A stretch of DNA of 64,000 nt from Oscillospiraceae bacterium (GTDB lineage Bacteria; Bacillota; Clostridia; Oscillospirales; Oscillospiraceae). This document shows positions 1-64,000 of this stretch, one piece after another. Numbering within the stretch: the first letter of the stretch is position 1; the number at the start of each line of letters is the position of its first letter. The stretch spans positions 2,129 to 66,128 of the forward strand of contig JAFXXH010000017.1 in NCBI GenBank assembly GCA_017542425.1, written 5' to 3'. The translations under genes and the position numbers were made by a program. Under the pieces are notes generated by a model, which saw only the letters and a program-made list of their open reading frames with translations, did no database searches and was not told the DNA's origin.

Positions 1-432
1 GGGGGCCAGGGTCTTCACCACCCGGGCGGGGATGCCCACCGCCAGGCTGTTGTCGGGGATGCGGTCCCCTTCCCGCACCACGGCCCCGGCGGCGATGATG
101 CAGTTGCTGCCCACCTCCGCGCCGGAGAGCAGGACGGCCCCCATTCCGATCAGGGTGTCGTCCCCCACTTTATGACAGTGTACCACGGCGTTGTGGCCGA
201 TGGTGATGTTGTTCCCGATGTACATGGCGTTTCCGTCACAGTGCAGTGTGACATTGTCCTGGACGCTGGTGTTCTCCCCCACCACGATCTCGCCGCTGTC
301 GCCCCGGATCACCGCGCCGTACCAGACGGAGCTGCCCGCGCCGATTTTGGTCCTTCCGATGACGGCGGCCGTCTCCGCCACGAACACGCTCTCGTGGAGC
401 TGCGGCGTCACGCCGCGCAAGGTCACGATCAT
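1..432 (-). CDS. gamma-class carbonic anhydrase / hexapeptide-repeat (left-handed beta-helix) family protein; the C-terminus runs off the left edge
   Basis: Own translation from ATG (rc of 430-432): MIVTLRGVTPQLHESVFVAETAAVIGRTKIGAGSSVWYGAVIRGD...ITIGHNAVVHCHKVGDDTLIGMGAVLL. It shows hexapeptide periodicity and a YrdA/PaaY-like N-terminus. It is absent from the ORF track because there is no stop in the window. Confidence 0.8.
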   Translation of the reverse strand, partial: MIVTLRGVTPQLHESVFVAETAAVIGRTKIGAGSSVWYGAVIRGDSGEIVVGENTSVQDNVTLHCDGNAMYIGNNITIGHNAVVHCHKVGDDTLIGMGAVLLSGAEVGSNCIIAAGAVVREGDRIPDNSLAVGIPARVVKTLAP

Positions 433-549
433 ATGCTTGTCCCCCCGTATGTTCAGAATGGGAAAAGTATACCATGCTTCCCGCTGCATTGCAAGATACG
501 ACAACTCCCGGACGATGCGTCCGGGAGTTGGAAACAGGTGGAAATGGCG

Positions 550-1935
550 TCATTCGCCGGAAAAACCGGTCTGGTCGTTGACGCTGTACAGGCCCCAGCA
601 GGGCAGAAGCTGCGGGATCTCGTCCATGTTCCAGGCCCTTGGCATGGCGATCCAGCGCAGGAACTCCTTGGGCAGTTCCGTGGTGGGCGTGCCGGGCAGG
701 TAGAAATACACCCGATCCGCTTCCTCCAGGCCGTAGGGCTCGGACTGGATGTAGCGCACGTCGTCGCGGATCCACTCCTCCCCCGCCTCCGGGCCGTCCA
801 TGTTCCGCTCCACCACGCGGGCGGTCCAGCGGTAGTCGTCCAGGCGCTCCAGCTCGCCCAGGTGCAGCACGCAGGAGCAGACGTAGACCGTGCCGTGTTC
901 ATAGCCCTCGCCGGTGTCGCCCATGTCGCTGTCGTGGAAGCTCAGCTCCACGGAGCCGTCGGCCTGGAACTGGAGGTCCGTGCTCCAACCGCCCGCGCCG
1001 CTGGCGAAGACCATGTCGGGGACCTGGCCGAAGAAGTCCGCAGCGTTTTCGCGTACATCCTGTCCCAGCAGGGCCCTCAGATAGTCGATGGCCTCGTCCA
1101 CGGTCATGCCCGCGCCGTTGGTGGGGTAGACGGTGGGAAGGTTCATGCCGTACTCGTCGTAGTCCAGGTTTCGCAGCAGCAGACCCCTGGCCTGGAAGGC
1201 CTTGGCGGGCAGGGCCGCTTGGTATTCCTCCTCCGTGACCTCTTCGCCGTCGATGGTACACGTCAGGCTCCAGAGGTCAGTTTCGTAGTCGTAGTGCTGC
1301 GTATGGGTGAAGTCCTCGGCCACGGTAAGCGCGTTGCCGTCCTCCACCAGATGCCGGTATTCCTCGTCGTTGACCTCGCTGAACCAGTGGGTGTACAGCC
1401 AGAGGCCGCTCTGCTTGGGCACGGTGAAGATCCGGTAGACCATGCCGCCCCCGGCCTGGGCGTCCAGTTCGTTGAAGCTGTACAGCTCGATCAGCGCGTC
1501 GGCGTCATAGGCCAGGACGTGCAGCTCCGCCATGTAGGGGGGAAAGCCCTCCAGGGGTTCCTCCGCGCAGAGGTAGAGCAGTTCCGGGGTGGGGCTGCCC
1601 CACACGTCCGCAAAGGCCACGTTGACGGTGCCGGGCCGGTAGCCGAACTCCTCGTATTCCTCGTCATAGCCAAAGCCCTTCTGCCAGTTGTAGCCCAGGA
1701 TGCGCTCCCTCTGGTCCTGGAGATAGTAGAGATAGGTCTCATAGGCCAGGGCCGGGTCGGAGAATTCGTCGTCCTCCGGCGCGTTCGCCTGCTCGGGAGG
1801 CAGGTCTGAGGCGGAGACCTCCGCTTCCGCCTCGGGCATACCCTTCCCCTGCTCGCCGGACTGCGCCGGGCCGCCGCAGGCGGCGAACAGCGCCAGGCAG
1901 AGCAGCAGAGCGATCCATCCGCTCATTCGCTTCAT
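550..1935 (-). CDS. acidic lipoprotein of unknown function
   Basis: 461-aa ORF with signal peptide and lipobox (LLLCLALFAACGG). RBS AAAGGAGAG lies upstream. Amino-acid composition is balanced, unlike the antisense 545-aa ORF. No domain was recognised by eye. Confidence 0.8.
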   Translation of the reverse strand: MKRMSGWIALLLCLALFAACGGPAQSGEQGKGMPEAEAEVSASDLPPEQANAPEDDEFSDPALAYETYLYYLQDQRERILGYNWQKGFGYDEEYEEFGYRPGTVNVAFADVWGSPTPELLYLCAEEPLEGFPPYMAELHVLAYDADALIELYSFNELDAQAGGGMVYRIFTVPKQSGLWLYTHWFSEVNDEEYRHLVEDGNALTVAEDFTHTQHYDYETDLWSLTCTIDGEEVTEEEYQAALPAKAFQARGLLLRNLDYDEYGMNLPTVYPTNGAGMTVDEAIDYLRALLGQDVRENAADFFGQVPDMVFASGAGGWSTDLQFQADGSVELSFHDSDMGDTGEGYEHGTVYVCSCVLHLGELERLDDYRWTARVVERNMDGPEAGEEWIRDDVRYIQSEPYGLEEADRVYFYLPGTPTTELPKEFLRWIAMPRAWNMDEIPQLLPCWGLYSVNDQTGFSGE

Positions 1936-1987
1936 CGTTCTCTCTCCTTTCTTTTTTCAGAAGGGTCGCGCCCTTCCGGCTTGCCGT

Positions 1988-2332
1988 TCAGGCCATGCGG
2001 TCGTTCAGCCGGGTCCCCCCCAGGATGTGGAAGTGGAGATGCCCCACGGTCTGGCCCGCGTCGGGGCCGCAGTTGCTGACCACCCGGTAGCCGCCGGGCA
2101 GCAGCCCCTCCTGCGCCGCGATTTTCGGGATGGCCAGCAGACAGGCCGCGGCCAGGCCGACCTTGCCCTCGTCCAGTTCCTGGACGGAGGCGATATGCGT
2201 CTTGGGGATGACCAGGATGTGGACGGGGGCCTGGGGCGCGATGTCCCGAAAGGCGTAGACCGTCTCGTCCTCATAGACCTTCGCGCTGGGGATCTCCCCT
2301 GCCGCGAGTTTGCAGAACAGGCAGTTTTCCAT
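1988..2332 (-). CDS. HIT (histidine triad) family nucleotide hydrolase
   Basis: 114 aa with a C-terminal HLHFHILGG histidine-triad motif and the CxFC N-terminus typical of Hint-like proteins. Confidence 0.9.
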   Translation of the reverse strand: MENCLFCKLAAGEIPSAKVYEDETVYAFRDIAPQAPVHILVIPKTHIASVQELDEGKVGLAAACLLAIPKIAAQEGLLPGGYRVVSNCGPDAGQTVGHLHFHILGGTRLNDRMA

Positions 2333-2360
2333 ATTATTATGACCTCCTGATCGTTATGAT

Positions 2361-5009
<2,649 letters not shown>

Positions 5010-5044
5010 GGTTTCGTTTCCTCCAATATCTTCAATGTAATGGT

Positions 5045-5325
5045 TGACTGTCTGCAAGGGGCTTCCCGGCAAAGAAAAAACTCCGCCTCTGCGCTTTTTT
5101 CGCAGGGGCGAAGCCTTGTAAGCGGTCTCCGCGGTACCACCCTGATTTGGCCCGCTTGTGCAGGCGTCTCATTCGGGACCCTGTAACGGGGATCATCCGT
5201 CATGCTCCTCGCATGAGGGCTCGGAAGTGGCTGCCTTTGTCCTGGGGCCGGAAACTCGCACCATCCGTTTCCTCTCTGCTGCGCCGCCGGGACGAAGCTC
5301 GTTTCGTCATCGCCCATGTAACAGC
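5045..5325 (-). promoter_or_regulatory. T-box riboswitch leader (tRNA-sensing), presumably tRNA-Ala specific
   Basis: Minus strand contains the canonical T-box AAATCAGGGTGGTACCGCGGAG (rc of 5129-5150). Upstream are a GCGATGACGAA (GA/K-turn-like) element and an AGAGAGGAAACGG box. A terminator lies downstream. The position directly 5' of alaS is typical of Firmicutes. Confidence 0.85.
5074..5110 (-). terminator. T-box leader terminator (attenuator) upstream of alaS
   Basis: Minus strand reads CGCCCCTGCG-AAAAAA-GCGCAGAGGCGG followed by AGTTTTTTCTTT. The 5' arm lies next to the T-box sequence, so an alternative antiterminator can form. Confidence 0.8.
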
Positions 5326-5328
5326 ACT

Positions 5329-5357
5329 ATTCTATGCACATTCTCCAAGTTTGTCAA
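5329..5357 (-). promoter_or_regulatory. sigma-A type promoter for the alaS leader
   Basis: Minus strand reads TTGACA-17 nt-TAGAAT. The -35 overlaps the stop codon of the upstream U32 peptidase gene. Confidence 0.55.
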
Positions 5358-6562
5358 TCTTTTTTTATTCGCCGCAGGATGCTCAGGCGCTCCGCCGGGG
5401 CGGGCAGCTTCATGCGGAGGGGCATCATCGGGTGCCGGGCCGTCTCCAGGGGCTGCCCCTCCCCGTCCCGCAGATCGGCGACGGTGAAGGGGACGGGCTT
5501 GTCGGTCCGGTTCAGCAGCTCCACCCGGTCCCCGACGGAAAAGCGGTTGCGCTCGGTCAGGACCGCCTCGCCGCATGGGTCGCAGGACTCCACCACGGCC
5601 ACGATCTCCGCGTCATAGAAATAGCTGCCCTCCGGGTAGTGCTCCCCCGGCTGGCCGAAATAGAAGCCGCTGGAGTAGGGCCGGTGGCTGAGCTTGTCGC
5701 ACTCTTTTCGCCAGTCCGGGTCAAAGGGCTTCCCCGCCAGCATGTCGTCCAGGGCGTGGCGGTAAGCGTTGGTGACGGCGGCGGCGTAGTAGGCGCTTTT
5801 CATCCGGCCCTCGATCTTGAAGCTGTCCACCCCCGCGTCCCGCAGGGCGGACAGATGCTCGATCATGCACAGGTCGCGGCTGTTGAGGATGTAGGCCCCC
5901 TCCGCGTCCTCGTCCAGCTGGAAATACTGGCCGGGGCGTTTTTCCTCCACCAGATGATATTTCCAGCGGCAGGGCTGGGCGCAGACGCCGCCGTTGCCGT
6001 CCCGCCCGGTCAGATAGTTGCTGAGCAGACAGCGCCCGGAAAAGCTGACGCACATGGCCCCGTGGACGAAGGCCTCCAGCTCCAGCTCCGGCGGACAGTT
6101 CGCCCGGATGGCGGCGATCTCGTCCAGGTGCAGCTCCCGCGCCAGCACGACGCGCTGCGCCCCCAGAGCATGCAGCATCCGGGCGCTTTCGGAATTTACG
6201 ACGCCGAACTGGGTGCTGATGTGGACGGGGACTGCGGGGGCGTAGCGTTTGGCCAGTGCCAGCACGCCCAGGTCCGCCAGAATCAGGCCGTCCGCTCCCG
6301 CCGCCGCGCAGCGCGCCAGGTGCTCCGGCAGTCCCGCCAGCTGCCCCTCGTGGGGCAGGGTGTTCACCGCTACATAGACTTTCGCCCCGGATGCATGGCT
6401 GAGGCGAATCGCCTCAGCCATGCCCTCCGGGTCGAAGTTTCCGGCGGCGGCCCGCAGACCGTAGGCCTTTCCGGCCAGATAGACGGCGTCCGCGCCGTAG
6501 TGCAGGGCCATCTCCAAGCGCTCCCGGTCCCCGGCGGGCGAGAGCAGCTCCGGCTTATTCAT
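5354..6562 (-). CDS. peptidase U32 family protein (collagenase-like; YrrN/YrrO/RlhA-type)
   Basis: MNKPELLSPAGDRERLEMALHYGADAVYLAG and ELEAFVHGAMCVSFSGRCLLSNY are typical U32 signatures. It follows mltG, as in the Bacillus yrrL-yrrN/O arrangement. Confidence 0.9.
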   Translation of the reverse strand: MNKPELLSPAGDRERLEMALHYGADAVYLAGKAYGLRAAAGNFDPEGMAEAIRLSHASGAKVYVAVNTLPHEGQLAGLPEHLARCAAAGADGLILADLGVLALAKRYAPAVPVHISTQFGVVNSESARMLHALGAQRVVLARELHLDEIAAIRANCPPELELEAFVHGAMCVSFSGRCLLSNYLTGRDGNGGVCAQPCRWKYHLVEEKRPGQYFQLDEDAEGAYILNSRDLCMIEHLSALRDAGVDSFKIEGRMKSAYYAAAVTNAYRHALDDMLAGKPFDPDWRKECDKLSHRPYSSGFYFGQPGEHYPEGSYFYDAEIVAVVESCDPCGEAVLTERNRFSVGDRVELLNRTDKPVPFTVADLRDGEGQPLETARHPMMPLRMKLPAPAERLSILRRIKKD

Positions 6563-7853
6563 ACTGCTGGGTCGCCACAAAGGCGTTGAACTCGTTGGCG
6601 TCCTGGAAGAAGCGATGGGTGCCGGACTCGGCGTCCAGGGCGTAGTAATAGTAATTGGTGTTCTCCGGGTTCAGCGCAGCCTGGATGCTGGCCATACCGG
6701 GGTTGCAGATGGGCGTGGGGGGCAGGCCGTGGTGCATCCGGGTGTTGTAGGGGCTGTCGTAATTGAGGATGTCGTCGGGAAGCTGGACGCCGCCGGCGTA
6801 GTCCGGGAAGAGGTACAGGATGGTGGAGTCCATGCCCAGCGTCATGCCCGCCGCCAGGCGGTTGTAGATGACGGAGGCGATTTTCCCCCGCTCCTCGTCG
6901 CTGCCGGCCTCTTTCTCGATGATGCTGGCCACGATGACCACATTGCGGAAGGTGGTGCCCCGGTTCTCGATCTGGGCCCACATGTCCGCCGTCACACGGC
7001 TGTGGAGGGCGGTGAGGAACTTGTTGACGACGCTGGCGGCCTGTTCGCCGTGGTAGAAGTCATAGGTGTTGGGGAAGATGAAGCCCTCCAGCCGGTGGGC
7101 GTCCCCGGTCTCCGCATTCTCCAGGAAGCGGAAGTTATAATTAAAGTTGGCCGCAGCGGCGTAGAGGTCCTCCGCCGAACAGATCTCCTCGGCCTCCAGC
7201 TTGCGGAAGATCTGGTCCATGGTCCAGCCCTCGGGGAAGGTAATTTTGGTCACCAGCATACTGGCCGTGCCCACCTGCATGTTCTTCACCAGGGCGCGGT
7301 AGTCCAGTTCCGTGCTCAGGTTGTATGCGCCCGGGTCGATTTTCACGTCGGCGTGGGAGAAGCTGGCAAAGAGCTTGAACAGGAGCTTGTATTCCACGAT
7401 GCCCGCGTCGTGCAGCGCCCCCGCCACATAGTCGATGTCCGCCACCCGGACGGTGCGGCTGCCCGTCACCTTGCCGTCCGCGTCTTTGATCAGCCGCTCC
7501 TCCTCATGGAAGATCTCGTCCGGCAGGACGACCGTGGCGGTCATGGGGTCTTTGTTCAGGGCCAGCACGTCCCGCGCCGCCATCCAGGCCATGCAGGCCA
7601 GGATAATGGAGACGCAGATGACGAACACGGCGTACATGACGCCGCCCAAAAGGCCGGTCTTGCCCGTGCGGCTGCGGCGGATGGGCTGGTAATCCCGCTC
7701 CTCCAGCTCCAACTCCGGGTCCTCCGGGGGCAGCTCCGCCCAAAAGGCTTCGTCCGCCTGCTGCCGGGCGTTCAGGTCATAGCTGTCCACCAGGGGATCG
7801 TCTTCGCGCTCCGGGTCCGGGACAGCGTTGGTTTCGTCGATCATGGGTTTCAC
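6555..7853 (-). CDS. mltG: endolytic murein transglycosylase MltG (YceG-like)
   Basis: N-terminal TM helix followed by FPEGWT, FIFPNTYDF, ASIIEKEA, VIYNRL and SPYNTRMHHGLPPTPICNPG motifs. Confidence 0.93.
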   Translation of the reverse strand: MKPMIDETNAVPDPEREDDPLVDSYDLNARQQADEAFWAELPPEDPELELEERDYQPIRRSRTGKTGLLGGVMYAVFVICVSIILACMAWMAARDVLALNKDPMTATVVLPDEIFHEEERLIKDADGKVTGSRTVRVADIDYVAGALHDAGIVEYKLLFKLFASFSHADVKIDPGAYNLSTELDYRALVKNMQVGTASMLVTKITFPEGWTMDQIFRKLEAEEICSAEDLYAAAANFNYNFRFLENAETGDAHRLEGFIFPNTYDFYHGEQAASVVNKFLTALHSRVTADMWAQIENRGTTFRNVVIVASIIEKEAGSDEERGKIASVIYNRLAAGMTLGMDSTILYLFPDYAGGVQLPDDILNYDSPYNTRMHHGLPPTPICNPGMASIQAALNPENTNYYYYALDAESGTHRFFQDANEFNAFVATQQYE

Positions 7854-7996
7854 CTCCGGGAGAGCAGACGCATAGGATGATGCGGATGGAGTCGGGAACG
7901 ACTCAATCCCACAAGATGCGCCTGCATTCGATTCAGTTCCGCGCCGGTGATGCAGGGCAAAAACAACGCTGCGGCGCGGAGAAAGGGATTTATATT

Positions 7997-8143
7997 ATGA
8001 TGTGCAACAACAATAACAACCTCTGGATCATCCTCATCCTCATCGTCCTGTTCGGCTGCGGCGGCTGCGGCTTCGGCTTTGGCTGCGGCAACAACTGCGG
8101 CTGCAACAACGGCTGCAACAACGACTGCGGCTGCGGCTGCTGA
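7997..8143 (+). CDS. 48-aa membrane peptide with a Cys/Gly/Asn-rich tail (10 Cys)
   Basis: MMCNNNNNLWIILILIVLFGCGGCGFGFGCGNNCGCNNGCNNDCGCGC. RBS GGAGAAAGGG lies 8-10 nt upstream of the ATG. A strong rho-independent terminator lies 35 nt downstream. The longer 88-aa track ORF has no RBS. Confidence 0.6.
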   Translation: MMCNNNNNLWIILILIVLFGCGGCGFGFGCGNNCGCNNGCNNDCGCGC

Positions 8144-8177
8144 GTCGGCCCGCCCGTCCAACGGGAGAGATGCTCAT

Positions 8178-8208
8178 GGGAGCCCCTTCGGGGGCTCCTT
8201 TTTTTTTT
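8178..8208 (+). terminator. rho-independent terminator
   Basis: GGGAGCCCC-TTCG-GGGGCTCC followed by T10. Confidence 0.85.
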
Positions 8209-8248
8209 GGAAACGCCGCCGGAAACGGCAGTATAGTCCCCGTTTGCA

Positions 8249-8977
8249 TCATTTTGGACGAGCGCGGAGGACTTGGACCAGGAACAGGGGCAGCTTCATC
8301 ATGCGCCCGATGCGCCTTGGCTCTTTCAGCAGCCGGTAGAGCCACTCCAGGCCCGCTTTCTGCCAGCCCAGAGGGGCCCGGGCGGCGTCCCCGGCCAGCA
8401 CGTCCAGCGCGCCGCCGTTGCCCACCATCAGGCCGACCTGCAGCCGGGGGGCGTTGGCGTGCATCCACTTTTCCTGCTTCGGCGCGCCCAGGCAGACCAG
8501 CAGCAGCTCCGGCGCGGCGGCGTTGATTTGCTCCAGCACCGGGCCGTCGTCGGAAAAGTAGCCGTCGTGGACCCCCGCCAGGCGGAGGCCCGGAAAGCGT
8601 TCACGCAGTTTTTCCCAGGCGCGCTCGGCCACGCCGGGCTTGCTGCCCAGCAGGAACACGCTGCCGCCGCTGCCGTCCAGGGCCTCCAGGAGCCGGGTGG
8701 AGAAGTCGATGCCCGGCACCCGCTCTTTCAGGGGCGTTTTCAGCAGCTTCGCGCCATAGATGACGCCGATGCCGTCCGGGATGGTCAGGGCCGCCCCCGC
8801 CACCGCCGCCGCGGCCTCCGGGTCCTCCCGACAGGCCAGGACGATCTCCGGGTTCGGCGTGACCACATAGGCCGCCCGGCGCTTGCGCATCAGCGTCAAA
8901 GCCCGTTCCACGGCCTCGTCCATGCTGAGGTTGTCGAATGCGACGCCCAAAACGTCGATGCGTGCCCGCTCGCTCAT
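8249..8977 (-). CDS. WecB/TagA/CpsF family glycosyltransferase
   Basis: 242 aa. The N-terminus IDVLGVAFDNLSMDEAV and the central VFLLGSKPGVAERA with GAPKQEKW are characteristic of TagA-type N-acetylmannosaminyltransferases. Confidence 0.88.
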   Translation of the reverse strand: MSERARIDVLGVAFDNLSMDEAVERALTLMRKRRAAYVVTPNPEIVLACREDPEAAAAVAGAALTIPDGIGVIYGAKLLKTPLKERVPGIDFSTRLLEALDGSGGSVFLLGSKPGVAERAWEKLRERFPGLRLAGVHDGYFSDDGPVLEQINAAAPELLLVCLGAPKQEKWMHANAPRLQVGLMVGNGGALDVLAGDAARAPLGWQKAGLEWLYRLLKEPRRIGRMMKLPLFLVQVLRARPK

Positions 8978-9690
8978 AACTGTGAAAAGACCTCCCCGAT
9001 CTTGTCGTGTATCACCAGGTCCGCCCAGGCGTCCGCACTCGTAGCGTCCCGGTTCACCAGCACCAGCTTCTGGCCCCGGTAATAGCGGATCAGCCCCGCC
9101 GCCGGGTAGACCACCAGGCTGGTGCCGCCGATGATGAGGACATCCGCCTGGCGGATGTAGCGGACCGCCCGGCTGATGGCATCTTCGTCCAGCGCCTCCT
9201 CATACAGTACGATGTCGGGGCGGATGACGCCGCCGCAGTCGCAGCGGGGCACGCCCTCCCCCTCCTGGATGCGCTCCGCGGGCCAGGGTTTCCGACAGCG
9301 GGAACAGTAGGCCCGCAGCAGACTGCCGTGCAGTTCGATGACGTTCCGGCTGCCTGCGGCCTGGTGGAGCCCGTCGATGTTCTGGGTGATGACGGCCCGG
9401 AGCTTGCCCTGGGCCTCCCACTCCGCCAGCTTCCGGTGGGCGGCGTTGGGCTGCGCCCCACGGAGGCAGAGCTTGTCGTGGTGGAAGCGGAAGTACTCCT
9501 CCGGATTGGCCTGGAAGAAGCTGTGGCTCAGGATCTGTTCCGGGGGGTATTTGTAATGCTGGCTGTATAGTCCGTCCACGCTGCGGAAGTCGGGGATGCC
9601 GCTCTCCGTGCTGACGCCCGCGCCGCCAAAGAATACGATGTTGTCCGATCCGGCGATCCAATCCCGGAGCCGGGCAATGCGCTCGTCCAT
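8974..9690 (-). CDS. cobB: NAD-dependent protein deacylase (Sir2 family)
   Basis: FFGGAGVSTESGIPDFRS, QNIDGLH and a Zn ribbon CSRC...CDCGG. The start was set at MDERIARL, which has a GGAGGG RBS. Confidence 0.92.
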   Translation of the reverse strand: MDERIARLRDWIAGSDNIVFFGGAGVSTESGIPDFRSVDGLYSQHYKYPPEQILSHSFFQANPEEYFRFHHDKLCLRGAQPNAAHRKLAEWEAQGKLRAVITQNIDGLHQAAGSRNVIELHGSLLRAYCSRCRKPWPAERIQEGEGVPRCDCGGVIRPDIVLYEEALDEDAISRAVRYIRQADVLIIGGTSLVVYPAAGLIRYYRGQKLVLVNRDATSADAWADLVIHDKIGEVFSQL

Positions 9691-9900
9691 GCCGATCCCT
9701 CCACCCAGTCTGGTTTTCCATATCTTAACACAGCCCTCGCTAAAAAGCAAGAAATGCGCGCCACTCCGCTCTTGATAAATTTAGACACTTTTGCTATAAT
9801 GTCAGTAATCTGTTGACGGATGTCGAAACAAATACCCAAAGACCCAGCGGGCCCGCCGGAAGCCGCCCCGTGCCCGATGATCTGAAAAAGGAGGTTCGTC

Positions 9901-11253
9901 ATGAAACGATGCAGCAAATGCGGCAAGACCTATGAGGACTGGAGCATTTTCTGCCGGGACTGCGGCCAGCTCCTGAGCCCCGAGGGGGAAGCCGCGCCGA
10001 CGCCGGCCCAGGCCGAGAGCGTGCTGCGTGCGCAGCCGGAAGAGGAGACCCTGCTCCAGGCCGCAGCGCCCCCGCCGCCGGAGCCGGAGGCCCCCGCCGC
10101 GCCGACGCCGCCCCAGGCGGATGCGCCGCAGACGCCCGCCGTGCCCGGCCGGATGCAGCAGCCCGGCGGAGCGCCCCAGCCGGAAGCGCCGCAGACGCCC
10201 GCCGCCGTGCCGCCGCCGCAGCAGCCGAGCCAAGGCCCGTTCCCCTATTCCGGCCCCTATGACCCCATCCCGGATATGTTCAAGGAAGCGCCGCCGGAGC
10301 CAAAGGTGAAAAAGCCCCGGCCCCTGCGGGACGGCTCTCTGCCCAAACTGGGCTTCGGACGTGGGCTTGCCTATGTGCTGGCCGGAATTCTGCTCTTTCT
10401 GCTGCTGGCCGCGCCGCTGGGCGTTTACATTGTCCGGGAGAGCAGCACGGAAGCGGGCCTGAACACCCTGCTGGCCGACGTGCGCCTCTCCCAGATCCCC
10501 GCCGGCGACGTGATCCGCGGGGCGGACCCCCAGCAGACCGTTTCCGGCTGGCTGGGCGACAAGCTCTTTGCCCTGAGCAAAAAACTGGACTTCACCACCG
10601 AGGCGGTGGCGGACTTTCTGGACCGCAGCAGCCTGAAGGACTCCGCTGTCCGGGACCTGGCCGCCGTACTCCGCGACTGGTTCGCGGGCAGCGGGGAGCA
10701 CGCCCTGGGCAAGGCGGAATACCGGGCCATGATCGTGGAGAACCAGGGGCTGTTTGAGGACGTGTTCCACAAGGAGCTGCCCACGGAGCTGACTCCCATG
10801 CTGGCCGACCTGCTGGTCTCCAGCGGTCTGCCCACCCTGCCCACCCAGGCGGAACTGCGCCAGGCGAATCCCACCCTGAGCACGGCGCTGCAATACGGCT
10901 TCTCCTGGGTCACCGTGATCGTCCTGCTGCTGCTGGCGGTGCTGGTCTTCCTGCTGCTGTGCAAGCTGGCCCGGGGCGTCCTGCGGCCCCTGCGCAGCCT
11001 GGGGATTCTGCTCTGCATTCTGGGCGGCCTGACCGCGCTGGCGGCGGGCTTTGCCAAGCTGCTGCCGGACCTCTGGAGCGGCCTTTTGCAGGCGGGCTAT
11101 GTGCCCGGCAAGGCCAGCGCCGCCCTGCTGGGCAGCCAGCTCCCCATCTTCCTGGGGATGCTGGGGTTGGGCGTCCTGCTCCTGGTGCTGGTCCGCCTGA
11201 TCCGCGCCGGACAGGCCCGGCGTGCGGCAAAACGACTGGCCAAAGCGGGCTGA
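9901..11253 (+). CDS. zinc-ribbon, proline-rich, multi-pass membrane protein of unknown function
   Basis: MKRCSKCGKTYEDWSIFCRDCG zinc ribbon, then a ~120-aa Pro/Ala/Gln-rich linker, then a TM helix, a soluble domain and 3-4 C-terminal TM helices. Confidence 0.8.
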   Translation: MKRCSKCGKTYEDWSIFCRDCGQLLSPEGEAAPTPAQAESVLRAQPEEETLLQAAAPPPPEPEAPAAPTPPQADAPQTPAVPGRMQQPGGAPQPEAPQTPAAVPPPQQPSQGPFPYSGPYDPIPDMFKEAPPEPKVKKPRPLRDGSLPKLGFGRGLAYVLAGILLFLLLAAPLGVYIVRESSTEAGLNTLLADVRLSQIPAGDVIRGADPQQTVSGWLGDKLFALSKKLDFTTEAVADFLDRSSLKDSAVRDLAAVLRDWFAGSGEHALGKAEYRAMIVENQGLFEDVFHKELPTELTPMLADLLVSSGLPTLPTQAELRQANPTLSTALQYGFSWVTVIVLLLLAVLVFLLLCKLARGVLRPLRSLGILLCILGGLTALAAGFAKLLPDLWSGLLQAGYVPGKASAALLGSQLPIFLGMLGLGVLLLVLVRLIRAGQARRAAKRLAKAG

Positions 11254-11273
11254 TACAAAGACGGAAGATGCGC

Positions 11274-11319
11274 ATCGGGCGAAGGTGGTCTCTCCACCTT
11301 CGCCCGATCTCTGTTTTTT
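11274..11319. terminator. bidirectional rho-independent terminator between convergent genes
   Basis: ATCGGGCGAAGGTGG-TCTC-TCCACCTTCGCCCGAT with a T-run after it on the plus strand. Confidence 0.7.
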
Positions 11320-12241
11320 ACGGCAGGTCTTTCTCCATCTCCAGCACGGCGTCGTGATAGCGCCGGTTCACCGGGACCGGGAGGCCGTGCCGCTCCGCCA
11401 GGCGGAGCACCGTCCCGGCGAACAGCGCCAGCTCCGAGCGCCGCCCGGCCAGGGCGTCCTGGCGCATGGAGGGATAGCCCACGGAAATCAGGCTGGCCAG
11501 GAGCCGCAGGTCGGCGCGCAGGTCCTCCTCCGTCAGTTGTACGCCCTCCGCCCGGGCCAGGGCGATGACCTCCCGCATGGCGGCCACCATGCTTTCATAG
11601 GCCTCCCCGCCGCCCTTGGCCACGGCGTAGGGCACGCCGTAGACCATGCAGGTCTGGTTGATGCCCACGTTGATCATAAACTTGTTCCACATGGCCCGAA
11701 TGATGTCCGGCGGCAGCTCGTGGGGCACCCCGGCGCGGGCCAGGAACACGGCCAGCCGCTCCAGTGCCGCCCCCTGCTCCGGGACCCTGGCCCCGATCTG
11801 GAGCCGCCCCATGTTTTCATAGGTGACTTCGCTGCCCTCCCGCATGGCGTCCATGCCGATGGCCACGCAGTCCACCACCCGGGATCGGCCATAGCGCGCC
11901 GCCAGGATGTCCTCGGTGATGATGCCGTTCAGCAGGGAGATGAGCACCGTGTCCTCCCCCACCGCCGGGGCCATCAGGTCCATGGCCTGGGCCAATCCGC
12001 TGTATTTCGTCGCCACGATGACCAGATCCACCTGCCCGGCGTCCTCCGGGCGGCAGACGCGAAAGCGCCTTTCCGCGCCGTTGACGCGGCAGCGTCCGTC
12101 CCCGTGCCGGGCCAGACGGGCCCCGTCCATCAGAAAGCAGAGATTTTCGCCGCCGATGTTCCGGGCGATGCGGTCACCGAACATCACGCCCAGCGCCCCC
12201 ATGCCGACGACGGCCACCTTGTTGATTGCTGCACCTGTCAT
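11318..12241 (-). CDS. panE: 2-dehydropantoate 2-reductase (ketopantoate reductase, ApbA/PanE family)
   Basis: KVAVVGMGALGVMFG Rossmann motif and the overall ApbA/ApbA_C layout. The start was set at MTGAAINK, which has a GAAGGGGGAAG RBS. Confidence 0.85.
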   Translation of the reverse strand: MTGAAINKVAVVGMGALGVMFGDRIARNIGGENLCFLMDGARLARHGDGRCRVNGAERRFRVCRPEDAGQVDLVIVATKYSGLAQAMDLMAPAVGEDTVLISLLNGIITEDILAARYGRSRVVDCVAIGMDAMREGSEVTYENMGRLQIGARVPEQGAALERLAVFLARAGVPHELPPDIIRAMWNKFMINVGINQTCMVYGVPYAVAKGGGEAYESMVAAMREVIALARAEGVQLTEEDLRADLRLLASLISVGYPSMRQDALAGRRSELALFAGTVLRLAERHGLPVPVNRRYHDAVLEMEKDLP

Positions 12242-12451
12242 GTCTCGGCTTCCCCCTTCTTTTTTTCTCATCATAACCGCAAGCGGATGCGCGGTCAACC
12301 GCATTGCGCGGAAAATGCGAAAAAAACTTTGTCTGCGACGAACGTCCGGCCCGGAAATGCCCCGCTTCCCTGTTCCCTCTGCCGCGCAGCTGTGCTATAC
12401 TGGGCGGGTAAGCTGTACATACATGGAGCATGGAATCCAAGGAGGAACCAC

Positions 12452-14914
12452 ATGAACAAAACGCTCATCATCGGCGGCGTGGCGGGGGGCGCCAGCTGCG
12501 CGGCCCGGCTGCGGCGGCTGGACGAGACGGCGGAGATCGTGCTGCTGGAGCGCGGCGCGTATGTCTCCTACGCCAACTGCGGGCTGCCCTACTATGTGGG
12601 CGGCGTCATCCGCTCCCGCTCGGTGCTGCTGGTCTCCACGCCGGAGGAACTGCGCGAGCGCTTCCGCATCGACGTCCGCACGGAACACGAGGCCCTTTCC
12701 ATCGACCGGGCAAACAAAACCGTGACGGTCAAAGACCTGAAACGCGGCACGACCTACACGGAAGCCTATGACACGCTGGTGATCGCCACCGGCTCTTCGC
12801 CCCTGCGCCCCCCCATTCCGGGCATTGACAGCCCCCGCATCCGCAGCCTCTGGACCGTCCCGGACACGGACGCGCTGAAAAAGCTGACGGAGACAGCGGC
12901 CTCCGCCGTGGTGGTGGGCGGCGGCTTCATCGGCCTGGAGATCGCGGAAAATCTGCGCCACGCCGGGCTGCATGTGGCCCTTGTGGAGGCGCTGGACCAG
13001 GTCATGGCCCCGCTGGACTTCGAGATGGCCCAGCTGCTGCATGAGGAACTGCGGGGGCAGGGTGTGGACCTGCACCTGGGCGACGGGGTGGACGCCTTTG
13101 CCGACGACGGGCAGGGCGTGACCGTCCGGCTCAAGAGCGGGGCGGCCCTGCGGGCGGACCTGGTGGTGCTGTCCATCGGCGTGCGGCCCAACAGCGCCCT
13201 GGCCCGGGACTGCGGCCTGACGCTGAACGCCCGGGGCGGCGTGGTCGTGGACGAACATCTCCGCAGCGCCGACCCCAGCATCTATGTGGTGGGCGACGTG
13301 ATCGAGGTGGAGGACTTCGTCTTCGGCGACCGGGCCATGCTGGCGCTGGCCGGTCCGGCCAACAAGCAGGGGCGCATCGCGGCGGACAACATCGCCGGAG
13401 GGGACGAGGTCTACCGGGGCACCCAGGGCACTTCGGTGGCCAAGGTCTTCGACCTGACGGCGGCCTCCACCGGGGCCAACGAAAAGGCCCTGATCCGGCG
13501 CGGGCTGGTGAAGGGGGAGGACTATGAGACCCTGGTGGTCACCCAGAACCACCACGCGGGCTACTACCCCGGCGCAGCGCCGATGCTGCTGAAACTGCTC
13601 TTTTCCTGCGACGGGAAGAAGATCTTCGGCGCGCAGATCGTGGGCCGGGAGGGCGTGGACAAGCGCATCGACGACATCGCCGTGGCCCTGCGCCTGGGCG
13701 CGGGGCCCGTGGCGCTGAAAGAGCTGGAGCTGGCCTACGCGCCCCCCTATTCCTCCGCCAAGGACCCGGTGAACATGGCGGGCTTCGTGGCGGAGAACAT
13801 CCTGAACGGTCTGGTGCGCCTGGCCGACTGGAACGAAACGGAGACCGACCCGGAGGCCGTGGTCCTGGACGTGCGGGAGGAGGAGGAGACCGTGGCCTAC
13901 GCCCTGCCCGGCGCGGTGAACATCCCCCTGGGCCAGCTCCGGGCGCGGCTGGGCGAGCTGGACCGGGAAGCGCGCTACATCGTCTTCTGCGCCGTGGGCG
14001 TCCGCTCCTACAACGCCGCCCGCATTCTGAGCCAGAACGGTTTTGCAAAGGTCAAGGTCTACCCCGGCGGGACGCGCTTTTACCGCTCCACCCACGAGAG
14101 CGAGTGGGAACTGGAGGAAGCCCCGCCCGCCCCGGCCCAGGAGCCGGACCCCACGGAAAGGAGCACTTCGGACATGAAACAGATCACGCTGGACTGCTGC
14201 GGAATGCAGTGTCCCGGCCCCATCATGGAGGTCTACAAGAACATCTGCGCCCTCTCCGACGGCGATCAGCTGGAGGTCAGCGCCTCCGACCCCGGCTTTG
14301 CCAAGGACATCGTGTCCTGGTGCCGCCGCACCGGCAACACCCTGGTCTCCAGCGAGCGGAAAGACGGGGCCTATGTGGCCGTGCTCCGCAAAGGGAGCGG
14401 CGCGGCGGCGGCCAGCGCAAAGCCCGTGGCCGTGCAGGATACGCCCCAGGGCAAGACCATCATCGTCTTCGACGGGGACATGGACAAGGTACTGGCCAGC
14501 TTCATCATCGCCAACGGGGCCCTGGCCATGGGCCGCCCGGTGACCATGTTCTTCACCTTCTGGGGCCTCAACGCCCTGCGGAAAGACCGGAAGCAGCCCA
14601 TCAAAAAGACGGCGGTGGAGCGGATGTTCGGGGCCATGCTGCCCCGCGGCGCCCGGCGGCTGAAGCTCTCCAAGCTGAACATGGGCGGCATGGGCACGGC
14701 CATGATGCGGAAGATCATGAAGGACAAACACATCGACTCCCTGGAAGACCTGATGAAGAAGGCCATGGAAAACGGCGTCAAGCTCATCGCCTGCTCCATG
14801 AGCATGGACGTGATGGGCATCCGCAAGGAGGAGCTGATCGACGGCGTGGAGATCGGCGGCGTCGGGGCCTATCTGGGGGACGCAGAGGACTCCAACGTGA
14901 ACCTGTTCATCTGA
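12452..14914 (+). CDS. four-domain fusion: CoA-disulfide reductase-like FAD oxidoreductase + rhodanese + TusA/SirA-like + DsrE/DsrF-like
   Basis: LIIGGVAGGASCA and SYANCGLPYY (redox Cys43) mark the oxidoreductase. FCAVGVRS marks the rhodanese (Cys513). CCGMQCPGP is the TusA CPxP motif (Cys587). A C-terminal DsrE-like block runs TIIVFDGD...GVKLIACSMSMD. RBS AAGGAGGAA. The upstream 1.2 kb of the 1230-aa track ORF is antisense to panE. Confidence 0.92.
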   Translation: MNKTLIIGGVAGGASCAARLRRLDETAEIVLLERGAYVSYANCGLPYYVGGVIRSRSVLLVSTPEELRERFRIDVRTEHEALSIDRANKTVTVKDLKRGTTYTEAYDTLVIATGSSPLRPPIPGIDSPRIRSLWTVPDTDALKKLTETAASAVVVGGGFIGLEIAENLRHAGLHVALVEALDQVMAPLDFEMAQLLHEELRGQGVDLHLGDGVDAFADDGQGVTVRLKSGAALRADLVVLSIGVRPNSALARDCGLTLNARGGVVVDEHLRSADPSIYVVGDVIEVEDFVFGDRAMLALAGPANKQGRIAADNIAGGDEVYRGTQGTSVAKVFDLTAASTGANEKALIRRGLVKGEDYETLVVTQNHHAGYYPGAAPMLLKLLFSCDGKKIFGAQIVGREGVDKRIDDIAVALRLGAGPVALKELELAYAPPYSSAKDPVNMAGFVAENILNGLVRLADWNETETDPEAVVLDVREEEETVAYALPGAVNIPLGQLRARLGELDREARYIVFCAVGVRSYNAARILSQNGFAKVKVYPGGTRFYRSTHESEWELEEAPPAPAQEPDPTERSTSDMKQITLDCCGMQCPGPIMEVYKNICALSDGDQLEVSASDPGFAKDIVSWCRRTGNTLVSSERKDGAYVAVLRKGSGAAAASAKPVAVQDTPQGKTIIVFDGDMDKVLASFIIANGALAMGRPVTMFFTFWGLNALRKDRKQPIKKTAVERMFGAMLPRGARRLKLSKLNMGGMGTAMMRKIMKDKHIDSLEDLMKKAMENGVKLIACSMSMDVMGIRKEELIDGVEIGGVGAYLGDAEDSNVNLFI

Positions 14915-14926
14915 ACCAATTCCATA

Positions 14927-14960
14927 CAAAAACGGAAGGGCCGCGCCCTTCCGTTTTTTC
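14927..14960. terminator. bidirectional rho-independent terminator
   Basis: AAAAACGGAAGGGC-CGC-GCCCTTCCGTTTTTT, flanked by an A-run and a T-run, between convergent genes. Confidence 0.8.
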
Positions 14961-14980
14961 ATGCTTGTTTGTGCCTTGTC

Positions 14981-17302
14981 TCAGCCGATGTTCACCAGCA
15001 CGGGCTTGCCCCAGCTGTTCATATCCAGCACCGCCAGCTGCTCCGCGCCGACGATGTAGACCCAGGAGCCGATGTACAGCCCGCGCATCCGCCAGCCGCC
15101 GTCCTCGAAGTCGAAGCGGCAGAGTTCTGTGAAGCCCGCGTCGGCGTCATAGGCATAGATGCGGTAGGTCTCGTCGGCCTGGAAACCGATCAGGTTTTTC
15201 GCCGGGCTGATGAAGAAGGCCTTGTGGTTGTAGAGCGCTTCGCTGTAGTCCGCGTCCAGCTCCAGGACGGACTCGGCGTACACGTCGGTCTTGTCCTCGG
15301 TGTTGAACATCACCAGCTTGAGCCCCTCGGTCCGGCCGTCCTCCTCGTCCGCCTCCCGGCCAAAGCCAAAGAGTTTGCCCTCGGCCCAGCCGTGGAGGTA
15401 CTCGGAGAAGCCGCTGATCTTCAGGGCGCTGAGCACGGCGGGGTGGACCGGGTCGCTCACGTCCACGGTGAACAGCGGGTCCACGTTGCGGAAGGTGGTG
15501 AAGTAGGCGATGTCGCCGTCGAAGCGGGCGGAGTAGACCCGCTCCCCCTCCGCCAGGTCGGTGACGCTGCCCAGCAGGTTCAGGTCCCCGTCCAGGATGT
15601 ACAGGCCGCTGCTGGGTTTGCTCTCCTCCCACTGGTAGTTGGTGAAGTTGTAGCGGGCGTCCTCATAGACCTTGTAGACGTTCTCGCTCTTCGTGGTGAC
15701 GATGCGGAGATTGCCCTGGTATTCGTCGGCGGAGAACTGGCTGTCCAGATAGCCGGGCACCATGCCCCCGGCCACGAAGCGCAGCCCCTCGGACAGGTCA
15801 AAGCGATAGATTGCGGTGTTGGTGCTGTCCCGGTGGCTGGTGACGGTGTAGACGCTCTCGGTGTACTTGCCCGTCTCCGTGCTCTCCCAGACGCTGCCCA
15901 TCACATAGAGGCTGTCCCCGCTCATGTAGAGCTGGTCCCCTGCGCCCAGCAGAGACTGGCTGTCCAGCAGCGCGGCCTGAGGGATGTCGTAGACGCTGAC
16001 CACCACGTACTCATTGGACTTGTCCCCGCAGAGGTAGATGCGCCCGGCGGGCAGCGTCTCCGCCTTGCCGTCCCGGTAGAGGCAGGGGACGTAGGTCTCC
16101 GGCTCGTCCTCGTCATAGCTGTAGACCCACTGGTTGGTGACCACATAGAGTCTGCCGTCCAGCAGACGGGAGGACAGCAGATTGCCGTCCTGGCCCAGGC
16201 TGCTCAGCAGCTTCGGCGCGGCGGGATTGCTCACATCATAGAGGTCCACGCAGCAATACCGCTCATCCTCCCAGGTCCAGCCGTCATCGGTCTGCGCGCC
16301 GGAGTAGGCGGAGTAGTTGGAGAGAATGGCCAGGCGTCCGTCGCTGACGTACATCTCCCGGGGGTTCTTGGTCTTGCTGTCATAGCTGTACTGTTTGCCG
16401 CTGCCGGTCTCGTGGTAGTCCGACTGGCCCACCTTGGTGCGGGAGACCACGGCGCTGCCCGTTCCGGCGGCGCGGATGATCGTAAGCTGGTATTCGCCGT
16501 TCAGGACGTAGATGTACTGCCCGTCCGTCTTGACGATGTCGCCCTCGTCGATGCCCTCCACCTGGACGTTGGTGCCGGACACGTCCGCGTCGTCCGCGGA
16601 GGCGGTGTTGGTGGCGGCGGGCGTCTCGGCGGCTTTGCTGCCCTCCGCTGTGGCGGCCTGCGCGGTTTCGGCCTCTTCCTCGTCCAGATCCATGCCGCCC
16701 CGGTTTCTGCTGGCTTTCAGGCTGCTCAACACTTCGCCGTAGCTGGCGGCCAGCTTCACCTCCGGGCGCGGGGGCAGCAGTTTGGCGCTCTCGATGCGCA
16801 CCGTATGGCTGGCCTCGTCATAGCTGACTTTGAAGTTCAGCCGGGGGCCCAGCTCCGCCAGCTTGAAATAGTTGTGTCCGGCGATGTTCCAGACGGACAG
16901 GCCCTCCGCCGCCGTCCCGTCGATCACGATGGTCTGGCGGCTGGGCTGGGCCAGGCCGGACAGCCTGGAGGCACTCTGCCGGGATGACGCGGACTCGTCC
17001 GCGCCGTCTGTCACCTGCTCGGTGCCCAGCGGCGTGTAGCTCTGTCCCCGGACGATCAGAACCTGCCCCTTCTCCGCGTCATAGTCCACGGAAAAGCGGC
17101 TGTCCGTCTCCCGCAGGAGCATGGCCAGATCCCGGATCTGGAAATAGTTGTAGCCGTCCACGTTGTAGGCCAGACAGCGGACCGGCACGCCGTCCACCGT
17201 CAAGGACTGGCTGCTGACCACAATGGCCGGATCGGCCAGGGCCATGGGGGCCAGCGCCAAAGCCAACGCCAGCACCAGCAGCAGGGCCGTCAGTTTCTTC
17301 AT
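14981..17302 (-). CDS. secreted protein with two copper-amine-oxidase-N-like 'stalk' domains and a C-terminal beta-propeller domain
   Basis: Signal peptide MKKLTALLLVLALALALAPMALA. The stalk motif is repeated (LTVDGVPVRCLAYNVDGYNYFQIRDLAMLL and IVIDGTAAEGLSVWNIAGHNYFKLAELG). A long C-terminal region resembles the Firmicutes 'beta-propeller domain-containing' family. Confidence 0.85.
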   Translation of the reverse strand: MKKLTALLLVLALALALAPMALADPAIVVSSQSLTVDGVPVRCLAYNVDGYNYFQIRDLAMLLRETDSRFSVDYDAEKGQVLIVRGQSYTPLGTEQVTDGADESASSRQSASRLSGLAQPSRQTIVIDGTAAEGLSVWNIAGHNYFKLAELGPRLNFKVSYDEASHTVRIESAKLLPPRPEVKLAASYGEVLSSLKASRNRGGMDLDEEEAETAQAATAEGSKAAETPAATNTASADDADVSGTNVQVEGIDEGDIVKTDGQYIYVLNGEYQLTIIRAAGTGSAVVSRTKVGQSDYHETGSGKQYSYDSKTKNPREMYVSDGRLAILSNYSAYSGAQTDDGWTWEDERYCCVDLYDVSNPAAPKLLSSLGQDGNLLSSRLLDGRLYVVTNQWVYSYDEDEPETYVPCLYRDGKAETLPAGRIYLCGDKSNEYVVVSVYDIPQAALLDSQSLLGAGDQLYMSGDSLYVMGSVWESTETGKYTESVYTVTSHRDSTNTAIYRFDLSEGLRFVAGGMVPGYLDSQFSADEYQGNLRIVTTKSENVYKVYEDARYNFTNYQWEESKPSSGLYILDGDLNLLGSVTDLAEGERVYSARFDGDIAYFTTFRNVDPLFTVDVSDPVHPAVLSALKISGFSEYLHGWAEGKLFGFGREADEEDGRTEGLKLVMFNTEDKTDVYAESVLELDADYSEALYNHKAFFISPAKNLIGFQADETYRIYAYDADAGFTELCRFDFEDGGWRMRGLYIGSWVYIVGAEQLAVLDMNSWGKPVLVNIG

Positions 17303-17383
17303 TTCGTTCCCCTCCCAATGTAAGTAAAGATATGGATCGCTCCATTCACGCCCTTAGACGCGGGGAAGGGGAAAAAGTTCCCG

Positions 17384-18565
17384 TCATTGCGCGCTTTCCA
17401 GCGGAAAAGAGCCGTCCATCCGCCAGACGCCGCTGCCGCCGTCGGCCCGGCGCAGCCAGATGGACTCCCACTTGGCCGCGCCGCTGTCATCAAAGCGGAT
17501 CAGGCCGGAGGTGCCCCGCCAGCTCACGGCGGGCAAGCGGGCCAGCAGGTCGGCCTTGTCCGCGCTCTGGGCGCTGCGCATGGTCTCCATCACCAGGTCG
17601 TAGGCGTCCCCCGCCAGGGCGGTGAGGGTGCAGGCCTCCAGAAAGCCGCCGTTGAGCTGCAGGGCTTCCATGTCGGCTTCCAGATAGGCTCGCAGCCCTT
17701 CCGCGTATTTCCCGCCGTCCGGGATGCGGCAGTAGACCGTGGCGTAAAGCCGCAGAGCGTTGCCGCTCATGGCGGCGGGGATGCGGGGGTCGTCGATGCG
17801 GTGGTTGGCGTAGACGGGCAGGGTGAAGCCCATCGCGTCGGCCTGGTGGGCGGCCAGGGCGGTCATGGCCGGACTCAGGGCGAGATAGACCGCGTGGCAG
17901 CGGAAGGTCTCGGAGCGCTGGAAATAGACGCTCAGGTCCTCCGTGTCCGTGCGGACGGCGTCCTGGACCACCGTGCCGCCCAGATCCTCATAGGCGCTGC
18001 GAAGCCGCGCCGCCTGTTCGCTCCACTCCCCGTCCTCCTGGCTCATCAGGTAGAGGGACGCGCCGCCGCTGCGCTCCCAGATTAGATCGGCCAGGGCGCG
18101 GACCTCCTGCTCCTCCGTCAGGCAGAGGCGGAAGGCGTAGTTGCCCATGCCCGTCAGCGCGTCGCCGGTGCAGCCTACGCCGATCAGGGCGATGCCGTTT
18201 TCCTCAAAGAGCGGCCCCACCGCCAGGCTGAGTTCGGAGTCATAGGCCCCGATCACCACGCAGACCCCCTGCTCCACCAGGTAGGCCGCGGCCTCCAGGG
18301 CGGACTGGACCGTGCTGCCGCAGTCGGCCACTACCAGCTCCATGTCATAGTCCTCTTTCGCCAGGCTCAGGCTGGGGGTCAGGGACTGGGCATAGCGCAC
18401 GCCCAGCAGCTCCCGCCGCCCCTCCGGGGCTTTGGTCCCGGTCAGCGGCTCCAGGACCCCGATGCGCACCTTATGGCGCACCGGTTCCTCCGCTTGTTTG
18501 GACCCGCAGGCCGCCAGCGTCAGCAGCAGCGTCAGGGCAAGCAGCATTGAGATGATTTTTTTCAC
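17384..18565 (-). CDS. ABC transporter substrate-binding lipoprotein (type 1 periplasmic-binding fold, Liv-like)
   Basis: Lipobox LLLTLAACGS. The KVRIGVLEPLTGTKAPEG start is typical of branched-chain/amide binding proteins. No permease or ATPase gene is adjacent. Confidence 0.85.
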   Translation of the reverse strand: MKKIISMLLALTLLLTLAACGSKQAEEPVRHKVRIGVLEPLTGTKAPEGRRELLGVRYAQSLTPSLSLAKEDYDMELVVADCGSTVQSALEAAAYLVEQGVCVVIGAYDSELSLAVGPLFEENGIALIGVGCTGDALTGMGNYAFRLCLTEEQEVRALADLIWERSGGASLYLMSQEDGEWSEQAARLRSAYEDLGGTVVQDAVRTDTEDLSVYFQRSETFRCHAVYLALSPAMTALAAHQADAMGFTLPVYANHRIDDPRIPAAMSGNALRLYATVYCRIPDGGKYAEGLRAYLEADMEALQLNGGFLEACTLTALAGDAYDLVMETMRSAQSADKADLLARLPAVSWRGTSGLIRFDDSGAAKWESIWLRRADGGSGVWRMDGSFPLESAQ

Positions 18566-18592
18566 AAAAGACTTCCTCCTGTCTCTCTGGGT

Positions 18593-19804
18593 TCACAGCA
18601 TCACGGGGCCGGCGCGCCAGTCCTGTCCGCCTCCACGGGCGGCGGGGTCGGGGCAGCCCAGCACATAGACATCCTCGGCACGGGCGCAAAGGGCGAAGAC
18701 GCGGCCCGCGTTCTCTGGCAGCTTCCGCCCGGCGGCGGGTTTGGTGATGAGCGGCAGCGAGCAGGTCTTGCGGAGCGCCGCCAGATGCGCCCGGCCCCGT
18801 TCATTCGCCGCCAGGACCCGCAGATAGGGCACGGGTCCGGCGCTGTCGCCCTTCCGTAGCCCCAGGGCGGCGGAGAGCAGCGCCCGGCGGAGCCTGGCGT
18901 CGGGATAGCGCTTCGTGGCGGCCCGGGCCACGGCCTCGGCCAGGCTGGGGGCCTCCAGGGCGCGCAGCAGGCGGTATTCCAGGCCCTCCCCCACGCCGGG
19001 GACCTGCGTCAGCTCCGCCGCGCCGCATAGCCGCAGGCGGCTGAGCAGGGCCGTGTCCAAAGCCTCCGGCGTCACCGGCCCGCGCCCCATTGTGCGCTCC
19101 CGGGCGAAGACGGCGGCGGCCTCTGGGGGCAGCAGCGCGTCCACGTCCTCCCCCGCCCCGATGCGCCCGCGCAGCCAGGAGGCGGAGGGGAAGTCTCCCC
19201 CTTCGGCTGTGTCGTGGCCGCTGCCCCGGCGTGGGATCGCCAGCAGTTCCAACGCTTGTCCGGCGGCCTTGCAGTATTCCAGGGCCAGAATGTCGTTGGG
19301 GCTGCGGAGCAGGGGCAGGGCTTCCCCGGCCAATTCCTCCGCCGCCCGCTGGCGGGCAGCGGCGTAGGATGCGCCCGCCCGCAGCAGCTCCCGCGTTCGC
19401 GCATCCAGCGCCGGGTCGGCGAGCAGCGCGGCGGTCCGGCGCAGCGCGCCCACGTCGCCGCACTCGCTGCCGAAGCTGAGCGCCCCGGCTCCGGCGACCC
19501 GCAGCAAGCCCACCGCGCCGGAAGCGAAGGTCTCCGCCGGGGCCAGGGCCCAGGGCAGGGGCAACTCCAGCACCAGGTCCGCCCCGCAGCGCACAGCGGC
19601 CTCGGCCCGGGGGCGCTTGCCGTAGACTGCGGGGCTGCCCCGCTGGACAAAGGCCCCGCTCATGGCGCAGACGAGCACGCTCTCCGCGCCCAGGGCGCGC
19701 CGGGTCTCCGCCAGGTGCCAGGCGTGGCCCCGGTGAAAGGGGTTGTACTCCGCCACGACGCCGCAGACCGGCCCCGTCCGGCCCATTTGCGCGCTGTTTG
19801 GCAT
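18593..19804 (-). CDS. tmcAL: tRNA(Met) cytidine acetate ligase (YlbM/UPF0348 nucleotidyltransferase family)
   Basis: GVVAEYNPFHRGHAWHL (HxGH-type) motif and a size of about 400 aa. The start was set at MPNSAQM, which has a GGGGAGGGGG RBS. Confidence 0.85.
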   Translation of the reverse strand: MPNSAQMGRTGPVCGVVAEYNPFHRGHAWHLAETRRALGAESVLVCAMSGAFVQRGSPAVYGKRPRAEAAVRCGADLVLELPLPWALAPAETFASGAVGLLRVAGAGALSFGSECGDVGALRRTAALLADPALDARTRELLRAGASYAAARQRAAEELAGEALPLLRSPNDILALEYCKAAGQALELLAIPRRGSGHDTAEGGDFPSASWLRGRIGAGEDVDALLPPEAAAVFARERTMGRGPVTPEALDTALLSRLRLCGAAELTQVPGVGEGLEYRLLRALEAPSLAEAVARAATKRYPDARLRRALLSAALGLRKGDSAGPVPYLRVLAANERGRAHLAALRKTCSLPLITKPAAGRKLPENAGRVFALCARAEDVYVLGCPDPAARGGGQDWRAGPVML

Positions 19805-19929
19805 GGCTTTTCCCCCTCCCCGGCGGATCTCGGCGCGCTCCGCGTCGGGCGCACAGGCAAAAAGGCACAAATCCACGGACCGAGGGCAAAAAAAGTCTGG
19901 CATTTCCCGCCAAAAATCGCAAATTAGGC

Positions 19930-19957
19930 TTGCCTTTCCGAAATCGTGTATTAAAAT
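19930..19957 (+). promoter_or_regulatory. candidate sigma-A promoter of ackA
   Basis: TTGCCT-16 nt-TAAAAT, about 70 nt upstream of the ackA ATG. Confidence 0.4.
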
Positions 19958-20025
19958 ATTCGTAAGCGTGTTCTTCTTATCTTACACAAAAGCACATCAT
20001 TTTACAAGAAGGAAAGGAAACGAAA

Positions 20026-21225
20026 ATGAAGATTCTTGTGATCAACGCGGGCAGCTCCTCTCTGAAGTATCAGCTCATCGACATGGACGGCGAGGTGCTG
20101 CTGGCCAAGGGCCTGTGCGAGCGCATCGGCATCGACGGCAAGTTCACCTACAAGCCCCAGGTGGAGGGCAAGGCGAAAAAGGACGCGGTGGACGTGGCCA
20201 TGCCCAGCCACGGCGAGGCCATCCAGACCGTGCTGGAAGCCCTGGCCGACCCGGTCAACGGCGTGGTGAAGAGCATGGACGAGATCGACGCGGTGGGTCA
20301 TCGCGTGGTCCACGGCGGCCGGGCCTTCACCGAGAGCTGCCTGATCAACGCCGAGCGCAAGGAAGCCATCAAGAAGTGCTTTCCCCTGGCCCCCCTGCAC
20401 AACCCGGCCAACCTGCTGGGCATCGAGGCCTGCGAGAAGGTCATGCCCGGCAAGCCCCAGGTGGCCGTGTTCGACACCGCGTTCCACATGACCATGCCCG
20501 CCGCGGCCTACATCTACGCCATCCCCTATGCGTACTACGAGGACGACGACGTGCGCCGCTACGGCTTCCACGGCACCAGCCACCGCTACGTCTCCGCCCG
20601 CTGCCGCGAGTTGCTGGGCAACCCGGAGCACAGCAAGATCATCTCCTGCCACCTGGGCAACGGTTCCTCCCTGGCCGCCGTCGTGGACGGCAAGGTGGTG
20701 GACACCACCATGGGCCTTGGGCCTCTGGCCGGCGTCCCCATGGGCACCCGCTGCGGCGACATCGACGCCACCATTCTGGAGTACCTGATGGGCCAGCACG
20801 GCTATGACATGAAGGAAATGATGAACATCCTCAACAAGAAGAGCGGCGTTCTGGGTATCTCCGGCGTGTCCAGCGACTTCCGCGATTTGGAAGCCGCCGC
20901 CAAGGAGGGCAACGAGCGCGCTCAGCTGGCCCTGGACAAGTTCCACTATGAGGTCAAGAAGGACATCGGCGCTTACGCGGCCGCCATGGGCGGCGTGGAC
21001 GCCATCGTCTTCACCGCCGGTGTGGGCGAGAACGGCGCGGGCAACCGTGCCGCCATCTGCGCGGGTCTGGAGTACCTGGGCGTGAAGATCTGCCCGGACT
21101 GCAACGCCCAGCGCGCCGACGAGCATCTGATCAGCACCGACGACAGCCCGGTGAAGGTCTTCGTCATCGCCACCAACGAGGAACTGATGATCGCCCGCGA
21201 CACCAAGGAGATCGTCAGCAAGTAA
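20026..21225 (+). CDS. ackA: acetate kinase
   Basis: MKILVINAGSSSLKYQL, HRVVHGG, FHGTSH and the C-terminal EELMIARDT are classic AckA motifs. Confidence 0.97.
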   Translation: MKILVINAGSSSLKYQLIDMDGEVLLAKGLCERIGIDGKFTYKPQVEGKAKKDAVDVAMPSHGEAIQTVLEALADPVNGVVKSMDEIDAVGHRVVHGGRAFTESCLINAERKEAIKKCFPLAPLHNPANLLGIEACEKVMPGKPQVAVFDTAFHMTMPAAAYIYAIPYAYYEDDDVRRYGFHGTSHRYVSARCRELLGNPEHSKIISCHLGNGSSLAAVVDGKVVDTTMGLGPLAGVPMGTRCGDIDATILEYLMGQHGYDMKEMMNILNKKSGVLGISGVSSDFRDLEAAAKEGNERAQLALDKFHYEVKKDIGAYAAAMGGVDAIVFTAGVGENGAGNRAAICAGLEYLGVKICPDCNAQRADEHLISTDDSPVKVFVIATNEELMIARDTKEIVSK

Positions 21226-21245
21226 GCATTGATTCCACACGAACG

Positions 21246-21292
21246 AAAAGCGCCCCCGGAAGCCGCGTTTGCTCGGCCTCCGGGGGCGTTGT
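21246..21292. terminator. bidirectional terminator between ackA and the convergent SLH gene
   Basis: GCGCCCCCGGAAG...CCTCCGGGGGCG hairpin. The T-rich tract is better on the minus strand (CTTTTCGTT). Confidence 0.6.
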
Positions 21293-21302
21293 CATGCCCG
21301 GT

Positions 21303-22391
21303 TCAGGCGGGATAGCGGGTCCAGACGTAGTCGGCCTGCATGATCTGCTGGCGCGTCAATGTCCGTCCCCAGTGGACGGAGGAATTGTAGTTCCCCTCGG
21401 CGATCACCACATGGTCGTCGTGGATCTCCAAGATGATGACGGTATGGGTGTCGCCGTTGATGCGCGGCATATCCCCCACGCGCAGATCTTCATAGGCGAA
21501 ATCGCCCCGCTCCAGCGTCCGCAGCGGCAGCTCCCCGAAGGCGGCGCTGCTGACCCGGAAGGCAAAGGCCACGCAGCCCATGCCGGTGAAGCTGAACTGC
21601 CGGGTCACGCCCTCCCACACTTCCTCGTAGTGCAGCGTGTACTCGTCCTCGTTGGTCCAGCGCAGCCCCTCCGGCAGCTCCTCCTTCATGGCAATCAGCT
21701 TCGCGTAGACCGTCTCCTGGTCGTAGGGGTCCTCCGCCGGGGTCTGGGCCGGGGACAGCGCCGCGTCATACTGCGCCTGGGTGAAGACGCCTTCGGCGAT
21801 CAGCTTCTCGGCCAGGGTCTCGTCGTCCCCCTTCAGGGGCGTGCGCAGGGCGCTGAAGCTGACGGCGGCCACATGGGCGCGCAGGAACGGGGCCTCGGCG
21901 AAGCGCGCTCCCTCGCTCGTCAGCCCGATTTCGTCGGAAAATTCCCAGGCCGCGTCCCAGCGGAAGTCCGTGGCGCTGTCATAGCCCAGGGCGCGAAGTA
22001 CAAAGGTGAGGTACTGAGAGGCGGTGATCTGCCTGTCGCCGCTGAAAGTGGTCTCCCCCGTACCGGCGGTCAGGCCGTTGGCGTAGGCATAGCCCACATA
22101 GGGCCGCGCCCATTCCGCCACGTCGGAAAAGGCGTTTTCCCAGCTCCCGGTTCGGGCCTCGCCCTCCTTCCCCAGCAGGCGCACCAGCATGACCAGCGCC
22201 TCATACCGGGTCGGAGCGCGGTCCAGCTCAAAGACGGGCTGCCCCTCCGCGTCGGTCCCGGTACCCTGGAACAGACCCAGGGCATACAGCGCGTCGGCGG
22301 CCTCGCGCCCGGCGTCGTCGGCGGCAAAGACGGCGCTCCCAAGAGAAAACAGCAGCGCCAGCGCCAGGAACAGAGACAACAGTTTTTTCAT
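21303..22391 (-). CDS. SLH-domain surface protein with a C-terminal papain-like (NlpC/P60- or CHAP-like) Cys-His domain
   Basis: Signal peptide MKKLLSLFLALALLFSLGSAVFA. SLH-type segments include AADALYALGLFQGTG and RYEALVMLVRLLG. The C-terminus carries GMGCVAFA ... DTHTVIIL ... AEGNY, a candidate Cys/His catalytic pair. Confidence 0.8.
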   Translation of the reverse strand: MKKLLSLFLALALLFSLGSAVFAADDAGREAADALYALGLFQGTGTDAEGQPVFELDRAPTRYEALVMLVRLLGKEGEARTGSWENAFSDVAEWARPYVGYAYANGLTAGTGETTFSGDRQITASQYLTFVLRALGYDSATDFRWDAAWEFSDEIGLTSEGARFAEAPFLRAHVAAVSFSALRTPLKGDDETLAEKLIAEGVFTQAQYDAALSPAQTPAEDPYDQETVYAKLIAMKEELPEGLRWTNEDEYTLHYEEVWEGVTRQFSFTGMGCVAFAFRVSSAAFGELPLRTLERGDFAYEDLRVGDMPRINGDTHTVIILEIHDDHVVIAEGNYNSSVHWGRTLTRQQIMQADYVWTRYPA

Positions 22392-22416
22392 TGGATTCTC
22401 CCTCTTTTCTATCTTT

Positions 22417-22761
22417 TCATTCATCCAGTTGCTCTAAACAGTATGCTTTCAGCGTGGGAATATCTCGCTGAACCGTATTCCATACGATTTCCAGACGGAT
22501 GCTTCCATAGTGATGCGCGACAATGTTCCGCATTCCCTTCATCTGGCTCCAATCCATCGTATCGGCGGATGCTGCGCGAATCTCCGGTGAGAGTTGCCCC
22601 GAAAGCTCGCCAATTTGGAGAAGATAAAAACAAATCAAATCATGGTACGCCTTATCAGAGTGGAAGGATTGAAAATCGTCTCCAAACCTTGCAACGCTGT
22701 CCTCAATGCTTTCGCAGTACTCCAAAATGTGTTCCAGCCTCTGCATATCACGCGGCAGCAT
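22417..22761 (-). CDS. hepT: HepT-like (DUF86) ribonuclease toxin, type VII TA system
   Basis: Rx4HxY motif present as MRNIVAHHY. It is 114 aa and overlaps the upstream nucleotidyltransferase gene by 14 nt. Confidence 0.9.
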   Translation of the reverse strand: MLPRDMQRLEHILEYCESIEDSVARFGDDFQSFHSDKAYHDLICFYLLQIGELSGQLSPEIRAASADTMDWSQMKGMRNIVAHHYGSIRLEIVWNTVQRDIPTLKAYCLEQLDE

Positions 22762-23077
22762 AGATCATCATCCTTTCCCGTTTGACCGCCTCCCGAAAAT
22801 GAATCTGGCTGCGGCGATTTGTCGGCTCTTCCATCGAGTCCAGCGTAACCAGGTCTATCGTGGTTTCCAACGCGCTTTCCAGGGCGCTGTACAGCCCGCC
22901 CAACCGAAACAAGCTGTCAATCGCTGTTCCTGAGAGATCGACCAGCAGGTCTACATCGCTCTCCGCAGTGGCCTCACCCCTGGCGTAAGAGCCAAAGAGG
23001 TAGACCGCCGCAAGGCCGTATTGCCGTGCAACAGGCGTAATGCGGCGTTTGATTTCCTCCACCGTATAGGGCAGCAT
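22748..23077 (-). CDS. mntA: MntA-type minimal nucleotidyltransferase antitoxin
   Basis: LFGSYARGEATAESDVDLLV (GSx10DxD) motif. It is 109 aa and sits immediately upstream of hepT. Confidence 0.9.
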   Translation of the reverse strand: MLPYTVEEIKRRITPVARQYGLAAVYLFGSYARGEATAESDVDLLVDLSGTAIDSLFRLGGLYSALESALETTIDLVTLDSMEEPTNRRSQIHFREAVKRERMMIYAAA

Positions 23078-23116
23078 GGTTTCACCCCTTCCCTATGTCA
23101 TAGCCTTATGATACGC

Positions 23117-23159
23117 CAAAAAAGCGCCGGGATTCCTCCCGAACAGGCGAATCCCGGCA
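23117..23159 (-). terminator. rho-independent terminator after the DUF2442 gene
   Basis: Minus strand reads GCCGGGATTC-loop-GAATCCCGGCGC followed by TTTTTTGG. Confidence 0.7.
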
Positions 23160-23224
23160 CAAAGCTTTTGTAATTCTGAATTTTCCCGCTTGTGCCTGAC
23201 GTTCTGCACAGTCTCGGTCCGCTG

Positions 23225-23491
23225 TCATTCCCCTGGGACAGCACGCCCATATTGATAGATGGCGTCACTCGGAAGATCAATCTCATCGTTCCAAAACACG
23301 CAGGTTCTGCTCGCGTCAAGCTGCACCTGTTGAAACAAGCCGCAGATTTCCCGCAGAGCGCGATATCCGGGAAGATCCATATCCTCTTTCACATCGTACA
23401 CGACGCGGGAGCCGTCCTCGAAACGGACAAACAGGCAATAGTCCGGAAGCGGCGTTACGGAAGCAATGCGTTGTATCATAGTATTGACCAT
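23225..23491 (-). CDS. DUF2442 domain protein
   Basis: The sequence IASVTPLPDYCLFVRFEDGSRVVYDVKE...DASRTCVFWNDEIDLPSDAIY fits the DUF2442 pattern. The longer 167-aa track ORF would overlap yebC, so the start was set at MVNTM (or MIQ at 23479). The RBS is weak. Confidence 0.65.
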   Translation of the reverse strand: MVNTMIQRIASVTPLPDYCLFVRFEDGSRVVYDVKEDMDLPGYRALREICGLFQQVQLDASRTCVFWNDEIDLPSDAIYQYGRAVPGE

Positions 23492-23555
23492 TGGCGGTAA
23501 CCTGGTGATTCGCTGTGAATCCCTCATTTCCTGGAGTTCAGTCTGCTGTCTGCTG

Positions 23556-24296
23556 TTATTCCGCGTCTTCCCAGTTGTGCCAGACGTTTTGCACATCCTC
23601 GTTGTCCTCGAACATGTCCAGCATCTTCTGCATATTTTTGATGTCATCCTCGGCGGTGAGCTTGATGTAGCCCTGCTGGGGGAGCATCTCCTCCTGGGCG
23701 CTGAGCAGCTTGTAGCCGCGGGCCTCAAGGGCGGAGGCGACGGCGGCGACGGCGTCCGTGGCGGTGTAGACGGTGAAGGCTTCGCCCTCGGCCTCGAAGT
23801 CGTCCGCGCCGGCGTCCAGGGCGTCCATCATCACGGTATCCTCGTCTAAGTCCTCGTCCTCGTTGTCGATGACGATGACGCCCTTGCGGTCAAAGCTCCA
23901 GCTCACGCAGCCCGCCGCGCCCAGGTTTCCGCCGTACTTGTCGAAGTAGTGCCGGACCTCGCTGGCCGTGCGGTTGCGGTTGTCGGTCATGGCCTCCACG
24001 ATCAGGGCCACGCCGCTGGGGCCGTAGCCTTCGTAGGTGACGCGCTCGTAGTTGTCCGTGCTGCCCGCGCCCAGGGCCTTTTCGATGGTGCGCTTGATGT
24101 TGTCATTGGGCATATTGGCGGCCTTGGCCTTGGCGATGACGGTGGCCAGGCGGGAGTTGTTGGCCGGGTCGCCGCTGCCGCCCTCTTTGACGGCCACGAT
24201 CATCTCACGGGCGATCTTGGTGAAGGCCTGGGCGCGCTTGGCGTCCGCCGCCCCCTTGGTTTTTTGTATGTTGTGCCATTTGGAATGTCCTGACAT
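23556..24296 (-). CDS. yebC: YebC/PmpR family DNA-binding regulatory protein
   Basis: MSGHSKWHNIQKTKGAADAKRAQAFTK is the invariant YebC N-terminus. Confidence 0.95.
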   Translation of the reverse strand: MSGHSKWHNIQKTKGAADAKRAQAFTKIAREMIVAVKEGGSGDPANNSRLATVIAKAKAANMPNDNIKRTIEKALGAGSTDNYERVTYEGYGPSGVALIVEAMTDNRNRTASEVRHYFDKYGGNLGAAGCVSWSFDRKGVIVIDNEDEDLDEDTVMMDALDAGADDFEAEGEAFTVYTATDAVAAVASALEARGYKLLSAQEEMLPQQGYIKLTAEDDIKNMQKMLDMFEDNEDVQNVWHNWEDAE

Positions 24297-24398
24297 GATT
24301 TCTCCAGCCCCTTGTATCATAGTATTGGGATCGCGCCGACGCGGCGGCGCGGAAAGAATTACAGTTTATTTTAGCACATCCATGTGCGCTTGGCAACA

Positions 24399-24433
24399 CA
24401 AAAATGCGCCCTCTGTCCGTGGACAGGGGGCGC
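24399..24433 (-). terminator. rho-independent terminator after the 64-aa gene
   Basis: Minus strand reads GCGCCCCCTGTCC-ACG-GACAGAGGGCGC followed by ATTTTTGTGTT. Confidence 0.7.
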
Positions 24434-24449
24434 TGCTATTTCTCGCTGT

Positions 24450-24644
24450 TCAAGCGTGGGTCTGGCGGAACGCCTCGAAAAAGGCGGCGGCGTCATGAAC
24501 CCGGCCCGCTTGCATGTCCCCGTAACCTGCCATCAACTCCCGATGCAGCGTTTCGGTGGTCATGGCGTCCGCGTAAATGGACGCGGGAGGCGTGGATTTC
24601 TGAAAAGGAACGCGGTCAGTCTGCACAATATGATCGAGATACAT
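24450..24644 (-). CDS. 64-aa hypothetical protein with an antitoxin-like C-terminal helix (speculative)
   Basis: MYLDHIVQTDRVPFQKS...ETLHRELMAGYGDMQAGRVHDAAAFFEAFRQTHA. It has its own TTGACA-17-TACGAT promoter, a GGAAGGGGG RBS and a terminator. Function was not recognised. Confidence 0.5.
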   Translation of the reverse strand: MYLDHIVQTDRVPFQKSTPPASIYADAMTTETLHRELMAGYGDMQAGRVHDAAAFFEAFRQTHA

Positions 24645-24666
24645 ATCCACGCCCCCTTCCATTTAT

Positions 24667-24695
24667 ATCGTAAAGGAAACACCGTTCTTTGTCAA
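24667..24695 (-). promoter_or_regulatory. sigma-A type promoter of the 64-aa gene
   Basis: Minus strand reads TTGACA-17 nt-TACGAT, about 25 nt upstream of the start codon. Confidence 0.5.
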
Positions 24696-24816
24696 GAATG
24701 TAAGAAAACTTGGGTCCATGATCCGATGTGCTGTGGCGAATCCGCGGAAGGGGCAAGCCGCTTCTCAACATCATGTGTGCAAAGCAATATAGAAGTGCTA
24801 TGTTTTGTCGTTTTTG

Positions 24817-26331
24817 TTATACAGTCTTCGGGATCAGCAAGAGCCGCTGCCAGTCCCCCTCCAGGGCGTCCAGGCCGTTGGCGGCGCGAATGGCCTCCGG
24901 GGTGGAGCAGTTCTCCCGGGCCAGGAGCCAGAGGTCGTCGCCGCTGGCAGCGCGCAGCAGGACCAGGGAGGGGCGTTCGCTTTGGTCCAGGGGAGCGGTC
25001 TCGTCGTATTCCAAAGCGGTGACCGCGTCCAGCGTCCGGGTGGCGGTCAGGGCGGCCCGGGCCTCCACGGTCATGCGGACCTCCGCGCCGCCGGGGGCGG
25101 GGATCAGCGAGAGCTCCGGCACGCCCGCCGACAACAGCTCCAGGCTCTCCCCTTCCCCCAGCGCAGTCCGCAGTTTCACGGGATAGGTATGGCGCACCGC
25201 GCTCAGGGCGTTTTCCGGCGTCCGGTAATAGAGGATCACCGTCACGGGCAGCAGCAGGCCGTCCGATTCGGTCCTGGGCTCTCCGATGGCGGCCCAGCTC
25301 TGCACCGCCTCCTGCACCGGCTGGGGCGTGGAGAAGTTCTCCCGCAGCGTCTCCCGCAGGGTCAGCACCCGCCCGATCCGCTGAAAACTCCGGCGCTCCA
25401 CCGTGGGCTGGAGGGCGTAGCGGTTGCTGTAGGCGTCGGTGACGCAGCACAGCGTCCGGGGGGCGCTGGCCAGGACCTGCACCGCCAGATGGATCTCCGC
25501 CGTGCCGTGGACGCCGTCCACCTCCGTCAGGTCGTAGTATGCCCCGGTGAGCAGCAGCGTGGCGGAGACCGCCGCGTCCTCTGGCAGGTCCTCCCCCAGC
25601 TCGATCACCTGGGAAAAGCCGGTGGAAAAACTGATAGCCCCGGTGCTGCCGTCCTCCGCCTGATAGACCAGGGCGCTGTCCGCGCTGCCGTGGAGGATGA
25701 GCTTGCTGCCGCTTTGCCGCAGTTCCTCCGTGCGCAGCGCCGTGTTCTGGGCCAGGATCGTCACCGCAGGGCTGGCCGACTCCGGCAGGTTGAACTCGTC
25801 GGTGACGGCAAAGGTCTTTTCCGTGGCGGCGCAGACCGGGGACAGCGTGACCGCCTCCTCCCGCACCAGCACCCCGTCCTCCCCCGCCTCCGGCGCGCCG
25901 GGGAGGCGCAGCTGCCCCGGAACGTAGCAGCACAGGGCGCACAGAAGTTCCGCCCGCAGAGAGACCTTCCGGGGGTTGGGCAGCCGGGCGTCCAGGCTCA
26001 GCAGCGTCAGGCTCGTCTCGCAGAAGCTCTCCGGGTCGATCTGCTCGTCTTCGACGTTGACATAATATTCCAGCTCCGTCTCCAGGCAGCGCAGCCCCGC
26101 TTCGTCCTCCGGGACGTAGGCCACCCGGACGGGCAGCTTGGCCTCCAGCCGGACCCGTCCCTGGGACACATCCTTGCTGCGGATGCGCACGTTGCCCGTG
26201 ACGCTCAGGATGGCGCTGATGTCCGGCATGGTGTCCGGCACGACAAATTCCTGACTCTCCTCTTTTCTGACCGCGCCGGAATAGCACAGCTGCCGACATT
26301 CGACGACGGCTTGGGATAGGCTGACTTGCAT
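24817..26331 (-). CDS. DUF3794-type repeat protein with a C-terminal LysM domain (SafA-like, probably sporulation/cell-wall associated)
   Basis: The 504-aa frame has normal composition (VPDTMPDISAILSVTGNVRI... repeats). The C-terminus DLWLLARENCSTPEAIRAANGLDALEGDWQRLLLIPK is LysM-like. The two competing long ORFs here are R/G/P-rich shadows. Confidence 0.8.
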   Translation of the reverse strand: MQVSLSQAVVECRQLCYSGAVRKEESQEFVVPDTMPDISAILSVTGNVRIRSKDVSQGRVRLEAKLPVRVAYVPEDEAGLRCLETELEYYVNVEDEQIDPESFCETSLTLLSLDARLPNPRKVSLRAELLCALCCYVPGQLRLPGAPEAGEDGVLVREEAVTLSPVCAATEKTFAVTDEFNLPESASPAVTILAQNTALRTEELRQSGSKLILHGSADSALVYQAEDGSTGAISFSTGFSQVIELGEDLPEDAAVSATLLLTGAYYDLTEVDGVHGTAEIHLAVQVLASAPRTLCCVTDAYSNRYALQPTVERRSFQRIGRVLTLRETLRENFSTPQPVQEAVQSWAAIGEPRTESDGLLLPVTVILYYRTPENALSAVRHTYPVKLRTALGEGESLELLSAGVPELSLIPAPGGAEVRMTVEARAALTATRTLDAVTALEYDETAPLDQSERPSLVLLRAASGDDLWLLARENCSTPEAIRAANGLDALEGDWQRLLLIPKTV

Positions 26332-26400
26332 GGCGGTTCCTCTCCTTGCATCTTAGATTCCGGGACAATCCTATGCCCCCCGTCCGGCGCTTATGCCAGG

Positions 26401-26559
26401 CTAATGGCGGGTCAGCAGCAGGAAGCCGCCCACCGTCAGCCCCGCGCCCACGCAGAACCACCAGAAGCCGTCCGGCAGCACCCGGGCGAAGAGGATCAGC
26501 AGCCCCAGCCCCAGCATGACGCCGCCCACGATCTTTTGGAGGGGATTGTGCCCACGCAT
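26401..26559 (-). CDS. 52-aa two-TM membrane peptide
   Basis: MRGHNPLQKIVGGVMLGLGLLILFARVLPDGFWWFCVGAGLTVGGFLLLTRH, with a GGGAAAGGACGG RBS upstream. Confidence 0.5.
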   Translation of the reverse strand: MRGHNPLQKIVGGVMLGLGLLILFARVLPDGFWWFCVGAGLTVGGFLLLTRH

Positions 26560-26673
26560 GACAACACCGTCCTTTCCCTGTTCGGGCGAAAAAACGCATA
26601 TCCGACGCCTGGCCGGATATGCGTTTCGGATGCCGCCCGTCATTGCATCCTATGTCGGGTTCGGGCGGTCGAT

Positions 26674-27558
26674 TCATTTTTGTTCCCAGGATTTGTAGCC
26701 CGCGGAGATCTCATAGAGCCTGCAATAGCTCTCGTGGCGGCTTTTGGCGATGTCCCCCGCCGCCAGCGCCGCCAGCACGGCGCAGCCCGGCTCCCGCCGG
26801 TGGCTGCAATCGTCAAAGCGGCAACGGCCCAGGCAGGGGCGAAACTCCGGGAAACAGCGCTGCAGCGCGTCCGGGGTGATGGGGCGCATCTGACTCAGGT
26901 CGAAGGAGGAAAAGCCGGGGGTGTCCGCGATGTATGTGCCGTCCGCCAGCTCGAAGAGTTCGATGTGACGGGTGGTGTGTCTGCCGCGCCCCAGGCGCTG
27001 GCTGACCTCCCCCACCTCCTGGTATGGTTCCGGGGCCAGGCGGTTCAGCAGACTGCTCTTGCCCACGCCGGAGTTGCCGACGAAGGCCACGGTCCGGCCC
27101 CGGATCAGCTCCCGCAGGGCCTCCACCCCCTCGCCGGTCTCGGCGCTGGTGCGGAGGACGGGATAGCCCGTGTGGTTGGAGAAAGCCGCCGCCAGGGCCT
27201 CGCCCCGGTCCAGGTCGCACTTGTTGATGCAGATCACCACGCCGCAGTCCACGCTCTCGGCGATGGCGGTCACCCGGTCCACCAGAAAGGGGTCGGTCAC
27301 CGGGTTGACGTTGGCGGCCAGCAGCACCAGGGCGTCCACGTTGGCTACGGCGGGGCGGACAAAGCAGTTGCGGCGGGGCAGAATCTCGGTGAGATAGCCC
27401 TTGCCCGGCTCCGTGGGTTCCACGCACACCAGGTCGCCCACCAGGGGGCTGGTGCCGTCCAGCCGGAACTTCCCCCTGGCCCTGCAGGCCAGCAGCCCCG
27501 TCTCCGTGCGGACGTAGTAGAAGCCGCTGAGGGCTTTCATGATCCTTCCGCTGGGCAT
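26674..27558 (-). CDS. rsgA: ribosome small-subunit-dependent GTPase A
   Basis: Circularly permuted GTPase motifs NKCDL ... GNSGVGKSSLLN ... DTPGF. C-terminal zinc cluster CRFDDCSHRREPGC. Confidence 0.95.
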   Translation of the reverse strand: MPSGRIMKALSGFYYVRTETGLLACRARGKFRLDGTSPLVGDLVCVEPTEPGKGYLTEILPRRNCFVRPAVANVDALVLLAANVNPVTDPFLVDRVTAIAESVDCGVVICINKCDLDRGEALAAAFSNHTGYPVLRTSAETGEGVEALRELIRGRTVAFVGNSGVGKSSLLNRLAPEPYQEVGEVSQRLGRGRHTTRHIELFELADGTYIADTPGFSSFDLSQMRPITPDALQRCFPEFRPCLGRCRFDDCSHRREPGCAVLAALAAGDIAKSRHESYCRLYEISAGYKSWEQK

Positions 27559-27564
27559 GCGCGC

Positions 27565-29268
27565 TCAGCCTCCGTTTCCGCCGGGGCCCATGGAGATCTG
27601 GAGATAGATCTTGCTGTGTTCCTCCACGCTGGTGTTCGCCTCCACACTCTGCCAGACCACATAGCCGGCGGGGGCGGTGCTCTCCACATAGGTGACGTTG
27701 CCCAGGGCCAGGTTGGAGTTCTCGATCCGCGCCCGGGCGGCCTCCCGCGTCAGGCCGATCAGGTTGGGCATGGGGACGCTGACGATGTTGGTGCCGGAAG
27801 AGACCGTCACATAGACCGTGGCGCCCACGGGGATCTTGTCCCCCGCCTCCGGGCTGGTGGAGATCACATAGTCCACCGTCACGGTGTTGGACACGTCATA
27901 GCGCAGGTCGGTGTAAAAGCCGCTGTTCAACAGCGTGGAGACCGCGTCGGTGTAGCGCTGGTTCACCACGTCGGGCACTTCGATGACCCGCGCCCCGGCG
28001 CTGACGGTCAGTTTCACGTCAATGCCCTTGCTCTCTTTCGTGAGGTTCTTGCCGCTGGGCGGGTCCTGGCGGATGACCACGTCCTCCTCCACGTCCGGGC
28101 TGATCTCGCGCTCCACGGTGAAGTTGTAGATACGGGTCAGCTCCCGGTTGTTGATGAGGTCCTGGGCGTTGCTGCCCACGAAGCTGGGGATGCTGATCTT
28201 CACCGGATCCATGAAGATCTCATGCAATCCCAGCGGCTCCCAGAGCACATAGAACGCGGCGGCGGCGAAAGCCAGGGACAGGAAGACCCCCACCAGCAGG
28301 CTGACCTTGGTGCTGCGGCGGTGGCGGCGGAGATAGCTCTCCCGGGGCAGTTCTCCGCTGCGGCCCACCGGCTCCACGTTGGGCGGCAGCAGGCTGGGGT
28401 CGTATTCGACCAGATCCTCCGGCGCTTCGATGACGGAGAGGTATGCTTCCAGGTCCCCAATCATCTCGTCCGCGCTCTGGTAGCGGGCAGCGATGTCCTG
28501 CTCCATGGCCCGGCTCACGATGCGCTCCAGTTCCTCCGGCACATCCGGGGCCAGCTCACGCAGGGGCGTGGGCGTGGCCAGCACATGCTGGCGCGCCACT
28601 GCCTCCGGGGTGTCGCCGGTATAGGGGAGCGCGCCGGACAGCATCTCATAGAGCACCACGCCCAGGGAGTACACGTCCGAGCGGGCGTCGGCGGGCAGAC
28701 CCTGGGCCTGCTCCGGCGAGACGTAATGGACGCTGCCCAGGCCCACGTCGTTGTTCTCCCCCAGGGCGGACTCCAGATAGGCGATGCCGAAGTCGGCCAC
28801 CTTGGCGGTGCCGTTGGGGTCGATCAGCACGTTCTGGGGCTTGATGTCCCGGTGGACGATGCCCTTGCTGTGGGCGTGGGACAGGGCGCGGGCAATCTGC
28901 AAGGCGACGTGGGCGCAGGTGTCGTAAGGAAGCGGCCCGTCGCTCTGCATGTACTGCTTGAGGGTGACGCCCTCCACCAGCTCCATGACGATGTAGTCCT
29001 CCTCCGGGGAGCGGCTGACATCGTAGACGGAGACGATGTTCGGATGGCTCAGTTTTGCCACCGCCTGGCCCTCTTTTTTGAAGCGCAGCCGCAGTTCCTC
29101 CTCGTTGGCCTTGTCCGGGCGCAGGAATTTGATGGCCACATAGCGGTTCAGCAGATGGTCGTAGCCCCGATAGACTTTGGCCATGCCTCCCGTGCCGATG
29201 ACCTCCAGCGGCTCATAGCGTCCGTCCAGCAGGACGCCCAGCCAGCGGTCTGTATTGGAATTATCCAT
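27565..29268 (-). CDS. prkC: Ser/Thr protein kinase with extracellular PASTA repeats
   Basis: GTGGMAKVY, HRDIKPQN and DFGIA kinase motifs, one TM helix, and three PASTA-like repeats at the C-terminus. Confidence 0.95.
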   Translation of the reverse strand: MDNSNTDRWLGVLLDGRYEPLEVIGTGGMAKVYRGYDHLLNRYVAIKFLRPDKANEEELRLRFKKEGQAVAKLSHPNIVSVYDVSRSPEEDYIVMELVEGVTLKQYMQSDGPLPYDTCAHVALQIARALSHAHSKGIVHRDIKPQNVLIDPNGTAKVADFGIAYLESALGENNDVGLGSVHYVSPEQAQGLPADARSDVYSLGVVLYEMLSGALPYTGDTPEAVARQHVLATPTPLRELAPDVPEELERIVSRAMEQDIAARYQSADEMIGDLEAYLSVIEAPEDLVEYDPSLLPPNVEPVGRSGELPRESYLRRHRRSTKVSLLVGVFLSLAFAAAAFYVLWEPLGLHEIFMDPVKISIPSFVGSNAQDLINNRELTRIYNFTVEREISPDVEEDVVIRQDPPSGKNLTKESKGIDVKLTVSAGARVIEVPDVVNQRYTDAVSTLLNSGFYTDLRYDVSNTVTVDYVISTSPEAGDKIPVGATVYVTVSSGTNIVSVPMPNLIGLTREAARARIENSNLALGNVTYVESTAPAGYVVWQSVEANTSVEEHSKIYLQISMGPGGNGG

Positions 29269-30016
29269 GCTTTCCCTCCGTTCCCAACTGCGCGATGAGG
29301 ATGGTGACGTTGTCCGTCGCCCCGGCTTCCAGCGCCAGATCCAGCAGTTTTCTGGCGGCCTGTTCCGGCTCCGGTTCCTCCCGCAGCACGCGCCGCAGCG
29401 TCTCGTCCGTCAGCGCGTTGCTCAGGCCGTCGGAGCAGAGCAGCAGCCGACTGTCCGGCGTCAGCTTCAGCTCGTAAAGGTCGGCCCGTATGGAGGCCTC
29501 CGTCCCGACGGCGCGTGTGATGATGTTTTTCTGGGGGTGGACTCTGCCCTCTTCCCGGGTGATCTTCCCGCTGGAGATCAGTTCCTCCACCAGAGAATGA
29601 TCCCTTGTGACCTGGCGCAGCCTGTCCCGGCTCAGAAGATAGGCCCTGCTGTCCCCCACGTTGGCCAGCATGGCGCGTCTGCCGGAAACCAGAAGCGCCA
29701 CCATGGTGGTACCCATGCCGATGCAGCTGAGTTCCCGGAAGGAGCGCTCATAGACCTGGGCGTTGGCGTAGCCGACCGCCTCTGTCAGGATGCCCTTCAT
29801 ATCCGCAGGACGGGAACTCTCATCCAGGGAGTTGGCCGCGTGGGACATGAATGCGTCGGCTGCCAGCGCGCTGGCCGTGGCCCCGCAGCGGGCCCCGCCC
29901 ATGCCGTCGCAGAGGACGGCGGCCAGCAGACGCTCCGAGCCGCAGAAGCTCAGACGAAAGCAGTCCTGGTTTTCGGCGCGCACCGCGCCCCGATGGGTGA
30001 TGCCGTATGCGTTCAT
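29261..30016 (-). CDS. stp: PP2C-family Ser/Thr phosphatase
   Basis: RAENQDCF, LCDGMGG and TDNVTIL motifs. It overlaps prkC by 8 nt. Confidence 0.95.
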   Translation of the reverse strand: MNAYGITHRGAVRAENQDCFRLSFCGSERLLAAVLCDGMGGARCGATASALAADAFMSHAANSLDESSRPADMKGILTEAVGYANAQVYERSFRELSCIGMGTTMVALLVSGRRAMLANVGDSRAYLLSRDRLRQVTRDHSLVEELISSGKITREEGRVHPQKNIITRAVGTEASIRADLYELKLTPDSRLLLCSDGLSNALTDETLRRVLREEPEPEQAARKLLDLALEAGATDNVTILIAQLGTEGKHG

Positions 30017-31068
30017 GCCTCAGCCGCTCCCTCCTTTTCCTGCCTGGTCCGCTCCCGCTTCCGGCGGAGCTGGCCGCAGGAGGCGTCCACGTCGCCGCCC
30101 AGGGAGCGGCGGACGGTGTAGTTGACCCCGGCGCGGTCCAGCACGGTGGAAAAAGCCCGCATCCGCTCCGGGCGGGAGGGGGCGAAGCGCCGCTCCTCCA
30201 CATGGTTCAGCGGGATCAGATTGACGTGGGCTTTCACCTGCCGGGCCAGGTCCGCCAGGGCGCGGGCCTGGCCCGGACTGTCGTTCACCCCGTCGATCAT
30301 GGCGTATTCAAAGGTGATGCGCCGCCCGGTGGCGGCAAAGTAGTCCTGGCAGCTTTTCACGATCTCCGCCACGCCCCTGCCCCGGTTGGCGGGCATCAGA
30401 CGGCTGCGGGTCTCGTCATCCGGGGCGTGGAGGGAGATGGCCAGCGTGAGCTGCAGGTCCTCCCGCGCCAGGTCCGCGATGCGCTCCGTCAGGCCGCAGG
30501 TGGACAGGGAGATGTGGCGCATCCCGATGTTCAGCCCCTCCGGGCAGTTCACCAGGCGCAGGAAGCGCAGCACCTCGTCGTAGTTGTCCAGGGGTTCGCC
30601 GATGCCCATCAGGACGATGTTGCTCAGCTTTTCCCCGTAGTCCAGCTGGGAGAACAGCACCTCGGCCAGCATCTCCCCCGCCGTCAGGTTCCGCACCAGG
30701 CCGCCGATGGCGGAGGCGCAGAAGGCGCAGCCCATGCGGCAGCCCACCTGGGAGGAGATGCAGACCGTGGCCCCGTGGGCGTAGCGCATCACCACGGTCT
30801 CTACGGCGTTGCCGTCGGGCAGCTCCCAGAGATATTTCACCGTGCCGTCGGCCTGGCTGACGGACTTGCGCAGACAGCGCAGGGCGCTGATGGTGCTGGT
30901 CTCAGCCAGCTTCTCCCGCAGGGCCCGGGGCAGGTTTTTCAGCGAATCAAAGTCCGCCGCCCCCCGGTTCAGCCAGGTGAATAGCTGGCGGGCGCGGTAT
31001 TTCGGCTCCCCCAGGGCTTCCAGCAGGGCTTCCAGCTCCCCGGGCAACAGGCTTCTCAGGTCCCTCAC
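30013..31068 (-). CDS. rlmN: 23S rRNA (adenine2503-C2)-methyltransferase, radical SAM
   Basis: CISSQVGCRMGCAFCAS radical-SAM cluster motif and a C-terminal GGDVDASCGQL. Confidence 0.96.
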   Translation of the reverse strand: MRDLRSLLPGELEALLEALGEPKYRARQLFTWLNRGAADFDSLKNLPRALREKLAETSTISALRCLRKSVSQADGTVKYLWELPDGNAVETVVMRYAHGATVCISSQVGCRMGCAFCASAIGGLVRNLTAGEMLAEVLFSQLDYGEKLSNIVLMGIGEPLDNYDEVLRFLRLVNCPEGLNIGMRHISLSTCGLTERIADLAREDLQLTLAISLHAPDDETRSRLMPANRGRGVAEIVKSCQDYFAATGRRITFEYAMIDGVNDSPGQARALADLARQVKAHVNLIPLNHVEERRFAPSRPERMRAFSTVLDRAGVNYTVRRSLGGDVDASCGQLRRKRERTRQEKEGAAEA

Positions 31069-32378
31069 GTTCGTTTCCTCATCAGTGCGATAAAAAATCC
31101 GTCCGTCCCATGGCGCTGCGGCCAGAGTTGCAGCATCCCTTCGCTGCTGCGGGCGCCGCGCAGGCCGTCAAAGTCCAGGGCTTCAAAGTCCTCCCGCCCG
31201 GCGAAGGCAGCGGCGACTTCCTCATTTTCCTCCGGGCGCAGGGTACAGGTGGCGTAGAGCAGCCGCCCGCCGGGGCGGACGTAGCGGGCCGCGTTGGACA
31301 AAATCGTCCGCTGCAGGGCGGGAAGCTTCCCAAAGGGGGCCGGGTCCTTCCAGCGGATGTCCGGCTTTTTGCGGATGACCCCCAGGCCGCTGCATGGCAC
31401 GTCCGCGATGACCAGGTCAAATTGTCCGTTCCAGTCCGCCCGATGCTCCCGTGCGTCGGCGGCCAGGGTCTCAACGGAAATGCCCAGACGCTCTGCCCCC
31501 GTCCGCAGACGGTGCAGCTTGTTCTCGTGGATGTCGCAGGCGGTGATCTGCGCCCCGCCACCGGAGGCGATGGCCGCGGCGAAACTCTTGCCCCCCGGGG
31601 AGGCGCAGAGGTCCAGCACCCGCTCCCCCGGCCTGGGGGCCGCCGCCAGCACGCTCAGGCGCGCCGCCGGATCCTGCACATAGAAATACCCCGCCCGAAA
31701 GGAATCCAGCCGGGCCAGCGCGCCGGTGGGTTCGGCGATCAGGCAGTCGGGCAGCTCCGGGTGTCGCTCGGTTTTCACGCCCTCGGCTTGAAGCTGCCGC
31801 TCCAGCGCCTGGGTAGTCGTGTTCAGGGTGTTCACCTGGAGGTGGAGCGGGGCAGGGCGGTTGTTCCCCCGCAGCAGTTCCTCCGTCTCCACCTCCCCCA
31901 GCCGGGCCAGCAGCAGGTCCACCAGCCAGCGGGGGTGGCTGTAAAGAATGGAAAGCCGCTGCGCGCTGTCGCCCTGGGGTTTGGGCAGCCTGGGGTCCGC
32001 AGCCAGAGCGCGCAGCACCGCGTTGACGTAGCCCGCCGCCCTGGCAAAGCCCAGGCTCCGGCAGAGGCGGACCCCCTCGTTCACCGCCGCCGGAGCGGGG
32101 ATCTTCTCCATCAGAAGGATCTGACAGGCCGAAAGGCGCAGGATGTCCAGCACCTTGGGCTCCACCCGGTTCAGGGGCATGGCGGAGCGCGATTGCAAAG
32201 CGTAGTCCAGCAGCGTGCGGTTTTGCAGCACGCCGTAACAGAGCGCCGCGCAGAGGCCCCGCTCCGGGCCCTGGAGTCCGGCGGCGTCCATCACGCTGCC
32301 CAGCACCGCGTCCGACCAGGCTCCGGCCCGACGGCATTTTTCCAGGGCGCGCAGCGCCGCTTCCCGTGCCGTGGCCAT
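31065..32378 (-). CDS. rsmB: 16S rRNA (cytosine967-C5)-methyltransferase
   Basis: N-terminal NusB-like domain, a DLCASPGGKS SAM motif, and the catalytic DVPCSGLGVIRKKPD and YATCT motifs. Confidence 0.95.
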   Translation of the reverse strand: MATAREAALRALEKCRRAGAWSDAVLGSVMDAAGLQGPERGLCAALCYGVLQNRTLLDYALQSRSAMPLNRVEPKVLDILRLSACQILLMEKIPAPAAVNEGVRLCRSLGFARAAGYVNAVLRALAADPRLPKPQGDSAQRLSILYSHPRWLVDLLLARLGEVETEELLRGNNRPAPLHLQVNTLNTTTQALERQLQAEGVKTERHPELPDCLIAEPTGALARLDSFRAGYFYVQDPAARLSVLAAAPRPGERVLDLCASPGGKSFAAAIASGGGAQITACDIHENKLHRLRTGAERLGISVETLAADAREHRADWNGQFDLVIADVPCSGLGVIRKKPDIRWKDPAPFGKLPALQRTILSNAARYVRPGGRLLYATCTLRPEENEEVAAAFAGREDFEALDFDGLRGARSSEGMLQLWPQRHGTDGFFIALMRKRT

Positions 32379-32379
32379 A

Positions 32380-33321
32380 TCAGCAGGCTGCGCCGTCCCC
32401 GGCGCACAGAGCCAGCGGGTGGCCGCGCAGGTAGTCCCCCGCGCTCATCCGCTTTTTGCCTGGGGCCTGGAGTGCTGTGATCCGCAAGGTCTCCCCGGTC
32501 CCGCAGGCGATCTCAATGCCCGCGTTCCCGGCGGAGAGGACGGTCCCCGGCTCCCGGTCCGTGTGTGTATCGGTATACTCCGCAGCGAAGACCCGGAAGG
32601 ACTTCCCCTCCAGCTCCATGGTGGCCACCGGCCAGGGCTGGAGGCCGCAGATGTGTTTGACGATCTCTCTGGGGCTGCGCGTCCAGTCGATGGGACACAT
32701 ACTCTTGTCCAGCGGGCGCGTGTAGCTGGCGCGGCTGTGGTCCTGGGGCTGCCTGGGTGCCCGGCCCGCCTCGATGGCGCGGAGGGTCTTCACCAGCAGC
32801 GCCGCGCCCATCTCTTTCAGGCGGTCGAACAGGTCCCCGCTGGTCTCAAACTCCCCGATGGGGGTCTCGTCCTGGAAGATCAGGTCCCCGGCGTCCATCT
32901 CATGGGACAGATACATGGTGCTGACGCCGGTGCGCCGCTCCCCGTTCAGCACCGCCCACTGGATGGGGGCGCTGCCCCGATAGGCCGGGAGCAGGGAGCC
33001 GTGGACGTTGACGCAGCCCAGGGGCGGCACGGCCAGCAGCGCGTCGGGCAGGATGCGGCCATAGGCCACCACCACCACAATGTCCGGGCGCAGGGCCTCC
33101 AGCGCGGCCAGCGCGCTGCCGTCCCGCAGTTTCGTGGGCTGGTAGACCGGGATGCCCCGATCCGTGGCCAGCGCTTTCACCGGGGAGGCGCTCAGGGCCA
33201 TGCCCCGGCCGCTGGGCCGGTCCGGCTGGGTGAAGACGCCCGCCACCGGATAGCCCGCGTCCAAAATCGCCCGCAGAGAGGCCGCCGCGAAATCCGGCGT
33301 GCCCATAAATACGACGCGCAT
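32380..33321 (-). CDS. fmt: methionyl-tRNA formyltransferase
   Basis: MRVVFMGTPDFA and NVHGSLLPAYRGSAPIQWA motifs. Confidence 0.96.
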   Translation of the reverse strand: MRVVFMGTPDFAAASLRAILDAGYPVAGVFTQPDRPSGRGMALSASPVKALATDRGIPVYQPTKLRDGSALAALEALRPDIVVVVAYGRILPDALLAVPPLGCVNVHGSLLPAYRGSAPIQWAVLNGERRTGVSTMYLSHEMDAGDLIFQDETPIGEFETSGDLFDRLKEMGAALLVKTLRAIEAGRAPRQPQDHSRASYTRPLDKSMCPIDWTRSPREIVKHICGLQPWPVATMELEGKSFRVFAAEYTDTHTDREPGTVLSAGNAGIEIACGTGETLRITALQAPGKKRMSAGDYLRGHPLALCAGDGAAC

Positions 33322-33836
33322 CAGTCCGCCGCCTCCGCGCCGTGGTAGTATGCGTCCAGCTCCTCGTCGTCCATGATGTGGTCGGCCAGGGAGTCAAAGA
33401 GGATGCCGTCCAGATGGTCCAGCTCGTGGCAGAAGGCCCGGGCGGTCAGGCCCACGCCTTCCGCCTCGAACCATGCGCCCCGGCGGTCCTGGGCCCGGAC
33501 CTTCACCTGGGCGGGCCGCTCCACCCAGCCGAAGACGTTGGGCAGGCTCAGGCAGCCCTCCGGGCCCTCCTGGCTGCCGCTGTGCGCGACGATTTCAGGG
33601 TTGATGAGTTCGATGATGCGCGGCGCTTCCCCCTCCGGGACGTTGGTCTCCAGCACCAGGCAGACCCGGCGCAGGATGCCGACCTGGGGGGCGGCCAGAC
33701 CCACGCCGTCGGCCCTGGTCAGGATCTCGGCCATGTCGTCCAGCAGGGTCCAGAGCTTTTCGTCGAACTTCGTCACGGGACGGCAGCGCTTGTCCAGCAC
33801 CTTGTCCCCTTTTTCCACAATGTTTCTCAGCGCCAT
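33321..33836 (-). CDS. def: peptide deformylase
   Basis: GVGLAAPQVG, EGCLS and HELDHLDG metal-binding motifs. Confidence 0.96.
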   Translation of the reverse strand: MALRNIVEKGDKVLDKRCRPVTKFDEKLWTLLDDMAEILTRADGVGLAAPQVGILRRVCLVLETNVPEGEAPRIIELINPEIVAHSGSQEGPEGCLSLPNVFGWVERPAQVKVRAQDRRGAWFEAEGVGLTARAFCHELDHLDGILFDSLADHIMDDEELDAYYHGAEAAD

Positions 33837-33845
33837 AGTCTCTCC

Positions 33846-36095
33846 TCAGAACAGCGGGTCCATGTCGGCATAGACGGACACGCCGCGAAATTCCTGTTTT
33901 GTGTTGCAATGGATCAAAATGCGGCTCACCAGGGCCCGGATCTCCCGGTCCGGCTGGCAGCGCAGCGTCAGCAGATAGCGATAGTTCCCCATGGCCCTGA
34001 CCACGGGATAGGGGGCCGGGCCCAGCACGTCCGCGCCGGATTTCCCCCGCAGACCGTGCAGCAGCAGTGCTTTGACCTCCGAAGCGCAGGCCAGGACCCG
34101 GTGTTCCTCCTGGCCGCGCAGCGTGAGGGCGATGAGCTGGGTGAAGGGCGGGCAATGCTGCACCCGGCGCAGGGCGATCTCGCTGCGGTAAAAGCCCTCG
34201 TAGTCCTGGCGGGCGGCGTGGCGGATCACCTGGTTTTCCGGGGTGAAGGTCTGGATGATGGCCCGTCCGGGCATGGATGCCCGTCCGCTCCGGCCGATGA
34301 CCTGGGTGATGAGGGAGAAGGTTCGCTCCCCGGCCCGGTAGTTGCCCGCGTAGAGGCTCTGGTCGGCCAGCAGGACACCCACCAGGGTCACGTTGTCGAA
34401 GTTCAGGCCCTTGGTGACCATCTGGGTCCCCACCATGATGGGAATCCGCTCCTCCCGGAAGCGGGCAAAGAGCGGTCCGTGGCCCCCCGCCGCGGAAACG
34501 GTGTCCGTGTCCACCCGCAGCAGTTCCACGCCGGGGAACAGCTCGGATAGCTGCTGCTCCACCTTTTCCGTGCCGTCGCCGGTGTAGTGCAGCCGTCCGC
34601 CGCAGGCCGGGCAGTCCCGGCTCACCCGGCGGGCATAGCCGCAGACGTGGCAGATCACGCTGTTTTTTCCCGCGTGATAGGTCAGGTTCATGGAACAGTT
34701 GGGGCATTGGAAGGTATAGCCGCAGTCCGCGCAGGCGATGAGCCTGGCCGTGCCGCGGCGGTTCAAGAATAGAATACTCTGCTCCCCGCTGTCAATGTTT
34801 TTTTGCAGCTCGCGGCGCAGGACGGAGCTGATGGAACTGGCGTTCCCGGCCCGCAGTTCCCGCTTCATGTCCACCACGGAGACCTCCGGGAGCGGACGGC
34901 GGTTATAGCGGGTGTTGAGTTCAAAAAAGGCGTAGTTCCCCACCTCGGCCTGATAGCGGGAGGCCACCAGCGGCGTGGCGGAACCCAGCAGCAGCAGGGC
35001 TCCGTCCTGGGCGCAGCGGAATTTCGCCACGTCCCGGGCGTGGTAGCGGGGGGCGTTTTCGGATTTGTAGGTGTCCTCCTGTTCCTCGTCCAGGATGACC
35101 AGGCCCAGGCGCTCCGTCGGGGCAAAGACGGCGCTCCGGGTGCCGATGACCAGATGGGCCTCCCCCCGGCGCACCCGCTTCCACTCGTCGTAGCGCTCCG
35201 CCACGGTGAGGGAGGAGTGGAGCACGGCGATGTCCTCGCCGAAGTAGGAGGAGAAGGTCTCCAGCATCTGCGGGGTGAGGGCAATCTCCGGTACCAGCAG
35301 GATGGCAGTTTTCTCCCGGTTCAGACATTCCGCGATCAGGCGAATGTAGACGGCGGTCTTGCCGCTGCCTGTGACGCCGAAGAGCAAGGCCCCGGCGGCG
35401 GCCTTGTCCAGCATGGCGGTGAGGCCTTCCAGCACGCCGGACTGTTCCGCGTTCAACTCCGGCAGTTCCGCCCGGGCCGCGCCCCGGCGAAATTCGGGCC
35501 GCCGCAGCCGCTCCCGCTGAAACAGCTCCAGCACCCCGGCGGTGCAGAGGGCTTTGAGGCTCTGGCGCGTGGCGCCGCTGAGGACGCGCAGGTCGTCCAG
35601 GCTGCCCTCGCCCACGGCGCTCAGCAGCCGCAGGGCCGTGGCCTGGGCTTTGGAGCGCCCTTCCTTTCGGGCGGCCAGCTCCAGCGCCTCCTCCGGCGAA
35701 ACGGCCAGGCGGAGCCAGTCGCTCAGCCTGTCGCTGGCCCGGCGGCGGCCCGCGCTGTCGAACCAGAGTCCGGCGGGCAGAATGGCTTTGACCGCTTCGT
35801 AGACGGTGCAGAAAAAGCGCTCCCGCATCCAGAGGGCCAGGGCGATCTGGCGCTCCGTCAGCACCGGGGCCTCGTCCAGCAGCTCCTGGACGGGCTTGGG
35901 GCCGGCGAAATCGCAGTGGTCGGAGACGCTGAGGATCACACCCTCGGCCCGGCGGTTGTTCCGGGAGAAGGGCACGGCCACCCGCATCCCCGGCGCGGCG
36001 CGTTCGGCCAGGCTGGGGGGCACCAGGTAGGTATAGGGCCGGTCCACCCAATAGCTCAGGTCGGAGACCGCCACTTTGACATAGCAAGCCGCCAC
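33846..36095 (-). CDS. priA: primosomal replication-restart helicase PriA
   Basis: GVTGSGKT Walker A, DEEQ box and the Cys-rich zinc region CADCGYTFQCPNCS...CHVCG...CPACG. Confidence 0.96.
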   Translation of the reverse strand: MAACYVKVAVSDLSYWVDRPYTYLVPPSLAERAAPGMRVAVPFSRNNRRAEGVILSVSDHCDFAGPKPVQELLDEAPVLTERQIALALWMRERFFCTVYEAVKAILPAGLWFDSAGRRRASDRLSDWLRLAVSPEEALELAARKEGRSKAQATALRLLSAVGEGSLDDLRVLSGATRQSLKALCTAGVLELFQRERLRRPEFRRGAARAELPELNAEQSGVLEGLTAMLDKAAAGALLFGVTGSGKTAVYIRLIAECLNREKTAILLVPEIALTPQMLETFSSYFGEDIAVLHSSLTVAERYDEWKRVRRGEAHLVIGTRSAVFAPTERLGLVILDEEQEDTYKSENAPRYHARDVAKFRCAQDGALLLLGSATPLVASRYQAEVGNYAFFELNTRYNRRPLPEVSVVDMKRELRAGNASSISSVLRRELQKNIDSGEQSILFLNRRGTARLIACADCGYTFQCPNCSMNLTYHAGKNSVICHVCGYARRVSRDCPACGGRLHYTGDGTEKVEQQLSELFPGVELLRVDTDTVSAAGGHGPLFARFREERIPIMVGTQMVTKGLNFDNVTLVGVLLADQSLYAGNYRAGERTFSLITQVIGRSGRASMPGRAIIQTFTPENQVIRHAARQDYEGFYRSEIALRRVQHCPPFTQLIALTLRGQEEHRVLACASEVKALLLHGLRGKSGADVLGPAPYPVVRAMGNYRYLLTLRCQPDREIRALVSRILIHCNTKQEFRGVSVYADMDPLF

Positions 36096-36129
36096 GGGCC
36101 GTCCCTCCCTTCGCCCGCGAGAAGCGCGC

Positions 36130-36360
36130 TTACTGCTCCGCTTCCGCCGCTTCCTCGGCGGCGGGGTCGATGCGGTGCATGGTCAGCTTGCCGGAATAGA
36201 CCTCGTTGATGGCGATGCTGACGGGTTTTTCATCCAGCGGCTCGTCCATGGCCTCATACTGGGAGGAGATCTCCCTTGCCCGCTGGGCGATGACGTTTAC
36301 CAACTGATAGCGGCTGCCGACTTTGTCGGCCAGCTCGGATACGGGGGGATACAGCAGCAT
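36130..36360 (-). CDS. rpoZ: DNA-directed RNA polymerase subunit omega
   Basis: MLYPPVSELADKVGSRYQLVNVIAQRAREI is the typical RpoZ N-terminus. It sits between gmk and priA, as in Bacillus. Confidence 0.9.
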   Translation of the reverse strand: MLLYPPVSELADKVGSRYQLVNVIAQRAREISSQYEAMDEPLDEKPVSIAINEVYSGKLTMHRIDPAAEEAAEAEQ

Positions 36361-36389
36361 GGTCTTGCACCTCTTCCAAAAAAATCGTG

Positions 36390-36980
36390 TCAGTTTGTTT
36401 CGTTCCCTGTCTGCGCCAGCCGGGCCTTGTAGCCGTCGATGATGCCGGACAGCTCCGCCGCGGCGCGCTCCACCTCGTCATTGACGACGACGAAGTCAAA
36501 GTGGACCCGCTCGGCGCACTCCCGCTCCGCCTGGCTCAGACGGCGGCGGATGGTCTCGGCGTCGTCGGTGCCCCGCCCGGTCAGGCGGCGTTCCAGTTCC
36601 TCCATGCTGGGGGGCAGGATGAAGACCGTCAGGGTCTCCGGGCGCTTGGCCTTGACCTGGCGGGCGCCCTGCACGTCTATGTCCAGATAGACATCGTAGC
36701 CCTGCTCCAGCTGGGCCTCCACGGCGGCGCGGGGGGTGCCGTAGAGGTTTTCGACAAATTCGGCGTGTTCCAGAAAGGCGTCCGCAGCCACCATCTCCAG
36801 GAACTCCGGCCGGGAGACAAAGAAATACTCCCTGCCGTGCTCCTCACCCACGCGGGGGGCGCGGGTGGTGGCGGAGACGGAAAAGCGCAGGTTCTCGCGC
36901 ATCTCCAGCAGGCGGCGCAGAATCGTACTCTTGCCGCTGCCGGAGGGGGCGGAGACGACGATGAGAATGCCCTTATTCAT
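36390..36980 (-). CDS. gmk: guanylate kinase
   Basis: [13 protein letters not shown]-loop, [13 protein letters not shown], and EELERRL. Confidence 0.96.
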
Positions 36981-37254
36981 CCGCTTCCTCCTCCGCGCCG
37001 CCGCGCTCCGCCTTCGCGCCCATGCGTCCGGCCACGGTCTCCGTCTGGACGGCGGAGAGGATCACGTGGCCGCTGTCCATGACCAGCACCGCCCGGGTAC
37101 GCCGCCCATAGGTGGCGTCGATCAGCAGACCCCGGTCCCGGGCGTCCTGGATGATGCGCTTGATGGGGGCCGACTCCGGGCTGACGATGGCCAGCAATCG
37201 TCCGGCGGAGACCATGTTGCCAAAGCCGATGTTGATGAGTTTCAGACTGTCCAT
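36973..37254 (-). CDS. remA: DUF370 / RemA family regulator
   Basis: [51 protein letters not shown] is the highly conserved RemA/YlzA core. Confidence 0.9.
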
Positions 37255-37272
37255 GGTATGTGGTCCTTTGTA

Positions 37273-38151
37273 TCACTCGATGTTCTGCACCTGTTCGCGG
37301 ATCTTCTCGATCTCGCTTTTCAGCTCGATGACCAGGCGCGTCACGGCGCTGTCGGTGCATTTGGAGCCGATGGTGTTGGCCTCCCGGTTGAATTCCTGCA
37401 CGAGAAAGTCCATCTTTCGTCCGATGGGGGAGCCGGTTTCCAGCATCTCCCGCAGTTGGGCAATGTGGCTGCGCAGACGGACGGTCTCCTCGTCCACGGC
37501 CACCTTGTCCGCGAAGATGCCCGCTTCCAGCAAGATGCGCTGCTGGTCCACGCCCGTGGACTGGAGCACCTCGCACATCTTCTGGTAGAGCCGGGCGCGG
37601 TAGTCCGCCACGGTCTCCGGGGAGCGGCGCTCCACCTCCCCCACCAGGGTCTCGATGCGGTCCAGGCGGGCAGCGATGTCGTCCCGAAGCTTCTGTCCCT
37701 CCCGGACGCGCATGGCGTCGAAATCCGCCAGGGCGGTCTCGGCCAGCTCCGTCAGGGCGGAGAGCACCGCGTCGGCGTCCAGTTCCTTTTTCTCCAGGCG
37801 CAGCACCTCCGGCAGACGGCACAGGGCCGCCGCGCTGAGGCTGGCGTCCAGGGACAGTTCCTCCGCCACGGCGCGGACGGCCTCGGCGTAGCCCCGGGCC
37901 AGGCTTTGATTGACCCGGACCGCCAGGTCCTCCGCCTCCGCACTCTCCACCGTGACGAATACGTCCGCCTTGCCACGGCTCAGGTGCTGCTGCACCCGGC
38001 GCTTGACGGCGTCCTCGGCGAAGAGCAAACTCCGCGGGAGACGCACGGCGCAGTCGAAATAGCGGTTGTTGACGCTTTTCAGTTCCAGGCTGAGGCTCAG
38101 GCCGCCGCAGACGCCCTTGGCGCCGCCGTAGCCCGTCATGCTTTGGATCAT
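37273..38151 (-). CDS. yicC: YicC/YloC family endoribonuclease
   Basis: MIQSMTGYG N-terminus and a C-terminal EFNREANTIGSK ... EKIREQVQNIE. Confidence 0.93.
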   Translation of the reverse strand: MIQSMTGYGGAKGVCGGLSLSLELKSVNNRYFDCAVRLPRSLLFAEDAVKRRVQQHLSRGKADVFVTVESAEAEDLAVRVNQSLARGYAEAVRAVAEELSLDASLSAAALCRLPEVLRLEKKELDADAVLSALTELAETALADFDAMRVREGQKLRDDIAARLDRIETLVGEVERRSPETVADYRARLYQKMCEVLQSTGVDQQRILLEAGIFADKVAVDEETVRLRSHIAQLREMLETGSPIGRKMDFLVQEFNREANTIGSKCTDSAVTRLVIELKSEIEKIREQVQNIE

Positions 38152-39434
38152 CGTTCCCCCTCCTCTTCCGTCGCTTCGCTGAGGATCGCCACGATCTCAT
38201 AGTTGCCCACCGCGCCGACCTCGGACGCGCTGGCCCCGTTGATGGAGATCTGGACCGGGACGGTGAAGCGCCCGGTGGCGGTGCCGTAGTTTTTCAGGTC
38301 CGCCACGGCGCGGATGTTCAGATCGGAGAGCTGCTCCAGCACGGCGTGGCTGCCGCGGATCCGCACCTTGTCCAGGCTGTCCTCCGCCAGGGCCGTGTAG
38401 CCCTCGCTCACGTTGATGAAGCTGATGTTGCTCTTGTCGATGGTATAATAGGCGGTCTCCAGGTCCTGGAGTTCCAGCGTCAGGGTGGTCTCCCGGGCGC
38501 CCACGATCAGTTCCGTGTCGTTGGGCAGTTCCACCCGGTAGGTCTCCTGCATGGCGTCCTCCACCTGAGCCAGCTCGATGCGGGCCACGGTGATGCTGTT
38601 CACGCCGCTGAGCACCTCCGCGTCGCCCAGGAGGGTGATGCTGCCCGGCTCCAGGGACCAGCGGACGTTTTTCTCCGTCGCGCCGCCGCCCGGCACCAGC
38701 TCCACGGTCAGGTAGACCTCCTTCACCGCCCGGACGGGCAGGGTCACGTTGACCTGCTCGGTGTTGAAGCTCAGCGCGTCGCTTTCCACCTCGTTGCCCT
38801 CCGCGTCCAGCAGGACGAAGGTGCTGTCAAAGCTCAGCGTGCGGTCCACGTCCGTGCGGTTGACCTCCACATAGGCCGCGTCCACGGTGTCCAGCACCTT
38901 GCCCGGCCCGTAGACGATCACCGTGGAGGGCGAGAAGCTGAGCGGGTCGGCGCTGTAGCCCTCCGCCGTGCTGCCGTTGAAGACCCCGCGCACTTCCAGC
39001 GTCTTTTTGTCCAGTTTGTCCACATAGAAGCTGACGCTGTCCGGGTCGATAACGATGCTGGCGATGGCGCTGGTGTCGGTCCGGCTGGGGAAGCTGATGG
39101 TGGGGGACAGTTGATAGTTGCCCGTCCGGGTGATGCGGCTCAGGTCGATGACGGCGCTCAGGTCCGCGCTGCTCAGCGCCGACAGCGCCCGGCGGCTGCC
39201 GGTCAGCGTCACCTTCACGGAGGTGGTGCTGTCGTCGGAGACGATCATCTCGCGGGTGTCGCGCATGGTGCTCTCCCCGTCAAAGCGCACCTGGACGCCG
39301 GGGAAGCTGCGCTCGATGTTCTCCCCCTCCGACTCGGTGACGTAGACCCACAGCAGCAGGGAGGCCAGCAGGGAGATCGCCATCCATAGGACACTTCTCC
39401 ATTTGGAAGTTTTTACCGTTTCCTGTTTCTTCAT
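38148..39434 (-). CDS. cdaR: YbbR-domain protein, CdaA regulator
   Basis: N-terminal TM helix followed by four repeated YbbR-like beta-rich modules. It is coupled (4-nt overlap) to the cdaA stop. Confidence 0.85.
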   Translation of the reverse strand: MKKQETVKTSKWRSVLWMAISLLASLLLWVYVTESEGENIERSFPGVQVRFDGESTMRDTREMIVSDDSTTSVKVTLTGSRRALSALSSADLSAVIDLSRITRTGNYQLSPTISFPSRTDTSAIASIVIDPDSVSFYVDKLDKKTLEVRGVFNGSTAEGYSADPLSFSPSTVIVYGPGKVLDTVDAAYVEVNRTDVDRTLSFDSTFVLLDAEGNEVESDALSFNTEQVNVTLPVRAVKEVYLTVELVPGGGATEKNVRWSLEPGSITLLGDAEVLSGVNSITVARIELAQVEDAMQETYRVELPNDTELIVGARETTLTLELQDLETAYYTIDKSNISFINVSEGYTALAEDSLDKVRIRGSHAVLEQLSDLNIRAVADLKNYGTATGRFTVPVQISINGASASEVGAVGNYEIVAILSEATEEEGER

Positions 39435-40291
39435 TCTTTTCTGCCTCGCATCATGCGCAGAAGGTTCCAGCTCCGGCGCGTCTCATCCGCCTCTGGGAGC
39501 AGTTCCCGGTGCAGAATGGCCTCCACCGTCTCCGGGGAGAGGTGGCGCTTGAGCATCCCGTCTATGGCCACGGAGACCGCGCCGGTCTCCTCGGAGACGA
39601 TGACCACCACCGCGTCGCTCTGCTCGCTCATGCCGATGCCGGCCCGGTGGCGCATGCCCAGCTCCTTACTCAGATTGTTGTTGGAGGACATGGGCAGCAT
39701 ACAGCCCGCCGCGGCGATGCGCCCGTCTTTGACGATCACCGCCCCGTCGTGCAGCGGCGCTTTCACAAAGAAGATGTTTTTCAGCAGCTCCGCCGTCACC
39801 TCCGCGTCCAGCACCGTGCCGGTGCTGATGGGCTCGCCCAGCTGGTTGTCCCGCTCGAAGACGATCAGCGCCCCGGTCCGGCTGCGGCTCATGTCGGCGC
39901 AGGCCAGCACCGTCTGGGTGATGACGGCCTCGGTGTGCAGGCTGGAGAACTCGCTGGAGAACAGGCCCCGCGTCAGGCGGCGGCTGCCCACCTTCTCCAG
40001 CGCCCGGCGCAGCTCCGGCTGGAAGATGATGAGCAGGGCGATCAGGCCCAGCTCCACCGCACGGCGCAGCAGGAAGTTCAGCATGGTCAGCCGCAGCACG
40101 CCGGACAGCCAGAGGATCAGCAGCAGCACCAGGATGCCCCGGGTCACGCGGATGGCGTTGGTGCGCCGGGTGAGGCGGATAAACTGGAAAATGAGAACCG
40201 CCACGATGAGAATGTCAAAGGCGTCCGCCACGCCGATGGTCGTATGGATATAATTGAAAAACTGTTTGATGGACTCGGTCACTGTACTCAT
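39431..40291 (-). CDS. cdaA: diadenylate cyclase (membrane-bound, DisA_N/DAC domain)
   Basis: Three N-terminal TM helices, then TGALIVFERD, DGAVIV and RHRAGIGMSEQSDAVVVIVSEETG. Confidence 0.95.
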   Translation of the reverse strand: MSTVTESIKQFFNYIHTTIGVADAFDILIVAVLIFQFIRLTRRTNAIRVTRGILVLLLILWLSGVLRLTMLNFLLRRAVELGLIALLIIFQPELRRALEKVGSRRLTRGLFSSEFSSLHTEAVITQTVLACADMSRSRTGALIVFERDNQLGEPISTGTVLDAEVTAELLKNIFFVKAPLHDGAVIVKDGRIAAAGCMLPMSSNNNLSKELGMRHRAGIGMSEQSDAVVVIVSEETGAVSVAIDGMLKRHLSPETVEAILHRELLPEADETRRSWNLLRMMRGRKE

Positions 40292-40344
40292 AGGACACCT
40301 TCTCGGTATGTATCGCTTCGTTACGGGAAAACGGTTTACAGGAT

Positions 40345-40373
40345 ATTATAATATAAATCTCCGCCCATGGCAA
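40345..40373 (-). promoter_or_regulatory. sigma-A type promoter of cdaA-cdaR
   Basis: Minus strand reads TTGCCA-17 nt-TATAAT, about 55 nt upstream of cdaA. Confidence 0.5.
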
Positions 40374-40391
40374 TTGGATTTCGGGCCGGGT

Positions 40392-41513
40392 TCAGGCTTT
40401 TTTCAGGATTTTTTCACAGATCTCCGCCGCCCGCGCCATTTGCAGGCGGCTGTTGAAGGGCGAGGTGGAAAAGCGCACGGTGCCCCGCTCCACGGTGCCC
40501 GCCGTCAGGTGGGCCAGGGGCGCGCAGTGAAGCCCGCTGCGGACGGCAACGCCCGCCTCGGCAAGCGCCTGGGCGAAGAGGTCGCAGTCCATGGCCAGGG
40601 GCTGCACGGAGAGGACGCCGGTCTGCAATGCCTCCGAAGCGGAGTCGAAGAGCCGCAGACGCCCGGAAGCCGCCAAAGGCTCCGCCAGGGCCCGCAGACG
40701 CGCCCACTCGGCGGTCCGGACCACCTCCGTCCCGTTGGCCAGAAGCCAGTCCAGCGCGGCGCTGAGGCCCGCCACGCCGCAGACGTTGGGGGTCCCGGCC
40801 TCCAGGCGGTCGGGCAGATAGTCCGGCATATCCTGGGCGCGGCTGTCGGAACCGCTCCCGCCATATAACAGCGGCCTTGCATCATTTTTACATAACAGCA
40901 GCCCGGTGCCCTGGGGGCCCATCAGACCCTTGTGCCCCGGCATGGCGACGAAGTCCGCGCCCAGGGCCTCGAAGTCCAGGGGCAGCACCCCGGCGGACTG
41001 GGAGGCGTCCACAATCAGGGGCTTGCCCTGGACCCGGCACAGGGCGGCCAGTTCCCGGACGGGCAGGATGTAGCCGAAGACGTTGGAAACCTGGGTGCAG
41101 ACCACGGCGTCCGCCCGCCCGATGCGCGCCTCCGCCTCCCGCAGAAAGGCCTCTGGCTGATAAAGGGGCGTGTTCACCACACTGAGCCGGGCGCGCAGGG
41201 CGTGGAGCGGGCGGGTCACGGCGTTGTGCTCGTAGCCGGAGATCAGCACCCGGGCGCCGGGGCGGACCAGGGAGCGGATGGCAATGTTCAGGCCGTGGGT
41301 GGCGTTGAAGGTCAGCACCACCCGCTCCGGCTCGGCAACGTGGAACAGGTTCGCGGCCTTCTCCCGGCAGCGATAGCAGCACGCCGCCGCCTCCATGGCC
41401 GGGACATGGCCGCCCCGGCCCGGGGAGGCCATGTGGCCCATGGCCCGCAGCACCGCCGGGGCCACGGTCTCCGGCTTCAGAAGGCTGGTGGCGGCCGTGT
41501 CCAGGTAGATCAT
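40392..41513 (-). CDS. class V aminotransferase-fold cysteine desulfurase family protein
   Basis: MIYLDTAATS start, PLP-Lys context MPGHKGLMGPQG, and a catalytic-loop RSGLHCAP. The 77-codon extension in the track overlaps the upstream gene and is R/P/G-rich. Confidence 0.9.
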   Translation of the reverse strand: MIYLDTAATSLLKPETVAPAVLRAMGHMASPGRGGHVPAMEAAACCYRCREKAANLFHVAEPERVVLTFNATHGLNIAIRSLVRPGARVLISGYEHNAVTRPLHALRARLSVVNTPLYQPEAFLREAEARIGRADAVVCTQVSNVFGYILPVRELAALCRVQGKPLIVDASQSAGVLPLDFEALGADFVAMPGHKGLMGPQGTGLLLCKNDARPLLYGGSGSDSRAQDMPDYLPDRLEAGTPNVCGVAGLSAALDWLLANGTEVVRTAEWARLRALAEPLAASGRLRLFDSASEALQTGVLSVQPLAMDCDLFAQALAEAGVAVRSGLHCAPLAHLTAGTVERGTVRFSTSPFNSRLQMARAAEICEKILKKA

Positions 41514-41767
41514 TGCGGTACCTCCTCCAGCGCCCCGTTTGGCAGGACGCGGAACAGCTTGCCGCACGCGATGTTCTCCCGCCGGAGTACCTCCCTGGCC
41601 GCCGCCAGGTTCCGCTCGCCGATCTTCACGCCGTAGGCGCAGCCGCCGGGGTTGGCGCGCTGGGGCGCTTTCGTCACCGAGGCGAAGACGCCGGCGCTCT
41701 GGAGCGCGGCGGCGGCCCGCTGGGTGCGGGTCAGGGAGCGGCACAGGATGATGATATGACTGTTCAA
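41510..41767 (-). CDS. DUF3343 protein (putative Se/S carrier-like)
   Basis: 85 aa. IIILCRSLTRTQRAAAALQSAGVFASVTKAP...GCAYGVKI matches the DUF3343 pattern. It overlaps the desulfurase start by 4 nt. Confidence 0.75.
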   Translation of the reverse strand: MNSHIIILCRSLTRTQRAAAALQSAGVFASVTKAPQRANPGGCAYGVKIGERNLAAAREVLRRENIACGKLFRVLPNGALEEVPQ

Positions 41768-41788
41768 GGGGTTTTCTCTCCTTTCGAT

Positions 41789-41832
41789 GAAAAAAGCGGA
41801 GTACGGCCAGATCTCTCTGGTGTACTCCGCTT
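41789..41832 (-). terminator. rho-independent terminator after ispF
   Basis: Minus strand reads AAGCGGAGTAC-loop-GTACTCCGCTT followed by TTTTTCATCG. Confidence 0.75.
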
Positions 41833-41904
41833 GCAGTTTGTCGGAAATCCGGGCGGCGATGCGCCCGCGCTGTATTCTATGCCGCCGGGCCGCCGGCTGT
41901 ACCC

Positions 41905-42372
41905 TCAGTGCAGCAGGCAGACCGCGTGGGCCGCGATGCCCGCTCCGCTGCCGGTGAAGCCCAGGCCCTCCTCCGTGGTGGCCTTGACGCTGACGCGGCC
42001 CTCGTCCAGCCCCAGCGCCCCGGCCAGGCGGCGGCGCATCTCCGGGATGTGGGGGGCCAGTTTGGGAGCCTGGGCCAGCACGGTGCAGTCCACGTTCTCC
42101 ACCGCGAAGCCCGCTTCCCGCAGCAGCGCGGCCACGCGGCGCAGCAGCTCCACGCTGTCCGCGCCCGTGTATGCCGGGTCGGAGTCCGGGAACAGCTTCC
42201 CGATGTCCCCCAGGGCCGCCGCCCCCAGCAGGGCGTCCATCAGCGCGTGGGTCAGCACGTCCGCGTCCGAGTGGCCCAGCAGCCCCCGCTCCCAGGGGAT
42301 CTCCACCCCGCCCAGGATCAGACGCCGCCCGGGCACCAGGCGGTGTACGTCATAGCCGTGCCCGATCCTCAT
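41905..42372 (-). CDS. ispF: 2-C-methyl-D-erythritol 2,4-cyclodiphosphate synthase
   Basis: [12 protein letters not shown] ... [19 protein letters not shown] ... [12 protein letters not shown]. The 383-aa track ORF is an out-of-frame extension across ispD. Confidence 0.96.
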
Positions 42373-43100
42373 GCCTGGCTCCCCTCCTTCCGGCTGTTCC
42401 AGATGGCCTCCGCCAGCAGCAGGTCCTGGGGAGTGGTGAGCTTGATGTTCTGCTCGTCCCCCTCCGTCAGGTGGACGACGCCGCCGATGGCCTCCACCGC
42501 CGCACAGTCGTCGGAGTAGACCGTGCCGCTGTCCACGGCCTGCTGCAAAGCGGCGCGGATCAGTTCGGCCCGGAAAACCTGGGGAGTCTGGATGGCGAAG
42601 AGGCTTTCCCGGTCCGGGGTCTCCTGCACCACGCCGTCCCGGGCGCGCTTGAGGGTGTCCTTCACCGGGATGGCCGGGGCCGCCGCCAGGTGCAATGCCG
42701 CGCCGCGCACCGCCGCCGCGATGACGTGCTGCGTCACGAAGGGGCGGGCCCCGTCGTGGATGCAGATCAGATTCGCCTTGGGGGAGACGGCCATGACGCC
42801 CCGGTAGGCCGACTCCGTGCGGGTGGCCCCGCCGAAGACGACGCGCCGGAGCTTCGTCAGCCGGTAGCCCAGGCGCAGCTTCTCCGCCGCCTCCACGCGC
42901 TCCGGCGTGGTGACCAGAACGATCTCGGCGATGTCGGGGCTTTGCTCCAGGGCCAGCAGACTCAGGGCCAGCACCGGACGCCCCCCCACGGGCAGCATGA
43001 GCTTGTCCTGGCCCATGCGCTGGCTGCTCCCGGCGGCCACCACCACGGCGCTGCAAAAGCCGTCCTGAAGACGGCGGATGGAATTGCTCAGTTTTGACAT
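42369..43100 (-). CDS. ispD: 2-C-methyl-D-erythritol 4-phosphate cytidylyltransferase
   Basis: [20 protein letters not shown] and IHDGARPF motifs. It overlaps ispF by 4 nt. Confidence 0.95.
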
Positions 43101-43167
43101 GATAAAAAATCTCCTGAAAGAATCGGACGCCCTGTCTGCACAGGGCGTCGGAGCGCCTGGGTAGCGC

Positions 43168-43647
43168 TCAGTCCAGCGCTGCGTACAGTCGGCGCTCCAC
43201 GTCCTCATAGGGCGCGTCCAGCGCCAGCATCATCTCGCTCAGGAGGATCTGCTTGGCGGAGTGGAGCATCTTTCGCTCCCCGTTGCTCAGTCCGGTCCTG
43301 CGCTCGCGCAGCACCAGGGATTTGACGACCAGCGCGGTTTTCATCAGGTCGCCGCTCTTGAGCTGGAGCATATTGTCCCGATAACGCCGGTTCCAGTTGG
43401 CTTCCTCCTGCACGGTGAGCTCCGGCAAAGCCCGGAACACCGCCTCCGCCTCCGCCGCGCCGATGATGGGGCGGACGCCGATCTGTTCGCAGGCGTCCAC
43501 CGGGATCAGCACCTTCATATCCCCACGGGAGACGTACAGCACATAGTATTCCCTGTTCTGGCCCTCCACCCGTTTCCGCTCGATCTCGCGGATCTCGCCC
43601 GCCCCGTGCAGCGGGTGGGCGATCCTGTCGCCGAGTTGGTAGATCAT
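43168..43647 (-). CDS. carD: CarD/CdnL family RNA-polymerase-binding transcription factor
   Basis: MIYQLGDRIAHPLHGAGEIREIERKRVEGQNREYYVL is the CarD_TRCF-like N-terminal domain. The start was trimmed from the 231-aa track ORF. Confidence 0.92.
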   Translation of the reverse strand: MIYQLGDRIAHPLHGAGEIREIERKRVEGQNREYYVLYVSRGDMKVLIPVDACEQIGVRPIIGAAEAEAVFRALPELTVQEEANWNRRYRDNMLQLKSGDLMKTALVVKSLVLRERRTGLSNGERKMLHSAKQILLSEMMLALDAPYEDVERRLYAALD

Positions 43648-43713
43648 CCCTCTCAACCTTTCTGTCGTCTGTACAGGCTTGTAAACTTCGGCGCGTTTCT
43701 TTCTTATAATATA

Positions 43714-43742
43714 ATTGTAACAGATTCTCGCCGATCCTGCAA
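43714..43742 (-). promoter_or_regulatory. sigma-A type promoter of carD-ispD-ispF
   Basis: Minus strand reads TTGCAG-17 nt-TACAAT, about 67 nt upstream of carD. Confidence 0.5.
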
Positions 43743-43972
43743 GAAAAAAATGCAGCCTTTGCTTCAAAAAGTTCCGGTCGAGCGGGAAAAATGCCGGGCT
43801 TCTGCGCGGAAGTGGGGATGAGTATGGGAAATAACAGGCAGGTTCAGGCTTGCGTGGGTTCACGGCGGAAATGACGGCGTTGCTTCATAAGTTTGTAAAT
43901 TGTCAATCTATCAGGTTTTTCCCGGAGGATATCAAACGCCCCGCCGTATGGCGGGGCGCTTTTGGAAGGAGC

Positions 43973-46153
43973 TCAGTCCTCGTACTCGGTGATCTCGGGG
44001 ACGAAGCCGCTGCTCTTGCCGGTCTCGCTGATCTCATAGACCAGGGCGTCGGCGCGGGCTCTGGGCTTGTCCTCCCGCTCGGGGCGGCTGCGGCGCTCGG
44101 GGGCGGGGGCCGGCTCGCTCAGGGCGCGGATGCTCAGGGAGACCTTGTGCTTGTCCTCGTCGATGGCGGTGATCTTCACATCGACGATGTCGCCCACGCT
44201 CAGCACCTCGTCGGGCTTGCCGATGCGGCGGTTGGCGATCTGGGAGATGTGGATCAGGCCGTCCACGCCGGGGACGATCTCGGCGAAGGCGCCGAAGGTC
44301 ATCAGCTTGACGATGCGGACGGAGGCCACGTCGCCCACCTGATACTGGCTCATGAAACGCTCCCAGGGGTTCTCGTTGGGATCCTTGTAGCCCAGGGAGA
44401 TCTTGCGGCTGGCGCGGTCGAAGTTGATGACGTAGACGTCCAGCTCGTCGCCGACGGCGACCACGTCCGCAGGCTTGTTGATGCGCTTCCAGCTCAGCTC
44501 GGAGACGTGCACCATGCCGTCCACGCCGCCGATGTCCACAAAGGCGCCGTAGCTGGTCAGGCTCTTCACGGTGCCGTGATAGCGCTTGCCCACTTCGATC
44601 TCGTCCCAGATGCGGGTGATGGCCTCGTGCCGGGCGCGGGCAGCCACCTTGCGGATGGAGCCGACGATGCGGCGGCGGGGCTTGTTGACCTCGGTGATGT
44701 ACAGCTGGACCTTCTGGCGAAGGAGCTGGCTCATCTCCGCGTCACGGGGCAGTCCGGACTGGGAGGCGGGCACGAAGACGCGCAGACCTTTGACCTTGAC
44801 CACGATGCCGCCCTTGTTCTCCTCGGTCACGACGCCTTCCACGATGGTTTCGTTCTCGCAGGCAGCTTCCACGTCTTCCCAGTTCTTGACGGCGTCCAGG
44901 CGGCGCTTGGACAGCATGACGGTGCCCTCCACGTCGTTGACGCGGACCACACTGGCCTCGACGGTGTCGCCGATGTGGATCAGGTCCTCCACACTGGTGC
45001 CGTTGTCGTCCAGGAACTCCTCCACGGGAATGTAGCCGGAGTGCTTGGTGCCCAGATCCACCGTGACCTCGGTGGGGGTGATCGCCGCGACGATCCCCTT
45101 TACGACCTCGCCGTTGTATATGGTTTTAATGGAATCCTCCAAAAGCTCGGCGAAGCTCTTTTCACCCTCTGCGGCGGGCGCTTCCGCCTTTTCCTCTGCG
45201 GCGGGAGCCTCAGCCTGGGGCGCTTCGATCTTCTCGACTGCGGCTTCGGCGGGGGCCGGAGCAGCCTCAACCGTGGTGGCTTCCGTGGTTTCGATCGTGT
45301 CTCTGATTTCGTCCATCTTTCGTGTTACCTCCTTCAAAATCCGCGCAGGGACGCTCGCCCCGGCGGTGATACCTATGGTATCAAATGCCTTCAGCGCAGC
45401 CGTGTCCAGCTCTTCCGCGTTGGCCAGGAACAGCACATGGGCACAGCGCTGCGCACACAAATCCGCCAGATGGCGGCTGTTGGCACTGTTTTTTCCGCCG
45501 ATGACGACCATGGCGTCGCAACGGGACGCAAGTTCCAACGCTTCTTTCTGCCTGATCTGCGTAGCGCTACATATTGTATCAAAGATTTCGCAGTTTGTAC
45601 ACCGTTTTTTTGCGATTTCCTTCGATTTTTTTAAATTGGCCTGGGTCTCCGTGCTTTGGAACAGCAGACGGAGGGGAGAAGCGGCCAATTGGGGGTCATT
45701 TTGGAGCAAATTGTCCAGTTCTTCGGTGTTTCGCACCGTCACCGTGTCGCGGCACCAGCCGCAGACGCCCCGCACCTCCGGGTGTTCCGGGTCGCCGAAG
45801 ACGATGAGCTTCCGGCCCCGTTCCTCCGCTTCCCGCGCCAGGCGGTGGATGTGGGCCACGCGGCCGCAGGTGGCGTCGAAGACCTCCGCGCCCTTGCGCC
45901 GCAGCGCCTCGTAGACCGCAGGACCCTCCCCGTGGGCGCGCAGCAGCACCGCCGCCCCGTCGGGGATTTCGTCCACGCTGTCCACCGTGACCATGCCCAG
46001 CGTCTCCAGCCGGGCGATCTCCGCCTCGTTGTGCAGCAGCTTGCCCAGACAGTAGACCCGACCCTTCTGCGCCAGGGCCGATTCCGCCATGTTCACCGCC
46101 CTTGCCACGCCGCCGCAGAAGCCCCCGGCGGAACCGGTCAGGACCGTCTTCAC
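43973..46153 (-). CDS. ispH: bifunctional 4-hydroxy-3-methylbut-2-enyl diphosphate reductase / ribosomal protein S1-like (four S1 domains)
   Basis: The N-terminal ~285 aa are IspH-like (GFCGGVARAV, LLHNE, ICSATQIRQ). Then comes a Glu/Ala-rich linker. Repeated S1 modules follow (GEVVKGIV..., GTVKSLTSYGAFVDIGG..DGMVHVSELS, VASVRIVKLMTFGAFAEI..DGLIHISQI). Confidence 0.93.
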   Translation of the reverse strand: MKTVLTGSAGGFCGGVARAVNMAESALAQKGRVYCLGKLLHNEAEIARLETLGMVTVDSVDEIPDGAAVLLRAHGEGPAVYEALRRKGAEVFDATCGRVAHIHRLAREAEERGRKLIVFGDPEHPEVRGVCGWCRDTVTVRNTEELDNLLQNDPQLAASPLRLLFQSTETQANLKKSKEIAKKRCTNCEIFDTICSATQIRQKEALELASRCDAMVVIGGKNSANSRHLADLCAQRCAHVLFLANAEELDTAALKAFDTIGITAGASVPARILKEVTRKMDEIRDTIETTEATTVEAAPAPAEAAVEKIEAPQAEAPAAEEKAEAPAAEGEKSFAELLEDSIKTIYNGEVVKGIVAAITPTEVTVDLGTKHSGYIPVEEFLDDNGTSVEDLIHIGDTVEASVVRVNDVEGTVMLSKRRLDAVKNWEDVEAACENETIVEGVVTEENKGGIVVKVKGLRVFVPASQSGLPRDAEMSQLLRQKVQLYITEVNKPRRRIVGSIRKVAARARHEAITRIWDEIEVGKRYHGTVKSLTSYGAFVDIGGVDGMVHVSELSWKRINKPADVVAVGDELDVYVINFDRASRKISLGYKDPNENPWERFMSQYQVGDVASVRIVKLMTFGAFAEIVPGVDGLIHISQIANRRIGKPDEVLSVGDIVDVKITAIDEDKHKVSLSIRALSEPAPAPERRSRPEREDKPRARADALVYEISETGKSSGFVPEITEYED

Positions 46154-46836
46154 CGCTCCATCGCCTCCCGGATCAGGCCGCAGAGGGCCTCCACGCTCTG
46201 CTCCAAACTCAGCTCGCTGGTGTCCAAAAACACCGCGTCCTCCGCCGGGCGCAGGGGCGCGGCGGCGCGCCGGGTGTCCTGCTGATCCCGGTACGCAATG
46301 TCCCGCCGCACTTCCTCCGGGTCGGTCTCGATCCCCTTCTCCCGCAGCTCCAGCCAGCGGCGGCGGGCCCGGGCGGCGGCGGAAGCGGTCAGGAAGACCT
46401 TCAGCTCCGCGTCCGGCAGCACCACCGTGCCGATGTCGCGCCCGTCCATGACCACGCTGTGGCGGCGGGCCAGGTCCCGCTGCATCTCCATCAGAAAGGC
46501 GCGGACCTCCGGGTGGGCGGACACGTCGGAGGCATAGAGAGAGATCTCGGGTCTTCGGATGGCCTCGGACACGTCCTCCCCGTCCAGCAGCATCCGCTGG
46601 ACGCCGCGCTCATCGTAGGCCATGTCAATGCGCAAGCCGGGCAGCAGTTCCATCACCGCCGCCGTGTCCTTGGGGTCTATGCCCGCCCGGCAGGCGGCCA
46701 GGCCCACGCTGCGGTAGATGGCCCCGGTGTCCACATAGAGAAAGCCGAAGCGCCGCGCCGCGGCCCGGGCCAGGGTGCTTTTTCCGGCGGCGGAAGGGCC
46801 GTCCAGCGCCACGGCCATGTGTCTGGTCTGTTCCAT
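46150..46836 (-). CDS. cmk: cytidylate kinase
   Basis: VALDGPSAAGKSTLAR P-loop and DGRDIGTVVLPDA. Confidence 0.96.
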   Translation of the reverse strand: MEQTRHMAVALDGPSAAGKSTLARAAARRFGFLYVDTGAIYRSVGLAACRAGIDPKDTAAVMELLPGLRIDMAYDERGVQRMLLDGEDVSEAIRRPEISLYASDVSAHPEVRAFLMEMQRDLARRHSVVMDGRDIGTVVLPDAELKVFLTASAAARARRRWLELREKGIETDPEEVRRDIAYRDQQDTRRAAAPLRPAEDAVFLDTSELSLEQSVEALCGLIREAMER

Positions 46837-46861
46837 ATCGTCCTCCGAATCGGTGTGTTTT

Positions 46862-48100
46862 TTACAGGTGCTCCCCCGCCAGGTGTCCGGTGGACCAGGC
46901 GATCTGGAGATTGTAGCCGCCGGTGAACGCGTCCGTGTCCAGAATCTCCCCGGCGAAATACAGGCCCCGTACCAGCTTGCTCTCCATGGTCCGGGGGTCG
47001 ATCTCCCCCACCCGCACGCCCCCGGCGGTGACGATGGCCTCCGCGATGGGCCGGGGTCCGGTGACGGAGATGGAGAAGTCTTTGAACAGCCGGACCAGGT
47101 TTTGCCGCTGGCTGCGGGTGACGGAGTGGACCTTCGTCTCTTCGGGAATGGCGCTGCGGCGGACCAGCACCGGGATCATGCTCCGCCCGGCCAGGTCGTC
47201 CAGGGCGTTGCGGAAGTCCCGGTTGCGGTATTTTTCAAAGTCCCGCAGGATGCGAGCGTCCAGCTGCTCCGGTTCCAGGCCGGGCTTGAGGTCCAGCGAC
47301 AGGCGGCACGGTCCCCCGGACCAGTCCCGCAGATGGCTGCTGGCGGACAGCACCAGCGGGCCGCTGACGCCGAAGTGGGTGAAGAGCATCTCCCCCAGGT
47401 CCGAATAGACCGCCTTTCCGGAACTGTCATAGGCCGTCAGCCGGACGTTTTTCAGCGAAAAGCCCTGGAGCTGGAGGCAGTCGGGGTCGTCACTTTCCAA
47501 TGGGACCAGGCTGGGGCGCAGCGGGCTCAGGCTGTGGCCCAGCTCCCGGGCCATGCGGTAGCCGTCGCCGGTGGAGCCCGTGCCGGGGTAACTCGCGCCC
47601 CCGGTGGCCAGCAGGACGGAACCGGCGGGCAGGAAGCCCTCCCCCGTCTCCAGACCGCTGACCGCCCCCGCCTCCGTGGTGACGCGCAGCGCCTCGGTGA
47701 AGCGCATACGGACCCCGGCCCGGCGCAGGGCGTTTTCCAGGGCGTTGGCTACATCGTGGGCCCGATCGCTCACGGGGAACACGCGGTTCCCCCGCTCGGT
47801 TTTCAGCGGGACGCCCAGGTCCTCGAAAAATGCCATGGTGTCCGCCGGGGGGAAGCGGTGCAGCGCGCCGTACAGAAACTTCGGGTTGCCGGGGACCTGC
47901 TGGAAGAAGTGTTTCAAATCGCAGTTGTTGCAGAGGTTGCAGCGGCCTTTTCCGGTGATGCGCAGCTTGCGCCCGCAAAAGCGCTGGTGCTCCACCAGCG
48001 TCACCGGGCGGCCCCGTCTGGCGGCGATGAGCGCCGCCATCATCCCCGCCGCGCCGCCGCCGACGACGACGGCCTCAGCTGCCCGCGTGTTCGTAGACAT
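46862..48100 (-). CDS. HI0933/BaiN-like NAD(P)/FAD-dependent oxidoreductase
   Basis: VVVGGGAAGMMAA dinucleotide motif, ITGKGRCNL, and a C-terminal GLYFAGEILDTDAFTGGYNLQIAWSTG. Confidence 0.9.
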   Translation of the reverse strand: MSTNTRAAEAVVVGGGAAGMMAALIAARRGRPVTLVEHQRFCGRKLRITGKGRCNLCNNCDLKHFFQQVPGNPKFLYGALHRFPPADTMAFFEDLGVPLKTERGNRVFPVSDRAHDVANALENALRRAGVRMRFTEALRVTTEAGAVSGLETGEGFLPAGSVLLATGGASYPGTGSTGDGYRMARELGHSLSPLRPSLVPLESDDPDCLQLQGFSLKNVRLTAYDSSGKAVYSDLGEMLFTHFGVSGPLVLSASSHLRDWSGGPCRLSLDLKPGLEPEQLDARILRDFEKYRNRDFRNALDDLAGRSMIPVLVRRSAIPEETKVHSVTRSQRQNLVRLFKDFSISVTGPRPIAEAIVTAGGVRVGEIDPRTMESKLVRGLYFAGEILDTDAFTGGYNLQIAWSTGHLAGEHL

Positions 48101-48935
48101 CGTATTCCTCCCAAATGCTCTCCAGCCGCTGGAAGGTGTGGGCCAGCGTCTCGTCGTTGTGGCTGCCCACCGCCACGATCAGGGCGTTGATGAGGCTCAT
48201 GGGGGCCACCAGGGAGTCCACAAAGCTCATCATGTCGCTCTTGGCGTAGAGCAGGATGTCCGCCAGCCCCACAAAGGGGGATGCCTCCCCGTCGGTGAGG
48301 CCGATGACCGTGGCCCCGCAGCTCTTGGCATAGCGCATGGGCTTCACCGCCGCGCTGGAATAGCGGGGGAAGCTGATGCCGATGAACACGTCCCCCTCCC
48401 GGATGCGGAGGATCTGCTCGTAGACCTCGCTGCCGCTGGGTTCCACCACATGCACGTTCTCCCGCAGCAGGTTCAGGTAAAAGCCCAAGAAGGAAGCCAG
48501 GCAGGCGGAGGAACGCATTCCCACGATGTAGACGTGTTTCGCCCCGTCGATGGCCTCCACCGCCCGCAGGAAGCTGGCCCGGTCACAGGCGTGGAGCGTG
48601 TCGTTCAGCTTGTCCACGTCCGCCATCATCACGCTGTCCAGCAGGTTCTTTCCTTCCATGTTCTCCCGGGCCACACGGATGCGCTGCACGCTGGTCAGGC
48701 GGGAGCGGATCATCTCCTGAATGGCCTTGCGCATCTCGGGATAGCCCTCGTAGCCCAGGTCCCCGGCAAAGCGGACCACTGTGGATTCGCTGACGCCCAC
48801 GGTGCTGCCCAGCTTGCCCGCCGTCATGAATGCGGCCCTGTCATAGTGTTCCCGGATGTATTTGGCGATGCGCTTCTGCCCCTTGGAGAGTTTCAGACCC
48901 TCCGCGCTGATGCGCGACAGGATATCTTTTTCCAT
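48075..48935 (-). CDS. MurR/RpiR family transcriptional regulator (HTH + SIS domain)
   Basis: LSKGQKRIAKYI...SESTVVRFA is the HTH_6 motif. The SIS region reads HVYIVGMRSSACLA. The start was set at MEKDILS. Confidence 0.9.
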   Translation of the reverse strand: MEKDILSRISAEGLKLSKGQKRIAKYIREHYDRAAFMTAGKLGSTVGVSESTVVRFAGDLGYEGYPEMRKAIQEMIRSRLTSVQRIRVARENMEGKNLLDSVMMADVDKLNDTLHACDRASFLRAVEAIDGAKHVYIVGMRSSACLASFLGFYLNLLRENVHVVEPSGSEVYEQILRIREGDVFIGISFPRYSSAAVKPMRYAKSCGATVIGLTDGEASPFVGLADILLYAKSDMMSFVDSLVAPMSLINALIVAVGSHNDETLAHTFQRLESIWEEYDVYEHAGS

Positions 48936-49040
48936 GGCTTTGTCTGCCTCTTTTCCATGAAATACGACAAAAAGAAAAACTTTGCCGTCGGTCTTTCGGC
49001 CGCGCAGCAAAGTCTATCATAGTCTTTCCCCCGGGAAAAT

Positions 49041-49769
49041 TCAAGGCATTTTTGCAGGATTTTGAGATTCCGGGTCGGCGCAGCCCAGGGCGCGCAGTTC
49101 CTCCGGGCGCAGACGCCGCCAGCGTCCCGGGGGCAGAGAATCCAGCTCCAGGCCGCCCTCCGCCACCCGGGTCAGGCGCAGCACCCGCAGCCCGGCGGCG
49201 GCGCACATCCGCCGCACCTGGCGGTTGCGCCCCTCGTGGATGGTGACGCGCAGGACCCCTGCTCCCAAGTGTTCCACCTTTGCCGGGGCCAGGGGACGGC
49301 CGTCCAGCTCCATGGGACCGCGCAAAATCGGCAGCGCGGCTTCCACGTCTCCGGCCACCTCCGCCCGGTAGACCTTGTCCACCGCGTGGGAGGGGTGCAT
49401 GAGTTTTTGCGCCAGGGCCCCGTCGTCGGTCATCAGCAGCAGCCCGTCGCTGTTCAGGTCCAGCCGCCCCACGGGGTAGAGCCTCGCCCCGGCGTCCGCC
49501 ACCAGCTCCGCCACCGTGCGCCGTCCACGCTCATCCCGCAGGGTGCAGACATAGCCCCGGGGCTTGTTCAGCATGATGTAGGTATGTACCGCCGGGGCGC
49601 GCAGGGGACGGCCGTCCACGCAGACGGCGTCCGTCTCCGGGTCGGCGCGCTCGCCCAGGCCGGCGGTCTTTCCGTTGACGCTGACGCGCCCGGCCAAAAT
49701 CAGTTCCTCGGCCCTGCGGCGGGAGGCCAGGCCCGCCGCGCTGATCAGTTTTTGCAGTCGCTCCCGCAT
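49041..49769 (-). CDS. rluB: rRNA pseudouridine synthase (RsuA/RluB family) with an S4 domain
   Basis: RLQKLISAAGLASRRRAEELILAGRVSVNG (S4 domain), catalytic YPVGRLDLNSDGLLL, and HEGRNRQVRRM. Confidence 0.92.
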   Translation of the reverse strand: MRERLQKLISAAGLASRRRAEELILAGRVSVNGKTAGLGERADPETDAVCVDGRPLRAPAVHTYIMLNKPRGYVCTLRDERGRRTVAELVADAGARLYPVGRLDLNSDGLLLMTDDGALAQKLMHPSHAVDKVYRAEVAGDVEAALPILRGPMELDGRPLAPAKVEHLGAGVLRVTIHEGRNRQVRRMCAAAGLRVLRLTRVAEGGLELDSLPPGRWRRLRPEELRALGCADPESQNPAKMP

Positions 49770-49776
49770 GGCTTCC

Positions 49777-50964
49777 TCATTTCGTCCATTCGTAGGTCCG
49801 GCCCGGCATCAGCCAGGAGCGCTGGAAGCGCTCCCAGGCGCTCAGCGCCACGGAAGGGGCGCGGCTCACCGTCTCGGCGTAGACCACTTCCACCGTTTGC
49901 AGCGGCTCCCCGTCCAGGAACAGTTCCACGCTGCCCGCCCGCTCCCCCAGCAGCACCGGGGCGAAGACGAAGCGCGGCAGCCGCAGCTTCCAGGTCAGTT
50001 CCCCGTCCTTGGGGATCACCAGGGCGGGCACGGCGCAGCGCAGGCGCACATAGTCCCGGGTGCCGGACAGGGCCTCCACCCGGTCCCAACGGTCCTGGGG
50101 CAGCCGCACCAGCCGCCACTGGGAGAACAGCGTCTCCATCAGCGCCATGTGGTCGTTCCAGTCGTCCGGGGCGCAGAGGGTCACGCAGATCAGGCGCATC
50201 CCCTCCCGCTCCGTCACGGAGACCAGGATGCGGCCCGCCGCGTTGGTGTAGCCGGTCTTGCCGCCGATGCAGCCGTCCAGCTTCCAGAGCAGCTGATTGT
50301 GGTTATAGAGCTCCCGCTCGTGGACCGTCTGCTGCTGCGTGGAGAAAAAGCGGCAAAACTCCGGGTTCTTCATGGCCTCCGCAGTCAGCAGCGCCAGATC
50401 CCGGGCGCAGGAGTAGTGGCCCTCCGCGTCCAGGCCGTGGGCGTTGCGGAAATGGGTGTTGCGCAGACCGATTTCGGCGGCCTTGCGGTTCATCAGGTCG
50501 GCAAAGGCGTCCATGCTGCCGGCGCAGTGCTCGGCCAGGGCCGTGGCTGCGTCGTTCCCGGAGGAGAGCATCAGGCCGTAGAGCAGTTCCTCCACGGTGT
50601 AGATCTCCCCGGCCTCCAGTTCCATGGAGGAGCCCTCCACCTCCGCCTGGGCCTCCGTGATGGTCACGGTCTCGTCCAGGGCGCAGGATTCCAGAATCAC
50701 CAGGGCCGTCATGATCTTCGTGGTGCTGGCGATGAGCATCCGAAGGTCGGGCAGGCGTTCATAGAGGATCGTGCCCGTGTCGGCCTCGATGACGATGGCG
50801 GACGCGGCGGAGATCTCCAGATCCTCCGCCGGGCGTTCCTCCAGGGGTTCCTCCGGGGGTTCCTCGGAGAGTTCCACCGGGCTTTCCACCGCCCTTGCGT
50901 TCCCCGGCAGCAGCAGCGCCAGCGCCAGCAGGCACGGCAGGATGCGTCGGATCAGTCGGATCAT
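49777..50964 (-). CDS. D-alanyl-D-alanine carboxypeptidase (S11 penicillin-binding protein)
   Basis: SxxK (ASTTKIMT), SxN (SSGND) and KTG (GGKTGYT) motifs. Signal peptide starts at MIRLIRRILPCLLALALLLPGNARA. Confidence 0.9.
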   Translation of the reverse strand: MIRLIRRILPCLLALALLLPGNARAVESPVELSEEPPEEPLEERPAEDLEISAASAIVIEADTGTILYERLPDLRMLIASTTKIMTALVILESCALDETVTITEAQAEVEGSSMELEAGEIYTVEELLYGLMLSSGNDAATALAEHCAGSMDAFADLMNRKAAEIGLRNTHFRNAHGLDAEGHYSCARDLALLTAEAMKNPEFCRFFSTQQQTVHERELYNHNQLLWKLDGCIGGKTGYTNAAGRILVSVTEREGMRLICVTLCAPDDWNDHMALMETLFSQWRLVRLPQDRWDRVEALSGTRDYVRLRCAVPALVIPKDGELTWKLRLPRFVFAPVLLGERAGSVELFLDGEPLQTVEVVYAETVSRAPSVALSAWERFQRSWLMPGRTYEWTK

Positions 50965-51018
50965 ATCAAGCACCACCTTTCCAGGGTCGGTGCATAGTAT
51001 GGCTTGTTTTGCCGTCAA

Positions 51019-51408
51019 TTATTCCGCGTCCTTCTTCACATATTTCCGGATCAGCTCCTCCACCGTGTCGATGAGTTCGGGAGCCTTTTCGATGATGCGG
51101 TCCACCGTGCCGTTGGCCGGGGGCGTCACGTTCAGCATCCGCACGCTGCCCTCCCGCACCACCAGAAAGCCGATGGGCTCCACCCGGATGCCCGCGCCAT
51201 TGCCGCCGCCGAAGCCCAGGTCGCTGCGCTCTTTCATGCGGAAGTCGCTGCCGCCGGAGGCGAAGGCATAGCTGACCCGGGAGACCGGGATGATGGTCAC
51301 GCCGTCCGGGGTCTGGATCGGGGACCCCACCACCGTGTCCACGTTGATCATCTCTTTGAGCTTCTCCATGCTCTTGTCCATCAGAGCGCCGATGTTGCTG
51401 TTTTCCAT
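51019..51408 (-). CDS. ytfJ: sporulation protein YtfJ (GerW family)
   Basis: VDTVVGSPIQTPDGVTIIPVSRVSYAFASGGSDF and GGGNGAGIRVEPIGFLVV motifs. Confidence 0.9.
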   Translation of the reverse strand: MENSNIGALMDKSMEKLKEMINVDTVVGSPIQTPDGVTIIPVSRVSYAFASGGSDFRMKERSDLGFGGGNGAGIRVEPIGFLVVREGSVRMLNVTPPANGTVDRIIEKAPELIDTVEELIRKYVKKDAE

Positions 51409-51414
51409 AGCTCC

Positions 51415-52053
51415 TTATCCTTTCTGTTCCCCAAGTATCAGCTCCGCCGGGCTTTGCGCGGCGGCTTTTTTCTGTGCCCTGCGTTTCGGGAGATACCATT
51501 TCAGCAGCCCCAGGCCCGCGCAGTTGACCGTGTGCAGCAGCTCCCAGAGCTGCCAGGTGAAGGCAAGGCGGCCCTCCGCCGCCAGCGCCGCACCGGGGGT
51601 CACGTCCGCCCCCAGGCGGATGTCCTCATTGCGGACGCGAAAGGCGCTGTGGAAAGCCGGGGCCAGCGCGCCCAGCCCCGCGTTCAGGCGGCCAAAGAGC
51701 AGCACCGCGTCGAAGGGGTCCTCCGCCCCGGTGACCAGGTGCAGCGTCAGTTCGTCGATGCTGAGATAGCGCCGCAGCCGCCCCAGCAGCCGGAACACCA
51801 GCCCCAGCAGCTCGATGATGTCGGACAGGCCAAGTTTCGGGAAGCGGCGGGGCTTTTTCGCGGCTCCCCCCTCCCCCGCCGGCGCGGGCTTTTTCTTTTT
51901 CTTCTTTTTCTTTTTGGGCTTGCCGTCCGCTTTCGGCTTCCGGGGCGCGAGCGTGAAACGCAGCGGCCCCACCCGCAGCTTGAGGGCGAAGACCCCGTCG
52001 AAATAGGAGAGGTCCAGCCCCAGGGGCGTGATCAGCAGCAAGAGCAACAGCAC
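51415..52053 (-). CDS. DUF2953 (YtfI-like) sporulation-associated protein with a poly-Lys tract
   Basis: GLDLSYFDGVFALKLRVGPLRFTLAPRKPK followed by KKKKKKKK. The position upstream of ytfJ matches the Bacillus ytfI-ytfJ pairing. Confidence 0.78.
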   Translation of the reverse strand: MLLLLLLITPLGLDLSYFDGVFALKLRVGPLRFTLAPRKPKADGKPKKKKKKKKKPAPAGEGGAAKKPRRFPKLGLSDIIELLGLVFRLLGRLRRYLSIDELTLHLVTGAEDPFDAVLLFGRLNAGLGALAPAFHSAFRVRNEDIRLGADVTPGAALAAEGRLAFTWQLWELLHTVNCAGLGLLKWYLPKRRAQKKAAAQSPAELILGEQKG

Positions 52054-52113
52054 AGCCAGGATGATGATGACAGTCAGGGCCCTTCCCCTCCTTTCCTGCG
52101 GGTCCGCGTCCGC

Positions 52114-52740
52114 TTATGTCTCCTGCGGGGCCTGTTCGGCGCTCCGCAGCGCGTCAATCTTGTTTTGCAGGGCGATGATGCCCTCGTCGGTGCCGGTGTC
52201 GGGCAGCTCCGGCAGCTCGTCCAGGGATCGGAGATCCATGGTTCGCAAAAAGGCGTCCCCGGTGCCGTAGAGGGTGGGGCGGCCCGGCGCGTCCAGCTTG
52301 CCCACCGGCTCGATCAGGCCCCGCTCCGTCAGGAGGCCCACGGTGTAGGCGCTGTCCACCCCCCGCACCGCGTCGATGTATGCCCGGGTGACGGGCTGGA
52401 AATAGGCCACGATGGCCAGCACCTCCAGCGCAGCGGCGCTGAGCCGGGGGGGTCGGCGGGTCTCCAGGGCCCGGGTGATGTACTGGGCGTAGTCCGGCGC
52501 GGAGCAGAGCTGCCACTTCCGGTCCAGATGCTGCAGCCGGACGCCCCGCCCGGCTCTCTGGCAGTCGCGGCGCAGCTCCTCCGCCGCCGCGTCCACCTCC
52601 GCCTCCGTGACGCCCAGCACCAGGGCCAGGCGGGAGGCCGCCACCGGTTCCCCGGCGGCGAAAAGAATCGCCTCCAGGGCGGCTTTTCGCTCCAGGGCCT
52701 CCATTGGTAAGTTTTCCTGTTCCATCTTTTCTTTATACAC
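52114..52740 (-). CDS. scpB: segregation and condensation protein B
   Basis: LEAILFAAGEPV, EVLAIVAYFQPVTRAYIDAVRGVDS and GRPTLYGT motifs. Confidence 0.93.
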   Translation of the reverse strand: MYKEKMEQENLPMEALERKAALEAILFAAGEPVAASRLALVLGVTEAEVDAAAEELRRDCQRAGRGVRLQHLDRKWQLCSAPDYAQYITRALETRRPPRLSAAALEVLAIVAYFQPVTRAYIDAVRGVDSAYTVGLLTERGLIEPVGKLDAPGRPTLYGTGDAFLRTMDLRSLDELPELPDTGTDEGIIALQNKIDALRSAEQAPQET

Positions 52741-53566
52741 CGCCCTCTCCCTGCGTCATGGCGGCCACGATCTCCGCCGCGTTCCCGCCGCAAAAGCGCA
52801 GAAACATGACGCCGTCCGCTTCCTCCATGCGGGTGTGGCCCAGGCTGCACAGTTCCAGAATCGAGAGGAAACCGGCCACCAGTTCGCTGCGGCTGGCGCT
52901 CTCCCGGTAGATTTGCTGGATGGGGATGCGTCCCCCCGCCGCCAGGCGCAGCAGCAGCTCCCGGCTCTTGTCCCGGACGGGGTAGACGATGCGCTTAGGG
53001 ATCAGCCGCCGGGTCTGGCCTGCTTCTTCCTCCGTCTCGTCCTCCGCCGACCTGCCCCGGCGCAGCGCCGTGGACAGGGCGTTCAGCAGCTCCCAGGGGG
53101 CGTGGTGATAGCGGTATTCGCGCACCGTGGGCAGGGGCTCCGGCGGCTTGCAGCAGTAGGCGGAACCCAGCGCAATGCGCCGGGCAAAGGCGGGGGCGAT
53201 CGACTGCACGGCGGCGTACACGTCCCGCGCCCGCAGCTGCTCCAGGGAGGCCATCAGCAGTTCCAGCTCCCCCGGCGTCTCCGCGTCGGCGCTCAGGAGC
53301 ATCCGGGTTTTGATGTACAGCAGATGGGCGGCCATCTGGACGAACTCGCTGGCGATTTCCAGGTCCATCTCCTTCATCCGGTCCAGATAGTCCAGATACT
53401 GCTCCAGGATCTGGGCGATCTGGATGTCCCGGATCTCCACCTTGTTGCGGCTCAGGAGCATCAGGATCAGCGTCAGCGGCCCCTCAAAGTCCGCCATTTC
53501 CTCCTTGGAGCGAATCACGCCCGGCAGATGGAAGCTGAGTTCCTGTTCCATAGCGTTTCGATCCAC
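52733..53566 (-). CDS. scpA: segregation and condensation protein A
   Basis: FEGPLTLILMLLSRNKVEIRDIQIAQILEQYL and the ScpA C-terminal winged helix. It overlaps scpB by 8 nt. Confidence 0.93.
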   Translation of the reverse strand: MDRNAMEQELSFHLPGVIRSKEEMADFEGPLTLILMLLSRNKVEIRDIQIAQILEQYLDYLDRMKEMDLEIASEFVQMAAHLLYIKTRMLLSADAETPGELELLMASLEQLRARDVYAAVQSIAPAFARRIALGSAYCCKPPEPLPTVREYRYHHAPWELLNALSTALRRGRSAEDETEEEAGQTRRLIPKRIVYPVRDKSRELLLRLAAGGRIPIQQIYRESASRSELVAGFLSILELCSLGHTRMEEADGVMFLRFCGGNAAEIVAAMTQGEGGV

Positions 53567-53572
53567 CTTATA

Positions 53573-54262
53573 TTAAAATAGTGTCGCGCCCAGGGAAGCG
53601 CCCCACTCCGCCAAGGGCCACAGGCGCAGATAGCACCACTCCACCGCAGCGGAGAGCGGCCCGCCCAGCACGCCGCTGAGGGAGAGGGCGATCAGCACAA
53701 TCATCCCGTAGCGCTCATAGCGCATCAGCTTCTCATAGGCCTGGTCGCTGAGGAAGGCGAACAGCACCTTGCTCCCGTCCAGCGGGGACACGGGCAGCAG
53801 GTTGAAAATCGCCAAGGCCAGGGAGAGCTGCGCCGTCACCATCAGGGTGTCCGCCGCAAAATCCGCCAGCGCCGTCCCCGCCCGGTAGAGCGGCAGGGCA
53901 AAGAGGCCGTAGAGGAACAGCGTCAGCGCCGTCAGCAGCAGATTGCTGAGCGGTCCGGCCAGAGCCGTCAGGGCCATGTCCCGCCGGGGATTGCGGAAGC
54001 GGCGCATATCCACAGGCACCGGCCTGGCCCAGCCGAAGCCCACGGCCACCATCATCAGCGTCCCCAGGGGGTCAAAGTGGGCCAGCGGGTTCAGCGTCAG
54101 TCGCCCGGCGCGCCTGGCCGTGTCGTCCCCCAGGCGCCAGGCGGTCAGGCCGTGGCACAGTTCGTGGACCGTGATGCAGACCAGGGCCGGGAGGATGCGC
54201 AGCAGAATGTCCGTCAGCACCGACCAGTCCAGGCCGTTCCAAAAGGTTTGAAAGCTCGTCAA
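53573..54262 (-). CDS. site-2 protease family (M50) membrane metalloprotease
   Basis: HELCHGLTAW HExxH motif inside a TM helix, multi-pass hydrophobic profile, and a later NLLPVSPLDG motif. The track gives a TTG start. Confidence 0.88.
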   Translation of the reverse strand: MTSFQTFWNGLDWSVLTDILLRILPALVCITVHELCHGLTAWRLGDDTARRAGRLTLNPLAHFDPLGTLMMVAVGFGWARPVPVDMRRFRNPRRDMALTALAGPLSNLLLTALTLFLYGLFALPLYRAGTALADFAADTLMVTAQLSLALAIFNLLPVSPLDGSKVLFAFLSDQAYEKLMRYERYGMIVLIALSLSGVLGGPLSAAVEWCYLRLWPLAEWGASLGATLF

Positions 54263-54349
54263 AGCGAATACACCTCACAGATTGTTTCATTATAACAAAG
54301 GCGCGGACAAAACGCAAGGCGGCAAAAAAGCAAATTCCGGGCGAAGGCG

Positions 54350-54398
54350 GAAAAGAGCAGGGACGACTCCGGGCTGTTCCCGGAGCGTCCCTGCTCTG
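54350..54398 (-). terminator. rho-independent terminator ending the feo operon
   Basis: Minus strand reads AGAGCAGGGACGCTCCGGG-AACA-GCCCGGAGTCGTCCCTGCTCT followed by TTTCC. Confidence 0.75.
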
Positions 54399-54414
54399 TC
54401 GCTTCTGTTCCGTT

Positions 54415-54588
54415 TCATTTCGTGTCCGCGCCCTTGCCGCATCCGCCGCAGGCGGCGCAATCACAGCCGCAGGAAGCGTTCCCCGCTTTTTTGTCGCGGC
54501 GCATGGCGCGGAACACCAGGCCCACGACCAGCACGAGGACGGCGACCAGCACGAGATTGATGAGATTGGCGGAAAGCCAGGCCAGCAT
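54415..54588 (-). CDS. FeoB-associated Cys-rich membrane peptide (57 aa)
   Basis: Own translation: MLAWLSANLINLVLVAVLVLVVGLVFRAMRRDKKAGNASCGCDCAACGGCGKGADTK. It has one TM helix plus a CxC/CxxC tail directly downstream of feoB. It falls below the size cutoff of the ORF track, and the 174-aa track ORF here is in a different frame. Confidence 0.75.
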   Translation of the reverse strand: MLAWLSANLINLVLVAVLVLVVGLVFRAMRRDKKAGNASCGCDCAACGGCGKGADTK

Positions 54589-54672
54589 AGAATCACATCC
54601 TTTGCAAAAGCTGGCGGCGCTGCGGGGGCAGAGGGATATTCCCCCGCAGCGCCGCCGATGGAAAGAAAACGC

Positions 54673-57021
54673 TTACTTCACGGTCAGCTTCTGGGCCTCC
54701 TTGTAGGGCTTGAAGAGCTGCCACAGGAGCAGACCCAGCGCAATCAGCGCCAGAATCAGGCCGACGACGTTCACGCCGCCCACGAACACCCGGCCGATCT
54801 GCCAGACCAGGAAGGCGATCACCCAGGCAAAGCCGCACTGGTAGCCGATGGCGAACCAGGTCCACTTGCGGCTGTTCATCTCCCGCCTGATCGCGCCGAT
54901 GGCCGCGAAACAGGGGGCGCAGAGCAGGTTGAAAATCAGGAAGGCATAGGCGGCAAGTCTGCCGTGGCCGCCGGAGATGGCGTTGAAGTCCTCCGCCACG
55001 TTCTCCCAGATCTGGTCGCCGTTTTCCTCCAGCTCCTCCAGGATGGGTTCGCCGGTCTCCTCGTCAAAGAGCGGTTCGCCGGTCTCCTCGTCCACGGCCT
55101 GCTCGGCCCTGGCGTCGAAGTTGTACATGATTCCGAAGTTGGCCACGACCTCCTCCTTTGCCACCAGGCCGGTGACCGTGGCGGCAGTGGGCTTCCAGTC
55201 GCCGAAGCCCAGGGGCTTGAAGACGATGGAGACGGGCTGGGCCACGCGGGCCAGGATGGAATCGTCCATCGGCTCCACCTCGTCCTCGGAGATGCCCATA
55301 CGCTCGGCCACGATGGCCACATATTCGTCGGTGACCAGGCTGTCATCCTCATAGAGCTCGTCCACCATGCCGAATCTGCCGTTGACGGAGCCGAAGCTGG
55401 TCAGGAACCAGATCACAATGGAGGAGACCACGATGACGGTCCCGGCGCGCTTGATAAAGCTCCAGCCGCGCTCCCAGGTGCCGCGCAGGACGTTGCCCCA
55501 GGCGGGGGCGTGGTAGGCGGGCAGCTCCATGACGAAGGGGGCGGGGTCCCCGGCAAAGCGCTTCGTCTTCTTCAGCATGATACCGGAGATCACAATGGCA
55601 GCCACGCCGATGAAGTAGGCGGAGGTGGCGACCAGGGTGCTGCCGCCGAACAGCGCGCCCGCGATCAGGCCGACGATGGGCATTTTCGCCCCGCAGGGCA
55701 TGAAGGTGGTGGTCATGATGGTCATGCGGCGGTCACGCTCGTTTTCAATCGTGCGGGAGGCCATGACGCCGGGGATGCCGCAGCCGGTACCCACCAGCAT
55801 GGGGATGAAGCTCTTGCCGCTCAGGCCGAAGCGGCGGAAGATGCGGTCCATGATGAAGGCGATGCGCGCCATGTAGCCGCAGTCCTCCAGCAGGCAAAGC
55901 ATCAGGAACAGCACCAGCATCTGGGGCACGAAGCCCAACACCGCGCCCACGCCGGCCAGGATGCCGTCGGAGATCAGACCCACCAGCCAGGGGGCGGCGT
56001 TCCAGCTCTCCAGGATGGCGCGGGAGCCGTCGGTCAGCCAGGCCCCGCCCAGCACGTCGTTGGCCCAGTCGGTCAGGAAGGTGCCGATGGAAATGCCGCC
56101 GTCGGCGATGGAGGTGCCCATGGACAGGGCGTAGACCAGGAACATGACTCCGATGAAAATCGGCAGCGCCAGGATGCGGTTGGTGACGATCTTGTCGATC
56201 CGGTCGGAGGTACTCTGTTTGGTCCTGTTCTTTTTCTGATAGCACCCGCGCATCAGGCCCGCGATGTAGATGTAGCGCTCGTTGGTAATGATGCTCTCCG
56301 CGTCGTCGTCCAGCTCCCGCTCCGCCGCGGCGATATCCTGTTCGATATGTGCTTTGATCCCGTCGCTGAGGGCCAGCTTGCTCTGGACCTTTTCATCCCG
56401 CTCGAAGAGCTTGACGGCATACCAGCGCTGGCGCTCCTCCGGCATGTTGTGGACCGTAATCTCCTCGATGTGGGCCAGGGCGTGCTCCACCACGCCGGAA
56501 AAGCTGTGCTGGGGCACGGTCCTCGGCCCCTGGGCGGCCTCCACGCAGGCGCGGACCGCCGCGTCGATCCCCTCGCCCTTGAGCGCGGAGATCTCAACAA
56601 TCCGGCAACCCAGGGCGCGGCCCAGTTCCTCCGTGTGGATGGTGTCGCCGGACTTGCGCACCAGGTCCATCATGTTCAGGGCAATGACCACGGGGATGCC
56701 GATCTCCACCAGTTGGGTGGTCAGATAGAGGTTGCGCTCCAGATTCGTGGCGTCGACGATGTTCAGCACCACGTCGGGCTGTTCGTCGATCAGATAGTTC
56801 CGGGCCACGACCTCCTCCAGCGTGTAAGGGGACAGAGAGTAGATGCCGGGTAGGTCCGTGACGGTCACGTCCTTCTGGCCGCGCACGCGGCCCTCCTTCT
56901 TCTCCACCGTCACGCCGGGCCAGTTGCCCACATACTGCTGGGTCCCGGTCAGCGCGTTGAACAGCGTCGTCTTGCCGCAGTTGGGGTTGCCGGCAAGGGC
57001 GATGCGAATTCCAGTTTTCAT
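54673..57021 (-). CDS. feoB: ferrous iron transporter FeoB
   Basis: IALAGNPNCGKTTLFNALTG G1 motif, DLPGIYSL, NMMD, and a large gate-motif-containing polytopic membrane domain. Confidence 0.97.
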   Translation of the reverse strand: MKTGIRIALAGNPNCGKTTLFNALTGTQQYVGNWPGVTVEKKEGRVRGQKDVTVTDLPGIYSLSPYTLEEVVARNYLIDEQPDVVLNIVDATNLERNLYLTTQLVEIGIPVVIALNMMDLVRKSGDTIHTEELGRALGCRIVEISALKGEGIDAAVRACVEAAQGPRTVPQHSFSGVVEHALAHIEEITVHNMPEERQRWYAVKLFERDEKVQSKLALSDGIKAHIEQDIAAAERELDDDAESIITNERYIYIAGLMRGCYQKKNRTKQSTSDRIDKIVTNRILALPIFIGVMFLVYALSMGTSIADGGISIGTFLTDWANDVLGGAWLTDGSRAILESWNAAPWLVGLISDGILAGVGAVLGFVPQMLVLFLMLCLLEDCGYMARIAFIMDRIFRRFGLSGKSFIPMLVGTGCGIPGVMASRTIENERDRRMTIMTTTFMPCGAKMPIVGLIAGALFGGSTLVATSAYFIGVAAIVISGIMLKKTKRFAGDPAPFVMELPAYHAPAWGNVLRGTWERGWSFIKRAGTVIVVSSIVIWFLTSFGSVNGRFGMVDELYEDDSLVTDEYVAIVAERMGISEDEVEPMDDSILARVAQPVSIVFKPLGFGDWKPTAATVTGLVAKEEVVANFGIMYNFDARAEQAVDEETGEPLFDEETGEPILEELEENGDQIWENVAEDFNAISGGHGRLAAYAFLIFNLLCAPCFAAIGAIRREMNSRKWTWFAIGYQCGFAWVIAFLVWQIGRVFVGGVNVVGLILALIALGLLLWQLFKPYKEAQKLTVK

Positions 57022-57254
57022 ATGCCGCTCCTTTCCTCCACTTCGATCATTTCCGCGTCGGCCTTGCGGATGGACAGCTCATAGCCCCGCACGTTCACCT
57101 CCACCGGGTCGCCCAGCGGGGCCAGCTTGCGGACGTAGATCTCTACGCCCTTCGTAACGCCCATGTCCATGATCCGCCGCTTGACCGCGCCCGCGCCGTG
57201 CAGCTTCACGACCCGGACGGTCTCGCCGACTTTCGCGTCTCTGAGTGTTTTCAT
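57018..57254 (-). CDS. feoA: FeoA domain protein
   Basis: LRDAKVGETVRVVKLHGAGAVKRRIMDMGVTKGVEIYVRKLAPLGDPVEV is an SH3-like FeoA domain. AAAGGAG RBS. It overlaps feoB by 4 nt. Confidence 0.9.
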   Translation of the reverse strand: MKTLRDAKVGETVRVVKLHGAGAVKRRIMDMGVTKGVEIYVRKLAPLGDPVEVNVRGYELSIRKADAEMIEVEERSGI

Positions 57255-57284
57255 CCTCATCGCTCCTTTTCGATTCAAATTGGA

Positions 57285-57497
57285 TCAGACCATGATCTTC
57301 CCGGCCATTTCGCGGCTGAGGGCCACGCGGGACTCCTTGACCTTGACGATCAGGTTCCCGCCGATGGTATTCAGCACCGTGACGGTCCCGCCGACGACAA
57401 AGCCCATGTCCTCCAGGTGCTTTTTCAGCTCCGGCGTCCCGCCCAGGCGCAGGATGACGGCTTCCTCCCCCGCCCCCGACAGATACAGCGGCATCAT
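57285..57497 (-). CDS. feoA: FeoA domain protein (second copy)
   Basis: MMPLYLSGAGEEAVILRLGGTPELKKHLEDMGFVVGGTVTVLNTIGGNLIVKVKESRVAL, with a [14 protein letters not shown]. Confidence 0.88.
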   Translation of the reverse strand: MMPLYLSGAGEEAVILRLGGTPELKKHLEDMGFVVGGTVTVLNTIGGNLIVKVKESRVALSREMAGKIMV

Positions 57498-57562
57498 CGC
57501 TTTTCCCCCCTCCTTGCACCGTGCCACAGAATTAAATGAAACTAACTTGCGATTCGGCAAAA

Positions 57563-57580
57563 GGTTAGGTTCTCCTAACC
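57563..57580. promoter_or_regulatory. DtxR-type iron-box-like operator in the feoA 5' region
   Basis: Perfect inverted repeat GGTTAGG-TTCT-CCTAACC. It resembles the DtxR/IdeR consensus TTAGGTTAGCCTAACCTAA and starts 8 nt downstream of the -10. Confidence 0.65.
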
Positions 57581-57587
57581 GTCTGGG

Positions 57588-57616
57588 AGTTTAACATACT
57601 TAACTCTTGTTGTCAA
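57588..57616 (-). promoter_or_regulatory. sigma-A promoter of feoA-feoA-feoB
   Basis: Minus strand reads TTGACA-17 nt-TAAACT. Confidence 0.6.
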
Positions 57617-57692
57617 GAGCGAACTTCCCTGCACTTTGATTTTTCTTGCTTTTTGCATATTTTTATGGTAATCTTTTCAGCAGGTGATGAAA

Positions 57693-58061
57693 ATGACGAT
57701 CCATGAATCCGCAGAAAACTATCTGGAAGCCATGCTGATGCTCAAGGAGGAGCGGGGCTACATCCGCTCCATCGACGTGGCGGAAAAGCTGGGCGTAACC
57801 AAGCCCAGCGTCAGCTACGCAACCAAACGCCTGCGGGAGAGCGGCTATATCACGCTGGACCCGGCGGGGATGATCGTGCTGCTCCCTCCGGGGCTGGAGA
57901 TCGCGGAGCGGATTTACGAGCGCCACAAGCTCCTGACCGAACTGTTCATCGGCCTGGGCGTCAACCCGGAGACCGCCCGGCAGGACGCCTGCAAGATCGA
58001 ACACGACCTGAGCGTGGAGACCTTCGAGGCCATTCGCAGACATGCCCAAATGTACCGCTGA
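57693..58061 (+). CDS. DtxR/MntR family metal-dependent transcriptional repressor (no SH3-like C-domain)
   Basis: SAENYLEAMLMLKEERGYIRSIDVAEKLGVTKPSVSYATKRLRESGYI is a winged HTH. ERHKLLTELF...DACKIEHDLS is the dimerisation/metal-site region. The start was set at the ATG 5 nt after AGGTGA. Confidence 0.9.
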   Translation: MTIHESAENYLEAMLMLKEERGYIRSIDVAEKLGVTKPSVSYATKRLRESGYITLDPAGMIVLLPPGLEIAERIYERHKLLTELFIGLGVNPETARQDACKIEHDLSVETFEAIRRHAQMYR

Positions 58062-58081
58062 GCTTTCTCACACATGCAAGT

Positions 58082-58120
58082 CCTCCGATCTGCGCGGAAG
58101 CCGGATCGGAGGGCTTTTCG
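58082..58120 (+). terminator. rho-independent terminator after the dtxR-like gene
   Basis: CCTCCGATC-loop-GATCGGAGG followed by GCTTTTCG. Confidence 0.6.
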
Positions 58121-58163
58121 TCTCGGCGGAAAAAAAAGTCTTTTCAAACGGGAACAGATGTGC

Positions 58164-58192
58164 TATCATCAGCAATTAGATAAGCCTAACTT
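58164..58192 (+). promoter_or_regulatory. -10 element (TATCAT) plus an iron-box-like operator upstream of the HMA gene
   Basis: TATCAT at 58164-58169, then AATTAGATAAGCCTAACTT at 58174-58192 (imperfect TTAG..CTAA palindrome). The geometry matches that at feoA. Confidence 0.5.
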
Positions 58193-58222
58193 CTGGAAAC
58201 GAGCTTTGGAAAGGTGAGACAC

Positions 58223-58474
58223 ATGATCAAGACCACAGTGAAAATCGACGGCATGATGTGCCCCATGTGCGAGGCGCATATCAGCGAGGCGATCCGAAAG
58301 GCGATCCCCTCCGCCAGGCAAGTCAGCGCCAACCGGCGCAAGGGGGAGGCGGTGTTCCTGACGGAACAGGCCGTGGACGGAGCGCTGCTGCGACAGGCCA
58401 TTGACGCCACAGGCTACCGCTGCCTGGGCGTGGAATCGGCGCCCCACGAGAAGAAGCGCTGGTTTCAAAAATAA
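58223..58474 (+). CDS. heavy-metal-associated (HMA, CopZ-like) domain protein
   Basis: MIKTTVKIDGMMCPMCEAHISEAI carries the GMxCxxC metal-binding motif. It is about 83 aa with a ferredoxin-like beta-alpha-beta-beta-alpha-beta pattern. Confidence 0.88.
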   Translation: MIKTTVKIDGMMCPMCEAHISEAIRKAIPSARQVSANRRKGEAVFLTEQAVDGALLRQAIDATGYRCLGVESAPHEKKRWFQK

Positions 58475-58483
58475 ACACGAAGG

Positions 58484-58527
58484 CCGCACAATTCTGACTG
58501 CGCGATGGGCATGTCAGAACTGTGCGG
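58484..58527. terminator. hairpin between convergent genes (possible bidirectional terminator)
   Basis: CCGCACAATTCTGAC-14 nt-GTCAGAACTGTGCGG. The U-tracts are weak on both strands. Confidence 0.5.
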
Positions 58528-58544
58528 TTTCGTATGGACAGGTC

Positions 58545-60104
58545 TTATCTCCTGGCCTGGCTCAAAGCGGCGCGGACGGCGGCGCGCAGGCCCTCGGAAG
58601 AATAGGTCGCGCCGGAAACGCCGTCCACATTCGGCGACTGCGCGGACAGCATGGCGGCGATCATCCGCGCACCGTCTGCGCCGGGGTCGAAGTAATCCAC
58701 GTCATCCTTGAACGCAGTGATGCGGATGTCCACAATGCGGTCGTCCCGGATGGTCACGGATACGGCCACGTCTCCGGCCGTACCCAGGTTTCCGACGCCG
58801 GATCCGCTGTAGGTCCCGTCCTGATAGACCCGGACAGGCGTGGGCTCGGGGGTGGGCACCGGAGTCGGCTCCGGCGTAGGTTCGGGCGTAGGTTCCGGAG
58901 TCGGCTCCGGGGTGGGTTCCGGGGTGGGCTGCTGCGTCGGTTCCGGCGTCGGTTCCGGCGTCGGGGTGGCTTGCGCCGTGGGCTGCGGCGTCGGTTCCGG
59001 CGTCGGCTTCGGTGCCGGTTTCGCCGTGGGTTCGGGCGCGGCTGCGGTCTCCGGTTCCGGCGTCGGCGCTGACGTGGCCGTGGGTTCCGGTTCCGGCTGC
59101 GCTTCTCCCTTTGCTTCCGGGTCCGGGGATGGGCTTGAGACGGACGCGGTGGGCGTCACTTCCGGCGTCAAGTCGGGCTCCGGCGTGGACGACGCGTCCG
59201 TGCTTTCCGGCGCGGGCGGTGGTGACGGCAGAGACTCCGTTGCTTCCGAGGCCTCGGACGCCGAGAGCGGTTCCGTGGAGACGGCCGCTGCGGAAGCCCC
59301 TTCCCCGTCCTGCGCCTCTCGCGCTGCGGAAACCGCCAGCGTCAATGCCGCAGCGAGCAGCAGCGCAAAGAAAAGGGCGACCAGCTGGCGGCGCGCCAGC
59401 CCCGTTTCGCTCTGCCGACGGCGGGCCAGCGCTTTCAGAATCCGGCAGGCGGCGTAAGCGACGAAGATCGCGGTGTAGACGAACACGGTCAGTCCGTAAC
59501 CGAGACGGCCCCGCAGCGCGTTGGGGATGGTCAGCAGCAGGATGTGGAGGCAAAGCAGGGCATAGAACAGATAGGCCCAGCGCTGCAGGCGTTTCCAGGC
59601 TTTTGGCCGCATCTTTTTTCGGACAGCAGGGAAGCTGGTGATCCACAGCGGCAGCATCACCAGATCCATGACGACGGAGCAGAGGGCCGCCAGCAGCGTC
59701 GCTGTGGGCAGGCTGGCGGCGTCCGTAAACAGCAGGACGAAATAGGTCTTGCCGTACGCCACGTTGTGGGCAAGGGTGAAAATCCCGGCCAGAATGGACA
59801 GAGGCCCGCGGACGGGCATCAGCGTTCGCGCTCCCCTGGAACCGTTGGGGAAGGCTCCGGCCACCATCACCAGCACAAACAGCGCACCCGCCAGCGCGCC
59901 CCGGGCGAAAATGGGCCAGATCCAGCTGTTGACAAAGGCCGGGAAGCGGACCCCGGCAAAGGCGCAGACCACGACGGCAAGGGACAGCAGCGCGGCACAG
60001 AGATAAAACGGCCCCGGCGCGGTCCGCAGCTGCTTGCCCAGCAGTAGCACCAGCAGCAGCGCCAGGGCGAGAGAGATCAGAAAAACCAAAGACGGCACCT
60101 CCAT
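58545..60104 (-). CDS. ferric-reductase-like transmembrane domain fused via a Pro/Thr/Glu linker to an extracytosolic FMN_bind domain
   Basis: The N-terminal ~230 aa form six TM helices with His in TM segments (FTLAHNVAYG, ALLCLHILLL), as in YedZ/MsrQ/FRD proteins. A ~170-aa (PEPT)n-rich linker follows. The C-terminus GTYSGSGVG...VDGVSGATYSSEG is an FMN_bind domain with the canonical flavinylation site. The start may instead be the TTG at 60089, which follows GGAGG. Confidence 0.88.
   Translation of the reverse strand: MEVPSLVFLISLALALLLVLLLGKQLRTAPGPFYLCAALLSLAVVVCAFAGVRFPAFVNSWIWPIFARGALAGALFVLVMVAGAFPNGSRGARTLMPVRGPLSILAGIFTLAHNVAYGKTYFVLLFTDAASLPTATLLAALCSVVMDLVMLPLWITSFPAVRKKMRPKAWKRLQRWAYLFYALLCLHILLLTIPNALRGRLGYGLTVFVYTAIFVAYAACRILKALARRRQSETGLARRQLVALFFALLLAAALTLAVSAAREAQDGEGASAAAVSTEPLSASEASEATESLPSPPPAPESTDASSTPEPDLTPEVTPTASVSSPSPDPEAKGEAQPEPEPTATSAPTPEPETAAAPEPTAKPAPKPTPEPTPQPTAQATPTPEPTPEPTQQPTPEPTPEPTPEPTPEPTPEPTPVPTPEPTPVRVYQDGTYSGSGVGNLGTAGDVAVSVTIRDDRIVDIRITAFKDDVDYFDPGADGARMIAAMLSAQSPNVDGVSGATYSSEGLRAAVRAALSQARR
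58832..59260 (-). repeat. in-frame low-complexity tandem repeat encoding the (PEPT)n / Pro-Thr-Glu-Ala linker
   Basis: Plus strand shows reiterated GGTTCCGGCGTCGG / GGCTCCGG units. Translated on the minus strand this gives PTPEPTPEPTPEPTPEPTPEPTPVPTPEPTP and degenerate copies. Confidence 0.9.
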
Positions 60105-60112
60105 GTTCCAGG

Positions 60113-60153
60113 ATAAAAAACACCGGGGACGCCCGACGGGCGGACGACCCCGG
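60113..60153 (-). terminator. rho-independent terminator after the SLH surface-protein gene
   Basis: Minus strand reads CCGGGGTCGTCCGCCCGTCGGGCGTCCCCGG followed by TGTTTTTTAT. Confidence 0.8.
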
Positions 60154-60176
60154 CCAAAAAGGAGAAGTGGGAAAAC

Positions 60177-62255
60177 TCAGCTTTGTGGATCAGACCGCGC
60201 CGTTGCATAGAGCAGGGACACGATCTCGGCGCGGGTGTAGGGCGTCTCGGCCCGGAAGCTGCTTCCGGCTTCGATCAGGCCCTTCTCCGCCGCCCAGGAG
60301 GCGGCGTCACGGTACCAGGCCTCGGGCTTCACATCGTCAAAGGCCTTTTGCGCGGCGGGGGCGGGCCGTCCTTCGGCTTTCCAGAGGACGCCGATGATCT
60401 GTGCGCGGTCCACGGTCTGCATGGGGCTGAAGCGGTCCGCGCCCGTGCCGTCGATGATGCCGTTTTCAACCGCCCAGAGGACCGCTTTACAATACCAGTC
60501 GTCCTCCCGGATGTCCGTGAAGGGGGTTTCGACGGATTCAGGCTGCGGCTGTCCGGCGCGTTTCCAGAGGAAGGTGACCAGAGTCGCCCGGTTTACGGTC
60601 AGTTCCGGGGAGAAGGTCCCGTTTCCGGTTCCGCTGGTGACGCGGTTTTTCCTGGCCCAGATCAGCGCCTCGGCATAGTCGGCGTCCTTCGGCACATCGT
60701 AGTATCCGGTGGCCCCCAGGTCCGCGATGGCGATCTGCACCGGGAAATCCAGCACGGCAGACGGGGTGTAGTAGCGGATGTTGGTAATCGTTTTTCCGTC
60801 GATGGCCGCCAGCGGCTCGTCCAGGTTCCAACCCAGCTCCGTGGCCCGCCAGATGTTCGTCACATGGCCCATGCCGTATTTCGCGCCGTCCTCGGTGGTC
60901 AGCACCACAGCGCTGACGGCGTCGCCTTTGGCGATCCCCTCCGTGCCTTCCAGTACCATTTCAATGGAAGTGTGCCGTCCGTTGTAGGTCACGGTGGCGC
61001 TGACACCTTCCACCGTTGCGGCGCGCCCGCCCACTGCGGAGAAGCGGAAGCCGCCGTCCTCCGCCACGGAGAGCGTCTTGTACTTTGCGGGCTTCTCCGA
61101 CAGCGCATACCAGGCATGGTCCGGGGCTTCAAACAGAGAATCCCTGCCCGCATAGGTCGCGGTATTCGTCTGGCCGCGGGCGCTGGTGGTGATCTCCACG
61201 CTGCGTGCGTCGGTGACCTCCAGCGCAGCATCCAGCATATCCAGATCCGGGACGAACACAGGATAGCTGACGCCGTCTACGCCGTCGCCCTCCGCGCTGA
61301 CATGATAGGAGCCGGAGGCCAGGCCTCCGTTGCTCCGTTTGTTTTTGGTGGCCGCGCTGACCGCGTCCGGCGCGTCCGCTTCGCCCAACTCTGCGGCGTA
61401 GAATTCGGCGTAGGGGATGTTCATTTGGACATAGCCTGCCTTACCGATGGTCAACTGAACCGGATAGTCCAGAATGGCGTCACGGGTATAGTATCGAATG
61501 TTGGTGAGCGTCTTTCCGGCGAGCCCTGCGGCCCCTTCGTCCAGGTTCCAGCCCAGCTGCGTCCCGCGCCAGATGTTATAAACGTGGCGCAGCCCGTATT
61601 GGCTGCCGTCGGAAGCCGTCAGCACCACGCCGCTGACAACGGTATCCGCCGCGATGGCGGCTGTGTTTTCCAGAACGATTTCGATGTCTGTATGCCGTCC
61701 GCCCATCGTCAGCGTGGGGACGACGCCCTCCTGTGTGGAAGCCGCGCCGCGCACAGCGGAAAAGCGCAGCGCGCCGTTCGTGACGGAGAGTTCTTTGTAA
61801 CAGGCGGGCCTTTCTTTCAACACATAGTAGGAGTAGCTCGGAGCCTCAAACAACGCATCCGCGCCCTCATAGACGGTGGTTCTCTCCTGACCCCGGTTCA
61901 CGACGGTGATCTCCACGCGGGCCGTATCGTCCAGGCGGTTCAGCCCCGCCAGCGCCGCAGAGTCCTTGACAAGCACGGGATAGATGACGCCGCTGATGTC
62001 ACTGCCGTCAGCATTGACGTGGTAGGAGCCGCCGGCCAGCGTACCCGTCCTGGGCTTATTCAGCGTAGAGGAACTTACGGCGTCCACGGCCTTGTCCGTT
62101 TCGCCCAGTTCCGATGCATAAAAGTCGGCGTAGGGGATGTTCATCAGGACATAGGTCTCTTCCGCCGCCAGCGCCGCAGACGGCAGCGCCCCGATCAGCG
62201 TCAGCAGGCAGAGCAGCAGTCCCAGCGTTTGTCTGAGCTTTTTCACATTCATCAT
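60177..62255 (-). CDS. cell-wall-anchored (3x SLH) surface protein with two tandem copies of an unassigned ~240-aa domain
   Basis: Signal peptide LGLLLCLLTLIGALPSAALA. Copy A spans aa ~38-278 and copy B aa ~279-519, sharing MNIPYA(D/E)FYA.ELGE, DAVS..T, SGSYHV, RHT.IE.VLE, NIWR.T.LGWNLDE and TNIRYYT. Three SLH modules lie at aa ~522-690. The start was set at ATGATG after GAGGTG. Confidence 0.88.
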   Translation of the reverse strand: MMNVKKLRQTLGLLLCLLTLIGALPSAALAAEETYVLMNIPYADFYASELGETDKAVDAVSSSTLNKPRTGTLAGGSYHVNADGSDISGVIYPVLVKDSAALAGLNRLDDTARVEITVVNRGQERTTVYEGADALFEAPSYSYYVLKERPACYKELSVTNGALRFSAVRGAASTQEGVVPTLTMGGRHTDIEIVLENTAAIAADTVVSGVVLTASDGSQYGLRHVYNIWRGTQLGWNLDEGAAGLAGKTLTNIRYYTRDAILDYPVQLTIGKAGYVQMNIPYAEFYAAELGEADAPDAVSAATKNKRSNGGLASGSYHVSAEGDGVDGVSYPVFVPDLDMLDAALEVTDARSVEITTSARGQTNTATYAGRDSLFEAPDHAWYALSEKPAKYKTLSVAEDGGFRFSAVGGRAATVEGVSATVTYNGRHTSIEMVLEGTEGIAKGDAVSAVVLTTEDGAKYGMGHVTNIWRATELGWNLDEPLAAIDGKTITNIRYYTPSAVLDFPVQIAIADLGATGYYDVPKDADYAEALIWARKNRVTSGTGNGTFSPELTVNRATLVTFLWKRAGQPQPESVETPFTDIREDDWYCKAVLWAVENGIIDGTGADRFSPMQTVDRAQIIGVLWKAEGRPAPAAQKAFDDVKPEAWYRDAASWAAEKGLIEAGSSFRAETPYTRAEIVSLLYATARSDPQS
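60711..62156 (-). repeat. internal tandem duplication (two ~720-nt domain-coding copies)
   Basis: The protein-level repeat described above gives copy A at about 61434-62156 and copy B at about 60711-61433. The copies have diverged (roughly half the residues identical by eye), so the duplication is not recent. Confidence 0.8.
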
Positions 62256-62287
62256 AACACCTCTCATTCTGGATTTGTTATCAGCCG

Positions 62288-62311
62288 CTAACGTTAGTTA
62301 GACTAATCTAA
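62288..62311. promoter_or_regulatory. iron-box-like operator(s) in the 5' region of the SLH surface-protein gene
   Basis: CTAACGTTAG is a perfect 10-bp palindrome. It overlaps TTAGTTAGACTAATCTAA, which is close to the DtxR consensus half-sites. The site lies about 16 nt downstream of the -10. Confidence 0.6.
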
Positions 62312-62328
62312 TCACGGCGACGTGTTGG

Positions 62329-62357
62329 AGTATAACAGCAACGCGCAGAAATGTCAA
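62329..62357 (-). promoter_or_regulatory. sigma-A promoter of the SLH surface-protein gene
   Basis: Minus strand reads TTGACA-17 nt-TATACT. Confidence 0.6.
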
Positions 62358-62373
62358 TCCCCAAATTTCCAGC

Positions 62374-62403
62374 TTGACAAACAAAACACCGCGGATTTAC
62401 AAT
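62374..62403 (+). promoter_or_regulatory. sigma-A promoter of apbE
   Basis: TTGACA-18 nt-TACAAT, arranged back-to-back with the divergent promoter (the -35 boxes are 16 nt apart). Confidence 0.6.
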
Positions 62404-62416
62404 AAATCATACGGGA

Positions 62417-62434
62417 AGTTAGTTTTTTCTAACT
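62417..62434. promoter_or_regulatory. iron-box-like operator upstream of apbE
   Basis: Perfect inverted repeat AGTTAG-TTTTTT-CTAACT between the -10 and the RBS. Confidence 0.6.
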
Positions 62435-62456
62435 CTTGAAAAAAGGAGGGGATGGA

Positions 62457-63491
62457 ATGCGACGGGCCGCCTGCCTTCTCTGTCTCAGCTTTCTGCTGCT
62501 GAGCGGCTGCGGCGGGAACTCCGCTTCCACCGCGCCCACGGAGCGGGAGCGCAGTTTCTTCGCCATGGATACCTATATGAGCATTCGCGCCTTTGGGGCG
62601 GAGGAAGCGCTGCTGGAGCGTGCGGAGGCCGCAGTCACGGATCTGGAGCGGCGCATCTCCGTCACGGACCCGGACAGCCAGATCGCCGCGCTGAACCGCA
62701 ACGGGACGGGCACGCTGGACGCGGAGACGGCGGAGCTGCTGCGCCGGGGTCTCGCGCTCTGCGCGGAGACGGGCGGGGCGCTTGATCTCAGCGTCTATCC
62801 GGTGCTGCGGGCCTGGGGCTTCACCACAGGCGACTACCGCGTCCCCGCCCCGTCGGAGCTGGAAGCGCTGCTGACGCTGGTGGACCATCGCCGGGTGAAG
62901 CTGAACGAGGCCGGAACCGTGTCGCTTGACCCGGGGATGCAGCTCGACCTGGGCAGCGTGGCCAAGGGGTATGTGGGAGACAAGCTCTGCGCCCTGCTGC
63001 GCACCGGCGGCGTGAATAGCGCCCTGTTGGATCTGGGCGGGAACGTACAGGCGCTGGGCGGCAAGCCGGACGGAAGCGCCTGGCGCGTGGGCATCCGGGA
63101 CCCCCAGGGCGCGGGGCTGCTGGGCGTGGTCTCCGTCCGGGACTGTGCGGTGGTCACATCCGGCGGCTATGAGCGCTATTTCCTGGACGCGGACGGGACG
63201 GTCTATTGGCACATTCTGGACCCCGCCGACGGGATGCCCGCGAAAAACGGCCTGATCTCCGTCACCGTCGTGGGGACGGAGGGCCTTCTCTGCGACGCGC
63301 TCTCCACCGCGCTGTTCGTCATGGGCACGGAGCGGGCGGCGGACTACTGGCGCGCCCACGGGGACTTTGAACTGGCGCTGGTCACGGAGGACGGCAGACT
63401 GCTGCTGACGCCTGGCTTGGCGGAGGGTTTCACCCCGGCGGAGGGCCTGAACTATCGGATCGAGACGCTGGAGCGGGAGGGCGCGGCATGA
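62457..63491 (+). CDS. apbE: FAD:protein FMN transferase (ApbE family) lipoprotein
   Basis: Lipobox LLLSGCGG. ApbE motifs FAMDTY, DLGSVAKGY, TSGGYERYF, HILDP and [21 protein letters not shown] lies before the ATG at 62457; the track starts at an upstream TTG. Confidence 0.93.
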   Translation: MRRAACLLCLSFLLLSGCGGNSASTAPTERERSFFAMDTYMSIRAFGAEEALLERAEAAVTDLERRISVTDPDSQIAALNRNGTGTLDAETAELLRRGLALCAETGGALDLSVYPVLRAWGFTTGDYRVPAPSELEALLTLVDHRRVKLNEAGTVSLDPGMQLDLGSVAKGYVGDKLCALLRTGGVNSALLDLGGNVQALGGKPDGSAWRVGIRDPQGAGLLGVVSVRDCAVVTSGGYERYFLDADGTVYWHILDPADGMPAKNGLISVTVVGTEGLLCDALSTALFVMGTERAADYWRAHGDFELALVTEDGRLLLTPGLAEGFTPAEGLNYRIETLEREGAA

Positions 63492-64000
63492 CGAAGCGCA
63501 TCACCCACGCGGCGCTGCTCACGGCCCTGGCGCTGATCATCTTCGTGCTGGAGGCGCAGATCCCGCCGCCCGTCCCGATCCCCGGCCTCAAGCTGGGTCT
63601 GGCCAACATCATCACCGTGTACGCCATGTTCCGGCTTGGGCCAAAGGACACGCTGGCGATCCTGCTCTCGCGCATCTTCCTGGGCAGCGTGTTCGCGGGC
63701 GCTGTCAGCGCCATGCTGTTCTCTCTGGCGGGCGGGCTGCTGTGCTATCTGCTGATGCTGCCGCTGCGGCGGCTTCTGAGCCTGCGTCAGATCTGGGTCT
63801 GCGGCGTGTTGGGCGCGGTGGCGCACAACCTGGGCCAGACCGCCGCCGCGATTTTGATCTACCGCACGTTTGCCGTCGCCTTTTATCTCCCGGTGCTGCT
63901 GCTGAGCGCCGTCGTCACCGGGACCCTCACGGGGCTGAGCGCACAGTACGTCGTGCGCCGCATGGAGCAAAGGGAGCAGAACAGGTCGGACATGGAAAAA
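63488..64000 (+). CDS. Gx transporter family membrane protein (formerly 'heptaprenyl diphosphate synthase component I'-like); the 3' end is beyond the window
   Basis: Own translation: MTKRITHAALLTALALIIFVLEAQIPPPVPIPGLKLGLANIITVYAMF...GAVAHNLGQTAAA. The ATG overlaps the apbE stop (ATGA). There is no in-frame stop before 64000. Confidence 0.8.
   Translation, partial: MTKRITHAALLTALALIIFVLEAQIPPPVPIPGLKLGLANIITVYAMFRLGPKDTLAILLSRIFLGSVFAGAVSAMLFSLAGGLLCYLLMLPLRRLLSLRQIWVCGVLGAVAHNLGQTAAAILIYRTFAVAFYLPVLLLSAVVTGTLTGLSAQYVVRRMEQREQNRSDMEK

Follow-up and report, generated by a model that had tools for sequence, protein, structure and literature searches.

The gene at positions 60177–62267 on the minus strand of the window, by which we mean the entire 64,000-nt stretch of DNA analysed, appears to encode a surface protein for electron transfer that is flavinylated by ApbE and induced by iron starvation, and that is probably a ferric reductase supplying FeoAB; the balance of the sequence evidence leans slightly toward this reading. 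In the proposed mechanism, the divergently encoded ApbE would link FMN by a phosphoester bond to Thr68 and Thr307 in the loop conserved as VDAV[S/T]xAT. Electrons would exit the membrane via the downstream MsrQ-like b-haem membrane protein, whose own flavinylated FMN_bind domain, carried on a Pro/Thr-rich tether of ~195 residues, would reach into the wall and hand them to the flavins of the wall-anchored target protein, which in turn would reduce an extracellular acceptor. The likeliest acceptor would be extracellular Fe(III), whether free, chelated or bound to a host protein, yielding Fe(II) for FeoB.

The 696-aa open reading frame comprises a signal peptide, two repeats of an unnamed domain and three SLH modules, and translation probably starts at Met5 or Met6 (62255 or 62252), directly after a GAGGTG ribosome-binding site. 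The signal peptide (aa 1–34, ending LIGALPSAALA/AEE; 62166–62267, minus strand, as are all features of this gene) was read off the sequence by eye. It is followed by domain copy 1 (aa 36–275, 61443–62162) and copy 2 (aa 276–516, 60720–61442). Pairwise alignment of these ~240-aa units gave 58% identity (E 2e-93), with a 720-nt period also visible in the DNA, and all of the strings that the first-pass annotation had listed as shared by the two copies are present. The three SLH cell-wall anchoring modules, which it had rightly placed after the repeats, occupy aa ~519–690 (60198–60713; Pfam PF00395, E 9.3e-24), and together with the N-terminal signal peptide seen by eye they indicate extracytosolic export. 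The repeated domain had been left without a family on inspection by eye, and no Pfam or NCBIfam model matches it above threshold. In the locus look-ups, a 691-aa homologue of 99% identity (P0001) stood in for the window protein. A terminator-like hairpin with a T-run, possibly a partial terminator, lies in the gap between the target gene and the membrane-protein gene (60121–60138, minus strand).

The ApbE motif is D-x-x-[S/T]-G-A-[S/T], and replacement of Gly by Ala in a model substrate still allowed flavinylation of ~50% (PMC12052999). Each copy of the repeat carries a related loop, at exactly the coordinates and with the departures originally noted: DAVSSST in copy 1 (aa 62–68, 62064–62084), with the predicted FMN acceptor Thr68 (62064–62066), is off at two positions, Gly to Ser and Ala to Ser, and DAVSAAT in copy 2 (aa 301–307, 61347–61367), with the predicted FMN acceptor Thr307 (61347–61349), has Gly to Ala as its sole departure. 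The repeat domain defines an unannotated family of ~1,000 clusters at 50% identity, found chiefly in gut and rumen Clostridia and including the cultured Coprococcus comes and Fusicatenibacter saccharivorans. Conservation of the threonine among homologues had been proposed as a check; the acceptor position is T in 438 and S in 4 of the 446 distinct family copies (98–99% conserved), the Asp is present in 440, and the Val before the Asp and the [S/T] are likewise conserved. The family consensus, VDAV[S/T]SAT, is nearer the ApbE motif than either window copy, and Gly is the one position at which it departs from [VI]Dx[VI]SGAT, the consensus of FMN_bind domains in these genomes. This Gly position is Ser in 366 of the 446 copies and Gly in just 12. 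In the FMN_bind domains of the same loci it is non-Gly in 19 of 123 cases (~15%, including R 7, N 4, S 3, H 2 and E 2), and the Ala and Thr are invariant in all 123. Since copy 1 has Ser where this Ala is invariant, it may be a poor flavinylation site, and Thr307 is predicted to be the better one.

The likeness to established FMN_bind (PF04205) substrates, such as Listeria PplA, NqrC, RnfG and the multi-flavinylated surface proteins (PMC8238504, PMC11334425), extends to extracytoplasmic location, tandem copies, the [VI]Dx[VI][ST]xAT loop, a clustered apbE and wall anchors. Unlike them, the repeat unit is twice as long (~240 aa) and has Ser in place of Gly as the norm. Comparison of the family profile with that of the same-loci FMN_bind domains aligned VDxVS[S/G]AT only, in register (E 0.001; 15 hhalign columns around the motif). 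With the similarity confined to this 8-residue motif and no Pfam FMN_bind match, we rejected the reading of the repeat as a divergent FMN_bind domain; moreover, no FMN_bind structure was among the Foldseek matches listed for the repeat models. There is precedent for recruitment of the ApbE motif into unrelated folds, as DUF2271, DUF3570, Flavodoxin_4 and FMN reductase all lie outside FMN_bind and have been shown to serve as substrates of ApbE (PMC8238504, PMC11334425). Such domains are detectable by association with apbE clusters and a conserved [S/T]GA[S/T]-like motif, and the repeat domain differs from all four in fold and family. The repeat family is not named as an ApbE substrate in PMC8238504, PMC11334425 or the supplements consulted; flavinylation clusters have been noted to encode 'large unannotated proteins' anchored through SLH, Rib, FIVAR or LysM (the eLife paper).

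The genomic context of the family was examined in 78 species loci with flanks of 10 kb. An apbE gene lies within this distance of the family gene in 29 loci and an FMN_bind gene in 33, and in 21 loci the repeat domain is fused to FMN_bind; in about half of the 78, neither is found within 10 kb. The proximity of apbE could be explained in most loci by co-encoded FMN_bind proteins. In 8 of the 29 apbE loci, FMN_bind is present neither in the flanks nor in the domain protein itself, and one of the 78 loci (L077) contains a bare pair of apbE and a single-domain protein amid transporter, gltX and uvrD genes. In Lachnospiraceae, the family is linked to NapH-like and multi-FMN_bind electron-transfer operons.

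In the window, the ApbE flavin transferase (62436–63491, plus strand; Pfam E 4e-82) has a lipoprotein-type signal (LLSGC) and is divergent from the target gene. It is followed by a gene for a PF07456 (Hpre_diP_synt_I) membrane protein (63488–64000, plus strand), cut by the window end; a PF07456 gene adjoins apbE again in other loci. Downstream of the target gene, a 519-aa membrane protein (58545–60104, minus strand) has an MsrQ/ferric-reductase-like transmembrane domain with just two His, H113 and H187, joined through a Pro/Ala/Thr/Glu linker of ~195 aa to FMN_bind at the C terminus. The latter is the FMN_bind neighbour with DGVSGAT recognised in the first-pass annotation; the Pfam domain is present and the motif lies at aa 494–500 (58605–58625). 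The transmembrane domain gave weak NCBIfam matches only, to MamZ (4e-7) and MsrQ (0.022), and no Pfam match to PF01794 at E up to 0.1; its orthologues have weak precomputed PF01794 matches. Further along are an 86-aa heavy-metal-associated (HMA) domain protein (58214–58474, plus strand), a 125-aa DtxR-family metal-dependent repressor (57684–58061, plus strand) and the ferrous iron uptake genes feoA (57285–57560), a second feoA (57018–57278) and feoB (54673–57021), all three on the minus strand.

MsrQ-like flavinylation-associated systems have been proposed to be assimilatory iron reductases (PMC8238504), and the window resembles them in having FMN_bind, apbE, a ferrous iron transporter close by and a membrane protein that would be a haem protein of the ferric-reductase/MsrQ kind. 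The published systems occur mainly in actinobacteria, frequently include an NAD-binding domain and are associated with VIT1 (PMC8238504), whereas the window has FeoAB as transporter, a single transmembrane His pair and a long Pro/Thr tether for FMN_bind, and it adds a wall-anchored predicted flavoprotein.

We next consider the regulatory region. Sigma-70-like promoters precede the target gene (62329–62357, minus strand; TTGACA-17-TATACT, 11/12) and apbE (62374–62403, plus strand; TTGACA-18-TACAAT, 11/12). Two sites of the type GTTAG-N6-CTAAC (62277–62292 and 62297–62312) lie just downstream of the −10 hexamer of the former, and an exact site (62418–62433) is located between the latter and the apbE start. 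Another exact site separates feoA from the DtxR-like gene and is downstream of feoA's promoter-like −10 hexamer (57564–57579), and a further site, with one mismatch, directly follows the HMA gene's promoter-like site (58175–58190), so that the operator precedes the target gene, apbE, feoA and the HMA gene. GTTAG-N6-CTAAC was derived from the sites of this very window, where it has 5 matches in 64 kb against 0.23 expected, all in promoter regions of the target locus and all 5–40 bp downstream of a promoter-like −10 hexamer. In other species, exact sites occur upstream of family genes at 1.52 against 0.030 per kb (~50-fold), and, if up to one mismatch is allowed, 50 of 70 loci have the operator upstream of the family gene. 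In 15 of the 78 loci, the family gene stands behind DUF3793 and flavodoxin genes with the operator upstream of the whole operon. The locus of P0061, which has neither apbE nor FMN_bind nearby, could be taken as counter-evidence, but its gene has three operator sites upstream. The operator apparently has not been described before.

DtxR/IdeR-type regulons have a palindromic operator that overlaps promoters, with a consensus resembling TTAGGTTAGCCTAACCTAA. Of the five best matches to the DtxR consensus in the 64 kb (14/19), four fall in the target locus; a match upstream of acetate kinase at 19924 (14/19) was discounted as probably due to chance. The GTTAG-N6-CTAAC half-sites resemble DtxR/IdeR boxes, with a different spacing. 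Given a shared operator downstream of the promoters and a DtxR-type repressor among the genes, the unit is most likely derepressed under iron starvation, and the DtxR-type protein is a candidate for binding the operator. Because the operator is derived from the window, its spacing differs from that of DtxR boxes and a DtxR-like gene is nearby in just 7 of the 78 family loci, we infer this iron responsiveness rather than read it directly from the sites. Iron genes adjoin the family gene only in the window and a few relatives, one of which (L058) has, like the window, the family gene with feoAB and a DtxR-like regulator under the same operator; most of the 78 loci have no iron transporter nearby.

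The same regulon is compatible with a flavin-free protein, namely a receptor that iron starvation induces at the surface to take haem, iron chelates or an iron protein of the host, and whose ligand would be bound by the conserved loop with His, Tyr and Trp residues, while ApbE would serve the nearby FMN_bind proteins only; these might then reduce the bound ligand. The family has near-invariant His83, His228 and Trp233 and several near-invariant Tyr, FMN_bind proteins are co-encoded at most apbE-linked loci, and many members carry haemoglobin-interacting domains (HID, PF07550) like those of Shr, or LRR modules, an architecture that recalls streptococcal Shr. Shr/NEAT-type surface haem receptors are likewise iron-regulated, wall-associated and modular. 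Unlike these, the repeat family lacks NEAT, is linked to apbE and has an ApbE-type motif as its core: neither the target protein nor the family members searched have a NEAT or other haem-binding Pfam domain, and a NEAT-type receptor was rejected, since the NCBIfam 'NEAT' match spans the SLH region only. Furthermore, the loop fits ApbE recognition at the positions that are invariant in FMN_bind, including the residues before the Asp, and the eight apbE loci that lack FMN_bind leave the enzyme no such substrate nearby. Finally, the Tp47 family, a probable remote relation of the repeat (see below), has the motif but not the His and Trp of the repeat's C-terminal half. A haem or iron receptor had been offered as the alternative in the first-pass annotation, and of this the iron-related role is in part supported by the predicted iron-type regulon and the haem binding is not matched by any Pfam domain; we regard a flavin-free receptor as unlikely.

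Somewhat less likely still is a flavinylated protein that spares iron instead of acquiring it. Such a surface flavin carrier would take the place of one that contains iron, much as flavodoxin substitutes for ferredoxin, and its role would lie in respiration or in extracellular electron transfer at large. Linkage to the flavodoxin operon in the 15 loci, to the NapH-like and multi-FMN_bind operons in Lachnospiraceae and the scarcity of iron transporters near most family genes are in line with this possibility. Acquisition is favoured by the arrangement in the window and in L058, where the family gene, feoAB and the gene of the DtxR-like regulator are grouped and share one operator, and by the partner membrane protein, which appears to be of the ferric-reductase/MsrQ-like class.

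Structural comparison places the repeat domain near Tp47 (TP0574, PDB 1O75; PF14889, PF14888), the 47-kDa lipoprotein of Treponema pallidum. Tp47 is an immunodominant, classic serodiagnostic antigen of syphilis whose physiological function has been unsettled since its structure was solved. The AlphaFold2 model of copy 2 is of high confidence (pLDDT 92, pTM 0.90), with the motif loop as its lowest-confidence part (pLDDT 61–75). In a Foldseek search with this whole-unit model, Tp47 was the only significant PDB match (E 7.4e-5, probability 1.0, TM 0.49). A model of the N-terminal 138 residues (pLDDT 82, motif loop below 50) had no significant PDB match, Tp47 included, which means that the similarity needs the whole 240-aa unit. 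The drop in confidence on truncation suggests that the motif loop packs against the C-terminal half, and any split of the unit into a motif module at the N terminus and a sandwich at the C terminus is no more than provisional.

At the sequence level, hhalign of the repeat-family profile against a Tp47-family profile gave E 5.2e-5 and a probability of 67% over 45 columns that include the motif. This comparison is informative only because a family profile was used, the alignment to the lone Tp47 sequence being weak and mis-registered (E 0.004, probability 9%). A profile search of PDB sequences missed 1O75 and returned chance-level pterin dehydratases (E 0.008–0.04). Pfam PF14889 (PBP-Tp47_a) matched the window repeats below its 25-bit threshold, at 14.9–15.5 bits (E 0.013–0.019), and sub-threshold matches were found in 6 of 71 family members (best E 9e-4); domain C (PF14888) of Tp47 matched neither the window protein nor any of the 71.

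Common to both families is an N-terminal segment, Y-x-Y-x-x-L-x-Y-x-x-[FY]-[YW]-x-x-E, with DAV[S/T]xAT after it, and in 17 Tp47 homologues DxV[S/T]RAT is invariant and in the same register, with Arg at the Gly position in place of the Ser of the repeat family. An FMN_bind gene lies directly downstream in all five Tp47-family loci examined, with apbE in two of these clusters. The membrane protein at 58545–60104 is 39–41% identical to the two tp47-type neighbours compared, from T. pallidum (E 2e-37) and from a Clostridium-type contig (E 2e-51); by these alignments, it is an orthologue of the ferric-reductase-like FMN_bind membrane-protein gene adjoining tp47. Both proteins are extracytoplasmic; Tp47 is a single-copy lipoprotein with domain C and an insert of ~25–30 residues before the motif, whereas the target protein is SLH-anchored with tandem copies, and the repeat family lacks both domain C and the insert. 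The models and profiles thus point to a remote relationship. The fold of the repeat, originally suggested to be new, is therefore probably not entirely so. Kinship with Tp47 does not refute the flavin proposal, since the Tp47 family has the same invariant motif and an FMN_bind partner.

The other Foldseek matches, all Ig/FN3-like sandwiches, together with the Big_2, FN3, FIVAR and LRR modules found in family members, raise the question of a structural or adhesive surface protein of Ig-like modules that keeps the motif for folding alone; we consider this very improbable, since those matches are not significant (E above 0.01) and one would not expect such a protein to keep an enzyme's recognition motif near-invariant, to be linked to apbE or to belong to a metal-type regulon. 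A Tp47-like penicillin-binding or peptidoglycan-modifying enzyme, suggested by the annotation of Tp47 as a penicillin-binding protein, the Foldseek and sub-threshold PBP-Tp47_a matches and the SLH-mediated wall localisation, is scarcely credible, given that domain C is absent, no SxxK, SxN or K[T/S]G active-site motif occurs within the 696-aa protein, the conserved core common to both families is the flavinylation-like loop, and the Tp47 family has its own genomic links to FMN_bind and apbE.

ApbE flavinylation is an emerging flavin counterpart of cytochrome-based extracellular electron transfer, and to our knowledge just a handful of ApbE substrate domains are known. Returning to the reading of the target as a flavinylated electron-transfer protein, we tentatively extend it to a Tp47 superfamily, made up of the Clostridial family and Tp47, which may be an unrecognised ApbE/Ftp-flavinylated extracytoplasmic redox class with the Clostridial branch as the outermost part of an iron-starvation regulon; each protein would work with a dedicated haem-b membrane protein bearing an FMN_bind domain. 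If this is true, Tp47 is not a penicillin-binding protein but a covalent flavoprotein that ends a short electron chain across the envelope, and the flavin prediction, with Thr76 of the precursor as the acceptor and Ftp (TP0796) as the enzyme, makes its function testable. The Clostridial module would then perform reductive iron acquisition at the cell surface under GTTAG-N6-CTAAC control, tying flavin electron transfer to iron starvation through a conserved operator and suggesting a route by which thick-walled strict anaerobes reduce extracellular iron for Feo uptake. The repeat family would add a new class of ApbE substrates, common in human-gut and rumen Clostridia, and give a role to the 'large unannotated' wall-anchored proteins of flavinylation clusters.

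We found no paper tying Tp47 to flavinylation; Deka et al. 2015 (PMC4436053) give only TP0171 and TP0572 as motif-bearing proteins. The operator was not found in the Tp47-family loci. The two families meet in one protein of Coprococcus comes, encoded in an apbE operon, which carries FMN_bind and both domain A and domain C of true Tp47 type alongside two copies of the repeat domain.

The ~240-aa repeat of the SLH-anchored protein is supported as a further, predicted class of ApbE substrate. The target gene was called as an ORF of 696 aa on the reverse strand (60177–62267), and because a GAGGTG ribosome-binding site lies immediately 5′ of Met5/Met6 and a 99% identical metagenomic homologue (P0001) is 691 aa long, translation probably starts at 62255, as the first-pass annotation had assumed, or at 62252. 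The Sec-type signal peptide (aa 1–34) is followed by two repeats of ~240 aa (aa 36–275 and 276–516), which align with 58% identity (E = 2e-93) and show a 720-nt period in the coding DNA, and by three SLH modules (Pfam, E = 9e-24). The motifs proposed earlier were found in their places, DAVSSST in copy 1 (aa 62–68, nt 62064–62084) and DAVSAAT in copy 2 (aa 301–307, nt 61347–61367), as were the neighbouring membrane protein of 519 aa, whose C-terminal FMN_bind domain (aa ~430–519) carries DGVSGAT (58545–60104, reverse strand; motif at aa 494–500), and the adjacent apbE gene (62436–63491, forward strand, E = 4e-82). The repeat had been left without a family, and no Pfam or NCBIfam model matched it above threshold, the sole hint being PBP-Tp47_a at a sub-threshold 15 bits.

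The repeat is a genuine, sizeable, unannotated family. A word-indexed search returned 1,165 relatives, and when the HMMER profile was run exhaustively over 1.84 billion cluster representatives, 988 matched with E ≤ 1e-3, of which 802 reach 1e-10 and 479 reach 1e-30. Among GTDB species representatives, 338 matches were confirmed, in Oscillospiraceae, Lachnospiraceae, Ruminococcus, and other Clostridia of rumen and gut; cultured carriers include Coprococcus comes, Fusicatenibacter saccharivorans, Oliverpabstia intestinalis, and Sarcina sp. DSM 11001. Of the 120 closest proteins, 31 contain one copy of the domain, 84 two, and 5 three. The modules that accompany it are SLH, choline-binding, LRR, Big_2, FN3, FIVAR, Shr-like HID, and FMN_bind, and the proteins are named in their sources by the anchors only or as hypothetical. 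In some proteins (P0200, P0240, P0250, and P0251) the C-terminal part alone (profile positions ~101–239) recurs, in as many as 8 copies, so a portion of the unit can occur separately from the N-terminus that bears the motif.

Judged from 446 distinct repeat copies aligned to the family profile, the flavinylation-like motif is the most conserved feature of the family. Asp is present in 440 copies, preceded by V in 365 and followed by A (360), V/F/I (413), and T (231) or S (194); the position of Gly is occupied by S (366), A (34), T (30), or G (12), that of Ala by A (408) or S (31), and the acceptor position by T (438) or S (4), so the Thr conservation named beforehand as a check was borne out. 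A few copies lack the motif altogether, and all of them lie within multi-copy proteins. The FMN_bind domains of the same loci (n = 123) have the form [VI]-D-x-[VI]-S-G-A-T with invariant D, A, and T, and Gly is replaced in 19 of them (R 7, N 4, S 3, H 2, E 2). In a profile–profile comparison of the repeat family with FMN_bind, the alignment was limited to VDxVS[S/G]AT, in register (E = 0.001). The published flavinylation motif is D-x-x-[S/T]-G-A-[S/T], and in a model substrate the replacements Gly→Ala and Ala→Val each leave ~50% of flavinylation, while Thr→Ala abolishes it (PMC12052999). The proposed fit to this motif thus holds unequally: DAVSAAT of copy 2 (predicted acceptor Thr307), deviating by Gly→Ala only, is a credible candidate site because the substrate with this replacement keeps about 50% flavinylation, and DAVSSST of copy 1 (Thr68) is a weaker candidate because Ser replaces the otherwise invariant Ala.

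Next after the target gene comes the membrane-protein gene, and an HMA gene, a gene for a DtxR-family repressor (57684–58061), and feoA-feoA-feoB are found in the vicinity. The DtxR consensus is TTAGGTTAGCCTAACCTAA; four of its five best matches in the window fall in intergenic regions of the target locus and have in common the inverted repeat GTTAG-N6-CTAAC, the half-sites of which agree with those of DtxR/IdeR boxes although their spacing differs. Upstream of the acetate kinase gene (20026–21225), a 14-of-19 consensus match (19924–19942) lacks this core and is probably due to chance. With at most one mismatch, the core occurs five times in 64 kb, against 0.23 expected, and always in the target locus: between feoA and the DtxR-like gene (57564–57579), upstream of the HMA gene (58175–58190), and between the target gene and apbE (62277–62312, with starts at 62277 and 62297, and 62418–62433). 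A promoter scan of the region gave four sigma-70-like promoters (0.9 expected), each with such a site 5–40 bp downstream of the −10 hexamer, a position that would suit a repressor. The metallochaperone-like HMA-domain protein (86 aa, 58214–58474), encoded between the repressor and membrane-protein genes, has promoter-like and operator-type sites of its own.

Since the pattern was derived from the window, other species provide an independent test. There, the density of exact sites is 1.52 per kb in a 450-bp region around family-gene starts, compared with 0.030 per kb elsewhere; an exact site is present in 32 of 70 loci, and when one mismatch is allowed the figure is 50 of 70, mostly with two to four sites per locus. 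Most of the remaining operator-type sites form three groups, upstream of apbE, FMN_bind, or NusG_II-PF07456-apbE operons, upstream of feoA and DtxR-like genes (L058, L041, and L007), and upstream of DUF3793-flavodoxin-domain operons (15 of 78 loci). DUF3793, a short-chain flavodoxin, or both lie directly 5′ of the family gene, in an apparent operon, in 15 of 78 species (L035, L038, L043, L046, L049–L051, L056–L059, L062, L063, L067, and L080; e.g., L043 8860–12289), and neither an apbE nor an FMN_bind gene was found within 10 kb in these loci. Flavodoxin is the textbook substitute for ferredoxin at low iron. A by-eye alignment with DtxR and MntR places Cys-x-x-Glu-His of the window regulator at the positions of DtxR Cys102, Glu105, and His106, which are Fe-type residues, and this weakly suggests a regulator of the Fe type. 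The data support the assignment of the target gene to a conserved regulon, putatively of the iron type, with a candidate operator. A flavinylated domain serving iron sparing instead of acquisition would have the same chemistry as our main reading and another physiology.

The neighbourhoods of family genes were surveyed in 78 species loci with flanks up to 10 kb. An apbE gene was found in 29 loci, an FMN_bind ORF in 33, and one or the other in 41, and in 21 loci the domain and FMN_bind are fused within one ORF; if a genome is roughly taken to carry about one to three apbE genes, the chance rate of apbE in a random 20-kb window is ~1%. In eight loci (L014, L023, L030, L032, L045, L053, L060, and L077) apbE is nearby and the flanks are without FMN_bind; apbE directly adjoins the family gene in seven of them, and Pfam shows anchoring modules only in the domain proteins of all eight. 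In L077, apbE and a 402-aa protein with a signal peptide, one domain, and choline-binding repeats lie between an ABC transporter, gltX, and uvrD. The operon of Coprococcus comes encodes ApbE, a four-FMN_bind protein, a single FMN_bind protein, a NapH-like Fe-S protein, NusG_II and PF07456 proteins, and a 1,698-aa surface protein with an FMN_bind-like site (DTKTGAT), two family domain copies (DAVSSAT and DAFTSAT), and genuine copies of Tp47 domains A and C (E = 5e-68 and 3e-75; DTVTRAT). A survey of flavinylation gene clusters left unassigned "large unannotated proteins" with SLH, Rib, FIVAR, or LysM anchors (PMC8238504).

Motif conservation and apbE linkage thus support the interpretation of the repeat as a flavinylated domain. 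A non-flavinylated iron or haem receptor, which the first-pass annotation had offered as the alternative, is possible in view of the conserved His, Tyr, and Trp of the repeat (among them His83, His228, and Trp233) and the Shr-like modules in the family, but it leaves unexplained both the conserved loop resembling an ApbE recognition site and the loci with apbE only. A plain adhesin does not fit, as it is at odds with the regulon and the apbE linkage. As a separate observation, proteins with a NusG_II domain and membrane proteins of the PF07456 (Hpre_diP_synt_I) type are repeatedly encoded next to apbE (63488–64000 in the window, L068 5831–6760, L083 11679–12581, L061 13070–14013, and L073 2735–3873); in L061 and L073 an operator-type site lies upstream of these genes, and in the window PF07456 follows straight after apbE with no NusG_II gene. 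Our guess is that these proteins might supply flavin to ApbE.

An AlphaFold2 model of copy 2 from a 71-sequence alignment (pLDDT 92, pTM 0.90; motif loop least confident, 61–75) matched one PDB entry in Foldseek, 1O75 (E = 7.4e-5, probability 1.0, TM 0.49), the 47-kDa lipoprotein Tp47 of Treponema pallidum; there was no other significant match, the remainder being Ig-like noise. A model of the N-terminal 138 residues alone had no PDB match, and the similarity therefore depends on the whole unit. Tp47 (YGYATLSYADYWAGELGQ...MFDAVSRATHGHG) has the N-terminal strand–helix signature followed by the motif, as in the family, and 17 Tp47 homologues show no variation at D, V, R, T, H, and G of D-x-V-[S/T]-R-A-T-x-x-H-G. 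The candidate acceptor in Tp47 is Thr76 of the precursor (Thr57 in mature numbering). The two family profiles align over 45 columns with motifs in register (hhalign, E = 5.2e-5), and PF14889 (domain A) matches 6 of 71 family members below threshold. Profile and structure searches left the repeat without a family above threshold, as first annotated; sequence profile and model point to a probable remote kinship with Tp47, in which PF14889 is at most a sub-threshold match. A penicillin-binding enzyme was dropped as not supported, since the SxxK, SxN, and KTG motifs and Tp47 domain C are all absent from the target protein.

In T. pallidum, tp47 is followed 3′ by a gene for a 360-aa Ferric_reduct-like membrane protein with FMN_bind (L082 8001–10497; motif DVVSEAT). 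A Clostridium-type contig (L083 8001–12581) encodes a Tp47-like protein, the same membrane protein, ApbE, NusG_II, and PF07456, and in three further loci (L084–L086) the FMN_bind protein lies directly downstream, once with apbE and a NapH-like gene. The FMN_bind gene thus directly follows the tp47 homologue in 5/5 loci, with a weak ferric-reductase-like match in 3/5; the GTTAG-N6-CTAAC operator is absent from the Tp47 loci. Since the window membrane protein is 39–41% identical to the T. pallidum and Clostridium partners (E = 2e-37 and 2e-51) and both its transmembrane histidines are kept in them, the window pair is the counterpart of the tp47 gene pair. A flavinylation-motif search of T. pallidum by Deka et al. 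named only TP0171 and the membrane protein TP0572, not Tp47 (PMC4436053); TP0572 is most probably the tp47 neighbour. Flavinylation of TP0171 has been assayed with Ftp_Tp (TP0796). In the literature that we searched, neither Tp47 nor PF14889 was linked to ApbE or flavin. A direct, cheap experiment on Tp47 function becomes available.

Beyond the existence of motif, linkage, and operator, we infer the following mechanism. ApbE, which has a lipoprotein signal (LLSGC), would flavinylate two exported partners, the FMN_bind domain on its tether and the wall-anchored protein. With a single His pair, the membrane protein can hold at most one bis-His haem, and its 195-residue linker to FMN_bind (P 49, A 31, T 28, E 25) would let that domain extend into the wall. 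Electrons would travel from the haem via the flavin of FMN_bind to the one or two flavins of the SLH protein and on to an external acceptor, likely Fe(III) in view of the regulon and the link to feoAB. The 72-bp gap between the target and membrane-protein genes contains a terminator-like hairpin with a T-run (60121–60138, reverse strand), and the promoter scan predicted no separate promoter for the membrane-protein gene; the hairpin could cause this gene to be transcribed less than the target gene. Repeats with a 12-nt period (58813–59100) encode the Pro/Thr/Glu/Ala-rich linker (PEPT-type units), and arrays of this type can differ in length among strains. Elsewhere in the window, a 489-aa ORF without a Pfam match (21294–22763) lies in a stretch (21294–24000) in which G+C falls to 0.57 at 22–24 kb, compared with ~0.65 elsewhere.

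Follow-up and report, generated by a model that had tools for sequence, protein, structure and literature searches.

The window analyzed here (the whole stretch of clostridial DNA under study, 64,000 nucleotides long) carries the gene for the flavin transferase ApbE back to back with a gene for a large SLH-repeat surface protein, and the intergenic region between them is 4.3 kb from the gene of a DtxR/MntR-family metalloregulator that adjoins feoA. This arrangement raises the question of whether the flavin transferase and the surface protein are controlled together with iron import, as proposed in the first-pass annotation of this DNA, which took the whole block for one functional system, or whether these genes are chance neighbors. 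Our preferred answer, to which we assign a probability of roughly 0.7, is that the TTAG-N6-CTAA boxes on both divergent promoters are each a site for one dimer of a DtxR-family protein, likely the 125-aa product of the adjacent gene, and that this protein would repress four transcription units in a metal-dependent manner, with Fe(II) as the most likely metal.

Divergent promoters and TTAG-N6-CTAA boxes in the window

The intergenic region between apbE and the SLH-protein gene spans 189 bp and harbors two predicted sigma-70-type promoters, each matching the consensus at 11 of 12 positions. The SLH-operon promoter on the minus strand is composed of a -35 hexamer TTGACA (62352-62357) and a -10 hexamer TATACT (62329-62334) with a TG extension, separated by 17 nt. 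The apbE promoter on the plus strand includes TTGACA (62374-62379) and TACAAT (62398-62403) with an 18-nt spacer. The two -35 hexamers are separated by 16 nt (62358-62373), and both this gap and the back-to-back consensus promoters had been correctly described before. In a promoter scan of 10 kb, which gave five matches against 1.3 expected, these promoters were the top two. Their elements are conserved in the orthologous regions of three relatives (L088, L084, and L087): in the four-way alignment with the window the -35 hexamer of the SLH operon is invariant and the A(G/T)TATA core of its -10 element is kept, GCTTGACAA at the -35 element of apbE is invariant in the four lineages, and the -10 hexamer of apbE reads TACAAT in L088 and L084 and TAGAAT in L087.

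The pattern TTAG-N6-CTAA has exactly four matches in the 64 kb, at positions 57565, 58176, 62298, and 62419, against 0.06 expected, and none of 100 whole-window shuffles gave four. These boxes are located in the leaders of feoA, the HMA-domain protein gene, the SLH-protein gene, and apbE, respectively. Each box lies 6-17 nt 3' of a promoter-like -10 element and 5' of the RBS, which agrees with the earlier report of four related palindromes in this position. The extended consensus of the box is (G/A)GTTAG-N6-CTAAC(C/T), and the window boxes of the SLH and HMA leaders have one imperfect flank each.

The putative operator in the apbE leader, AGTTAG-TTTTTT-CTAACT (62417-62434), has its core at 62419-62432, which would correspond to roughly +9 to +22 in the predicted transcript; its GTTAG/CTAAC arms are invariant and its spacer is variable in L088, L084, and L087. 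In the SLH leader, the proximal putative operator TTAGACTAATCTAA (62298-62311) is an exact match within the palindrome TTAGTTAGACTAATCTAA (62294-62311), with TTAGATATCTCTAA at the aligned position of L088. The same leader contains a distal degenerate box GTTATCAGCCGCTAAC (62277-62292) with one mismatch, whose counterparts in the alignment are the distal GGTTAGC-N4-GCTAAC boxes of L084 and L087. The first-pass annotation had listed two palindromes in this leader, and both are present. The second of them, CTAACGTTAG (62288-62297), is not an element of its own, as its CTAA half belongs to the distal box; we rejected it as a separate operator based on its lack of conservation in L088, L084, and L087 in the four-way alignment. 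Compared with their counterparts in L084 and L087, the apbE and SLH boxes, at +9 to +24, are shifted slightly downstream.

The feoA leader, which precedes a feoA-feoA-feoB operon on the minus strand (54673-57497, with FeoA at 57285-57497, FeoA at 57018-57278, and FeoB at 54673-57021), carries the putative operator GGTTAGG-TTCT-CCTAACC (57563-57580) 3' of the promoter TTGACA(57616)-17-TAAACT(57588). Its core TTAGGTTCTCCTAA fits the IdeR half-site known from the literature, TTAGGNNNNCCTAA, without mismatch and is placed at the promoter of a metal-homeostasis gene as expected for a single-dimer operator of the IdeR/DtxR type; the other three boxes match the core. A possible second, degenerate box with two mismatches, ATTAAATGAAACTAAC (57531-57546), lies 33 bp from the exact one. 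The putative operator TTAGATAAGCCTAA (58176-58189), an exact match, is found 6 nt after the -10 element TATCAT (58164-58169) in the leader of a small HMA-domain protein gene with a CxxC motif (58214-58474, plus strand).

According to the proposed mechanism, each of the divergent transcripts would begin with a box that accommodates one dimer, and a dimer loaded with metal, most likely Fe(II), would sit at the transcription start or immediately behind it and block transcription. The repressed units would be (i) feoA-feoA-feoB, (ii) the gene for the small HMA-domain protein, (iii) the SLH surface-protein gene with the gene for an MsrQ-like/FMN_bind membrane reductase, and (iv) apbE with a linked gene for a Hpre_diP_synt_I-family membrane protein. 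When the metal is scarce, all four units would be derepressed together. An Fe(II) importer, an extracytoplasmic flavin transferase, a membrane reductase flavinylated by this transferase, and a surface protein anchored in the wall would then be made at the same time, and these are the components required for reductive iron uptake.

The presumed repressor and its metal

The presumed repressor (57684-58061, plus strand) is a two-domain protein of 125 aa. It belongs to the DtxR/MntR family, with both the N-terminal winged-helix domain (PF01325, Fe_dep_repress; 50.5 bits against a cut-off of 26) and the metal-binding and dimerization domain (PF02742, Fe_dep_repr_C; 47.4 bits against 27) above the Pfam cut-offs. 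The window contains no second DtxR-like gene and no paralog of any gene of the cluster. The metal ligands of the protein are N12, E15, H81, C103, E106, and H107. This [D/N]-E-H-C-E-H set is kept in all 80 homologs, and the recognition helix TKPSVSYATKRLR is unchanged in most of them. C103, E106, and H107 correspond to the primary-site ligands Cys102, Glu105, and His106 of IdeR/DtxR, while Asn12 (Asp in most homologs) replaces Met10, and the whole set is thus a hybrid of the MntR and IdeR types. Because the ligands mix the two types, we regard iron as likely but not certain. A Cys at the position of IdeR C102 has been linked to Fe(II) preference (PMC11672702).

The most serious alternative, which we consider rather unlikely, is that Mn(II) or some other divalent metal serves as corepressor, and that the boxes mark a manganese or general-metal regulon in which Feo-like and ZIP transporters import Mn. 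The best sequence matches of the regulator are MntR structures (2h09, 6.8e-18; 1on1, 6.6e-14) and the NCBIfam MntR models, and its closest characterized relatives are the Mn(II) sensors MntR of Escherichia coli and Bacillus subtilis. It has in common with them the two-domain architecture (~125-155 aa) and, of the binuclear-site ligands of MntR (Asp8, Glu11, His77, Glu99, Glu102, and His103), all except Glu99, with Asn or Asp in place of DtxR Met10 and with the Glu that is specific to MntR. Moreover, a ZIP transporter gene in L084 carries the box. However, the position of MntR Glu99 is occupied by Cys, a sulfur ligand of the IdeR type, in all 80 homologs, and the scores against the MntR equivalog models stay far under the cut-offs (91.8 against 153 for NF008273, and 72.7 against 138 for NF003025), which places the protein outside the MntR subfamily. 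The target genes also speak against manganese: the most conserved target is feoAB, the others form a ferric-reductase-like flavinylated system, and no mntH or mntABC gene was seen among them. Finally, the box is the IdeR/TroR iron box and not the SirR/MntR-type TTTwGA-N4-TCwAAA.

Conservation of the boxes across relatives

Altogether, 80 loci of the regulator contain 67 boxes, against 14.8 +/- 3.6 expected. A box is present within 900 bp upstream of the regulator gene in 26 of the 31 loci in which the latter is divergent from feoA, compared with 4 of the 49 other loci. Boxes are likewise found upstream of the regulator gene in loci that lack feoA (L022, L052, L060, and L064) and upstream of the HMA orthologs in L006, L012, and L084. 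Outside the search pattern, the flanks are conserved (G at -1 and C at +1 in 85-93% of sites); base 5 of the box has no G bias, and the conserved extension runs outward (GGTTAG). The tandem boxes of relatives have a preferred spacing of 33-35 bp (12 of 27 pairs).

The divergent layout of apbE and the SLH-protein gene permits a footprint comparison of the window with L088, L084, and L087, in which both -35 hexamers and the GTTAG/CTAAC arms are kept and the spacers differ. The first-pass annotation had named non-conservation of the palindromes in orthologous regions as the result that would count against co-repression, and the palindromes proved to be conserved. P0004 and P0011 entered the comparison by gene order only, and P0004 has the same layout. 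In all five further loci of the surface protein (L081 and L089-L092), which are rearranged or distant and have other gene contexts, the surface-protein gene is preceded by one to three boxes; every locus of a repeat-domain surface protein that we examined thus has a DtxR-type box upstream. We saw no regulator genes on the contigs of L081-L092, and their co-occurrence with the boxes in those genomes is assumed.

The shared box is supported by the comparison, but the neighborhood is not conserved: no homologs of ApbE, the SLH protein, or the FMN_bind protein were found within 10 kb of the regulator in the 80 loci of relatives. Because of this, the argument for one block cannot rest on conserved gene order. 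As judged from sequence, the feo/regulator block and the apbE/SLH block are linked by a shared regulon and not by conserved synteny.

This separation in relatives is a point in favor of a second alternative, in which the boxes are bound by another transcription factor and their nearness to the DtxR-like gene is incidental. We consider this improbable in view of the contrast between 26 of 31 and 4 of 49 loci, the occurrence of boxes upstream of both the regulator gene and its paralog, and the exact match of the box to two experimentally defined sites of DtxR-family proteins. The paralog in question is a second DtxR protein of some relatives (about 45% identity), and its own promoter carries the same box, so that either paralog may bind a given site. 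Box conservation, the regions between feoA and the regulator, and the match to the IdeR site thus support the earlier proposal that apbE and the SLH-protein gene would be co-repressed by the metalloregulator of feo.

All boxes fall between the -10 element and the RBS and hence within the transcripts, and those of feoA and apbE could form stems of 6-7 bp. We therefore also considered a role at the RNA level, in which hairpins formed by the palindromes in the 5' leaders would influence the stability or translation of the mRNA instead of serving as operators in the DNA. This reading has very little probability, and we rejected it: the folding energies of the four leaders are no better than those of shuffled sequences (z = -0.83, -1.31, -0.51, and +0.40), the arms of the HMA and SLH boxes are A/U-rich and no longer than 4 bp, arm sequences are invariant and not covarying across lineages and paralogous sites, and a search of the whole window gave no Rfam family at gathering score. 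The idea that A+T-rich palindromes cluster by chance in the A+T-rich intergenic DNA of a 65% G+C genome is refuted by the comparative data and retains next to no probability, for although intergenic DNA is A+T-richer than the whole-window shuffles that served as the null, the observed number of boxes far exceeds the expectation, boxes are kept in every homologous locus examined, their flanks are conserved, and the tandem spacing prefers 34 bp.

The flavinylation system, the surface protein, and known counterparts

The ApbE FAD:protein FMN transferase (PF02424, 3.7e-82) is a lipoprotein with the lipobox LLSGC, encoded on the plus strand at 62457-63491. The gene starts at ATG 62457, and an earlier assignment of the start to TTG 62436 was not borne out. 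Its stop codon is overlapped by the gene for the Hpre_diP_synt_I-family membrane protein (63488-64000, plus strand), which runs off the window end; an apbE-linked gene of this family also occurs in L084, L087, L088, and L092. On the minus strand, the surface protein (60177-62267) combines a signal peptide with two copies of a ~250-aa domain that lacks annotation and with three SLH repeats. Sequence reading and the alignment of orthologs suggest that its gene most likely starts at ATG 62255, behind GAGAGG.

The next gene on the minus strand (58545-60104) encodes a 519-aa membrane protein whose N-terminal transmembrane part is MsrQ/ferric-reductase-like and is joined by a Pro/Thr/Glu-rich linker to a C-terminal FMN_bind domain (3.2e-11) with an SGAT motif (VDGVSGATY). 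Residues 108-226 of this protein match the C-terminal region of MamZ at 4.2e-7. PF01794 (Ferric_reduct) gives no match to it even at E <= 10 and a weak match to its ortholog in L084. Between the SLH stop codon and the start of the FMN_bind gene there is a G+C-rich hairpin followed by a T-run (60121-60138, minus strand), which may act within the operon as a partial terminator or an attenuator, so it is not certain that the reductase gene is co-transcribed.

The sequences contain all features of an ApbE with its substrate: an ApbE domain, an extracytoplasmic location, and a partner with [S/T]GA[S/T] in an FMN_bind domain. The clear predicted substrate is the FMN_bind domain (SGAT) of the 519-aa protein, whose gene follows that of the SLH protein. 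The SLH protein itself, previously named as the putative substrate, has flavinylation-like motifs only (DAVSSST and DAVSAAT), in which Thr68 and Thr307 are invariant in 16 homologs. Among 210 copies of the domain, the motif is mostly TSAT or SSAT, and the canonical SGAT appears only three times.

The ~250-aa repeat defines a family of 667 clusters at 50% identity, characterized by invariant Tyr and His residues, the motif D-A-V-[ST]-S-A-T, and frequent fusion to FMN_bind domains. A Pfam search with the repeat at E <= 10 returned noise only, and in a profile search of PDB sequences the matches of the surface protein were limited to its SLH part. The AlphaFold model of the repeat has a pLDDT of 82.7, with low confidence in the motif loop; a Foldseek search with this model against PDB gave no match below E = 0.026, and the top TM-scores, about 0.3 or less, belonged to generic Ig/FN3 sandwiches. 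We tentatively suggest that the repeat might be a new iron-regulated extracellular module of Clostridia, either flavinylated by the co-regulated ApbE or binding a ferric or haem ligand, which together with the MsrQ-like/FMN_bind reductase would form a wall-spanning reductive iron-uptake chain feeding FeoB. We think this somewhat unlikely.

The regulatory principle in this locus is standard, and both operator and regulon are of a known kind. The new content is in the targets, namely apbE, the MsrQ-like/FMN_bind reductase, and the unannotated surface domain. We found no paper that describes the clostridial regulator, the box, or the surface domain; an earlier description, e.g., in regulon databases, is possible. 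The cross-lineage sequence evidence places a flavinylation system of Firmicutes (ApbE and the MsrQ-like/FMN_bind reductase) in the same predicted metal regulon as the Feo importer, and makes the published iron-assimilation hypothesis for flavinylation systems directly testable, with promoters and operators defined. A large unannotated family of surface proteins, common in gut and rumen Clostridia, emerges as a conserved predicted DtxR-type target, which suggests that these proteins take part in metal acquisition. In addition, the concept of a single-dimer half-site, known from IdeR, is extended to a two-domain, Cys-containing, MntR-like subfamily, and this subfamily could help to study the determinants of Fe/Mn selectivity.

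The iron box of IdeR/DtxR in Actinobacteria is the 19-bp TTAGGTTAGSCTAACCTAA, with the 14-bp TTAGGNNNNCCTAA as its single-dimer form (Marcos-Torres et al. 2021, PMC8464063). The half-site sequence and the TTAG-N6-CTAA spacing are identical in the window, and the predicted logic of a metal-loaded repressor over iron-uptake genes is the same, as are the Cys, Glu, and His ligands of the primary site. In contrast, the window regulator ends at residue 125 and thus lacks the SH3-like third domain, has no Met10, and is far under the DtxR equivalog cut-off (29.8 bits against 290 for NF053665). The sites also differ, being single-dimer and often in tandem ~34 bp apart, whereas IdeR uses two overlapping boxes offset by 5 bp, and the host here is a Clostridia-type Firmicute.

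A tandem arrangement is known for TroR, a DtxR-family protein of Haloferax volcanii that represses iron uptake when iron is replete and recognizes TTTAGGC-N3-CCTAAA motifs ~30 bp apart (PMC10783522). The TTAG-N6-CTAA core is common to both systems, and the tandem spacing is 33-35 bp in the clostridial loci. However, TroR is an archaeal protein with sites in archaeal promoters, ~100 nt upstream of the start codons, and the comparison here is one of motif and site arrangement.

Among the systems comparable in gene content, the sifABCDE cluster of Bifidobacterium breve encodes an FMN-binding predicted ferric reductase. Iron limitation induces this cluster, and mutation of apbE makes the species sensitive to a ferrous-iron chelator, with ApbE interpreted as an Fe-S cluster factor (PMC5449479). 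Its transporter (an ABC system) and regulator differ from those of the window, and it has no SLH surface protein. Clusters of MsrQ-like, apbE, and FMN_bind genes have been proposed to encode assimilatory iron reductases (Meheust et al. 2021, PMC8238504). Like the window, they combine apbE with an FMN_bind protein, and their third component is a membrane protein with a ferric-reductase domain (PF01794-like), a family that is only weakly detectable here. Those clusters are mostly actinobacterial, often include an NAD-binding domain, and are linked to VIT1, whereas in the window a single protein contains both the transmembrane part and FMN_bind, and the cluster is paired with an SLH-anchored protein of an unannotated domain family and tied to feoAB by the shared predicted operator.

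Divergent promoters and palindromic boxes in the window

The intergenic region at 62268-62456 separates the minus-strand gene for an SLH-domain surface protein (696 aa; 60177-62267) from the plus-strand gene for the lipoprotein ApbE (62457-63491). In a promoter scan of 54000-64000, which returned 5 promoter-like sites in 10 kb versus 1.3 expected, the two top-ranked sites lie back to back in this region, as the first-pass annotation had described. The SLH promoter reads TTGACA (62357-62352), 17 nt, TATACT (62334-62329) on the minus strand, and the apbE promoter reads TTGACA (62374-62379), 18 nt, TACAAT (62398-62403) on the plus strand. Each matches the consensus at 11 of 12 positions, and the two -35 hexamers are 16 nt apart. 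The apbE start codon is the ATG at 62457, a small correction to the earlier reading, and the SLH gene probably starts at the ATG at 62255.

The palindromes noted earlier between the -10 elements and the ribosome-binding sites are indeed present, and have the common core TTAG-N6-CTAA (the box). Exact matches occur four times in the 64-kb window, leading feoA (57565), the HMA gene (58176), the SLH gene (62298), and apbE (62419), whereas 0.06 are expected and none of 100 shuffles contained four. All four begin 6-17 nt 3' of a promoter-like -10 hexamer (8-10 nt in the related loci L084 and L087) and lie 5' of the ribosome-binding site. The sequence CTAACGTTAG, also reported there, is real, yet it is no conserved element in its own right. 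The feoA leader additionally carries a degenerate second box at 57531, 33 bp from the exact one.

The block further includes minus-strand genes for FeoB (54673-57021), two FeoA proteins (57018-57278 and 57285-57497), and a 519-aa membrane protein (58545-60104), as well as plus-strand genes for a 125-aa DtxR/MntR-family regulator (57684-58061), a small HMA-domain protein (58214-58474), and an Hpre_diP_synt_I-family membrane protein (63488 to the window end), the last of these genes overlapping the stop codon of apbE and continuing beyond the window. The host genome has ~65% G+C, and the organisms most closely related to it are rumen and gut Clostridia, among them uncultured Oscillospiraceae.

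The regulator and its likely metal

The regulator contains both Pfam domains of the DtxR/MntR family and lacks the SH3-like domain. By sequence it is nearest to MntR structures, and it scores below the NCBIfam equivalog cut-offs for MntR and DtxR alike. Alignment to MntR and DtxR gives the ligands N12, E15, H81, C103, E106, and H107, an MntR-like site except that Glu99 of MntR is replaced by Cys, at the position of C102 in DtxR/IdeR. A genome-collection scan with the regulator as query yielded 80 loci (59-89% identity); the ligand set [D/N]-E-H-C-E-H is common to all 80 homologs, and the recognition helix TKPSVSYATKRLR is unchanged in most of them, the others having one to a few substitutions. 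Sulfur ligation at the C102 position goes with a preference for Fe(II) over Mn(II) (PMC11672702). The one serious rival reading has Mn(II) as the signal; because of the sulfur ligand, and because feoAB is the most conserved target, Fe(II) appears more likely, by roughly four to one.

Boxes at regulator and surface-protein loci

The 80 regulator loci contain 67 boxes, compared with 14.8 +/- 3.6 expected. Where the regulator is divergent from feoA-feoA-feoB, at least one box lies upstream of it in 26 of 31 loci, versus 4 of the 49 others. Further boxes lie in front of the regulator's own gene, of HMA orthologs, of a ZIP transporter gene, and of a second DtxR paralog. The flanks outside the search pattern are also conserved (G at -1 and C at +1 in 85-93% of sites), which extends the box to (G/A)GTTAG-N6-CTAAC(C/T). 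Among all loci from relatives' contigs (L001-L092), adjacent boxes favour a start-to-start distance of 33-35 bp (12 of 27 pairs, exactly 34 bp in 8), for example in L002 (9851/9885), L084 (9873/9907), and L087 (9874/9908). That another transcription factor acts on the boxes is unlikely, given their statistical association with the regulator and the identity of the motif.

The second DtxR-family paralog (~42-47% identity) occurs in several relatives (L001 19679-20077, L003 1325-1735, L006 6823-7239, L007 4925-5374); the 64-kb window has none. Its helix is TKPSVS(R/K/N)A(V/M/L)K and its own promoter bears TTAG-N6-CTAA, pointing to a small cascade of regulators like that of TroR and Idr in Haloferax. 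In L084, boxes at 568, 1628, and 1849 precede a ZIP-family metal transporter gene and an operon of HMA, DUF6110, and P-type ATPase genes, so the regulon there extends past iron-specific genes.

For footprinting, surface-protein orthologs (70-83% identity) were traced to their contigs. The divergent layout, in which apbE points away from the SLH gene and the MsrQ-like/FMN_bind gene behind it, is kept in L084 (duplicates L085 and L086), L087, and L088. In the four-way intergenic alignment of these three loci with the window, both -35 hexamers, the SLH-promoter -10 element, the apbE-leader arms GTTAG and CTAAC, and the distal GTTA...GCTAA of the SLH leader are invariant, and the 4-6 nt between arms are unlike in every lineage (TTTTTT, TTATTA, CGTTTG, CAAAAG). 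The SLH leaders of L084 and L087 have two perfect GGTTAGC-N4-GCTAAC(C) boxes 34 bp apart; those of the window and L088 have one exact and one degenerate box. The boxes are unlikely to act as RNA hairpins, since their arms are invariant without covariation and only 4 bp long in two boxes, fold z-scores are -0.83 to +0.40 in three leaders and -1.31 in the fourth, and there is no Rfam match.

In L081 an AraC-type gene takes the place of apbE, and boxes precede both it and the surface-protein gene. More distant homologs (42-63% identical, one fused to FMN_bind; L089, L090, L091, L092) have 1-3 boxes within 150 bp upstream in varying contexts, such as an enolase gene neighbour or an operon of SLH gene, NusG_II, Hpre_diP_synt_I, and apbE. 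Non-conservation of the palindromes had been named as refuting the first-pass reading; the box is present in every surface-protein lineage examined (L081, L084, L087-L092) against a background of ~1.3e-5 per bp, which rules out a chance origin.

Flavin-transfer genes and the proposed regulation

The 519-aa protein ends in an FMN_bind domain, in which VDGVSGATY is a canonical flavinylation motif. The protein's transmembrane part bears a weak resemblance to the ferric-reductase/MsrQ family: it matches the C-terminal region of MamZ at 4.2e-7, and one ortholog gives a weak PF01794 match. The intervening Pro/Thr/Glu-rich linker of ~170 residues (about 255-430; 58700-59400, minus strand), very rich in Pro/Thr/Glu/Ala with repeated PEPT/PTPE units, may be long enough for the flavin domain to reach across the cell wall in the direction of the SLH-anchored protein. 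The SLH protein had been proposed as the ApbE substrate, and it does carry a flavinylation-like motif, but motif evidence favours the FMN_bind domain of the 519-aa protein, encoded downstream of the SLH gene, as the predicted substrate. The 72-bp gap between the SLH stop and the FMN_bind gene start contains a G+C-rich hairpin followed by TTTTTT (60121-60138, minus strand), and the latter gene has no obvious ribosome-binding site or promoter of its own. Read-through past this terminator-like hairpin may give the reductase gene lower expression, and the hairpin may be an intra-operon attenuator setting the SLH to FMN_bind product ratio. The apbE-linked Hpre_diP_synt_I gene, with or without a NusG_II-domain gene, recurs in L084, L087, L088, and L092; that its product helps deliver flavin to ApbE outside the cytoplasm is a guess.

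Two copies of an unannotated ~250-aa domain (60660-62171, minus strand) make up the N-terminal two-thirds of the SLH protein, and L081, L084, and L087-L092 also have family members. The domain matches no Pfam family and no PDB sequence, and its confident AlphaFold model (pLDDT 82.7) gave no significant fold match. In a set of 1.84 billion representatives, the family accounts for 667 clusters at 50% identity. A protein can have up to 5 copies, and fusions to FMN_bind, Big_2, DUF1533, or SLH modules are frequent. Invariant residues include Y39, Y46, F49, Y50, E53, D62, T68, K71, S81, Y82, H83, H192, H228, and W233. The domain has a YxxFY motif and a D-A-V-[ST]-S-A-T motif resembling the ApbE target [S/T]GA[S/T]. 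Its consistent place behind a DtxR-type box, found upstream at every homolog locus examined, marks it as a putative metal-regulated surface module.

Comparative evidence supports the first-pass proposal of co-regulation through the predicted operators. At both divergent promoters, and likewise at those of feoA and HMA, the metal-loaded regulator dimer would bind boxes overlapping or just after the transcription start and stop initiation or promoter escape. When metal is limiting, the Fe(II) importer would be made together with the wall-anchored protein, the extracytoplasmic flavin transferase, and the flavinylated membrane reductase. The feo/regulator and apbE/SLH blocks adjoin each other only in this lineage, and what links them functionally is the operator they have in common rather than synteny.

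This model agrees with the proposal that certain MsrQ-like/apbE/FMN_bind clusters serve as assimilatory iron reductases (PMC8238504), and with Bifidobacterium breve, where a cluster encoding an FMN-binding predicted ferric reductase is inducible by iron limitation and growth in the presence of a ferrous-iron chelator requires apbE (PMC5449479). The set of genes in the regulon is new, and it makes the published iron-reductase hypothesis testable. The regulatory device itself is of a known kind, its features supporting a putative single-dimer operator of the DtxR/IdeR/TroR type. Once IdeR had been shown to occupy half sites as a single dimer, the 14-bp single-dimer consensus TTAGGNNNNCCTAA was put forward for IdeR/DtxR (PMC8464063); the box is identical to this consensus, and the window feoA box TTAGGTTCTCCTAA matches it exactly. 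The Haloferax TroR motif TTTAGGC-N3-CCTAAA, derived from ChIP-seq (PMC10783522), likewise has the box as its core, and the 33-35 bp tandem spacing of the boxes recalls the ~30 bp between tandem TroR motifs.
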